A stretch of 39,692 bases of DNA. Source: a virus (Duplodnaviria; Caudoviricetes). Below are positions 1 through 39,692 of this stretch, one piece after another. The position numbers were made by a program, and so were the translations under genes. The notes beneath the pieces are model-generated. The model was not told the origin of the DNA and did no database searches. It saw only the letters and a list, made by a program, of their open reading frames with translations. The DNA lies in the IMG/VR virus record IMGVR_UViG_3300017705_000879, positions 1 through 39,692 of that record. One strand, 5' to 3'. Every line of letters begins with the position of its first letter. Within the stretch, counting starts at the first letter, position 1.

Positions 1-2
1 AA

Positions 3-1100
3 ACCTTCTTTAATGACTTTAACAATCAAGACAATTTTAGGTTTTCTCCGGAGACAGGTCTTCATACAAACATTGGATATATGAGAACCGATGAGAGTGG
101 AGATAAAAACCAAGTATTTAATTATAATCTCATTAAATCTCTCCTATTTCTAAATGAGGACTTTGCTCTCAAGAACTTTGAAAAGAGAAAGGGGAGCCGT
201 TGGGTTGGCGACTTAAAAGTTGACGCCCTAAAAAGTGTTAAAGATCTTATTAGTAGTCAAGTAAACCAGAAAGGCCCAGAAGTAATCCAGCAGTGGCTAT
301 TAAAGAATTTTGATGAGGTCGAAAAAATAGTTAACAAGACGATCTCTCACTATGCTGATGCTATGTACAGTAAAGGAATTGGGTTTAATATTAATTATGC
401 AAGCAGAAGGGGATATATTGAGTTTCGCTACCCAGGCAATGAAGATATAACATATGAAGGGATAAAAGATGCTACTCTGTATTATGCTCACGTTGTCAAG
501 GCGGGAGCAGATGATGATTACAAGAAAGGGGAATATTTAAAGAAACTCACATCTTTCATTGAGAACGCAAAGGCATCATCCCAAACATCCATCACTGATT
601 TCTCCGAAATAAGGGAAATGGTAGAAAAATTCAAAGATATGCCTCTCTACAAAAGCCGTGATCCCGAACTTGCTACATCTGAAGTTGGGCCATTTATAAG
701 ATCCCTCGATGAGATTGGAGTAGATAATCTTGGCTGGGAGGAAGATAGGAAGAGGTGGACAGATAGTCAAGTTTGGAGGGGCGCAATAAGTGGTAGGGAT
801 TTCTTCTGGATTAACAGTATCAAGAAGGGAGACTCCGTTGATAATACTATGATTGTTTTGGACACCCTGGAGAACACTCCAAGTGGGCCAAAGAAAATTC
901 AAGTCAAATACCCTATTAAAGATTTTGAAAGAAACTTGAGAAATGGGGTGCTCATCAAAGTTATGAATAGAAATAGAGAAGAGATATTAAAAGACATTTA
1001 TGACAAAACTGGTGAGACAGTTAATGAGGTCAAAAACCCCTCCTTCGACATCGAGCAAATAATTTTAAAAACAATCAATAGAAAAATGTTTAATTTTTAA
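3..1100 (+). CDS. Putative amidoligase (COOH-NH2 ligase-like) domain protein, 5'-truncated by the window edge
   Basis: Frame is open from base 3 (TFFNDFNNQDNFRFSPETGLHTNIGYM...). TGLHTNIG, KGIGFNI and YIEFRYPG resemble the GxHxH/N, K/RY-x-N and IEFR motifs of amidoligase-2 enzymes. Confidence 0.55.
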   Translation, partial: TFFNDFNNQDNFRFSPETGLHTNIGYMRTDESGDKNQVFNYNLIKSLLFLNEDFALKNFEKRKGSRWVGDLKVDALKSVKDLISSQVNQKGPEVIQQWLLKNFDEVEKIVNKTISHYADAMYSKGIGFNINYASRRGYIEFRYPGNEDITYEGIKDATLYYAHVVKAGADDDYKKGEYLKKLTSFIENAKASSQTSITDFSEIREMVEKFKDMPLYKSRDPELATSEVGPFIRSLDEIGVDNLGWEEDRKRWTDSQVWRGAISGRDFFWINSIKKGDSVDNTMIVLDTLENTPSGPKKIQVKYPIKDFERNLRNGVLIKVMNRNREEILKDIYDKTGETVNEVKNPSFDIEQIILKTINRKMFNF

Positions 1101-1149
1101 TTTTTCCCCTTCTCATATTGTGCCCCTATTTACTTTTGGGGGTGCGAAG

Positions 1150-1356
1150 ATGGAGAATAAAAAATTAAAAATTGGAGACATTGTTCAACTCCAGTGGGAT
1201 GTCTTTTTGCGGCAACCTGGGACGATCGGTATTGTTGTAAATATTTATCAAACTAAGACCGGTCTGGAGTATTATAAAGTTATTTGGAATGGGAGAAAAA
1301 AAGCACCTGTTCCCAAATACTTAACTGCCAATGAATTAATTATTTTAGAGGTATGA
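1150..1356 (+). CDS. Small SH3/KOW-like hypothetical phage protein
   Basis: MENKKLKIGDIVQL...GIVV...YKVIW pattern. ATG at 1150 follows GGGGG and a CTATTTA motif. Confidence 0.6.
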   Translation: MENKKLKIGDIVQLQWDVFLRQPGTIGIVVNIYQTKTGLEYYKVIWNGRKKAPVPKYLTANELIILEV

Positions 1357-1580
1357 AGGGGAAGTTCTCTATGAATGTAAAAAAGGGTGATTGGTTAGTT
1401 TTTAAGAAAAAATATCAATATGGAGATGCAATTGTGGGGAACATCTCTGATCGAGTTATGGTAGCAATAAGTGATTCCTATAGAGTTCACAATGTAGTGG
1501 TTGTTGATGTGTTAATAAAACCTGATGATCCTCCGTATACAATTTCAACTACATATCTAAAAATACTAGAGAAAGATTAA
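1353..1580 (+). CDS. Small SH3/KOW-like hypothetical protein
   Basis: VKKGDWLV motif; ATGA overlap with the upstream gene; GAGGT SD-like sequence. Confidence 0.55.
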   Translation: MKGKFSMNVKKGDWLVFKKKYQYGDAIVGNISDRVMVAISDSYRVHNVVVVDVLIKPDDPPYTISTTYLKILEKD

Positions 1581-1597
1581 TTATAAAGTTTTTATGT

Positions 1598-1626
1598 TTA
1601 AAAAAATAAGATAAATCATATATACT
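1598..1626 (+). promoter_or_regulatory. Sigma70-like promoter
   Basis: TTAAAA-17 nt-TATACT in an intergenic gap; weak -35 match. Confidence 0.35.
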
Positions 1627-1647
1627 ATACAAAGAGAGTAAGGCAAG

Positions 1648-1842
1648 ATGAAAACCAAAACAAAACAAGTTGCTGCTGACAATCTTTGTAAAATTGAAAA
1701 TTATTTGCAATTCTACTTAGATTTAAGTGATGTTATTGAAGAGATGTTACCTCCCGATGAGGTGACTAAGATTAAAAAAAACTTTGATCTACAACTTGTT
1801 TTAAATTCTGTTTTTGAAAACACAATCACAATGGTTAATTAA
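1648..1842 (+). CDS. Hypothetical protein
   Basis: 64-aa ORF preceded by AAGG; tight packing. Confidence 0.55.
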   Translation: MKTKTKQVAADNLCKIENYLQFYLDLSDVIEEMLPPDEVTKIKKNFDLQLVLNSVFENTITMVN

Positions 1843-1844
1843 AA

Positions 1845-2057
1845 ATGAAAGTCAATATTGAAACAGCAACAGATGTTGTTTGTTCTGAGTGTGATAGCTC
1901 ACACTTTTCTCAAGTTTTTGTTATTAAGAGATTATCGCCAGTAGTTTCTCCCACAGGAGAAGAAGCCCTGGTCCCTATTCCAACCTTTGCCTGTTCAAAG
2001 TGTGGAAATGTAAATGATGGGTTTGTTCCTGACGAGGTAACGAGGGGGTCAAAATGA
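1845..2057 (+). CDS. Zinc-ribbon protein
   Basis: Two CxxC pairs (CSEC, CSKC) in 70 aa. Confidence 0.7.
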   Translation: MKVNIETATDVVCSECDSSHFSQVFVIKRLSPVVSPTGEEALVPIPTFACSKCGNVNDGFVPDEVTRGSK

Positions 2058-2115
2058 GTGTATAATGAATAATAATTTTATTTAATGTGTGATCAATGGG
2101 GTCAAAAAATATATA

Positions 2116-2204
2116 AATTTCGTGGTTCAATGTCATCAACGAACCAAATTGTGGAAGGGTGACTGGTAAGTCGGGAACGAGGAGAACCGACACCCCTTCG
2201 TTTT
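2116..2204 (+). other. Candidate structured RNA (two hairpins plus T-tract)
   Basis: First hairpin TGGTTC/GAACCA extended by AATT. Second GAAGGG/CCCTTC enclosing GTCGG/CCGAC, followed by TTTT. GC-rich within an AT-rich intergenic gap. Confidence 0.4.
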
Positions 2205-2214
2205 AGGTTTGTAA

Positions 2215-2544
2215 ATGAAAAAAATACTACTTCCAATCTTATTCCTACTATTATCCTGCAAAGGTACTGACTCTTTTGTTATAAAGGAGGGCCAGAAAAT
2301 GCCAGCTAGTGGCGAGCCAGCAGAAAAAATGTCTCTCGTGCAATGTGTTGACTATGTTCCATACAATCACGAACCTCTATCTTGTAAATCTTACGGAACG
2401 AACTTAAAATGTTGCGATTGGCATATAGAAACAATTGATGTAGAACTCAATCTGGTTTGTTGGCAAAATTGGTGCTTTCGAGAAAAAGAGACTTGCTGGT
2501 ATTACGATCACCACAAATGCGACAACTACTCTTCTCTAAAATAA
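2215..2544 (+). CDS. Cys-rich lipoprotein
   Basis: MKKILLPILFLLLSC signal peptide with lipobox; many Cys/Trp in the mature part. Confidence 0.7.
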   Translation: MKKILLPILFLLLSCKGTDSFVIKEGQKMPASGEPAEKMSLVQCVDYVPYNHEPLSCKSYGTNLKCCDWHIETIDVELNLVCWQNWCFREKETCWYYDHHKCDNYSSLK

Positions 2545-2559
2545 AGACTTAAAAAGTTT

Positions 2560-2623
2560 AAATCAAGGCATATTTAGTGTGAGGCATAAACGCCATAGCT
2601 ACTAGAGGATGCCTTGATTTTTT
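2560..2623 (+). terminator. Long hairpin with T-tract (terminator or small RNA)
   Basis: Perfect 12-bp stem AAATCAAGGCAT/ATGCCTTGATTT, inner pairings TTTAGT/ACTAGA and GGC/GCC, ending in a T run. Confidence 0.5.
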
Positions 2624-2643
2624 GTCGGCCCGGCGTTTTAGGC

Positions 2644-2672
2644 TTGTTTTTTTCTTTTTAATGTGGTATTAT
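2644..2672 (+). promoter_or_regulatory. Sigma70-like promoter with extended -10
   Basis: TTGTTT-17 nt-TATTAT with TGn directly before the -10; upstream of the exonuclease. Confidence 0.55.
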
Positions 2673-2706
2673 ATAATGTACTGATTAAAATACGGAGAAG
2701 AATCAA

Positions 2707-3318
2707 ATGATCATTACAGTTCTAGACACAGAAACAACCGGACTAAACAGAAGTGAGCACGAAATTATTGAAATTGCTCTTATTAGTTATATTATTGCTG
2801 CAAATGGCGATAAATATGTCTTGAAAACTTTTGAAAGTAAAATCAAGCCCGGCCACATTGAGTCTGCGAGTCCCGAAGCCCTCAAGATCAATGGCTATTC
2901 AGAGGAGGCTTGGTCTAGTGCCCCGCGCTTTGAGGAAGTCTATCTTGAAATAAAAGAGATGATTGAGGAATCAGAATGCCTTCTCGGTCAAAATCTAATT
3001 TTTGATTTGAGGTTTCTCGAATCAGCTTGCAAGAAGAGCAGCAAGCAGGTTCCAAATTTCCCTATGTATTTTGACACAAAACAAGTAGCAGATTATCTTT
3101 TTGAATCGAATTGGATTGAGAGAACGAACCTTGATTATCTTTGCTCTCGATTCAATATCAATTTTGAAGGAAGGGCACATACTGCTCTTGCGGATTGCAA
3201 AAGGACAATGCAGCTTTGGGAAAAACTAACGAAAGAGTGCGATAACTATGAACCCTTCACGTTTGAGAATCCATACGAAAGAAAGAGAGGATACAAAAGA
3301 TGGTCAACGAGAAAGTAA
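2707..3318 (+). CDS. DEDDh 3'-5' exonuclease (DnaQ/epsilon-like)
   Basis: ExoI LDTETTG, ExoII GQNLIFD, ExoIII AHTALAD; GGAG SD. Confidence 0.9.
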   Translation: MIITVLDTETTGLNRSEHEIIEIALISYIIAANGDKYVLKTFESKIKPGHIESASPEALKINGYSEEAWSSAPRFEEVYLEIKEMIEESECLLGQNLIFDLRFLESACKKSSKQVPNFPMYFDTKQVADYLFESNWIERTNLDYLCSRFNINFEGRAHTALADCKRTMQLWEKLTKECDNYEPFTFENPYERKRGYKRWSTRK

Positions 3319-3617
3319 CAAAAACTTTTATCCTCTTCATTCTCCTCTTCAACATTGTTGATGCCTACTTGACGATAAAATATATTATCGAACTTCTCAT
3401 TTTGAACGAAAACAACCCCCTTATGTTATATCTAATTCAATTAGATATGGGCGTTCTACCATTTATTATTCCAAAAACTCTTCTTGTTTGTCTAGGGTGT
3501 TATTTGCTTTGGATAAGGAGACAACATATTCTTGCTCAGGTCGGCGCGTATCTGTGTTTTATAGTATATTTTTCGGTTGTTACCCATTTCTATTTTTTTA
3601 TCCTTAGCTTACATTAA
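3300..3617 (+). CDS. Membrane protein, DUF5658-like
   Basis: NIVDAYLT...ENNPLM...K pattern; three hydrophobic segments. Confidence 0.65.
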   Translation: MVNEKVTKTFILFILLFNIVDAYLTIKYIIELLILNENNPLMLYLIQLDMGVLPFIIPKTLLVCLGCYLLWIRRQHILAQVGAYLCFIVYFSVVTHFYFFILSLH

Positions 3618-3641
3618 TAAATACTGATGCAAAAATAAGAA

Positions 3642-3648
3642 CTACTTA
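3642..3648 (+). promoter_or_regulatory. Putative phage late promoter CTAYTTA
   Basis: CTACTTA, then a TAGCG/CGCTA hairpin and AAGGAG SD. The motif recurs in several intergenic gaps. Confidence 0.5.
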
Positions 3649-3677
3649 TAGTAGCGAAACGCTAAGGAGTTTTATTA

Positions 3678-3986
3678 GTGATGAGGGCTATAATTATATT
3701 CTTTCTGCTTACCTTAGTTGCATCCTGTAGCGAAAGTACCGGCGTTGAAAGGCCAACTAATGCGACTTTAAAATCCCAAGAAAAGGGAACCAAAATAAAA
3801 CTTAAAAAAAGTCCTAAAAAAGAAAAAAATATAATGAAAAATAATTTAGAACACATCCAGATGCAACAAAACGAAATCAAGTACAGGATAAAGAATTTAG
3901 ATACAAAAATTAAAAAATTAAAGAAATCTAAAAAGAAAATAAGATGTACTGATACTAATACCTGCCTCGGGAAAAACAATAAGTGA
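3678..3986 (+). CDS. Basic coiled-coil lipoprotein
   Basis: Signal peptide with LVASC lipobox; Lys-rich heptads; AAGGAG SD. Confidence 0.65.
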   Translation: MMRAIIIFFLLTLVASCSESTGVERPTNATLKSQEKGTKIKLKKSPKKEKNIMKNNLEHIQMQQNEIKYRIKNLDTKIKKLKKSKKKIRCTDTNTCLGKNNK

Positions 3987-4207
3987 ATATTTCTGCACTT
4001 AAAGAGTGGTTTTCTTTTATAGTAGCAGTCGTAGGCTGTGTTGCTGGTATAATCTTTTGGGTCCAAAATTCAAACAGCAAAGAATATGAGAAACTTGAGG
4101 GTGAAATTGCCGAAATACGCCAAGAGGTGAAAGAAATTACAAAACAAAACGGTGAAATCTTGCGTCAAATCGGTAAATTAGAGGGTCTTATTGAAAATCA
4201 CAACTAA
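3983..4207 (+). CDS. Single-TM coiled-coil protein (holin/spanin-like architecture)
   Basis: N-terminal hydrophobic helix followed by heptad repeats; GTGA overlap. Confidence 0.6.
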   Translation: MNISALKEWFSFIVAVVGCVAGIIFWVQNSNSKEYEKLEGEIAEIRQEVKEITKQNGEILRQIGKLEGLIENHN

Positions 4208-4234
4208 AACCAAGTCTAAATAAGAAACTCAAAA

Positions 4235-4241
4235 CTACTTA
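4235..4241 (+). promoter_or_regulatory. Putative phage late promoter CTAYTTA
   Basis: CTACTTA upstream of GGAG SD and the MKI-motif gene array. Confidence 0.5.
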
Positions 4242-4262
4242 ATAAACACTTGGAGATTTTTT

Positions 4263-4309
4263 ATGAAGATTTCAAGATAACCATTGAAGTAGAGATAGAA
4301 ATAAGTTGA
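4263..4309 (+). pseudogene. Probable deletion relic of an MKI-family gene
   Basis: Promoter motif, GGAG and ATG lead only to MKISR*; another frame reads KITIEVEIEIS*. Confidence 0.3.
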
Positions 4310-4326
4310 TTATTAAGGATAAGCCA

Positions 4327-4626
4327 ATGAAAATTAAAAAATCAAAACTAAAACAAATCATCAAAGAAGAGTGGAAGCGCGTAAATGAGATGTACTACGG
4401 TCAAATGATGGACCAGGGCTCTCATAACACCGAATTTACCCAGGAAAATCAAAAATGTAGAACCAAACTGGAAGATGTGATAAAGATATCATCAGATCTT
4501 CACGATAAAATCGTCGATGATGGAGATTTAGATGATAAGGTTGTCAATGTTCTGGACGAAATACTCTCCACGTTGAGAAAAATTGAATTAAAGCTAGCTG
4601 ATGATATCCAAGGAGGCGAAGTTTGA
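4327..4626 (+). CDS. Phage protein with N-terminal MKIKKSKLKQIIKEE motif
   Basis: ATG 4327 after AAGGA; motif shared with the next ORF. Confidence 0.75.
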   Translation: MKIKKSKLKQIIKEEWKRVNEMYYGQMMDQGSHNTEFTQENQKCRTKLEDVIKISSDLHDKIVDDGDLDDKVVNVLDEILSTLRKIELKLADDIQGGEV

Positions 4627-4931
4627 TGAAAATTAAAAAGTCACAACTAAATCAACTCATTCAAGAAGAAATTTTAAAGATCAAAACAAAAAATCTACTT
4701 AACGAATCGCACGTCGATGGTGAAGATTTTACAAAATATATCATAAATGTTGTAAATAACTCTAATGACCTGATTGGGGGCTTGAGAGATGGTGATCTTA
4801 CTATCAATGAGGTCGCAGAGATTGCAACGGCACGATATATTTCACTTACAGTAGATAAACTCAATCAAAAGCTTGTAAATGAAGAATTTATTTCAAATAT
4901 CTCTTCTCAAATTGAAAGCTTGAAGGGATAA
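4626..4931 (+). CDS. Phage protein with N-terminal MKIKKSQLNQLIQEE motif
   Basis: TGATG overlap; AGGAGG SD. Confidence 0.75.
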   Translation: MKIKKSQLNQLIQEEILKIKTKNLLNESHVDGEDFTKYIINVVNNSNDLIGGLRDGDLTINEVAEIATARYISLTVDKLNQKLVNEEFISNISSQIESLKG

Positions 4932-4932
4932 G

Positions 4933-5613
4933 ATGAAGATTATCAATGAATCTGGACTTGATTTGACCGAGATTGAGGGTTTATTGAAAGATTTCTATCC
5001 CTATGCACAGGATACACTCCAATTTGATCAAACCCCAACCATAAAGTTTGTCTCCGACCCAGAAAATTCAGCAAATGTCCTTGGCAAAACTGCATACTAT
5101 GATCCCAATAGTCAAGAAGTGGCAGTTTTTGTTGATAATCGACACCCAAAGGACATTTTAAGGTCGATTTCGCATGAATTAGTCCACCACAGGCAGAATT
5201 GCCAAGGTAAATTCACAGAAATGCCCAATTTGGGCGAAGGATATGCCCAAGAGAATGAATTCTTACGAGAAATGGAGAAAGAAGCCTATTTAGAAGGTAA
5301 TATGTGCTTTCGTGATTGGGAAGATGGATATAAACAAAAATTACAAGAAAATAGAGGAAATGAAATGAAAAACTTAACCGAAGAGCAAATTAGGTCAATT
5401 ATTCGAGAAAAACTTAGAAGTTTTCTTACTGAGGACCAAGATTTCTTTAAAGAAGGGAAGGAAGTGATCAAAGAATCAAAACTTTTAAACCCAAAGACCA
5501 AGGAAGAGCCTAAAGAGCCCAAAGGGGCTAAAAAAGACTTCTTAGAGGGCATTTATATCAACAAATCTCAAGAAGTTGCAAAAAAATTCACTAAAAAGTT
5601 TATTAAGAAGTAA
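4933..5613 (+). CDS. HExxH zinc-metallopeptidase-like phage protein
   Basis: RSISHELVHHRQ plus downstream EKEAY; C-terminal QIRSIIREKL motif. Confidence 0.75.
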   Translation: MKIINESGLDLTEIEGLLKDFYPYAQDTLQFDQTPTIKFVSDPENSANVLGKTAYYDPNSQEVAVFVDNRHPKDILRSISHELVHHRQNCQGKFTEMPNLGEGYAQENEFLREMEKEAYLEGNMCFRDWEDGYKQKLQENRGNEMKNLTEEQIRSIIREKLRSFLTEDQDFFKEGKEVIKESKLLNPKTKEEPKEPKGAKKDFLEGIYINKSQEVAKKFTKKFIKK

Positions 5614-5635
5614 TTACTTTATACAACCCCCCTTA

Positions 5636-5690
5636 ATAGTCGTCCATCCACAAATATTCTACTTTGGTTTCGGATGGACGACTGTTTTTT
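5636..5690 (+). terminator. Intrinsic terminator-like hairpin
   Basis: AGTCGTCCATCC/GGATGGACGACT 12-bp stem, 22-nt loop, then GTTTTTT. Confidence 0.7.
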
Positions 5691-5709
5691 GTTTAATCCA
5701 AAAAATCAA

Positions 5710-5716
5710 CTATTTA
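5710..5716 (+). promoter_or_regulatory. Putative phage late promoter CTATTTA
   Basis: Recurrent motif about 30 nt upstream of the ATG, directly after a terminator. Confidence 0.55.
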
Positions 5717-5745
5717 TATCATATACCAAATCGGGGTCACTATAA

Positions 5746-6483
5746 ATGGCTGATGACTATATCATAAAAAATTTAAAACTTAATCAGCTTTCCGCGCAAT
5801 ACGCAGACAAGATAACAGATCAAGTTCCTTTTACGCTTGGAATGAAGGGGGGGATGAGCCTGCGACTAAGAAGTGCCTATCTTCAAACAAGAGGAGATGC
5901 CACCGTATCTGATGTTACAAGCACTCCCGTAAATAATCCCCCCGTAGCATCAAATGTCACTGCAAGCGTAAATGAGGACGGATCAGTCAACATCACACTC
6001 ATAGCAGTTGACCCTGATAGTGATCCATTAACTTATTCAATTGTTGCCAGTCCCTCCATAGGAACTATCTCAAGTTTTATCGCTGTGAGTGGAACTCTAA
6101 CATATACGCCACCTATTTGCACCAATGGGAGTGATTCTTTCACTTTTAAGGCAAACGACGGGACGTTCGATTCAAACATCGCCACGGCGAGTATCACAAT
6201 TACACCATTCTCTGCCTCAAGCGACGTTACACCAACTAGGATCTCGTGCCTCGAACAAAACCTAGAAGGTAATTGGGTTCATTATGTTCCTGATGTTATT
6301 CCAATCGATAATCCTATTGAAATGGGATACAAAGTCACAGGATCTGAACTCATACTGAAAGGCAACTGGATTAACTATGTACCAGACGTTGTACCAATCG
6401 ATAATCCGTTAGCAATGGGGTATAAAGTAACCGGATCTGATTTGGAACTACCTGGTAATTATAGTGGAAGTTTTTTGGGATAA
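5746..6483 (+). CDS. Cadherin/Ig-like (Big_9-type) domain protein, putative virion surface protein
   Basis: NNPPVA...VNEDGSVNITL...DPDSDPLTYSIV...YTP...GSDSFTFKANDG; C-terminal tandem repeats. Confidence 0.8.
   Translation: MADDYIIKNLKLNQLSAQYADKITDQVPFTLGMKGGMSLRLRSAYLQTRGDATVSDVTSTPVNNPPVASNVTASVNEDGSVNITLIAVDPDSDPLTYSIVASPSIGTISSFIAVSGTLTYTPPICTNGSDSFTFKANDGTFDSNIATASITITPFSASSDVTPTRISCLEQNLEGNWVHYVPDVIPIDNPIEMGYKVTGSELILKGNWINYVPDVVPIDNPLAMGYKVTGSDLELPGNYSGSFLG
6262..6447 (+). repeat. Two 93-bp (31-aa) intragenic tandem repeats
   Basis: LEGNWVHYVPDVIPIDNPIEMGYKVTGSELI / LKGNWINYVPDVVPIDNPLAMGYKVTGSDLE, then a partial third copy LPGNY. Confidence 0.9.
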
Positions 6484-6488
6484 CATAA

Positions 6489-6495
6489 CTATTTA
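6489..6495 (+). promoter_or_regulatory. Putative phage late promoter CTATTTA
   Basis: Motif in a 33-nt gap ahead of an AGAGGA SD. Confidence 0.55.
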
Positions 6496-6516
6496 TACTA
6501 AAAAAGAGGACCGAGA

Positions 6517-7518
6517 ATGCCTTTAGACGTAACAGTTAGGAAATTTTATATTACTGCCTCCACAACAGCAGATGCTGATATGGAAGAAATCCATTTGGCG
6601 TTATATGATCATTTTAGCAATGTATCTACAAAATTTGGAATCTCATCAAGTGCCGGTGCTGGGTCTAACAATTTCACAGTAACTTGTTCAGCAGCAGGTG
6701 AAGATTGGCAGGTCAACTTCCGACGTGCCTCTTCAAGTACGACAACAACAAAATTTTCTATGTGTTCCGGCACGGGATCTCTCGGTGCAACAACTTTTGC
6801 AAGTCCCGGTACAACAGGGGCAGTCCCGGTAACGACCGGAAGGGATCACTCAAACGAAGTAGATTGGCAAATAAGCGCAGCAGCCGTAGCAAAGTCCTCT
6901 GGTGCAAATCAATACGACATCGAGGCAGTTATTGTTGAGATTGACGATGCCTTCTTCCTTCTCCTCGAAGACGATGGGACGCCATCTGGAACTTTCTACC
7001 CATACGGTGTTCACTTTGGAAAGGTCTGGGTTCCATTTTACGCAAGCGACCCAGGACTTGGAAGAGATGGTCTAGGATTTCACGTTGGCGTTCCAAGTGA
7101 CGCGGTTACAGCACCTAATGGGTGGCTCAATGATGATGCCAATACAAGCAATGACAACAGAATGCACGTTCTCGATGGTCAAGTGTCCGGCACAGTGGGG
7201 GGCATTACCCTCAATGATTGTGCCTTTCAACGTATTCAAAATCTCGCCGCACCGACTGATAGTACGGCAGATCTTGATGGGATCGAAAAACCAAGACCGT
7301 ATCTAAAACGTTCGTTGAACACCTCCAATCAGAGCTATAGAAATTTCGGATATAGCAAATATATGTTATTTTACAACTCTACCTCGAAAAGAACAGTGAA
7401 GAGTGCTCTTGCGAGTTCTGGGGGTGATATCTTTGTGTGTGTCGGTAGTGCAGCAACCACGAGCGACATACAAATCCCGTGGAGTGGATCATCAGGGGTT
7501 CCAATTCCAACACCATAA
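6517..7518 (+). CDS. Ser/Thr/Gly-rich putative virion protein (paralog 1)
   Basis: 333 aa; beta-rich composition; late-type motif upstream; homologous to the next ORF. Confidence 0.7.
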   Translation: MPLDVTVRKFYITASTTADADMEEIHLALYDHFSNVSTKFGISSSAGAGSNNFTVTCSAAGEDWQVNFRRASSSTTTTKFSMCSGTGSLGATTFASPGTTGAVPVTTGRDHSNEVDWQISAAAVAKSSGANQYDIEAVIVEIDDAFFLLLEDDGTPSGTFYPYGVHFGKVWVPFYASDPGLGRDGLGFHVGVPSDAVTAPNGWLNDDANTSNDNRMHVLDGQVSGTVGGITLNDCAFQRIQNLAAPTDSTADLDGIEKPRPYLKRSLNTSNQSYRNFGYSKYMLFYNSTSKRTVKSALASSGGDIFVCVGSAATTSDIQIPWSGSSGVPIPTP

Positions 7519-7533
7519 TATTGAGGAAAAAGA

Positions 7534-8535
7534 ATGAGTATTTCAAGCAACGCAGTAGTGACAAAAATAACAGTAACGGGATCTAATGCCGATGCGAATG
7601 AGATCTGTGAGTTTCTTTTTAGACACTTCCAGAATACCTCTACGAAGTTTGGTCTTTCTGGATCTGGTGCTGTCGTTGGTGATCACGCCTTTACGATTAC
7701 TTGTTCCGCTGCTGGTGAAGATTGGCAATGTAACTTCCGACGAAAAAACACAACAGAGGTTTATTTATCTGTTGCCTCTGGAACTGGTAGCCTTGGAAAA
7801 TCAGCAGATACTTTCTTTTTGACACCTGGTGCCGCCGCTGGTGCGGCTCCAACCCTATCCGGAACTGATACTTCTGGGGAAGTCCAGGCTATTGATCTCA
7901 GCCTCGTGACCATCCAAGATCCAACCGACGATTCCATTGATATGGTCGTGGTTGAGATGAATGACGCATTTTTTATTTTGTTCGAGGACGGAGCACAACC
8001 AACTGGATCTTATTATCCCTTTTCTTGTCACGCCGGGCGAGTAATGGTTCCGTTTTTTGAGACAGATAAGATCGGCGGCCCTGATGGTCTTGGCGTTATG
8101 GGAACGACCGAGGCGTCGATGATTAGCCCTAGTGCCAACAGTGCGAGAATCAAAGCATTTGTTACAGGTACTTATGATACAGGAACACCAGTAAACAATC
8201 AGGATAATGGCGGTTGGAAGTATTGCAACGCCTTCACCACTTACCAAACCAACAGTATGTATCTTCTTTCTGGATCGGCGGCACCGGAACCATATATTGT
8301 AAATCTGAGAGATGTTAATATCGCAAACTCTGAGTGTTTCGCCGGCTTTACAAAATACCTATTTCACCTCTGCGATGATACGGGCGCAGGGAGGATTGCG
8401 AAAACTGGGGTTTTCAATGGCCTAACTGGTGCTAATCAAGATTCAATGGTATTTATCGGGTACACCACCAGCGTGAGAGAAACCGTCATCCCTTGGACCA
8501 ATGATGGTGCGGGTACACTAGACCCACAACCATAA
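7534..8535 (+). CDS. Ser/Thr/Gly-rich putative virion protein (paralog 2)
   Basis: 333 aa; shares STKFG, TCSAAGEDWQxNFRR, SGTGSLG, DAFFxLxEDG, YP, VPF, DGLG and IPW with paralog 1. Confidence 0.7.
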   Translation: MSISSNAVVTKITVTGSNADANEICEFLFRHFQNTSTKFGLSGSGAVVGDHAFTITCSAAGEDWQCNFRRKNTTEVYLSVASGTGSLGKSADTFFLTPGAAAGAAPTLSGTDTSGEVQAIDLSLVTIQDPTDDSIDMVVVEMNDAFFILFEDGAQPTGSYYPFSCHAGRVMVPFFETDKIGGPDGLGVMGTTEASMISPSANSARIKAFVTGTYDTGTPVNNQDNGGWKYCNAFTTYQTNSMYLLSGSAAPEPYIVNLRDVNIANSECFAGFTKYLFHLCDDTGAGRIAKTGVFNGLTGANQDSMVFIGYTTSVRETVIPWTNDGAGTLDPQP

Positions 8536-8547
8536 GGAAACGATTTT

Positions 8548-10434
8548 ATGAAGATTATCGCAGTTTATCCTGGTCGTTTCCAGCCGATGGCAAAACATCA
8601 CGCCGAGACTTTTCGCTGGCTACAAGACAAATATGGAGTTGATAATACCTTTATTTTGACCTCTGGTAAAATTGATCCTCCGCGCTCTCCTTTCTCATTT
8701 GAAGAAAAGCAGAAAATCATCAATGCTCACGGCTTTAATAACGTTGTCCAGGTTCGCAGCCCCTACCGTCCGGTAGAACTTCTACAAGATTACGATGAGG
8801 AAGACACTGCTGTTATTTTTCTCCTCGGTGAAAAGGACGCAGAACGATTATCAAAAGGCAAATACTTTCAACCGCTAACTGGGGAACCAACTGAAACTTT
8901 TAAAGACCGGGGTTATGTTCTGGTTGCTCCTCACATTAGTATTCCCACATCCAACTTTACCGATCAGGGTGTATTTGACGAAGCAGAGATATTGAGCAAG
9001 GAAATGCTTGAGATTGATCCGACGCTTTCCTTCGAGGGTAAAAACATCAATCACAATCTTGCCGACTTCCTTGGAAGACTTGGGAGAACAAAAAGTAAGC
9101 CCGAATCTCGACAATCCAAATGGGCATCAAGGCTTCTAAGTAAATTTAATGTTGGAGAGGAAAAGAAGAGGTGGAACCAAATAAAGAGTTTTGACCCAGA
9201 GTATAATGCAGGACTTTTTCAGAGGGTAAATAAATTTTTAGATAGTTTGGAACTAAGTGGAACAGCAGCAAGGGGTATCCTAACAAAGAGCAGCAAAGAA
9301 GAGTTTGAAAACATTATGGGTTTTTGGGACGAGGATATTTATAATATGATTAAAGATAAACTAAAGGTAAAAAATCAAGTTTCTGAAACTATTTATAAAT
9401 TAGTTGAGGATGCTATTAACGAGATTAGCGCAGGGGGTGCAGGAGCGGTAGCGGGGGGTGCCGCTCCTCTTCGGAAAGAAGAGGAAGAGGAAGAAGAGGT
9501 CCAAGAAGAAGGGCGATCAACTTTTGATCCGGACCCAGGGGGAAACACAGGTGCTCGGCCAAATTTGAGTTATACTGGCCCTGATGTGGTTGCGGACAAT
9601 TTCAAAGAAGAAGAAGAAGAAGAAACGAAAAAGGAGTCTCTAAAAATGTCACTTAGTCGCGAAGAATTCATCTTAAGGGAATATGTGAGGCGATGCCTAC
9701 GCAAGATCCAGAAAGAGCAAATTAAACTTGCGAAGTCCGAGATTTTACAAGAAATTCGACTAAAGAAATACATCCGTAAAGTCCTTTTGGAAAAGGAAGT
9801 TCCCAACAAGTATACAACTACCGGGGGGAACCTCGCGGAGGCTCTATTCTTGGAGATCGCAAAGCCTGGTGGTGCTCTGGAAAATAAATATAAGAGCCTT
9901 CAAACAAACGAAGAACAAAGGAAGTCTTTTGCGGATTTTGTTATTGAGTTTGTACAAGCCGATTTCGATCTCGCTGAAGAATTTACAAGTAACATTCAAG
10001 ACGCAGAAATGGAAAGTGGAATGGTCCAGGGAGAGGAGACTCTTGAAGAAGAAGACATCAATATTACTGTCGGGGACGCAGAAGAAAAGAAAGCATTTCC
10101 CGATATTGAAGATATCGAAAAAGAACTCGCAGGTGGGGATGAGATTGAAGAAGAACCTGCCGATGGCGAAGAAGAAGATGTGCCCTCCGATTTATCACCA
10201 GACGGAGAGACTGGGTATGTCGCAGCTAAAGAAATATATGATGGGTTCTTAAGAAATCAAATTGACAAATTCTGGGAGCAATTGAAGAATGATAATGACC
10301 GAGGAATCTATAAAACAGCCGTCATTGAAAATTTAAACGCATATTTCCAAAAGTGGGAAAGTGAAGTCACTGAACCTGCTGGTATAGAGGCAGGAGAAGT
10401 CACACCAGGATTTACAGACGAACTAGAAATTTAA
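8548..10434 (+). CDS. HIGH-superfamily cytidylyl/nucleotidyltransferase-like domain fused to a long acidic region
   Basis: YPGRFQPMAKHH, SPFSFEEK, GEKDAER, LSGTAAR; Glu-rich C-terminal half. Confidence 0.75.
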   Translation: MKIIAVYPGRFQPMAKHHAETFRWLQDKYGVDNTFILTSGKIDPPRSPFSFEEKQKIINAHGFNNVVQVRSPYRPVELLQDYDEEDTAVIFLLGEKDAERLSKGKYFQPLTGEPTETFKDRGYVLVAPHISIPTSNFTDQGVFDEAEILSKEMLEIDPTLSFEGKNINHNLADFLGRLGRTKSKPESRQSKWASRLLSKFNVGEEKKRWNQIKSFDPEYNAGLFQRVNKFLDSLELSGTAARGILTKSSKEEFENIMGFWDEDIYNMIKDKLKVKNQVSETIYKLVEDAINEISAGGAGAVAGGAAPLRKEEEEEEEVQEEGRSTFDPDPGGNTGARPNLSYTGPDVVADNFKEEEEEETKKESLKMSLSREEFILREYVRRCLRKIQKEQIKLAKSEILQEIRLKKYIRKVLLEKEVPNKYTTTGGNLAEALFLEIAKPGGALENKYKSLQTNEEQRKSFADFVIEFVQADFDLAEEFTSNIQDAEMESGMVQGEETLEEEDINITVGDAEEKKAFPDIEDIEKELAGGDEIEEEPADGEEEDVPSDLSPDGETGYVAAKEIYDGFLRNQIDKFWEQLKNDNDRGIYKTAVIENLNAYFQKWESEVTEPAGIEAGEVTPGFTDELEI

Positions 10435-10451
10435 ATAGGGAGGAAAAGAAA

Positions 10452-10694
10452 ATGGCTAGTCCAAGAAGAAGAAGAATGAGAAAATTACAACGAGCGGGTG
10501 CCGCCAGTGCCCCCGTTGCTGCGCCGGCAGCAAAAGAAGCACCAGCTACTAAAGCAGTCGCTCCAAAAAAGAAAGCTGCTAAGAAAGCTGTAGTCGTTGA
10601 GGAAATTGCCGAAGAGCACAATGAGTGTGTTGATATCGAGTGCGAAGATAAGGAATGTCTAGATCACGCCGATGCAACTGAAGCTACCGAATAG
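10452..10694 (+). CDS. Small Arg/Ala/Lys-rich protein (histone H1-like segment) with acidic Cys tail
   Basis: SPRRRRMRK and APKKKAAKKA segments; strong GGGAGG SD. Confidence 0.65.
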   Translation: MASPRRRRMRKLQRAGAASAPVAAPAAKEAPATKAVAPKKKAAKKAVVVEEIAEEHNECVDIECEDKECLDHADATEATE

Positions 10695-10696
10695 AG

Positions 10697-11065
10697 ATGG
10701 TCTGGGCTAAAAAGAAAAGAACTCATATTGGTAAAAATCATTATTACTCTACCTGCAATAAGTTAAGAAAAGAAGGTAGATTAAATGATGAGTTTGAAAT
10801 AATGATGTCTGATCTTACATTAGAGGAGATTATCGCCGTAAAATTGGAACTTGCTGCAAAGTCTGCCAAACAGCCTTTGTATGGAGTTCCAATTTGGTTT
10901 TCACTCTATAGTATAGTCCAAGATGCTGTCTTAAAGTACGCATTCTCTGCGACGAGAACGAAAAGAGAGGCAATGAGGTTTTTAGGATTAAGTCCTAAAT
11001 ATTATAATGATCTTCAGGCAAAATTTAAGCCAGATTTATATTTTGAGCAGAAAGGGGGTGAATAG
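10697..11065 (+). CDS. Fis-like helix-turn-helix DNA-binding protein
   Basis: LYSIVQDAVLKYAFSATRTKREAMRFLGLS resembles the Fis/NtrC/TyrR HTH. The last 12 nt overlap the tmRNA. Confidence 0.6.
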   Translation: MVWAKKKRTHIGKNHYYSTCNKLRKEGRLNDEFEIMMSDLTLEEIIAVKLELAAKSAKQPLYGVPIWFSLYSIVQDAVLKYAFSATRTKREAMRFLGLSPKYYNDLQAKFKPDLYFEQKGGE

Positions 11066-11391
11066 GGAATCGACACGATAAGGCGTATTAATAGTGCAGG
11101 TGGATAACGGTAACGAATATCTTAAAAAATGTTACATTTTGTAAATGCAAATAACAATGCAAACTCTTACGCTCTAGCAGCGTAAGTGGGGTTTTCCTAA
11201 TAACCTTAATACCCAACATTAGGCTTAAATAAAATCGGTATCCCGTTAGAATAAAATGGGTGGATTCTGACTCCGATAAGAAAGGTTGGTTAAATCGGTA
11301 AATTTTGTTATTTTAGAAAAAATAAATAAACCTGTGAATGACTTTTGATATATATTATTAGTGGACGGGGGTTCGACTCCCCCCACCTCCA
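11054..11391 (+). ncRNA. ssrA: tmRNA (one-piece, 338 nt, CCA not encoded)
   Basis: Acceptor stem GGGGGTG/CACCTCC with G3-U and discriminator A; T-arm GGGGG-TTCGACT-CCCCC; helix 2 GCAGG/CCTGT; pseudoknot 1 GGATA/TATCT and GTAAC/GTTAC; tag reading frame present. Confidence 0.97.
11147..11185 (+). other. tmRNA tag reading frame ANNNANSYALAA*
   Basis: Resume codon GCA after TAAAT; ends YALAA-TAA. Confidence 0.95.
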
Positions 11392-11454
11392 TAAACAAAT
11401 CTGATCTCCTTCATTTTGTAATACTATATACTATAGATGCAGGAGGGCCAGACA

Positions 11455-11769
11455 ATGAAAATCTTTCTAGAAGTTACAAAATCATTCTGGCAACAACTCG
11501 CAGAAGAATCTCTAAAAAGGGTTGTTGCTACTTTGATTGCCGAGGGTGTTAAAGGTGGAGTTGAGGTACATAAAGAAATTTATAAAAGTAGGCAAATAAG
11601 AAAAGAACATGAATTGATCAAACAAGATGAAGCCTTAAAAGAATTTAGAAAAGACGCTTTAAAAAAAGTATGCAAAGAAGAATCAAAGCCAAAGGCTGCG
11701 GTGAAAACAAGCACGGACGCGAAGCCCTGTAAATGTAATTGCAAGTGTGGAAAAAGTGAAAATAGTTGA
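11455..11769 (+). CDS. Hypothetical protein with C-terminal Cys cluster
   Basis: ATG 11455 after GGAGGG; CKCNCKC at the end. Confidence 0.65.
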   Translation: MKIFLEVTKSFWQQLAEESLKRVVATLIAEGVKGGVEVHKEIYKSRQIRKEHELIKQDEALKEFRKDALKKVCKEESKPKAAVKTSTDAKPCKCNCKCGKSENS

Positions 11770-11947
11770 CATTTTGAGAAAAATTTACTCGGACGGGACA
11801 TTGATGTTCTTTTGTTTTATTTTGAACTTTATTGGCTTTGCCCTTACATATAGATTGGATCTTGTAGAAAAATCGTTTCACTACTTAGGTATGTCTGCAT
11901 TTTGTATAATAACTGCGGCCATCCAACTTAAAAGCTTCAGGAGATAA
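11747..11947 (+). CDS. Small two-TM membrane protein
   Basis: Two hydrophobic segments; fills the gap between neighbours; start uncertain. Confidence 0.5.
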   Translation: MEKVKIVDILRKIYSDGTLMFFCFILNFIGFALTYRLDLVEKSFHYLGMSAFCIITAAIQLKSFRR

Positions 11948-11950
11948 ATA

Positions 11951-12611
11951 ATGCCAACTACATTTACGGGAAGACAAATTCGGGATGAAACTATCACAGT
12001 AGATGATATTGGAGAGGAAGCAGAGGAACAATTTTCCAAAGTAAAGATTTCCTCTGGAGATACGACGACTGATTATTTATCAAGCAAAGTCACTGCCGGA
12101 ACTGGTATTTCTATTAACGTAAACAATTCTGGATCTTATGAGACTATTACTATTGAGAACACAGATTCCTCCGGTGGGCAAATATTTGGCTCAGAATTCT
12201 ACCACACTCAAAGCCTTGGAGCTACAACTATTGAGGATGATGAATTTAATAATAAAATAAGCGGCTCCACCCCATCAGTACCTGCTGGCACTTATCGCCT
12301 TGGTTGGTCATATAATTGGAATAATAATCAAAAGGGTAAAAGTTTTTACTCGCGAATCTTGGTAGATGGAACAAGTATTGGAAATCAAAATGCAACCACT
12401 CTTCAAATGGAGCGAACAAAATACGATTCTGGGGGTTTCATACCCTGATGGTTCCTCTTCTAGTGTTAGGCAAGCTTTTTTGTCTTCCGGATTTGAATAT
12501 TTAACATTTGAAAGTAGTGGATCTCATAGCATTCAATTACAAGTGTGTCACGAGACTGGTAAAAAGGTAACAATTTGGAATGCTAAAGTAGAATTATGGA
12601 GGGTGTCTTGA
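11951..12611 (+). CDS. Tail-fibre/receptor-binding-like protein split by a +1 frameshift (165 aa short form, about 219 aa joined)
   Basis: Frame 0 ends ...GGFIP at CCC-TGA (12443-12448). The +1 frame continues DGSSSSVRQAFLSSGFEYLTF...IWNAKVELWRVS, completing an apparent beta-sandwich. AGGAG SD at the start; none for the +1 ORF. Confidence 0.7.
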
Positions 12612-13159
12612 TGTCTTTTTATTACTCTTTTACAAAAGTCAATGTATATACTGAACAAGTAAGAGAAGGTGTGCTAAGTAGTTCTGCACTTGCCTCAAAA
12701 TACAAAGGAATTCGTTTTGATGAGCCCAATCAATTGCGGATAAAATTTTCTCAGGAGTTGAGTGTATCTGAAATGTCTGAACTAGAATCAATAATTTCAA
12801 ATTACAGTCCAGACCCACTTCCAAATGCCAAATCCACAAAGATATCCGAAATTGATACCAAAACGCAAGTGTTGATTATGGAAGGGTTTCAGTTTGATAA
12901 TAATACCTTCAGTCTTTCCCTTGAGGCTCAAAAAAACTGGCTGGCGTTAAAAAGCCTAGAATCTATGTTTACTTTCCCAGTGGAAATTACAACCTTAGAC
13001 AATAAAGCATATCTGCTACAGCAATCAAATTTGGACTCCTTTGTTGGTCTTGGCATACAAACAGTCCAGGGATACTTAAACAGTGGACGCGCCCTGAAAG
13101 AACAGGTTTGTAATGCCTCCACATTACCAGAAGTAGATAGTATTATTGATAATCGATAA
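12611..13159 (+). CDS. DUF4376-like tail fibre-associated protein
   Basis: TGATG overlap; KISEID...EGFQFD...FSLSLEAQKNW...TLDN pattern. Confidence 0.6.
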   Translation: MSFYYSFTKVNVYTEQVREGVLSSSALASKYKGIRFDEPNQLRIKFSQELSVSEMSELESIISNYSPDPLPNAKSTKISEIDTKTQVLIMEGFQFDNNTFSLSLEAQKNWLALKSLESMFTFPVEITTLDNKAYLLQQSNLDSFVGLGIQTVQGYLNSGRALKEQVCNASTLPEVDSIIDNR

Positions 13160-13199
13160 AAATAAAGCCCCATACCTTTTAAAGTATGAGGCTTGTTTT
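13158..13199. terminator. Bidirectional intrinsic terminator between convergent genes
   Basis: AAGCCCCATAC/GTATGAGGCTT stem, A-tract on the left and T-tract on the right. The mismatch becomes G-U on the - strand. Confidence 0.75.
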
Positions 13200-13209
13200 G
13201 TAGTGTCTA

Positions 13210-14214
13210 CTATAAATTCAGCAGGATAGAATTAAGCCTTTCCTTGTCGGCTGGAAGTTCCGCCTCTAGACTAACAAATTCACTTTCCTCTTCCTCTTTA
13301 TAATGAATTGTATCTAAGGGGCCATCCAAGAATGTCTTAACCTCGTTATAAGTACTTCCATATGAAATTTCAGGCAAACGAACGTGGACCGAATGGATGA
13401 GACTTACCAAAAAGTATTTACCATTGATTTTTTTATAAACCGGAGAGCCGGAGCTTCCTGGTGCGACCGTTAACCCACTAAAGACAAAAGATTGTTCACT
13501 TCTCCGAGGACAAAAATATGTCTTCTTAGAGCACAAGCCAGCATAATATCCTTCAAAAATTGGAACCATATCCGGTTTAAAGATCCCCAAGGGGGCAGCA
13601 GTATTATATACCTTCTCACCAATCTCTGGTGGGTCTTGTGCAAGTTTAACTTTTGGATAGGGAATTCGCTTTCGAGTCTTCAACAAACATAAGTCCGCTA
13701 CTGGGTCAAGTTTAATAATTTTAGAAAAATATAATTTGCCTTTTAGGTCAGCTACGAAGATAAAAGATTGAATTTTGATTTTTTGAATATTTGTATAATC
13801 TCCAATTGGTTGCGGAAATTTCAAATCTTTCATTTGTGGATATTGTTTTTCCAGGCGTTGTTTAAAATCTTTAGGGAAGCTATTCTTTGATTCACAAACA
13901 TGAGCAGCAGTTAACACAATAGAGTGTTTAGATGTTTTGTCGGTATTTTCGATCTTAGATGTTGTTTGATCGACAATAACCCCAGATCCTTGAGCGACTC
14001 TTGGACCAAGATAGTGAGAATAGTCCGAAGTGAACGCACAATACTCCTTTCCCTTGACACTGCTGCATAAATTTATAATGTATGTTTTTTTAATGTGGGT
14101 AAATGACTTTCTTGGGATTTTTTGTTCCCCAGGATGCAAAACCGTACTGCCACAACTTACAGACAGGAATGTAAAAAAACTTATCAACAAAATGGCTATT
14201 TTTCTATCGTTCAT
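13210..14214 (-). CDS. Trypsin-like serine protease, probable lipoprotein
   Basis: Catalytic triad motifs TAAHVC, ADLCLL, PGSSGSP; signal peptide ending SVSC. Confidence 0.88.
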   Translation of the reverse strand: MNDRKIAILLISFFTFLSVSCGSTVLHPGEQKIPRKSFTHIKKTYIINLCSSVKGKEYCAFTSDYSHYLGPRVAQGSGVIVDQTTSKIENTDKTSKHSIVLTAAHVCESKNSFPKDFKQRLEKQYPQMKDLKFPQPIGDYTNIQKIKIQSFIFVADLKGKLYFSKIIKLDPVADLCLLKTRKRIPYPKVKLAQDPPEIGEKVYNTAAPLGIFKPDMVPIFEGYYAGLCSKKTYFCPRRSEQSFVFSGLTVAPGSSGSPVYKKINGKYFLVSLIHSVHVRLPEISYGSTYNEVKTFLDGPLDTIHYKEEEESEFVSLEAELPADKERLNSILLNL

Positions 14215-14260
14215 CAGAATGTTCCTCCCAACTACTCAGATTATCTCTGATGTATAATAT

Positions 14261-14295
14261 TAAATAGAGAAGAAAACTATTAAACTCTATATTTA
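14261..14295. promoter_or_regulatory. Back-to-back putative late promoters
   Basis: CTATTTA on the - strand (14261-14267) facing the protease; ATATTTA on the + strand (14289-14295) facing phoH. Confidence 0.45.
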
Positions 14296-14320
14296 TTATA
14301 GACACAACAAAAGACTTCAT

Positions 14321-15655
14321 ATGGCAAAGAAAACATATATTCTTGATACCAATATCTATCTAACAAACTTTAGTGCAATCTATTCATTCAAAAATAATGA
14401 TATACTCATACCATTCAAAGTCTTAGATGAAATAGATAAACATAAGAAACGACAAGACTTGGTTGGTAAAAATGCTAGGTCTATCATTAGGATCTTAGAT
14501 GGTTTGCGGGCAAAAGGTTCCCTACAGAAGGGAATTCGTCTTGGAAAAGGTTACGGAATAGTAAAAGTCTCAAACCTCGACAAAACTTCAGATTTTGTTA
14601 GAGGCTTTAATTTGGACTGGAGTGATTCTGACAATATCATTATTGGAACTACCATTGTAGAGGCGGCACTCAATTCAGGAAGGAAGCACATTCTTGTTAC
14701 GCAAGATATTAATATGCGTGTAAAATGTGACAGCCTTGGGATTCCCTGTGAGGGCTACACCACAAGTCAAGTTGTCGATAATGTACGAGAAGTTTACTCT
14801 GGTGTTACATCCCACCTCGTTGATGATCAATTAATTGATAGATTTTATGAAGGAGGAGAGGTTTTTATTGAGGAGGGAAAAGGGAAATTTTTCTCTAATC
14901 AATTTATTATGCTCGTCTCTTCATCAAATGAGAAAAAAACTGCTTTAGCTAGATTTGTTAATCATAGCACTCCTTTGAGAAGGATTATTAACGTTCGAGG
15001 TGGAGAGGCTTGGGGAGTTAAGCCTCGTAACAAGGGGCAAAATTTTGCCATTGATCTCCTACTTGATAACGATATTAAAATTGTATCTCTGGTCGGAAAA
15101 GCCGGTACTGGTAAAACTCTTTGTGCTGTTGCCGCTGGTTTGCAGCAAGTGGTTGAAGGTAAACACGGTGAATCAACATACAAACGTTTAATTGTTTCAA
15201 GACCAGTGCAGCCACTTGGCAAAGACATTGGTTTCCTCCCTGGGACAATTGATGAAAAGATGAGTCCGTGGCTTGCTCCCATTCAAGATAACCTTCGTTC
15301 GCTACTTGGCAATGATAATGTTACCATAAAAATGTATCAAGAGCAAGGAATTATTGAAATTGAAGCATTAACCTATATTCGAGGCCGGTCAATTTCCGAT
15401 TCTTTTATTATTATTGACGAGGCTCAGAACCTAACCGCAAGGGAGTTGAAAACGATTATCACCAGGGTTGGAGATAATACAAAAATTGTATTGACGGGTG
15501 ATATCGAACAGATTGATAACATCTATGTTGACGAAACCTCAAATGGCCTTACCTACGCAATTGAGAAATTCAAACCTCACGATATTTGTGGCCATGTTAC
15601 CTTAGAAAAGGGTGAGAGAAGTCAGGTAGCTACCTTGGCAGCAAAAATACTATAA
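14321..15655 (+). CDS. phoH: PhoH-family ATPase with N-terminal PIN domain (PhoH2/YlaK type)
   Basis: PIN: ILDTN, DEID, DNII, TQDINMR. Walker A GKAGTGKT; IGFLPG; RGRS; Walker B IIDEAQN; GDIEQID. Confidence 0.95.
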   Translation: MAKKTYILDTNIYLTNFSAIYSFKNNDILIPFKVLDEIDKHKKRQDLVGKNARSIIRILDGLRAKGSLQKGIRLGKGYGIVKVSNLDKTSDFVRGFNLDWSDSDNIIIGTTIVEAALNSGRKHILVTQDINMRVKCDSLGIPCEGYTTSQVVDNVREVYSGVTSHLVDDQLIDRFYEGGEVFIEEGKGKFFSNQFIMLVSSSNEKKTALARFVNHSTPLRRIINVRGGEAWGVKPRNKGQNFAIDLLLDNDIKIVSLVGKAGTGKTLCAVAAGLQQVVEGKHGESTYKRLIVSRPVQPLGKDIGFLPGTIDEKMSPWLAPIQDNLRSLLGNDNVTIKMYQEQGIIEIEALTYIRGRSISDSFIIIDEAQNLTARELKTIITRVGDNTKIVLTGDIEQIDNIYVDETSNGLTYAIEKFKPHDICGHVTLEKGERSQVATLAAKIL

Positions 15656-15660
15656 TATTC

Positions 15661-15689
15661 TTGATTCTTCTCTATATTTATGTTATTAT
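15661..15689 (+). promoter_or_regulatory. Sigma70-like promoter with extended -10
   Basis: TTGATT-17 nt-TATTAT with TGn; the spacer also contains ATATTTA. Confidence 0.55.
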
Positions 15690-15724
15690 ATTAATGTATT
15701 ATATATTATACAAAGGTTAAGTAT

Positions 15725-15952
15725 ATGAATAATCTATTACTAAAAGAAAAAGTAGAAAAAGAAAACTCTATGAAAGAATGGTTAGTTACTTATGTGGGAG
15801 AAAAGCTTTCTCCTGAAAATGAGGAGGTAACTGTTGAGATGATTGTAGAAGTAATGGCAAGTGAATTTCCTGAATTTGTAATGGTGCTTGCCGAAGAAAA
15901 CTTTATTCGTGGTTATCAACAAGCAATGGTGGATCTGGAAAGTGTCAATTAG
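15725..15952 (+). CDS. Acidic hypothetical phage protein
   Basis: 75-aa ORF with AAAGG SD; first gene after the promoter. Confidence 0.7.
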   Translation: MNNLLLKEKVEKENSMKEWLVTYVGEKLSPENEEVTVEMIVEVMASEFPEFVMVLAEENFIRGYQQAMVDLESVN

Positions 15953-16631
15953 GAAATATCTGAAAACACAGATGATGGAAAGTCCATACAACAATGAATA
16001 TATAATTTTTAATGATATTGTTGTGTCGATTGTAAACCGATTCACTCGCAATATCGACTTTAAAAAAACACTGGACCTTATCCAAGATACATTGCCATTA
16101 CATTTGACATATGAAGTCGATACAATTCTTGTTGGGGATTTTGACTTTTTGAATGATCGAGAGGTTGATGCTTCGTATATGGATGGAGCAATCTACGTCA
16201 CCAACAAGCAAGAAAGTCCAATCTCTATGGTTGATGACATCATTCACGAATTTGCTCATTCTGTCGAAGTTATGGCACCAAATGAGATTTATGGTGATGG
16301 TAAACTAGAAAGAGAGTTCCTTTCAAAGAGGAGCCATCTAGCAAAAGAGCTTGAGAAGGAGGAATATAGAGTTCCTCTCGAAATCATCTTTAACCCAGAA
16401 TTTGATGAAAACTTCGATATGTTCTTGTATAAAAAGGTAGGATATGATAAACTATCCATTATGACAGTCGGTATTTTTGTTTCCCCATATGGGGCAACTT
16501 CCTTAAAAGAATATTTTGCCAATGGGTTTGAACATTTTTATATGGGGGAACGAGAATATATCAGGGACATTTGCCCAATACTTTATAGTAAATTAGAAAT
16601 GTTAGACAATTATTCTGAGGAGGAATTTTAA
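15942..16631 (+). CDS. HExxH zinc metallopeptidase (lethal-factor/MtfA-like)
   Basis: IIHEFAHSV and a distal EYFA third ligand preceded by YGAT; start probably GTG 15942. Confidence 0.7.
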   Translation: MSIRKYLKTQMMESPYNNEYIIFNDIVVSIVNRFTRNIDFKKTLDLIQDTLPLHLTYEVDTILVGDFDFLNDREVDASYMDGAIYVTNKQESPISMVDDIIHEFAHSVEVMAPNEIYGDGKLEREFLSKRSHLAKELEKEEYRVPLEIIFNPEFDENFDMFLYKKVGYDKLSIMTVGIFVSPYGATSLKEYFANGFEHFYMGEREYIRDICPILYSKLEMLDNYSEEEF

Positions 16632-16634
16632 AAA

Positions 16635-17030
16635 ATGTTAGATCAAAGTTTAATTTCGGACGTTAAAGTGACAAAGGATACAGGTGCAAATACTGTCACT
16701 GTGTCATTTACTATGCCTCCACATCAAAGAGGTGCCAAAATCATCCGAATTGATAACAAAACAATCTTAGATTTCGTAAAAAATGAACAAAAACTCCCAG
16801 TAACACAAATTTTGAATGGATGTACAATCAATAATGACTATTCTGGCCGTTCAAGCGATTATGTTGCAAAGGGAACCTGGGTTCTTGAGCTAGAAGCCAA
16901 GCAGAAACCAGTTCCACTACAAACCAATACTAGGAAAAAATCTTCAAAGAAGCACCGATCTATGCACTCTACCCCCACAATGGAAAAAACTCTTAATGAG
17001 GAAGTGGAAAATGAGCAAGAAGAATCCTGA
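16635..17030 (+). CDS. Hypothetical protein
   Basis: 131 aa; GGAGGA SD. Confidence 0.7.
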   Translation: MLDQSLISDVKVTKDTGANTVTVSFTMPPHQRGAKIIRIDNKTILDFVKNEQKLPVTQILNGCTINNDYSGRSSDYVAKGTWVLELEAKQKPVPLQTNTRKKSSKKHRSMHSTPTMEKTLNEEVENEQEES

Positions 17031-17799
17031 TTATATTTCATTCTCCGGTCTAAAAGATTGGAATTTTTGTCCATTCTATTACAAGCTCACCAAAATCGAT
17101 GGAATCGATGGGTTTGTTGGTAATGAATTTACGATCTTTGGTTCGGCAATCCACAGAGTTTGTGAAGAGGTTGTCCAGGGTAGTAAATCTTCACCCTCCG
17201 AGATGTTCAGTAACTTCTTTCGAGATGAAATTAAAGAATGGCAAGGTAAACACGGCGAGAATGAGCTTGATAAAAAGCTCCTTGTTGAGATGTGGGACCA
17301 AGGTAAGCAACTCGCTCCCCTAATCCTCAATGGGCTCAAGGGAACCTTTGGAAACAATTTCAAAGTCATCTCAGTTGAGGAAGAACTGTATGAGGACATA
17401 GAAAAATATAATTTAAAATACAAGGGCTTTGTCGATCTTCTTATTCAAACGCCTGATGGCAAGTATCACGTCATTGATTGGAAAAGCTGCTCCTGGGGCT
17501 GGGATATGAAAAAGAAATCAGACACGATGCTTTCATATCAACTTACTTTTTATAAAAACTTTATCGCACAGAAACACAACTTAAATCCAGAAGATATTGA
17601 AACTTATTTTGCCCTCCTCAAGAGAACTGCGAAAAAAGATAATGTGGAAATTTTTAAAATCTCTTGCGGCGAAAGAAAAATTAAAAATGCACTTAATATG
17701 TTAGAGACGGCAGTGTATAATGTTGAAAAAGGGTTCTTTGTTAAGAATCGATTAAGTTGCAGCAAATGTAAATTCTGTAAATCAGAACATTGCCCATAA
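17011..17799 (+). CDS. PD-(D/E)XK nuclease, Cas4/RecB-like, with probable Fe-S cluster
   Basis: GSAIH, VEEE, GFVDLL, IDWKS, YQLTFY. One N-terminal Cys (FCP) plus C-terminal CSKCKFCKSEHC. Confidence 0.88.
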   Translation: MSKKNPDYISFSGLKDWNFCPFYYKLTKIDGIDGFVGNEFTIFGSAIHRVCEEVVQGSKSSPSEMFSNFFRDEIKEWQGKHGENELDKKLLVEMWDQGKQLAPLILNGLKGTFGNNFKVISVEEELYEDIEKYNLKYKGFVDLLIQTPDGKYHVIDWKSCSWGWDMKKKSDTMLSYQLTFYKNFIAQKHNLNPEDIETYFALLKRTAKKDNVEIFKISCGERKIKNALNMLETAVYNVEKGFFVKNRLSCSKCKFCKSEHCP

Positions 17800-17809
17800 T
17801 GGAGTTCAA

Positions 17810-19066
17810 ATGGATAAAAAGATTACTGTTCTTACTTTAGGGGACCATCCACTGTCCCCTACTGGCGTTGGAACACAAACAAAATATATGATTGAGTCAC
17901 TTTTGAAGACTGGGAAGTTTAAGGTGATTAGTTTGGCAGGTGCCATCAAACATCAAAGTTACCAACCAATCCAGACAGAAGAGTATGGCGATCTTTGGAC
18001 TTTGTTCCCGGTGGACGGATTTGGCGACGAGGGGACAATCAGATCCCTCTTGAGAAACCACAAACCAGATATTCTTTGGTTTATGACTGATCCACGTTTC
18101 TATGGTTGGCTTTGGAATATGGCAAATGAGGTTCGTTGCCATATTCCTATGATTTATTATCACGTTTGGGACAATAAACCATACCCAACTTTCAATCGAC
18201 CCTCATATGAATCAACAGACGTGATTGCAACAATCTCAAAGGTTACGGCAGATATTGTTAAGAATGTTGCCCCCGGTGTGGAGCATCACTATGTTCCTCA
18301 TTCTGTAAACCCTAAATTCTTTAAACCTTTCGACGAGGGACAGATTAAGAATTTTAGAAAAGAATATTTTGAGGGAGAAGAGGATAAATTTATTGTTTTC
18401 TGGAATAATCGCAACGCCCGCCGTAAGCAACCAGGAACTTTGATTCATTCTTTCAAGCAATTTTTGGATCGGGTCGGCCACGACAAAGCAAAACTTCTTA
18501 TGCATACGAATCCAAAAGACGAAAATGGTCCGGATCTCGAAGCACAGATTAGTGCCCTCGGTCTTACTGATGGTCAAGTAGCATTTAGTACTGGTAAATA
18601 CCCACCAGACCAGATGGCAATTTTCTATAACCTTTGTGACTGTACAATTAACATCTCAGATGCTGAAGGCTTTGGTCTTGGTACTTTGGAATCTCTGGCT
18701 TGCAAGACCCCAATCATTGTCAATATGACTGGTGGCCTTCAAGAGCAAGTTACAGATGGAGAGAAGTTTTTTGGCGTTGGAATTGAACCAGCCGCAAAAG
18801 CAGTCATTGGGTCACAATCTGTGCCATTTATTTATGAAGATCGGGTTGCTGAGAGTGATGTAGTAGATGCTCTAGTTAAGCTCTATGAAATGACACCTGA
18901 ACAACGGAAAGAACTCGGAAATCAAGGCTATGAACACGTACAAGAGAACTATAGTTTCGAAAATTTTGAAAAACAATGGGTAGATTTAATGCTTTCTGTC
19001 CACGAAAACTATGGTTCTTGGGAGAATAGAAAGAATTACCAATCTTGGGATTTAACGGAGTTATAA
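17810..19066 (+). CDS. Glycosyltransferase family 4 (GT-B)
   Basis: PTGVGT, NRNARRKQP, EGFGLGTLESLACKTPII. Confidence 0.9.
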   Translation: MDKKITVLTLGDHPLSPTGVGTQTKYMIESLLKTGKFKVISLAGAIKHQSYQPIQTEEYGDLWTLFPVDGFGDEGTIRSLLRNHKPDILWFMTDPRFYGWLWNMANEVRCHIPMIYYHVWDNKPYPTFNRPSYESTDVIATISKVTADIVKNVAPGVEHHYVPHSVNPKFFKPFDEGQIKNFRKEYFEGEEDKFIVFWNNRNARRKQPGTLIHSFKQFLDRVGHDKAKLLMHTNPKDENGPDLEAQISALGLTDGQVAFSTGKYPPDQMAIFYNLCDCTINISDAEGFGLGTLESLACKTPIIVNMTGGLQEQVTDGEKFFGVGIEPAAKAVIGSQSVPFIYEDRVAESDVVDALVKLYEMTPEQRKELGNQGYEHVQENYSFENFEKQWVDLMLSVHENYGSWENRKNYQSWDLTEL

Positions 19067-20355
19067 TGAAAAAAAGTGTATTAGTTTCAGGTCCAGTATT
19101 ATCGTGTTCGGGGTACGGAGAGCAAGCAAGGTTTGCTCTCCGTTCTTTGAGGACAAGAGAAGATATTTTTGACATTTATGTTAACCCTCTTACTTGGGGT
19201 AAGACATCTTGGATCACAGAAAGTAATGAGGAGAGAGATTGGATTGACAATCTCATTCGGAAGACTCATCAAAGACAACAAGCGATGTCCAATGTTCCGT
19301 ATGATATTTCAATTCAGGTAACGATCCCCCCGGAGTTCAATAAACTTGCTCACGTCAACATTGGCTATACAGCAGGGATTGAAACCACAAAGGTTGCTCC
19401 GGCTTGGATCGAGAAGGCAAATATGATGGATAAGATTATTGTACCTTCAACTCATTCCAAAAACACTTTTACCTCCACTGTCTATCAGTTATTCAATCAA
19501 CAGACAGAGCAACACGTTGGAGATCTCCAGACTCGGACAGAGTTTGAGGTCATCCCATTTCCACTGAGAACATTGGAACCAGAAGATATTAGCATTGATT
19601 TTGAAACTAAGTTCAATTTCCTCACAGTTTCCCAAATAAGCCCACGTAAGAATCTAGAAACGCTTGTTAGGAACTTTGTGAAGGAGTTTAGGGAAGACGG
19701 CGACGTTGGCCTCATTGTCAAAGCAAGTATCGCAAATAACTCAATTTATGACAGGTATAACACTACCGTCGCACTGAAGAAGTTACTTGCAGCACCTGAA
19801 ATGGCAGAACGAAAGTGCAAGGTCTATCTCCTTCACGGAGACTTGTCGGAGGGACAGCTTGCAACCCTCTATCGACACCCAAAGGTTAAGGGTTACGTGA
19901 CATCTACACACGGAGAAGGCTTTGGACTTCCAATCTTTGAATCTGCTATTGCTGGTCTTCCTGTTGTTGCTACTGATTGGTCTTCGTACCTTGATTTTAT
20001 GACGATGCCAGTCAAAAATAAAAAGGGCAAAGTGAAGGACAAAAAGATGTTTTTGAAAGTCCAATGCGACATCAAACAAATTCAACAACACGCAGTTTGG
20101 GATGGCGTCCTACAGGCAGATTCAGAGTGGGCTTTCGTAAGTGAAAACTCATTGAGGGAAAAAATGAGGACTCTGCGTAAGAACCCTGGAACTTATCGTA
20201 AGAACGCAAAAATGATCCAAGAGCATATCCTTGAGAACTACAAGCCGGAAGATTTGTATGCCAAGTTTGTAAATACAATTAGCTCCGAAGAGACGATTTC
20301 TCTTGGGGAAAATACTGTCGATGATTTATTCAAGTCCCTTGAAGAAGGTGGATAA
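19066..20355 (+). CDS. Glycosyltransferase family 4 (GT-B)
   Basis: SGYG, PRKN, GEGFGLPIFESAIAGLPV; TAATG overlap. Confidence 0.9.
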   Translation: MKKSVLVSGPVLSCSGYGEQARFALRSLRTREDIFDIYVNPLTWGKTSWITESNEERDWIDNLIRKTHQRQQAMSNVPYDISIQVTIPPEFNKLAHVNIGYTAGIETTKVAPAWIEKANMMDKIIVPSTHSKNTFTSTVYQLFNQQTEQHVGDLQTRTEFEVIPFPLRTLEPEDISIDFETKFNFLTVSQISPRKNLETLVRNFVKEFREDGDVGLIVKASIANNSIYDRYNTTVALKKLLAAPEMAERKCKVYLLHGDLSEGQLATLYRHPKVKGYVTSTHGEGFGLPIFESAIAGLPVVATDWSSYLDFMTMPVKNKKGKVKDKKMFLKVQCDIKQIQQHAVWDGVLQADSEWAFVSENSLREKMRTLRKNPGTYRKNAKMIQEHILENYKPEDLYAKFVNTISSEETISLGENTVDDLFKSLEEGG

Positions 20356-21977
20356 TGATTATCTTCGTCTCGGATATGTTCGCAGACCAATATGGGGGAG
20401 GAGCCGAATTGACCACCGAGGCAATCATTGAGGCTTCTCTCCTTCCTGCCTTTAAAGTCAATTCTAAAGACCTCGATCTAAAAACAGTTAAGGCGCATAG
20501 AGATAAATTTTGGGTGTTTGGTAATTTCACCGGAGTTTCAAAAGAACTCCTTATTTATTTTGCCCAGAATATGAAGTACTCTGTCCTTGAATATGACTAT
20601 AAGTTCTGCAAACTCAGGTCTATTGAAAAACATATTGCTCATTCCGGCACTTGTGATTGTCAAATGTCTGATCACGGAAAGACAATTTCTATTTTTTTGG
20701 CAAAGGCAAGCCACCTTTGGTTTATGTCAACTGGCCAACGAGAGTTATATTGTGAAAAGTATTCATTTTTGAATAAGAAAAATTCAAAAGTTCTGAGTTC
20801 TGTTTTCAGCCCCCAGACGCTCGACAAAATTGAGTCGCTAGATTGCAACAATAAGAACGACGTGTGGCTCATTCAAAATTCTCCGTCCTGGATCAAGGGC
20901 ACCGAAGATGCAATCGCATTTGCAAAAGCAAATAACTTCAAATATGAACTGTTTGAGGATTTGACTTATGATCAGATGCTGGAAAAGTTTGCCCAATCGA
21001 AGGGCTTTTTGACTTTCCCCCGAGGACACGACACCTGTCCAAGGACTTCTATTGAGGCCAAACTGCTTGGTTGTGAAGTCATCTGCAATGAATATGTGCA
21101 GCACCGAGATGAGCCCTGGTTCACTGGGACTAACGAAGAGTCGATGGAATATTTGAGGGGAAGGACACGGCACTTCTGGGATGAAACTCTTGCTGCCCTC
21201 GATGACATTTTACCGACTAAGAACTCAAAATCGTCTGAGGACACACATTTTAAAATTGTAATTCCCGTCTACAATGCAGAAGACTGGATCGGGAGAGCAA
21301 TTCGATCCGTCAAAGATCAGGACTACCAGAACTTTCAATGCATCATCACAAATGATATTTCCACAGACTCCACCCTCCAGAAGTGCCTAGATGCAGTTGG
21401 AGGCGACCCAAGATTCAAGGTTATCGACAATACAGAGAAAAAATACGCCCTACGAAACATATACGAGTCAATCGAAGAGAGCAGTCCAAATCCAGAGGAT
21501 GTTATTGTATCTCTTGATGGTGATGATTGGTTCCCAACTCACTTCGTCCTGTCAAAGTTAAATGAAGTTTATAAAAATGAAGATTGTTTGATGACATACG
21601 GCAGTTTTGTGCAGTTTCCACACGGAACCATCGGTCGAGAAGCAAGTAGATACCCGGAAGATGTCATTAGGGATGGATCTTACAGGAAAGATAAATGGCG
21701 AGCATCTCATTTAAAAACTTTTAAAAGTGTGCTGTGGAATGAAGTTAACGTTGAGGATTTGAGGGACAATGACGGAGAGTTCTATGAGATGACTTATGAC
21801 CAGGCTATGATGCTCCCAATGTTGGAGATGTGTGGAGAAAGGGCAAAATACATTCCTCAAGTTATGTACGTCTACAATGTTTCAAACCCCAACGCAGTTA
21901 ACAAGACACGCGCCAAAAAGCAACATAATCTGATGTTAAAGATTAGAAATAAAGCACCGTACAAGAGGCAGTTTTAA
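20355..21977 (+). CDS. Bifunctional glycosyltransferase (GT-B-like N-terminus plus GT2 C-terminus)
   Basis: N-terminus GGAE, KG, DTCPRTSIEAKLLGC; C-terminus IVIPVYNAE, NDISTD, LDGDD. Confidence 0.85.
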   Translation: MIIFVSDMFADQYGGGAELTTEAIIEASLLPAFKVNSKDLDLKTVKAHRDKFWVFGNFTGVSKELLIYFAQNMKYSVLEYDYKFCKLRSIEKHIAHSGTCDCQMSDHGKTISIFLAKASHLWFMSTGQRELYCEKYSFLNKKNSKVLSSVFSPQTLDKIESLDCNNKNDVWLIQNSPSWIKGTEDAIAFAKANNFKYELFEDLTYDQMLEKFAQSKGFLTFPRGHDTCPRTSIEAKLLGCEVICNEYVQHRDEPWFTGTNEESMEYLRGRTRHFWDETLAALDDILPTKNSKSSEDTHFKIVIPVYNAEDWIGRAIRSVKDQDYQNFQCIITNDISTDSTLQKCLDAVGGDPRFKVIDNTEKKYALRNIYESIEESSPNPEDVIVSLDGDDWFPTHFVLSKLNEVYKNEDCLMTYGSFVQFPHGTIGREASRYPEDVIRDGSYRKDKWRASHLKTFKSVLWNEVNVEDLRDNDGEFYEMTYDQAMMLPMLEMCGERAKYIPQVMYVYNVSNPNAVNKTRAKKQHNLMLKIRNKAPYKRQF

Positions 21978-22873
21978 TGAAAGTACATTTTGATAATGTT
22001 AACCTTGGGAGCAGCAGTGGTCCCAATTCTTTTGCCAGTAAGCTTGTCACACAATTTAAGAAAAGGGGCGTCGGAATTACTCCCCTTTCTGAGGCAGACA
22101 TCAGCCTGTGCTTTATTGAATCTAAGAATTTTAACTTGAATAAGCCAAGAATCCAGAGACTGGATGGAATCTATTTTAATACAGATTTTGACTATAATAA
22201 ACAAAATGTCAATATCAAGAAGGTTTATGATGATTCTGATGGGGTAGTTTTTCAATCGCGTTTCAATCAGGAACTTATAACAAGATACTTCGGAGAACCA
22301 AGACGGTATCAAGTTATTCATAATGGGGCGGATATTGAAGCAATTGAAGAGGCACCTAGAATTATAAACAATAAATATGAAAATATCTGGTGTTGTGCCG
22401 CCTCTTGGCGTCCGCACAAGCGTCTAAATGAAAACATTAGATACTTCTTGGAGCATTCTGGCCATAAAGATGCATTGTTCATTGCTGGGAACGTCCCAGA
22501 GCAAGAAAAGGTTCAAGATTCTAAAATTATTTATATGGGCAATGTCGCACAGCGACACCTGTATAGTCTTTATAAGGTATCAAGATATTTTGTTCACCTG
22601 GCGTGGCTAGATCACTGCCCGAATGTTGTTGTTGATGCCCGAGCAAGTGGATGTCAAATTGTATGTTCCAGCGCTGGTGGCACAGTCGAAATCGCAGGCG
22701 AAGATGCCATTGTTATAGATGAGGAGGAGTGGGATTTCAAACCAGTAAAGTTATATGAACCTCCGCGTCTAAATTTTGAAAAAAAGCTTAATAATTCTTT
22801 ACATACAGATTATAATATGGATAGTGTTGCTGATAAGTATGAAAACTTTTTGAAATCAACCCTTAATTCATAA
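21977..22873 (+). CDS. Glycosyltransferase family 4 (GT-B)
   Basis: VIHNG, RPHKR, DHCPNVVVDARASGC, GGTVE. Confidence 0.85.
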   Translation: MKVHFDNVNLGSSSGPNSFASKLVTQFKKRGVGITPLSEADISLCFIESKNFNLNKPRIQRLDGIYFNTDFDYNKQNVNIKKVYDDSDGVVFQSRFNQELITRYFGEPRRYQVIHNGADIEAIEEAPRIINNKYENIWCCAASWRPHKRLNENIRYFLEHSGHKDALFIAGNVPEQEKVQDSKIIYMGNVAQRHLYSLYKVSRYFVHLAWLDHCPNVVVDARASGCQIVCSSAGGTVEIAGEDAIVIDEEEWDFKPVKLYEPPRLNFEKKLNNSLHTDYNMDSVADKYENFLKSTLNS

Positions 22874-22879
22874 TAAAAA

Positions 22880-23704
22880 ATGCCTGCAATAGTGAGAAAA
22901 ATATTTGAAGAATATGTCCGAGAGCGTTTCGGTCTAGAGGAATGCATCGCAGTGAACAATGGCACAAGTGCCTTAATTGCCCCACTGTGGTCTATGGATT
23001 TGAAACCGGGCGATGAAGTCATTACGACACCATTTACTTTCATTGCAACTACAAACGCCATTTTAATTGCAGGTGCAACACCTGTTTTTGTTGATATTGA
23101 CCCTGAAACTTTTCTTATTGATCCGGATAAGATCGAGGCCGCTATCACGCCGCAAACAAGGGCCATTATCCCAGTCCATCTGTATGGTAGAGTTTGTAAA
23201 ATGGATAAAATCAAGGCGATTGCAAGAAAACACTCACTTATTGTTATTGAGGATACTGCTCAAGCGTTCGGCGCAGAATACGACTCTCATAAAAAATCTC
23301 GTTACGTCAAATATGCTGGTATGGCGTCTGATTGTGGCGCGTTCTCATTTTATAAAACAAAAAATATTTCTACTTTTGAAGGCGGGATGATTTGTATCCC
23401 CCCAGGATCTAAACTCGATGCATTTAAAATTCGATCAATTTGCGATCAAGGGCAGGTCGGTAAATATAATCACGAATATGTAGGGTTTAATTTTAGACTA
23501 GCAGAGCCACTTTGCCTCTTAGCCCTGGAGCAAATGAAGCTTCATATGACCGGCGTTAAAGCAGAGCTTGGCCTAAGAGGGCCAGCCCAGGGCCATTATC
23601 CTAAAGTGGTCTACCAGCAGCCAGCATATATAAAGCGTGGAATTACTGGAAATTGCCCAATTGCTGAAGAGATTGCTGACAAGGTATTCAATAAGTGTTT
23701 TTAA
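22880..23704 (+). CDS. DegT/DnrJ/EryC1/StrS sugar aminotransferase (shortened)
   Basis: NNGTSAL, TFIAT, PVHLYG, EDTAQA, SFYKTKN (PLP lysine), EGG. Confidence 0.9.
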   Translation: MPAIVRKIFEEYVRERFGLEECIAVNNGTSALIAPLWSMDLKPGDEVITTPFTFIATTNAILIAGATPVFVDIDPETFLIDPDKIEAAITPQTRAIIPVHLYGRVCKMDKIKAIARKHSLIVIEDTAQAFGAEYDSHKKSRYVKYAGMASDCGAFSFYKTKNISTFEGGMICIPPGSKLDAFKIRSICDQGQVGKYNHEYVGFNFRLAEPLCLLALEQMKLHMTGVKAELGLRGPAQGHYPKVVYQQPAYIKRGITGNCPIAEEIADKVFNKCF

Positions 23705-23717
23705 TAGGAAAGAGGAT

Positions 23718-24668
23718 ATGAAAAAGTTTTTGGTAACAGGAGGAGCCGGATTTATAGGCTCTCACTTGTGTGAGAGGTTATTAAGTGACGGACATAATGT
23801 CATTTGTTTGGATAACTTTTATAATGGAAATTTAAATAATATTCGAGGGCTATTCAACCACCAGAACTTCTACTTTGTAGAGGGGGATATTTTAGATAAA
23901 AGTTTACTAAAGGAATTAACCAGGGATTGCGATTATATTATGCACCTCGCTGGCCAAATTCACGTTGAAAAGTCTATAATAAGACCAGCAGAAACTTTAG
24001 AAATTAACTTACAGGGAACAAAAAACTTATTAGATATCTGCACTGAGAATAAAAATATAGGTATGACCTTTGCTTCTTCGGCTGAAGTTTATGGAGAAAA
24101 ACAAGGCAAACATTCTGAAGAGTCTCCATTAAACCCTCAATCGCCATATGCAGCATCAAAAGTTGCAGCCGAGTCCCTTTGTATTTCCTATTTCCACACA
24201 TATAAAACAAATGTGAGAGTAATAAGAAACTTTAATACATTTGGTCCGCGACAAAAATCTTATGGTTATGGCTCTGTTATTGCCATTTTTGCACGAAGGG
24301 CGTTAAATAATAAGTCTTTAGTGGTGTATGGGGACGGAGAACAGACTAGAGATTATCAATATATAGACGATGCAGTTAACGGATACGTTGCTTCACTCAA
24401 GATGCCAGCGGGAGAGGTAGTAAATACTGGATATGGCCAGGACCATAAGATAATTGATATTGCTAAAAAGATCATTGAAATAGTTGGGTCTACTTCTAAG
24501 ATTGTTCATACAGATCCTAGACCAGGTGAGGTCAAGAAACTAAATTGCTCAATTGAAAAGGCTGCTTCATTTGGTCATACACCAGAATTTTCTCTTTCCG
24601 ATGGCTTAAGAAAGTACATAGATTGGCTCATTGAGTTTGAACCTGACGGCCTTGGAGATATGAAGTGA
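23718..24668 (+). CDS. NAD-dependent nucleotide-sugar epimerase/dehydratase
   Basis: GGAGFIG, SSAEVYG, YAASK, RNFNTFGP, GDGEQTRD. Confidence 0.92.
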   Translation: MKKFLVTGGAGFIGSHLCERLLSDGHNVICLDNFYNGNLNNIRGLFNHQNFYFVEGDILDKSLLKELTRDCDYIMHLAGQIHVEKSIIRPAETLEINLQGTKNLLDICTENKNIGMTFASSAEVYGEKQGKHSEESPLNPQSPYAASKVAAESLCISYFHTYKTNVRVIRNFNTFGPRQKSYGYGSVIAIFARRALNNKSLVVYGDGEQTRDYQYIDDAVNGYVASLKMPAGEVVNTGYGQDHKIIDIAKKIIEIVGSTSKIVHTDPRPGEVKKLNCSIEKAASFGHTPEFSLSDGLRKYIDWLIEFEPDGLGDMK

Positions 24669-25567
24669 GCAATCAGCACAATGGATGTATAAATATTCTT
24701 TCTAGTAGAACAAAGTGTTTGCCTCACTGTATTAAATCGCTTTGGGATAAGTGGAATTTTAGGTACAATTATCCTATTTTTGTTCATTATTTTGATGACA
24801 TTTATGATGATGAGGATTTGAGGCAAGAAATTATAGATTTTACAAAATCGGACATCCGATTTATTTCTATTCCATATGAAACACCCAAGCATATCCCAGA
24901 AGAAGAACTGTTCTACAATAGAAGAGATTTGTGGTATGTGGGCAGCGGAAGGTTCGGGAAAAATAGGAAAGGGTACCTGCATATGTGCCATTTTTATAAC
25001 AATCTATATGAATACCCAGGTACAGAGTTTGATAAGTATGATTACATTTTAAGCGTAGATGATGAATCTTTGTTTTTAAAAGAGGTTCCTTACGACTTTT
25101 TTGAAGTTATGTCTAAGAAGGATAGCATAGCTGGCGCAATTAAACTTACCGACCCCAAGGTCAAACCATTGCACCAGGGCGTATTTGATACTAGGGTCGG
25201 AATATTAGATTTTGTTAAGGGCTATATTGAAAAATATGATGTAGAGATTAAATCAGAGTTTATTGGTAAGTTATTCACGGAGGGGGAAGACTATTTTCAT
25301 CAAAATTTGATTGTAGCCGACTCCTGGATATTTAAAACAGAAATGTTCAAAACTCCAGAATGGAAGCAGTGGACTATGGAATTAAATAATAATGGCGGCG
25401 TCTATAAAGGTAGGTGGGGAGACACAGAGATGAATGTCTTATTTATGCTCACACATTACGGATACCTGCCTTATGATTTTAAAACTGTTGATGAAGGGTA
25501 TCATGATCAGGGCGGCTTAAGACATATTCAGAATTATGCCCCATCGATCAAAGATTTTGAGAAGTGA
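24665..25567 (+). CDS. GT15 (Kre2/Mnt1 alpha-1,2-mannosyltransferase)-like glycosyltransferase
   Basis: NFRYNYP, GYLHMCHF, YDYILSVDDE, YDFF and GGVYKGRWGD mirror Kre2-family YRHMCRF and GGF-YERWGD motifs. Confidence 0.72.
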   Translation: MSNQHNGCINILSSRTKCLPHCIKSLWDKWNFRYNYPIFVHYFDDIYDDEDLRQEIIDFTKSDIRFISIPYETPKHIPEEELFYNRRDLWYVGSGRFGKNRKGYLHMCHFYNNLYEYPGTEFDKYDYILSVDDESLFLKEVPYDFFEVMSKKDSIAGAIKLTDPKVKPLHQGVFDTRVGILDFVKGYIEKYDVEIKSEFIGKLFTEGEDYFHQNLIVADSWIFKTEMFKTPEWKQWTMELNNNGGVYKGRWGDTEMNVLFMLTHYGYLPYDFKTVDEGYHDQGGLRHIQNYAPSIKDFEK

Positions 25568-25571
25568 TGTT

Positions 25572-26528
25572 ATGAATATTCTTTATGTTGATCAAGCAAA
25601 CCGCCTCGCAGAATCCTATATGTATCCATACTATGGAGCAGTTTATAGAGAGTTAAAGATGATGGAGGATGTATATTTTTTTGGCGGTGGTGTGGGGGAC
25701 ATTAACAGTCTTTTATCAAAATATGAAGTTTCTTTTGATTGTATTGTTTTCGGCTTGGGATATTTCGCCCAAGGAAATCCGGGTGCCTGGCAAAAGATAA
25801 ACGGACTTGCAGAATTGGAAATCCCCACAGTGGCATTTCTGCACAAACCACAATCAATGTTAGAGGAAAAGCTCAACTTTTGCAAGATTAACAAAATAAA
25901 TATCTTGGCAGATCCTCATTGTACCCACGAAGAATTTGGACACAGAGTTGGTGCAAGATCTTTTAGGTCTTGGTTCACCGCCTCCCCAGAAGTTTTTTAC
26001 CCAAGAGAAGCTGAAAAAAAATATGATATTGGGTTTAGTGGTGCTCTTCACGGTAGTGGCAAAATTGAGGGGCCAACAAGGGATTTGAGAACCCGAATTC
26101 AAGCAATTTTAGAATCAAACAACTCTTACAATACTTTTTGGAATGGTAGTGATTCTGTCGCCACCAGGATTAAGGACGTTAGCGAATACTCAGCCAAGAT
26201 AAATGAATGTAAGGTGTGGTTATCCACAACTGGGCCTATGTTAGATATTGGCCCCAGATACTTTGAAGTTTTACTCTCAAAAACACTTTTATTTTGCAAC
26301 AATATGCCCTTACAATACGGAGGAACGTTTGTTGATGGAGAGAATTGTGTGATGTTCGAAAATGATTTGAGCAACTTTGAGGATAAGCTTAAATATTATT
26401 TACACAATGATAATGAGAGAGAGACAATTGCTGAACGCGGTTATAATATGGTAAAAGATAAATATACGTGGAAGCATATGGCCATACAAATGTTGGATGA
26501 GGTAAAGAAAGTTGGAAAAACTAAATGA
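25572..26528 (+). CDS. CgeB-like glycosyltransferase (Glyco_trans_1_2)
   Basis: FYP...YDIGFSG, PRYFEV, KYYLHNDNERETIAERGY...YTWKH. Confidence 0.8.
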   Translation: MNILYVDQANRLAESYMYPYYGAVYRELKMMEDVYFFGGGVGDINSLLSKYEVSFDCIVFGLGYFAQGNPGAWQKINGLAELEIPTVAFLHKPQSMLEEKLNFCKINKINILADPHCTHEEFGHRVGARSFRSWFTASPEVFYPREAEKKYDIGFSGALHGSGKIEGPTRDLRTRIQAILESNNSYNTFWNGSDSVATRIKDVSEYSAKINECKVWLSTTGPMLDIGPRYFEVLLSKTLLFCNNMPLQYGGTFVDGENCVMFENDLSNFEDKLKYYLHNDNERETIAERGYNMVKDKYTWKHMAIQMLDEVKKVGKTK

Positions 26529-27036
26529 TGTTTATATTTCTGATGGGTGTGAGATAAAAAGACCTCATTTGTGTAAATTTGGAAATCGTGTAGCTATAGA
26601 TAGGGGATTTTATTGCACAACCTCCTTGGAGGTTGGTGATTATGTTCATATTGGTCCATATGTTACTTGTATTGGAGGGGAAAAGGGCAAGTTTATTGTC
26701 GAGGGATTTAATAACATAATGGCTGGAGCAAGAATAGTTTGTGCCTCGGATCGATTTGATGGATCTGGATTATTTGGTGCTCTTATACCTGAAAGTTTAA
26801 AGGGTAAGCAGATTATTGAGCCCGTGGTGATGGAAAAATTTTCCAACATTGGGACAAACTCAATAATACTTCCTGGGTCAATTTTACGAAAGGGTGTGCT
26901 CCTGACAGCCGGAAGCCTTTTAATGGGAGACACAGAAGAATGGGGAGTGTACAAGGGGAACCCAGCAGTTCTTGTGAAGAAAATAGACCCTCGACAAATA
27001 TTGATTAATGCAGGTAAATTAGGATATGAAGAATAA
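26512..27036 (+). CDS. Left-handed beta-helix acyltransferase
   Basis: Hexapeptide repeats (VGDYVHIGP, IGTNSIILPG) and GNPA; TTG start. Confidence 0.85.
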   Translation: MEKLNDVYISDGCEIKRPHLCKFGNRVAIDRGFYCTTSLEVGDYVHIGPYVTCIGGEKGKFIVEGFNNIMAGARIVCASDRFDGSGLFGALIPESLKGKQIIEPVVMEKFSNIGTNSIILPGSILRKGVLLTAGSLLMGDTEEWGVYKGNPAVLVKKIDPRQILINAGKLGYEE

Positions 27037-27039
27037 CAT

Positions 27040-27447
27040 ATGAAAAGAATATATTCAAACATAGACCCATCAAAGTTAATTTTAACTGAGATAAGGAGAG
27101 CCGAGTTATCAGAGTATAGGGTAGATTTGAGCCCCGATGAAGAGTTCCTACAAGTGTCTGGCAGAAAGTTAAATAAAGATGTTAGAGCCCCCGCCCACAG
27201 ACATCTCCCGATAGATAGGAGCACTGACATTACACAGGAAGCCTGGATTGTTCTTAGTGGGCGCATCAAGGGGGTCTTTTATGACCTAAATAATGAGGTT
27301 TTATACGAAACAATCTTAAAATGTGGAGATTGTGTGGTATTATATAGGGGAGGTCATTCACTCGAAACCCTAGAGGAAGACACCTTATTTTATGAAATCA
27401 AGACAGGTCCATACTTCGGATTAGAGGCAGATAAGGAGAGCATATGA
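27040..27447 (+). CDS. Cupin-fold protein (WbuC-like)
   Basis: AHRH, QEAWIV, GGHS, YEIKTGPY. Confidence 0.75.
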   Translation: MKRIYSNIDPSKLILTEIRRAELSEYRVDLSPDEEFLQVSGRKLNKDVRAPAHRHLPIDRSTDITQEAWIVLSGRIKGVFYDLNNEVLYETILKCGDCVVLYRGGHSLETLEEDTLFYEIKTGPYFGLEADKESI

Positions 27448-28610
27448 TGGATAAGATTATAGATTTGGGAATGCATCCTTATGCGGACACTTTTATAGCA
27501 GAGAATCAATTGGGCCTTTCTGAACCTGTCTACCCCCTCCAGTGCTGGATGGATAGGGAAACTGGAGAGATAAGTTTAAAATATAAGTCAGACTCAAATG
27601 AGAGGTATAATTTATATGACTATTCTTACACTTCTTCAAATTCAAAATTTTCTAGAGGACATTGGGATAAATATGCAAAACATACTTCTGAAAAAATAAA
27701 TCTAAAACCAAATGCTAATATGGTTGAGATCGGGTCAAACGATGGATACCTAGCAGAGCAATTTCAGAAGGCAGGTCATAAAGTCCTGGGTGTAGATCCG
27801 TCAAAATGTATGGTGGATTTGGCTAAGTCGCGAGGAGTGGACACTTATTGTGGTTTATTTGGTGAAGCAACTAGTAATGAAATTAAAGAGAAGTGTGGGT
27901 TGGTAGATTGCATTGTTGCCAATAATGTTTTTAACCACGCTGATGACCCGTTGGATTTTGCCAAGGGTGTTGAAAATTTGTTGTGCGAAGACGGCGTGTT
28001 CATATTTGAAGTTCCATACTGGTATAACACCATTGTCGATGGCCGATTTGACCAAATTTATCACGAACATATAAGCTATTTTACTGTTAAATATTCCTGT
28101 AATCTGCTTGAGAGGGCCGGACTTACTGTTTTTGATGTTGAGGTGGTGGACTACCATGGTGGTTCTATTAGGGTATATTCTAAGAAGAGCCCACAGAATA
28201 TTTCTGAAAATGTTAACAATCTCATCCAAAAGGAGATTGAAGCACGACTATTCGAGGTTGAACTATATTCTGATTTTGTAAAAGAAATTAAAAACAAAAG
28301 ATCCTTATTTATGGAGAAATTATATTCCATAACAAGAGAGGGCAAGCCAATCGTTGGCATTGGAGCCGCCGCTAAAGCAAATACTTTTCTTAACTTTTAT
28401 AATATAGACAGCACAGTTATGGACTATATTACGGATGCATCCGAGCATAAAATCGGAAAATATACGCCCCTAACAAGAATACCAATCTTAGATGATGAAA
28501 CTGTATTTAAAAAATATGAAGAGGTATATGCAGTAATCTTGTCCTGGAACATATCAGACATCTTAAAAGAAAAGTTGAGAGAAATAAATAACAATATTGT
28601 ATTTTTGTAA
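27444..28610 (+). CDS. NDP-hexose C-methyltransferase family (SAM-dependent)
   Basis: DLGMHP, EIGSNDG, NVFNH, FDQIYHEHISYF, HGGSIR, GAAAKANT, KIGKYTP, LSWN. Confidence 0.9.
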   Translation: MMDKIIDLGMHPYADTFIAENQLGLSEPVYPLQCWMDRETGEISLKYKSDSNERYNLYDYSYTSSNSKFSRGHWDKYAKHTSEKINLKPNANMVEIGSNDGYLAEQFQKAGHKVLGVDPSKCMVDLAKSRGVDTYCGLFGEATSNEIKEKCGLVDCIVANNVFNHADDPLDFAKGVENLLCEDGVFIFEVPYWYNTIVDGRFDQIYHEHISYFTVKYSCNLLERAGLTVFDVEVVDYHGGSIRVYSKKSPQNISENVNNLIQKEIEARLFEVELYSDFVKEIKNKRSLFMEKLYSITREGKPIVGIGAAAKANTFLNFYNIDSTVMDYITDASEHKIGKYTPLTRIPILDDETVFKKYEEVYAVILSWNISDILKEKLREINNNIVFL

Positions 28611-28627
28611 ATTTTAGGAGAAATATT

Positions 28628-29035
28628 TTGAAAAAGAGAAATATGTGGAAGAATGACGGAGAACTATTAGAGTTGCACGTTGATGACCGAGGCTCTATTG
28701 TTGATTTATTCTATGATGAAAACATTAATCATGTCGCTACGGTTGTTTCCAAGCCTAATGCAATTAGGGGCAATCACTATCATAAAGAAACCACGCAACA
28801 TATGCTTATGACAAAGGGCTCGTTGGAGTATTGGTATAAGCCGGTAGATTCAAATGAGGATGCAAGGATGGTGCTCGCTGAAGTGGGCGATATAGTCTCC
28901 ACAGAACCTTATGAGATCCATGCACTAAGGATCGGACCAGAGGGGAATGAATTTATAGTATTTTCACACGGAAAGCGCGGAGGAAAAGATTATGAATCTG
29001 ATACCTTCCGCGTCGAAAACATCATAGGTGAATAA
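28628..29035 (+). CDS. Cupin-fold sugar isomerase/epimerase-like (FdtA/RmlC-like)
   Basis: DDRG, RGNHYH, PYEIHA; AGGAG SD. Confidence 0.75.
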   Translation: MKKRNMWKNDGELLELHVDDRGSIVDLFYDENINHVATVVSKPNAIRGNHYHKETTQHMLMTKGSLEYWYKPVDSNEDARMVLAEVGDIVSTEPYEIHALRIGPEGNEFIVFSHGKRGGKDYESDTFRVENIIGE

Positions 29036-29037
29036 GG

Positions 29038-29631
29038 ATGAGTTTTCAAGTAATCACAGATTTTGAGAAAGAGATTGCAGACTTTTTTGGCTCCCCGTAT
29101 GCCGTAGCTGTAGATTGCTGTACGCACAGTCTAGAGTTGTGTTTAAGATATTCTGGCGCAAAATCAATAAGTGTACCAAAACGCACTTATATTTCTGTGC
29201 CCTTTCTTGCTGAAAAGTTAGGAATTGAGTTGAAGTGGAGAGATGAGGATTGGCATAATTATTATTATGTGACAGAGGACATAATTGATGCTGCCATCCT
29301 TTGGGAAGAGAATAGCTACATCCCAGGTACATTCATGTGCATAAGTTTTCAATTCCGAAAACATTTAAGTTTGGGCAGGGGAGGGGTAATTTTGCTAGAC
29401 AATGAAGATGCTGCCTTGGAACTTAAAAAAATGTCATATGATGGCAGAACCCCAACTCCACTTTGGAGAGATCAGGATATAAGTTCAATGGGGTATCACT
29501 ATTATATGACCCCAGAGACGGCGGAAATGGGCTTAAAGAAGTTACCCGAGGCTAAAAAGAATAAACCCAAGCAGTGGGTTGTGTCTGATTATCCAGACCT
29601 AACACAAATGAAAGTATTTAAAACACAATAA
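29038..29631 (+). CDS. DegT-family aminotransferase-like protein (strongly shortened)
   Basis: FE...AVAVDCCT, IDAA, SFQFRKHL...GGVIL, YDGR, GYHYYM; only 197 aa. Confidence 0.8.
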   Translation: MSFQVITDFEKEIADFFGSPYAVAVDCCTHSLELCLRYSGAKSISVPKRTYISVPFLAEKLGIELKWRDEDWHNYYYVTEDIIDAAILWEENSYIPGTFMCISFQFRKHLSLGRGGVILLDNEDAALELKKMSYDGRTPTPLWRDQDISSMGYHYYMTPETAEMGLKKLPEAKKNKPKQWVVSDYPDLTQMKVFKTQ

Positions 29632-29644
29632 ATTGGAGGATCAG

Positions 29645-30619
29645 ATGAAAAAGAAGGCATTTATTACCGGTCTTAGTGGTCAAGATGGAAGTTATTTGGC
29701 AGAATACTTATTGGAAAAGGGCTATGAAGTTCATGGAATTATTAGAAGAAATTCAACACCAGAAAATCAAAGCGTAAGGTTGGAAGGCGTCCTGGATAAG
29801 ATCCATTGTTATTATGGGGACTTACTAGACCAGGGAAGCCTGGAGGCAGCATTGCGCGACATCCAGCCCGATGAAGTTTACAACCTAGCGGCACAGTCTC
29901 ATGTAAGGATTAGTTTTGACATTCCCCAATCCACAGTACAGACAAACGCTCTTGGTGTTTTAAATTTGTTGGAGGCATATAGAAGGAATTGTCCAAATGC
30001 TAAGTTTTATCAAGCCAGTAGTTCTGAGATGTTTGGCCTAACAGTAGATGATGACAATTTCCAGAGGGAAACAACAGTGATGAATCCTGTTTCTCCCTAC
30101 GGGTGTGCCAAAGTATTTGGCTATAACATTGTGAGGAACTATAGGCGAGCATATAATTTGCACCTGACAAATGGCATTCTCTTCAATCACGAATCACCTC
30201 GTAGGGGATCAAACTTTGTGACCAACAAGGTGGCAAAAGCTGCTGCTAAAATTAAGTTAGGAATGCAAGAAACCCTAGAACTTGGAAACATGGATTCCTT
30301 TAGGGATTGGGGGCACTCTAAGGATTATGTCCGAGCTATGCACCTAATGATGCAACAAGACGAACCAGGTGACTGGGTAGTCTCTACAATGGAGACACAT
30401 TCAGTCAGAGAAATGTGCGATTTGGTTTTTAAACATCTGGAACTTGATTACAGAGATTATGTAGTCCAAAATCCCAAATTTATGCGCCCAGAGGAGCTAC
30501 AGTATCTGCGGGGAGATTCTACTAAAATACGAACCGAGTTGGGCTGGGAACCTGAATATACTTTTAAAATGCTGATGGAGGAGATGGTAGATTATTGGTT
30601 GGGAGTATATGGATCATGA
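29645..30619 (+). CDS. gmd: GDP-mannose 4,6-dehydratase
   Basis: ITGLSGQDGSYLAE, NLAAQSHV, YQASSSEMFG, SPYGCAK, ILFNHESPRRG, FVT, RDWGH. Confidence 0.96.
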   Translation: MKKKAFITGLSGQDGSYLAEYLLEKGYEVHGIIRRNSTPENQSVRLEGVLDKIHCYYGDLLDQGSLEAALRDIQPDEVYNLAAQSHVRISFDIPQSTVQTNALGVLNLLEAYRRNCPNAKFYQASSSEMFGLTVDDDNFQRETTVMNPVSPYGCAKVFGYNIVRNYRRAYNLHLTNGILFNHESPRRGSNFVTNKVAKAAAKIKLGMQETLELGNMDSFRDWGHSKDYVRAMHLMMQQDEPGDWVVSTMETHSVREMCDLVFKHLELDYRDYVVQNPKFMRPEELQYLRGDSTKIRTELGWEPEYTFKMLMEEMVDYWLGVYGS

Positions 30620-31314
30620 AATATATGAAACATTATTATGAAAAGTTTAATATGTTTAAGAATATTCTTGATTTGGAAGACCCAACTATTGTAGAGGTTG
30701 GTGCTCACTACGGGGAGGACAGTTTAAGATTTACAGAAGCCTTTGAAAACCCCACCGTGTATTGTTTTGAGCCAGACCCCAGAAACATAGAGATTTTTAA
30801 AAAACACGTCGTGAACTCTAAGGTAAAGCTATTTGAGGTTGCCTTATCGGATAACAATGGCGAAGCAGAATTCTTTCAAAGTTATGATGAGAAGGGATCA
30901 GAAGCTGTCCCAAATAAGTACGATTGGATTAACTTAGATGACTACAAGAACAACAAATTAAGTAATTCTGGCTCTTCCTCTTTGAGGCGCGGGTATGGAA
31001 AAACTTTGCCAGAGAGTATAAAGGTCAAAACAGAGAGGTTTGACACTTGGTTTGAAAATAATAATATTTCTAATGTTGATCTGGTCTGGATGGACGTTCA
31101 GGGAGCAGAAAGAAGCGTTTTGGAGGGAATGGGGGAAAAAATTAAAAATATTAGATTTATCTGGGTTGAATATGGCGAATTGGGATATGAGGGGGCAATG
31201 AGTAGACAAGAAACAGTAAAGTATATGACAAGTAAATCATTTAGTGTTTTAGAGGAATATTCGGATAAGTCCCAGTCCGGCGATTTAATGTTTTGTAATT
31301 TAGGTTTAAAATAG
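30616..31314 (+). CDS. FkbM-family methyltransferase
   Basis: EVGAHYG, FEPDP, VALSD, GSSSL, WMDVQGAE; ATGA overlap. Confidence 0.9.
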   Translation: MKYMKHYYEKFNMFKNILDLEDPTIVEVGAHYGEDSLRFTEAFENPTVYCFEPDPRNIEIFKKHVVNSKVKLFEVALSDNNGEAEFFQSYDEKGSEAVPNKYDWINLDDYKNNKLSNSGSSSLRRGYGKTLPESIKVKTERFDTWFENNNISNVDLVWMDVQGAERSVLEGMGEKIKNIRFIWVEYGELGYEGAMSRQETVKYMTSKSFSVLEEYSDKSQSGDLMFCNLGLK

Positions 31315-31331
31315 GCAGGAGTATAAAATAA

Positions 31332-32171
31332 ATGGTTATTGTAGGATTCACAAATGGCTTTGGAAACAATCTGTTTCAATACATTGCAGCAAAACAATTA
31401 GCAGACTTTCACGAACAGGAGTTGTTTGTAGTCGCTCCACCGAATTATTATGCAAAAAGTGACTTAGAATCCATCGGTATAGAATTTCGCTCGCCTCCAC
31501 GCCGACAACCAGGACAACAAGCAGCGATCCAAGTCAACGACAGTAATTATCAAGATTTCTTTTCAGAGAAAATTACAGACCGTAACTTCAGCGTCTCAGG
31601 GTATTTTGAAGATTATAACTTTTATGTTGATAATCTTTCTGAAATTAAAAGCTGGTTCCCCACGGTTCGTAAGAGGAACGACAAAGATTTGGTGATTCAT
31701 TTTCGCACAGGTGATCGGCTTTTTTATAAAAATGAATTTGATTATAAACCAACTTGCGAACAGTACCTGAAAGCAGTCAAGAAGTTCAAATTCGACAACC
31801 TTCATATTGTCACAGATATGCCAGTTTGGAAATATATTGATAGGGGCGAACTAGAGCAGATGAGTTTTCACGTTAATGTACCCCCGCACCAAAGAGTTGA
31901 TTTATCTCGGTCTGTAGATTATTTCAATTCCCTCGTTCATGGCTTTTCAAAACTTAATCCAATTGTGGAAAATAGGCCGATCATTGAAGATTTTAATTTC
32001 ATTCGAACCTTTGACAATATCTTATTTGAACACGGCACTATGGGGTGGTGGGCAGCAGCACTAAGTAGTGCATCAAAGATCGGAGTCTATGGGCCTTGGC
32101 GACCTTGGAAGGGAGAGTCCAATAAAAACTTAAGCCAGGTAGACCTAAAAGGCTGGTTCCAGTGGAAATAA
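31332..32171 (+). CDS. GT11 alpha-1,2-fucosyltransferase-like glycosyltransferase
   Basis: GFGNNLFQY, GYFE, VIHFRTGD, GTMGWWAA. Confidence 0.8.
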   Translation: MVIVGFTNGFGNNLFQYIAAKQLADFHEQELFVVAPPNYYAKSDLESIGIEFRSPPRRQPGQQAAIQVNDSNYQDFFSEKITDRNFSVSGYFEDYNFYVDNLSEIKSWFPTVRKRNDKDLVIHFRTGDRLFYKNEFDYKPTCEQYLKAVKKFKFDNLHIVTDMPVWKYIDRGELEQMSFHVNVPPHQRVDLSRSVDYFNSLVHGFSKLNPIVENRPIIEDFNFIRTFDNILFEHGTMGWWAAALSSASKIGVYGPWRPWKGESNKNLSQVDLKGWFQWK

Positions 32172-32185
32172 GTGTAAAATACTTT

Positions 32186-32214
32186 TTAAAAAAAATCTTA
32201 CAATAGTGTATAAT
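32186..32214 (+). promoter_or_regulatory. Sigma70-like promoter
   Basis: TTAAAA-17 nt-TATAAT in the largest gap of the sugar cluster; AAGGAG SD follows. Confidence 0.45.
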
Positions 32215-32240
32215 TAGGAATCTTTTAAAGGAGATAGATA

Positions 32241-33137
32241 ATGTCTAGGTGCTTGGTTACGGGTCACAAGGGGTATATTGGAAGTAAGCTATATTCAAAA
32301 CTCCGAGAAATGGGTCATGAGGTCGTTGGAATTGACTTGAAGGAGGGACCACCAAAAGACATTCTAGACTGCCTGTCAAATGAGCCCAACAGCGATTCGT
32401 ACATTTGCCATCTACGAGATGTTTTCTCCGACTTTAAACCAGAATATATCTTTCACTTGGCTTGTATCCCCCGCGTTGTTTATAGTATTGAGGAGCCTGT
32501 CGAGACAATGAGGAATAATGTTTTGGCCACAACGTATGTCCTAGATTTTGCTAGGAGAGTTGGAGCAAAGAGGGTAATCTATTCTGGCTCATCTTCAGTG
32601 GTAGGTAACGGAGACGGCCCTACAAGTCCATATGGACTCCAAAAGCTTATATCAGAAATGGAGTGTAAGTTATACTCAGATTTGTACAAGGTTGATGCTG
32701 TTAGTTTGAGATATTTTAATGTCTATTCACCGTGCCAGACAGTTGACGGGCCTTATGCTACTGCAATTGCTAATTGGATGCATTCCATAAGGGGGGGGAA
32801 TAACCCCTTTATTACGGGCGATGGCTCCCAAAGAAGGGATATGGCAAATCTTGAAGATATTGTCTCTGCAAATGTTTTTGCTATGGAATATGGTGGATTG
32901 TTTGGTGGAGAACACTTTGATATTGGTACCGGTGAGAATATTTCTCTTAATGAGATAAAAGAGATCGCTTTAAAGCATCACCCACAAGTAAAGTTTGATT
33001 ATGTTGAATCTAGAGTGGGAGAGGTTTTATCAACAAAGGCAAATACTAAACCCTTGGAGGATCTGGGATGGAAGCATAAAGTTTCAATCTCTGAGGGTAT
33101 GGAGGAGTGTTTCCGGAGGCTAAAGGATGAACTATAA
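32241..33137 (+). CDS. NAD-dependent nucleotide-sugar epimerase/dehydratase
   Basis: GHKGYIG, HLA, YGLQK, LRYFNVY, GDGSQRRD. Confidence 0.9.
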   Translation: MSRCLVTGHKGYIGSKLYSKLREMGHEVVGIDLKEGPPKDILDCLSNEPNSDSYICHLRDVFSDFKPEYIFHLACIPRVVYSIEEPVETMRNNVLATTYVLDFARRVGAKRVIYSGSSSVVGNGDGPTSPYGLQKLISEMECKLYSDLYKVDAVSLRYFNVYSPCQTVDGPYATAIANWMHSIRGGNNPFITGDGSQRRDMANLEDIVSANVFAMEYGGLFGGEHFDIGTGENISLNEIKEIALKHHPQVKFDYVESRVGEVLSTKANTKPLEDLGWKHKVSISEGMEECFRRLKDEL

Positions 33138-33984
33138 AATTGGAATCGTTGGGCAAGGATTTGTTGGAACAGCCATTCGAGAGGGGCTCCAAAGCTTCTA
33201 TAATGTTCAAACTTATGATAAATTTAAAACAGAACTCTCTACCTGTCAAAATCTAAAAGAACTATGCTCTAATACAAATATGATTTTCACTTGCCTTCCG
33301 ACCCCAATGAATGAAGACGGGAGTTGTGACCTTTCAGTCATTGAAGACACCATCAAACAATTAAACGAACTTGGAAATGGGCACATAATCATAATTAAAT
33401 CAACTGTACCACCGGGCACAACAAAGAGATTAAATGCCCAGTGCGAAAATATTGATATCGTCTTTAGCCCAGAGTTTCTAACTGAGGCAAACTTTATCGA
33501 GGACTTTCGAAGCCAGAATCGTATCTTAATTGGAGGCCCAAGACCAGCCTCAACTCACGTTAAAAATATGTTTGGAAAAGTTTTCCAAGGCATCCCAATT
33601 ATTAAAACTGGCTCAAATACAGCAGAAATGGTTAAATATTTCACTAACTGCTTCCTTGCTACAAAAGTTGGCTTTGCGAACGAAATGAGGCAAATCTGCG
33701 ACCAGAGCGAAATTGACTATGATAAGGTTGTTGAATATTCACTCTATGATAATAGAATTGGATCTACTCACCTCTCCACACCAGGCCCAGATGGAAAAAG
33801 AGGTTTTGGGGGGTCTTGCTTCCCAAAGGATATAAATGCACTAATCGACATCGCACTGGGTTGTGACGTATCACCAATGATTCTGAAAGCAGTGTGGAAT
33901 AAGAATCTAGAAGTACGCCCTGAGAGAGATTGGGAAAATCTAAAAGGAAGGGCCGTTTCAAATAGAGGTAGAAACAATGATTGA
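33127..33984 (+). CDS. ugd: UDP-glucose/GDP-mannose dehydrogenase family, lacking the C-terminal domain
   Basis: GQGFVG, CLPTP, IKSTVPPGTT, SPEFLTE, AEMVKY, GFGGSCFPKD; 285 aa. Confidence 0.88.
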   Translation: MNYKIGIVGQGFVGTAIREGLQSFYNVQTYDKFKTELSTCQNLKELCSNTNMIFTCLPTPMNEDGSCDLSVIEDTIKQLNELGNGHIIIIKSTVPPGTTKRLNAQCENIDIVFSPEFLTEANFIEDFRSQNRILIGGPRPASTHVKNMFGKVFQGIPIIKTGSNTAEMVKYFTNCFLATKVGFANEMRQICDQSEIDYDKVVEYSLYDNRIGSTHLSTPGPDGKRGFGGSCFPKDINALIDIALGCDVSPMILKAVWNKNLEVRPERDWENLKGRAVSNRGRNND

Positions 33985-34216
33985 ATCTCCAAAAAGAAGT
34001 CTCTTAAAATCAATAATTTGGAGAATCTTTGCTGTTGTTACTTTGGCCGCCTTTTCTTACCAGGCAACAGGAGATCTTGATGCAACAATATCTATTACTG
34101 CGGGCTATCATATTATTCAAATAATCTTATTTTATATTCACGAAAGAGTTTGGGCGAATATAGAGTGGGGATTTGTTGAGAGAAATAAAAAACATTTAAA
34201 AGGAGAACGAAAATGA
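33977..34216 (+). CDS. DUF2061-like membrane protein
   Basis: RSLLKSIIWR...FYIHERVW..I.WG. Confidence 0.8.
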   Translation: MIESPKRSLLKSIIWRIFAVVTLAAFSYQATGDLDATISITAGYHIIQIILFYIHERVWANIEWGFVERNKKHLKGERK

Positions 34217-34407
34217 ATTTATCTGATCAAGCACTTGGGGCCGTAATGTTGGCTCTACAAAAATCTCTTTTAGAACAAACCGATATTGTTCCAATTCTAA
34301 AAGGGTTCGAATTTCAAGAGGACAATGGCCAACTTGTTGTTCTAAACACGCCAGTGTTCAAGGTGGTCGCCACAACAGAATCCGTAGATACGGGAGAGCA
34401 GGAATAA
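34213..34407 (+). CDS. Hypothetical phage protein
   Basis: 64 aa; AAGGAG SD; ATGA overlap. Confidence 0.7.
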   Translation: MNLSDQALGAVMLALQKSLLEQTDIVPILKGFEFQEDNGQLVVLNTPVFKVVATTESVDTGEQE

Positions 34408-34670
34408 TGCCTCGCTACTCCTACAAGTGTGGATTCTGTGACAGTCTTTTTGTCTTTGTACATTCAGTAAAAGAAAAGTGGACTATTTGTCCGGATTGTC
34501 AAGAGGGTCCAACACTAGAGAGGATTTTAAATTGTCCCGTTGTTTTGAACAAGAAGAGGTTTGAGGGGGACAAGAAGATTGGCGAAGAAGTAAAAAGCCA
34601 CATTGAGGATGCTAAGAGAGAATTAAAGAAACACAAAGAGCAACTTAAAAACAGGAGTTATGAAAAATGA
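34407..34670 (+). CDS. FmdB-family zinc-ribbon protein
   Basis: MPRYSYKCGFC...CPDC...LER. Confidence 0.85.
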   Translation: MPRYSYKCGFCDSLFVFVHSVKEKWTICPDCQEGPTLERILNCPVVLNKKRFEGDKKIGEEVKSHIEDAKRELKKHKEQLKNRSYEK

Positions 34671-35014
34671 ATATTGTTCTAGGCTTTTTACTCGCCCTTT
34701 CTGTTGTTGCGAACGGTGTTTTGATTTGGTATATTTTTAATTTTGTTGCTTCTGTAGATGAATATAACGAAGAATTGAAGTCTGTTCTTGGAGATCTTTA
34801 TATGGATTTGTATAAAACATATCAATCAGTAGATTACTATGGTGATCCGGAAATTAGAAGAGTTCTGGTAAACTGTAGAAAAACTGCTACATATGTTATT
34901 GAATTTTTAAGTGAGATCGCGCCCGAAAATCAATACCTTGAACAGGATTTACAATTCTTCAATCAATTAATTGATTCGGAGGATGATATAAATGCCCAGG
35001 GCAAAGACCAGTAG
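34667..35014 (+). CDS. Membrane-anchored hypothetical protein
   Basis: N-terminal TM helix; YYGDP motif; AGGAG SD. Confidence 0.7.
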   Translation: MNIVLGFLLALSVVANGVLIWYIFNFVASVDEYNEELKSVLGDLYMDLYKTYQSVDYYGDPEIRRVLVNCRKTATYVIEFLSEIAPENQYLEQDLQFFNQLIDSEDDINAQGKDQ

Positions 35015-35726
35015 ATACTATTTTACAAAAGTCCACGAACAGGCTATTGTACAATATGCTAGAACAAAAGATATTGAAATTAGGACAGAGTTGTATGTTG
35101 AACTAATACAACCAGCGTTTAATGAGATGGTTGATAAAATCATCTTTACTTATAAGTTCAATACTCTTCCAAATATTGATGAACTTAGAAATGATTGTAA
35201 GGTGTGGCTTACGACTATTCTGGATAAGTTCGACCCAGAAAAGGGGTCAAAGGCGTTCTCCTACTTTTCAGTGATTACGAAGAACTGGTTTATTCATAAG
35301 GCGAAAAGAAACGCCAAGATGAATAAGCGAAATATTTCGTTCGAGGATATTACTTCTATAAGTCCGGAAACAGACAGTTCTTTAATATATGAAAACACCT
35401 ATGATCAAGACAGGGAAGACAGGGAATTCTGGATTGCACTGAGAAGAGAGATGGACTCCTGGGATCTCGCAACAATGAAAGATACCGAAGAGCGAGTTTT
35501 TCAAGCAATAAAGATACTTCTCGATAGCATCGATGACATCGAAATTTTTAATAAAAAAGCTATTTACCTATATCTAAGAGAGATAACAGGTCTGAACACA
35601 AAGCAGATCGTTAGAAGTCTCAATAAGTTTAGAGAAAAATATAGAGTCTTTAAACAAAAGTGGGATAATGGCGAAATTTCGATTGCTGTTGTAGAGGAAG
35701 AAGAACAAAGTGAAGAAAGAGGATAA
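34992..35726 (+). CDS. Phage RNA polymerase sigma factor (T4 gp55-like, probably late)
   Basis: Region 2-like DKFDPEKGSKAFSYFSVITKNWFI; N-terminal YYFT; C-terminal HTH-like LREITGLNTKQIVRSL. Confidence 0.72.
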   Translation: MPRAKTSRYYFTKVHEQAIVQYARTKDIEIRTELYVELIQPAFNEMVDKIIFTYKFNTLPNIDELRNDCKVWLTTILDKFDPEKGSKAFSYFSVITKNWFIHKAKRNAKMNKRNISFEDITSISPETDSSLIYENTYDQDREDREFWIALRREMDSWDLATMKDTEERVFQAIKILLDSIDDIEIFNKKAIYLYLREITGLNTKQIVRSLNKFREKYRVFKQKWDNGEISIAVVEEEEQSEERG

Positions 35727-36015
35727 GGAAAATCTAATCGAAGAAGCGATTTCAAATATTCGCTCCGATAGGTCCACGACCACAACACTCCTTATCAACC
35801 TGATGAAAAGTATGAGTGAGCAGGGTGCCGCTGCTCATCAAGCGACTGGCCTAATTGCAGCAAAATATGTTGAAACCTTACAAAGATCTAACGAACAATT
35901 GGTGAAGCTTGCTTCTCTTTTAGAAAAAAATAAAAGCAACAAGGTGGGATTATCCTTGGACGAGAAGCAAGAACTCTTTGACTTGATTGGGGAAGAGAGA
36001 GAGGACGATGAATAA
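35710..36015 (+). CDS. Hypothetical helical phage protein
   Basis: 101 aa; overlaps the end of the sigma gene. Confidence 0.7.
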   Translation: MKKEDKENLIEEAISNIRSDRSTTTTLLINLMKSMSEQGAAAHQATGLIAAKYVETLQRSNEQLVKLASLLEKNKSNKVGLSLDEKQELFDLIGEEREDDE

Positions 36016-37305
36016 ATGGGAAAAAAGAAGGAAATTGTAAGATTTGGGACTCTGAACCCCCTCAAGGAAGATGTCCTCCAGGAGTCATTTGATCCCGCGA
36101 CTACAGACGTTTTAAGAGAATTAAGCGTACAGGCTGGGAAGAGATATGGATCTGATGCTTTTGAACAAGTCAAACATTTCAAGGGAGTGGTTCTTGACAC
36201 CGAAAACATTGAGAATGACAAATCTAGTATTGGTAGTTTTTTTTCTCAAATTTTAGGCAGCGAAGCATCATATTATGAGCCCAATCGACGTTTTAGGGTG
36301 TACATACCAGAATTGTTTAGTTTTGGAGAATTACCAGATATTGTAGCAAAAAGCGACGGAGAGGAGATTGACATCCCACCAGAAGTCAGAAATGACATAG
36401 CTTTATATCCTTGGTTTTATCCTGCCGAAAAGAGATTTGATGATAAAGATGTTAAGATTGGAGATATTGTATATATTGATTTTGCCAATAGGACAAATCT
36501 AAATGTTGACTCAGACGAGAGAAACAATTTATTTTTGGGCAAGGTTACAGAAAAGTCTCTTTTTGTAGAACTATCTGACGACATCAGTGCCACCTTAACA
36601 AACGCTAAAGAGGCTTTTACGGATTGTGCTGGGAAGGTAAAACAAAATATTATTCCAATAGTGGCTACTGCCTCTGCCCTTCCAAAGCGCGTCAATTCAA
36701 GTAAAGTTGCAGATTTAAAGCCTGGTCTAATTGATAGAGTACTTCGCTGGGACGAGAATATAAGAGATGCGATCAGTAGGTTGGGAGCAGATCTCAATAT
36801 TTTCCGATATGTTCGTGCATTTATTGCTGTTGAATCGGGTGGCGATCACGAAGCCGTAAGCCAGACAAACGCAGTTGGGCTTATGCAATTTACTACAGTT
36901 GCAGCAAAGACGTGGAATCAGCATTTTGGAGTTGAAAAAGGTTACTCTTGGAATTCAACAAATAAGGACGAGGGACCACAACAAGATCCAAGATATGACC
37001 CTCAAAAGAGTGTTGATGCCGGAACTGCATATATTGATCTATTGTATAGCAGGCACGATGGGAACCCTTATGTGATGTATGCCGCATATAATATCGGGTC
37101 AGTATGGGCAAAAAATACCTTTACCTCCTATCTTGAGAGAACATATCCTAATACTCCAATTAAAGAACTGACAGCGACACAGGTTAGGGAGTCCTTACAG
37201 GATTTAAAAAATCGTGGAGACAGACAAGTTGCCGTTAAAGATCCAAATGCCTATAATCACATTTTTGCCCAACTTGATTCTTGGTTACAAAGGGGGACCG
37301 CATAA
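36016..37305 (+). CDS. Tail-associated lytic transglycosylase (SLT) with gp5 OB-fold-like N-terminus
   Basis: AVESGG, AVGLMQF, AAYNIG; N-terminal FRVYIPEL and VKIGDIVYIDF. Confidence 0.82.
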   Translation: MGKKKEIVRFGTLNPLKEDVLQESFDPATTDVLRELSVQAGKRYGSDAFEQVKHFKGVVLDTENIENDKSSIGSFFSQILGSEASYYEPNRRFRVYIPELFSFGELPDIVAKSDGEEIDIPPEVRNDIALYPWFYPAEKRFDDKDVKIGDIVYIDFANRTNLNVDSDERNNLFLGKVTEKSLFVELSDDISATLTNAKEAFTDCAGKVKQNIIPIVATASALPKRVNSSKVADLKPGLIDRVLRWDENIRDAISRLGADLNIFRYVRAFIAVESGGDHEAVSQTNAVGLMQFTTVAAKTWNQHFGVEKGYSWNSTNKDEGPQQDPRYDPQKSVDAGTAYIDLLYSRHDGNPYVMYAAYNIGSVWAKNTFTSYLERTYPNTPIKELTATQVRESLQDLKNRGDRQVAVKDPNAYNHIFAQLDSWLQRGTA

Positions 37306-38387
37306 TGGGGCTTTTTGATACTTTGGCCGAGGGCGTCGGGTTTATGCTTAAAGACGCAGAAGAATTTGGTCGAGCACTTGTTGAAACCGTCGAAGAGGGC
37401 GCCGGCTTCGCGCTTAAAGACGCAGAAGAATTTGTCCAACCACTTATCAAAGGTGTCGAAAAATGCGTGGAACTGGGGGCTACCGAATGCGCAGGCGAAG
37501 TCGTCGAGCTTGTCAAAGAAGCCGCCTCAACGGTTGCAAATGATTGTTTTAAAGATAAAACAACAGTGCAAGATTATAATCCACCAGACCCCACGGCGCT
37601 CCAATATAGCACTTTTAAGGATGCCTCCACAAATGTTAGATTAATAGAGGGGCTGACTTACAGGGAAAATAGAGTTAGGCTTTCAACGTTTTCTATTTTA
37701 CCGCCCCAATTGAAAGCAGAGGTGCCCCAAAATTTAAAAACCAAAAGATCATTGCAACTTCACCCTCTTGCTTTGAAAAGACTAAAACTTATGAATGAGG
37801 CTTGGATGAAAGAGTATGGAGGTAAGGAAATAACTTCCCAATCAGGTGGTAGACTAACAACCTCTACTGGGAAACCTTTGGCTATTGCCTCTGGATATAG
37901 AGATGTTGGCGAGGTCAAGTTTAAATATCTTTTAAATGTGAATGATAGTAGAACTAGAAAATACCCTGCTGTCGTAAACGCAGTTAAACTTGGAGAAAAG
38001 AATGTTAAGAGATTATTTGAAATCTTTTTAATTAGCAAGTATGGAAGTGTAAGTAAAGGTAGAAAATTCCTTGCTTGGCACAGTCCACACGGAACTGGAC
38101 TGGCTATGGATTTTGGGCGAAACGGATTAGAACCCAAATCAAAAACAAACAGCGCACAAAAGAAAACAACCTTATTTTTATGGCTAAAAGAAAACGCTCA
38201 CAAATTTGGGTTGTCTCCCTACACGCGGGAAGCTTGGCATTGGGAAGTATTGATACCTAGAGAAAACTGGTTAACGGGACAAGAGTTTGTTCAAAATGAA
38301 AATTATAATATTAGGGTTGTGGAGGAGGGGGTAAGAACCAAACTTAAAACCACAAATAGGAAATTCCCCAAGGAGTTTGTTGTATGA
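37305..38387 (+). CDS. M15-family (VanY-like) peptidoglycan peptidase
   Basis: SGYR, SPHGTGLAMD, WLKENAHKFG, EAWHW. Confidence 0.88.
   Translation: MGLFDTLAEGVGFMLKDAEEFGRALVETVEEGAGFALKDAEEFVQPLIKGVEKCVELGATECAGEVVELVKEAASTVANDCFKDKTTVQDYNPPDPTALQYSTFKDASTNVRLIEGLTYRENRVRLSTFSILPPQLKAEVPQNLKTKRSLQLHPLALKRLKLMNEAWMKEYGGKEITSQSGGRLTTSTGKPLAIASGYRDVGEVKFKYLLNVNDSRTRKYPAVVNAVKLGEKNVKRLFEIFLISKYGSVSKGRKFLAWHSPHGTGLAMDFGRNGLEPKSKTNSAQKKTTLFLWLKENAHKFGLSPYTREAWHWEVLIPRENWLTGQEFVQNENYNIRVVEEGVRTKLKTTNRKFPKEFVV
37329..37434 (+). repeat. Direct repeat with 66-bp period at the M15 gene start
   Basis: GCTTAAAGACGCAGAAGAATTTG identical at 37346 and 37412 (EGxGFxLKDAEEF twice). Confidence 0.85.
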
Positions 38388-39310
38388 TTAAAAAAGCTTT
38401 TGATACTGAAAACTTAAATTCTTCTGCGAAGGAAAGGATTAGAAACCAATCGGTTGGCATTAGAAATTCTTCAACTGGTGTTGGTGGGAACAAACTAGCA
38501 GAACCTCTTCCAAAATTTATTAGCACCAATTCTGAGAAAATCATTAATGGGGAAAATAATGCTGCGATTGTGCTGGGCAGAGATCGCATAGGAAGCAGGT
38601 TGAGTGGCTATGGCGGCAAGGGACATACCCAGTGCGGCTCAATAGACATTGTTTGTGGAAGAATGGGAGCAAACGTCACCCAGGTAGACGAGGCAGGAAA
38701 TCCTATTTATGTTGATCCAAATTTTAAAATAGATGCCGCGAGAATATATGTTAGCCAAAAGACAGACATTGATGCAAGTTTTGAGTTGGTTGGGGGGTCA
38801 ATAGGTTCCCCGAAGGCCAGATCTGGGATTGCTATGAAGGCCGATGGTATTAGATTAATTGGCCGAGAGGGTATTAAACTTGTTACAAGAACCGATAAAA
38901 GAAACTCTCAAGGGGGAGAAGTCTTGGCACTTGGTGGAATCGATTTGATTGCTGGAAATGATGACTCCGATTTGCAGCCCATACCGAAAGGGGATAATTT
39001 ATTGGAATGTTTAACCAGAATAGTTCACCACCTTGATAGTCTAAATGGTATTGTTGATCATTTACTTATGGTTCAAAATTCTTTCAACGAAAAACTAACT
39101 TCTCATTTTCATATTTCCCCTTTTCTCGGTGCTCCCACTTCACCGTCCGAATCGGTAGTGGTTTATGGTGCTAAAGCAATGCTTGATCACTCAACACAAA
39201 CTAAAGCATCGTTAGTTTCCAACAAGGCTAACCTTGAAATGATGAGAAATAACTATCTAAATGTGGCAGGCTCCGGGTATATCAATAGTAGGCACAACAA
39301 CACTAATTAG
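38384..39310 (+). CDS. Putative baseplate spike/hub protein
   Basis: Short beta-strand repeats (IVLGRDR, IDIVCGR, ADGIRLIGRE), PIPKGD and an HxH motif (SHFH) near the C-terminus. Confidence 0.55.
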   Translation: MIKKAFDTENLNSSAKERIRNQSVGIRNSSTGVGGNKLAEPLPKFISTNSEKIINGENNAAIVLGRDRIGSRLSGYGGKGHTQCGSIDIVCGRMGANVTQVDEAGNPIYVDPNFKIDAARIYVSQKTDIDASFELVGGSIGSPKARSGIAMKADGIRLIGREGIKLVTRTDKRNSQGGEVLALGGIDLIAGNDDSDLQPIPKGDNLLECLTRIVHHLDSLNGIVDHLLMVQNSFNEKLTSHFHISPFLGAPTSPSESVVVYGAKAMLDHSTQTKASLVSNKANLEMMRNNYLNVAGSGYINSRHNNTN

Positions 39311-39319
39311 GATTTTATA

Positions 39320-39692
39320 ATGGCAAAAGAAAAATTTATAAGAGATTGGACTTTGAGAGAGCCTAATGATGTTTGGGTCGCCACTGCTGAAGGTGAAATG
39401 ATCGCAAGCCAGGAAGATTTTATTGGAAATGCTGATGAAAATTTTTATTATTTGGCTTATGAATTATCGCCGGAAAACAATATTAGAGAGGAAACAGAGG
39501 GGCAAATAAAAGCAGGAGGGTTTAAAAAGTTATTGGAAGTCCAGGGTCTTATTGCCAGAGATACTCCCACATCCACCGCCACGATTGAACAAATTATAAA
39601 AGATGATGTAAGGGTTATAGAATTTTTTGTTGATCCTCGACCTAACGTACATCAGAGAGCATTAATTGCTATTAGTGTTGAAAATTATTTTA
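39320..39692 (+). CDS. Hypothetical protein, 3'-truncated by the window edge
   Basis: MAKEKFIRDWTLRE... stays open to the end; AGGA SD. Confidence 0.7.
   Translation, partial: MAKEKFIRDWTLREPNDVWVATAEGEMIASQEDFIGNADENFYYLAYELSPENNIREETEGQIKAGGFKKLLEVQGLIARDTPTSTATIEQIIKDDVRVIEFFVDPRPNVHQRALIAISVENYF

Follow-up and report, generated by a model that had tools for sequence, protein, structure and literature searches.

What becomes of a protein whose stop codon lies inside the tmRNA gene that follows it? The question is raised by an uncultured phage known from a virus record of 39,692 bases (the window, by which we mean the whole stretch of DNA analysed), in which a short gene for a Fis-like helix-turn-helix (HTH) protein ends within a one-piece tmRNA gene on the same strand. 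The 5' end of a tmRNA is made by RNase P, and tags ending in ALAA send the proteins that carry them to ClpXP/ClpAP. From these elements the original prediction drew a self-tagging circuit, in which each maturation of a common transcript leaves a non-stop mRNA for the regulator, whose product is then tagged and degraded. The features at the junction are as follows.

10697 to 11065, plus strand: gene for the Fis-like HTH protein of 122 aa, ending YFEQKGGE*, with codons 120-122 and the stop within the tmRNA
11051 to 11053, plus strand: AAA codon of Lys119, flush with G1 of the tmRNA and predicted 3' end of the cut mRNA, from a presumed cut site
11054 to 11065, plus strand: 12-nt overlap GGG GGT GAA TAG, whose stop at 11063-11065 is nucleotides 10-12 of the tmRNA
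11054 to 11391, plus strand: one-piece tmRNA gene (ARAGORN; Rfam RF00023) with G3.U70 acceptor stem and T-arm, CCA not encoded
11147 to 11185, plus strand: tag reading frame ANNNANSYALAA* (ARAGORN, coding part 94-132)

The junction between the two genes

The junction reads AAA/GGG GGT GAA TAG, and the first base of codon 120 is G1 of the tmRNA, at 11054 [(11054-10697)/3 = 119]. The geometry that had been claimed, with codon 120 starting at G1, the stop inside the tmRNA and no spacer, is exact to the base, and it follows from this geometry that a cut by RNase P at G1 removes the stop. A real coding sequence on the same strand, with its stop 3' of the mature 5' end of the tmRNA, is an overlap as Hudson et al. 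define it. In the window's clade, taken as the three clusters at 90% that lie closest to the window protein, every one of the 22 proteins carries a tail encoded by tmRNA, which reads GGE, GGD or GDE and stops there or 4-5 residues on, and the overlap persists in all 22 although the junction changes by codon lengths. A run of A followed by a run of G marks the junction as a place where a sequencing or assembly error could have deleted the true stop, but such an error is practically out of the question because the identical protein is present on 3 contigs from several sources, the clade shares the tail throughout and the overlap is visible in the DNA of a relative that is 87% identical (L092).

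The tmRNA gene

Rfam model RF00023 is covered whole (1-374) by the tmRNA, with a score of 106.7 bits against a cut-off of 47. The acceptor stem, GGGGGUG/CACCUCC with G3.U70, resembles that of tRNA-Ala; the discriminator is A, the T-arm carries a GGTTCGA loop, and the tag frame ends in a hydrophobic degron of the AA type. From these features the tmRNA looks intact, and its alanylation and SmpB-dependent tagging are predicted. The minimum-energy fold of leader and tmRNA did not recover the acceptor stem and is therefore uninformative on competition for folding. A hairpin 3' of the tmRNA (11405-11446) was no better than shuffled sequences (z -1.15).

Complete ssrA genes carried by large phages, as here, are known from mycobacteriophages and phage G (PMC4131195) and from Melnitz, in which, unlike the window, the tmRNA is described as two-piece (PMC9004378). 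In a search of phage records for cultured relatives, the window tmRNA was matched only over 29-30 nt of the T-arm, in 4 records. Among the related loci, the distance from the tmRNA 5' end to the 3' acceptor is 468-479 nt in L028, L029, L035, L062, L066 and L084 and 241-243 nt in L027 and L022; this apparent difference of about twofold could reflect inserted sequence, duplication of the 3' end or mis-pairing of an end.

The Fis-like protein

The protein has 236 near homologues and 526 representatives at 50% identity. The window protein itself was matched by no model in Pfam, PHROG or NCBIfam and does not reach the curated cut-offs of the Fis profiles (PF02954 HTH_8 and PRK00430); among 33 homologues, HTH_8 was matched by three (best E 0.05) and PRK00430 by one (E 0.07). 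The evidence for a relation to Fis came instead from an AlphaFold model (pLDDT 75.6). Its two best fold matches among 48,161 chains were Fis of Pseudomonas aeruginosa (6m10; Z 6.6, rmsd 3.8, 79 residues aligned) and of Escherichia coli (1etk; Z 6.5, rmsd 3.8, 74 aligned), followed by NtrC-type domains (Z 5.0-5.2), and Z values below 8 can reflect a common arrangement. Foldseek with the same model gave no match at E 0.001, and a PDB sequence search with the Fis-like alignment returned only a designed repeat. The nearest named Atlas clusters were HTH_8 and NinH (0.83 and 0.82), and NinH of phage lambda is a known phage mimic of Fis (PMC7166090).

The predicted helices over residues 30-113 thus align best with Fis, whereas the identity is 12-13% and the window protein is set apart by a basic extension at its N-terminus, which adds a helix. 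By resemblance of fold it would work like a Fis-type DNA-binding protein, so that the name Fis-like, taken over from the original prediction, is a fair description and not a statement of family membership. No rescue factor was among the fold matches listed, which point to a Fis-type DNA-binding domain. The aligned fold and the HTH end near residue 113, and the tail beyond the last YF motif varies freely. Bacterial Fis activates the promoters of stable RNAs, and the Fis-like protein may regulate the tmRNA/tRNA cluster.

Operon context

Upstream of the Fis-like gene, three features bear on how it is transcribed.

8548 to 10434, plus strand: gene of 628 aa with an N-terminal cytidyltransferase-like part, its C-terminal half similar, on inspection by eye, to the gene that precedes the Fis-like gene in several relatives
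9388 to 9396, plus strand: strand-biased motif ACTATTTAT, candidate phage late promoter 1.3 kb upstream
10452 to 10694, plus strand: Lys/Ala-rich gene of 80 aa, separated by 2 nt from the start of the Fis-like gene, likely in the same operon and with a counterpart in L092

The genes of 628 and 80 aa and the Fis-like gene are spaced 17 and 2 nt apart, the plus strand holds no terminator-like site in 8000-12600, and the promoter scan gave no match near G1. As had been predicted, then, there is no terminator between the Fis-like gene and the tmRNA, and it is on spacing, terminators and promoters that a single transcript for both is likely. Of the junctions between called ORFs on the plus strand of the window, 17 of 50 overlap. 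The motif ACTA[AT]TTA, a candidate for the late promoter of this phage family, occurs four times on the plus strand of the window and never on the minus strand, and a similar motif stands upstream in 64 of 129 relatives. Its copies in the window are at 5709, 6488, 9388 and 39302, two of them just 5' of genes (5746 and 6517).

Overlap among relatives of the Fis-like gene

The sample of 171 related loci and the window was reduced to 150 distinct loci by collapsing duplicates. A downstream tmRNA 5' end could be located by pattern in 101; there was none within reach in 27, and 22 were too short. The Fis-like gene overlaps the tmRNA in 6 of the 101, abuts it (0-9 nt) in 6, ends 37-54 nt before it in 12 and lies farther off in 77. 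A Fis-like gene and then a tmRNA is the common order, and overlap is a minority state within it. Among distant representatives, 127 were scored (23 of 150 were dropped as not anchorable or cut short), with 2 clear tails of the tmRNA type and 3 doubtful ones. Conservation, which the original prediction had proposed to check, was borne out within the window's clade and fails in the wider family, where most homologues stop before the tmRNA, an outcome named at the time as telling against the circuit. Family-wide conservation of the overlap is rejected on these counts (6/101 loci, 2-5/127 representatives) and on the four separate places of the overlap on the tree. These are the window clade, L012/P0004, L049 and L007/L010, all in frame 0, on a protein-core tree of 132 rows and 105 columns (the 22 short loci dropped) that has many poorly supported forks and no root, so that gain and loss of the overlap are indistinguishable.

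The state is a labile one. On a tmRNA tree of 110 rows it changes 12 times, and the AAA of Lys119 stands in register with the TAA or TAG of abutting relatives (L026, L031 and L094), so that a single substitution switches between the two states. Since relatives pass freely from one layout to the other, the overlap is likely a tolerated product of tight packing. The tails of 137 Fis-like genes hold a sigma70-like promoter in 66 cases, the start of the next gene in 5 and a tmRNA in 6. The tails with a promoter-like site (for example in L004, L006, L021 and L099) often lie ahead of a tmRNA/tRNA cluster. As a bacterial control, 6 of 51 ARAGORN-confirmed tmRNAs were overlapped by an ORF-only rule, but these were GC-rich and looked spurious, and the figure was discarded.

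Other genes 5' of the tmRNA

The place in front of the tmRNA is also taken by genes unrelated to the Fis-like gene, of which two kinds recur.

L412-L491 (for example L488, about 1500-1710; L210, 930-1133, minus strand): family-B loci
L024:2906-3055, L051:2844-3008, L105:1962-2108, with L115, L136, L155 and others: Flp/Fap pilin-like genes

Family B, a gene of 68 aa that is absent from the window, is in almost every one of its loci the gene next to the tmRNA on the 5' side. The 59 scored of 64 distinct loci comprise 50 overlaps, 7 genes ending 0-15 nt before G1 and 2 farther away, among them L474 (gap 216), a mis-picked start that counts as an overlap in the tree test. In the 5 loci whose G1 was not located by pattern, ARAGORN places one overlap, two genes at 4-10 nt and one at 672 nt, and finds no tmRNA in one. 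The overlaps fall in frame 1 in 33 cases, frame 2 in 9 and frame 0 in 8. The protein is Lys-rich and has 685 homologues; its model (pLDDT 90.7) shows two strands, a helix and three strands, for which neither Foldseek (best E 0.08) nor VIA (best Z 4.5) gave a clear match. Pfam gave no match, and the Atlas gave only unnamed viral clusters. Divergent copies occur elsewhere, one of them flush with a tRNA-Arg (L024). In a further locus a DUF2061 membrane-protein gene (L001:2582-2776) extends into the tmRNA by 24 codons; the window, too, has a DUF2061-like start, at 33977.

The pilin-like genes behave differently. In 19 distinct loci such a gene separates the Fis-like gene from the tmRNA and stops 0-15 nt short of G1, without a single overlap among the 19 (counted by eye). 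All 6 that were searched match PF04964, one of them above the cut-off, and their products possibly serve in receptor masking. The tRNA genes of the same phages offer a second contrast: of 52 that follow an ORF, 13 within 15 nt are abutted and 2 overlapped, one of these by a doubtful ORF. Overlap is therefore not wholly random across genes, as far as can be read from rows that are related by descent and from gene families that differ. The smpB-like gene of a Saccharibacteria locus (L340) stops 9 nt short of ssrA.

A stop codon kept inside the tmRNA

In a set of 136 distinct tmRNAs, the frames entered by an upstream Fis-like or family-B gene were compared with the others. All 55 overlapped frames stop within 49 nt of G1, so none extends beyond nt 50; of 353 other frames, 213 stop by then and 140 read on. 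A TGA at nt 6-8 (frame 1) is found in 27 of 29 overlaps, as against 39 of 107 other tmRNAs and 0 of 7 abutting family-B loci. In a tree-aware test of frame 1, nine supported pairs gave 5.2 for and 0.0 against, with a median p of 0.06, which is not significant; frames 0 and 2 gave p 1, and the family-B tree held only 1 usable pair. An A at position -2 of the leader is equally frequent in overlapping or abutting loci (53/65) and in the others (59/71). That the frame being read keeps an early stop inside the tmRNA suggests that ribosomes reach this stop and hence that translation runs to its normal end on the precursor before it is cut. An early in-frame stop in a tmRNA may then serve as a hint, at the level of sequence, of translation of the precursor before cutting.

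A proposed order: translation first, cutting later

The reading that we favor, with somewhat better than even confidence, is that the precursor is translated first and cut later, and that RNase P then retires the mRNA via trans-translation, as a by-product of packing. A single transcript would carry both the Fis-like gene and the tmRNA, and on it the acceptor stem, from the structure of tmRNA, would have to wait for its 3' strand about 330 nt downstream. The first ribosomes would thus terminate before a cleavable substrate exists; stopping at nt 10-12, they would release the full-length protein of 122 aa. Host RNase P, by its known action, would next cut after 11053 and leave a non-stop mRNA, trailing ribosomes would stall and add a tag ending in YALAA, and both protein and mRNA would be degraded. 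The yield per transcript would thereby be capped, rather than switched on or off. A cut mRNA with a flush stop, its 3' end unprotected, would be lost almost as fast through 3' exonucleolytic decay. It would fare much alike, and abutting and overlapping states could therefore swap while the stop stays close inside the tmRNA.

The labile state, the free space in the tail, the overlap of unrelated genes with the same RNA and the kept stop all speak for translation before cutting as a by-product. Against it stand the retention of the overlap throughout the window's clade and the tRNA and pilin junctions, which overlap rarely or never. A possible promoter inside the gene also weighs against it, favoring a separate transcript for the tmRNA.

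10979 to 11008, plus strand: candidate weak internal promoter with TATAAT at 11003-11008, a -35 of TTTTTA and an 18-nt spacer (9/12), absent from the promoter-scan list

The original prediction had pointed to this TATAAT as a possible separate source of tmRNA. The hexamer is where it was said to be, but the promoter around it is poor, its -35 matching at only 3 of 6 positions. If the site, perhaps activated by the phage, made most of the tmRNA, the long translated transcript would seldom be processed and little non-stop mRNA would arise. Of the 6 overlap loci, 3 (window/L092 and L007, two lineages) have an exact TATAAT at this codon pair, compared with none of 137 other loci, in a post hoc test that dropped 7 rows without the FLG anchor. 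L012, from a third overlap lineage, has TTGACA-17-TATATT (11/12) inside its read-through tail, and the frequency of promoter-like sites in Fis-like tails points the same way. However, the TATAAT is missing in L010, in L049 and in 8 of 22 clade proteins, which have YS instead of YN, and TAT AAT may merely encode Tyr-Asn of the recognition helix. Among family-B overlaps, such a site accompanies 1 of 49. Promoter-like sites that score 10/12 or better and lie no more than 90 nt from G1 are found in 2 of 55 overlapping, 0 of 10 abutting and 22 of 71 other loci, so overlapped tmRNAs mostly do without a strong promoter of their own; with no terminator between the genes, long transcripts contain the tmRNA anyway. 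We hold separate supply to be doubtful, if still worth some weight.

Further-reaching is the idea that in this uncultured T4-type phage family the seat 5' of the tmRNA is itself regulated. Its occupant, Fis-like or B, would have repeatedly lost its own stop; maturation by RNase P would time out the mRNA and the phage tmRNA destroy late copies, as a self-limiting timer or sensor of host RNA processing and rescue, with family B perhaps a dedicated partner of the tmRNA. We rate this as unlikely.

The selected circuit of the original prediction, in which the regulator is destroyed as long as RNase P and trans-translation function and builds up once they become limiting, as an arfA-like sensor, fares a little worse and strikes us as distinctly improbable. 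In its favor, two gene families have lost the stop repeatedly and by several routes, the window's group has the overlap clade-wide, and genes of these phages overlap a tmRNA more often than a tRNA. An untagged product of 119 aa could work, because it would include the HTH, which ends near residue 113, and the rate would be set by the activity of the host, since five complete relatives (see below) lack genes for SmpB and RNase P RNA. As a conserved and selected circuit, however, it is not supported: overlap is rare in the family at large, abutting and overlapping sisters are interspersed on the trees, and the stop inside the tmRNA is always kept. No link of the protein to ribosome rescue was found, and the counterpart in Carsonella is reported in only half of the strains (PMC4131195).

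Coupling in the reverse direction, with ribosomes terminating at nt 10-12 holding open the 5' strand of the acceptor stem and delaying maturation, so that tmRNA is released when translation slows or stalls, is very unlikely. The geometry of the overlap would allow it, the stops fall no farther than 50 nt in, always short of the tag frame at about nt 85-94, and family B almost always has the tmRNA as its immediate neighbor. Yet a ribosome that stops at an abutting codon would already cover G1, so that overlap is unneeded, and overlap alone already locks two genes together.

Relation to known systems

The concept of feedback through a non-stop mRNA is already published, for Carsonella ruddii, in which smpB runs into ssrA (Hudson, Lau & Williams, 2014; PMC4131195). 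According to that paper, which credits Mao et al. (2009), the overlap occurs in half of the Carsonella strains, with a tail of apparently random sequence, and 250 overlaps with an upstream coding sequence were counted among 115,660 bacterial t(m)RNA genes (PMC4131195). The Carsonella locus as described there is like the present one in that an upstream gene on the same strand ends in the tmRNA, a non-stop mRNA is predicted and the distribution among relatives is patchy. It differs in that the present case is from a phage and concerns a Fis-like gene, where the Carsonella gene is smpB, the partner of tmRNA. Against the bacterial survey, as summarized by its authors, overlap is far more frequent here, where two to three unrelated gene families within a single phage group show it. 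In E. coli, arfA mRNA is cut by RNase III to a non-stop form whose product is tagged and degraded via trans-translation (PMC3985003). Both systems have an endonuclease cut before the stop, tested in arfA and predicted here. The product of arfA is the back-up rescue factor; here it is a Fis-like protein, the predicted enzyme is RNase P and the cut is part of making the tmRNA. Most relatives of the window gene, moreover, are without the layout, and a non-stop design of the arfA type is conserved only inside the window's clade.

In the literature searched, which covered few subscription journals, we found no phage case of a gene that ends inside a tmRNA, in line with the original prediction. New here are the family-wide recurrence, the family-B gene and the pattern of kept stops. 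Hudson et al. (2014) predicted non-stop mRNAs from genes ending in tRNA or tmRNA from few cases, none of them tested in what that source presents (PMC4131195). The phage family supplies dozens of natural variants of one junction, with overlaps in each frame, flush stops and promoter-spaced genes, and the prediction is therefore testable with matched natural alleles in a laboratory strain. If the circuit were true, the level of a phage regulator would read out host RNase P and ribosome-rescue activity, and phage tmRNAs would have a specific target.

The phage group and the rest of the window

Five complete relatives (G001-G005; L492, L493), reached via the related loci, are 184-206 kb long, and all five carry a T4-type gp23 capsid gene of 620-642 aa. 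The gp23 match is split in two parts in the complete relatives, which suggests an inserted domain. Neither an SmpB gene nor a type A RNase P RNA gene was found in any of the five, and tagging by the tmRNA would need host SmpB. A tblastn search with the Fis-like protein found nothing among 50,697 phage records, and no cultured relative came to light. The host search, with nhmmer against 120 genome loci, gave only weak and mixed matches; ANDN-type tags like those of the relatives occur in two Myxococcota loci, but in other loci too.

Two further regions of the window may be mentioned. From 17810 to 34216 there is a long run of tightly packed genes whose N-termini look like those of glycosyltransferase or sugar-nucleotide genes. 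At 6517-7518 and 7534-8535, two adjacent genes of 333 aa that look like paralogs stand behind a late-type motif and probably encode virion proteins.
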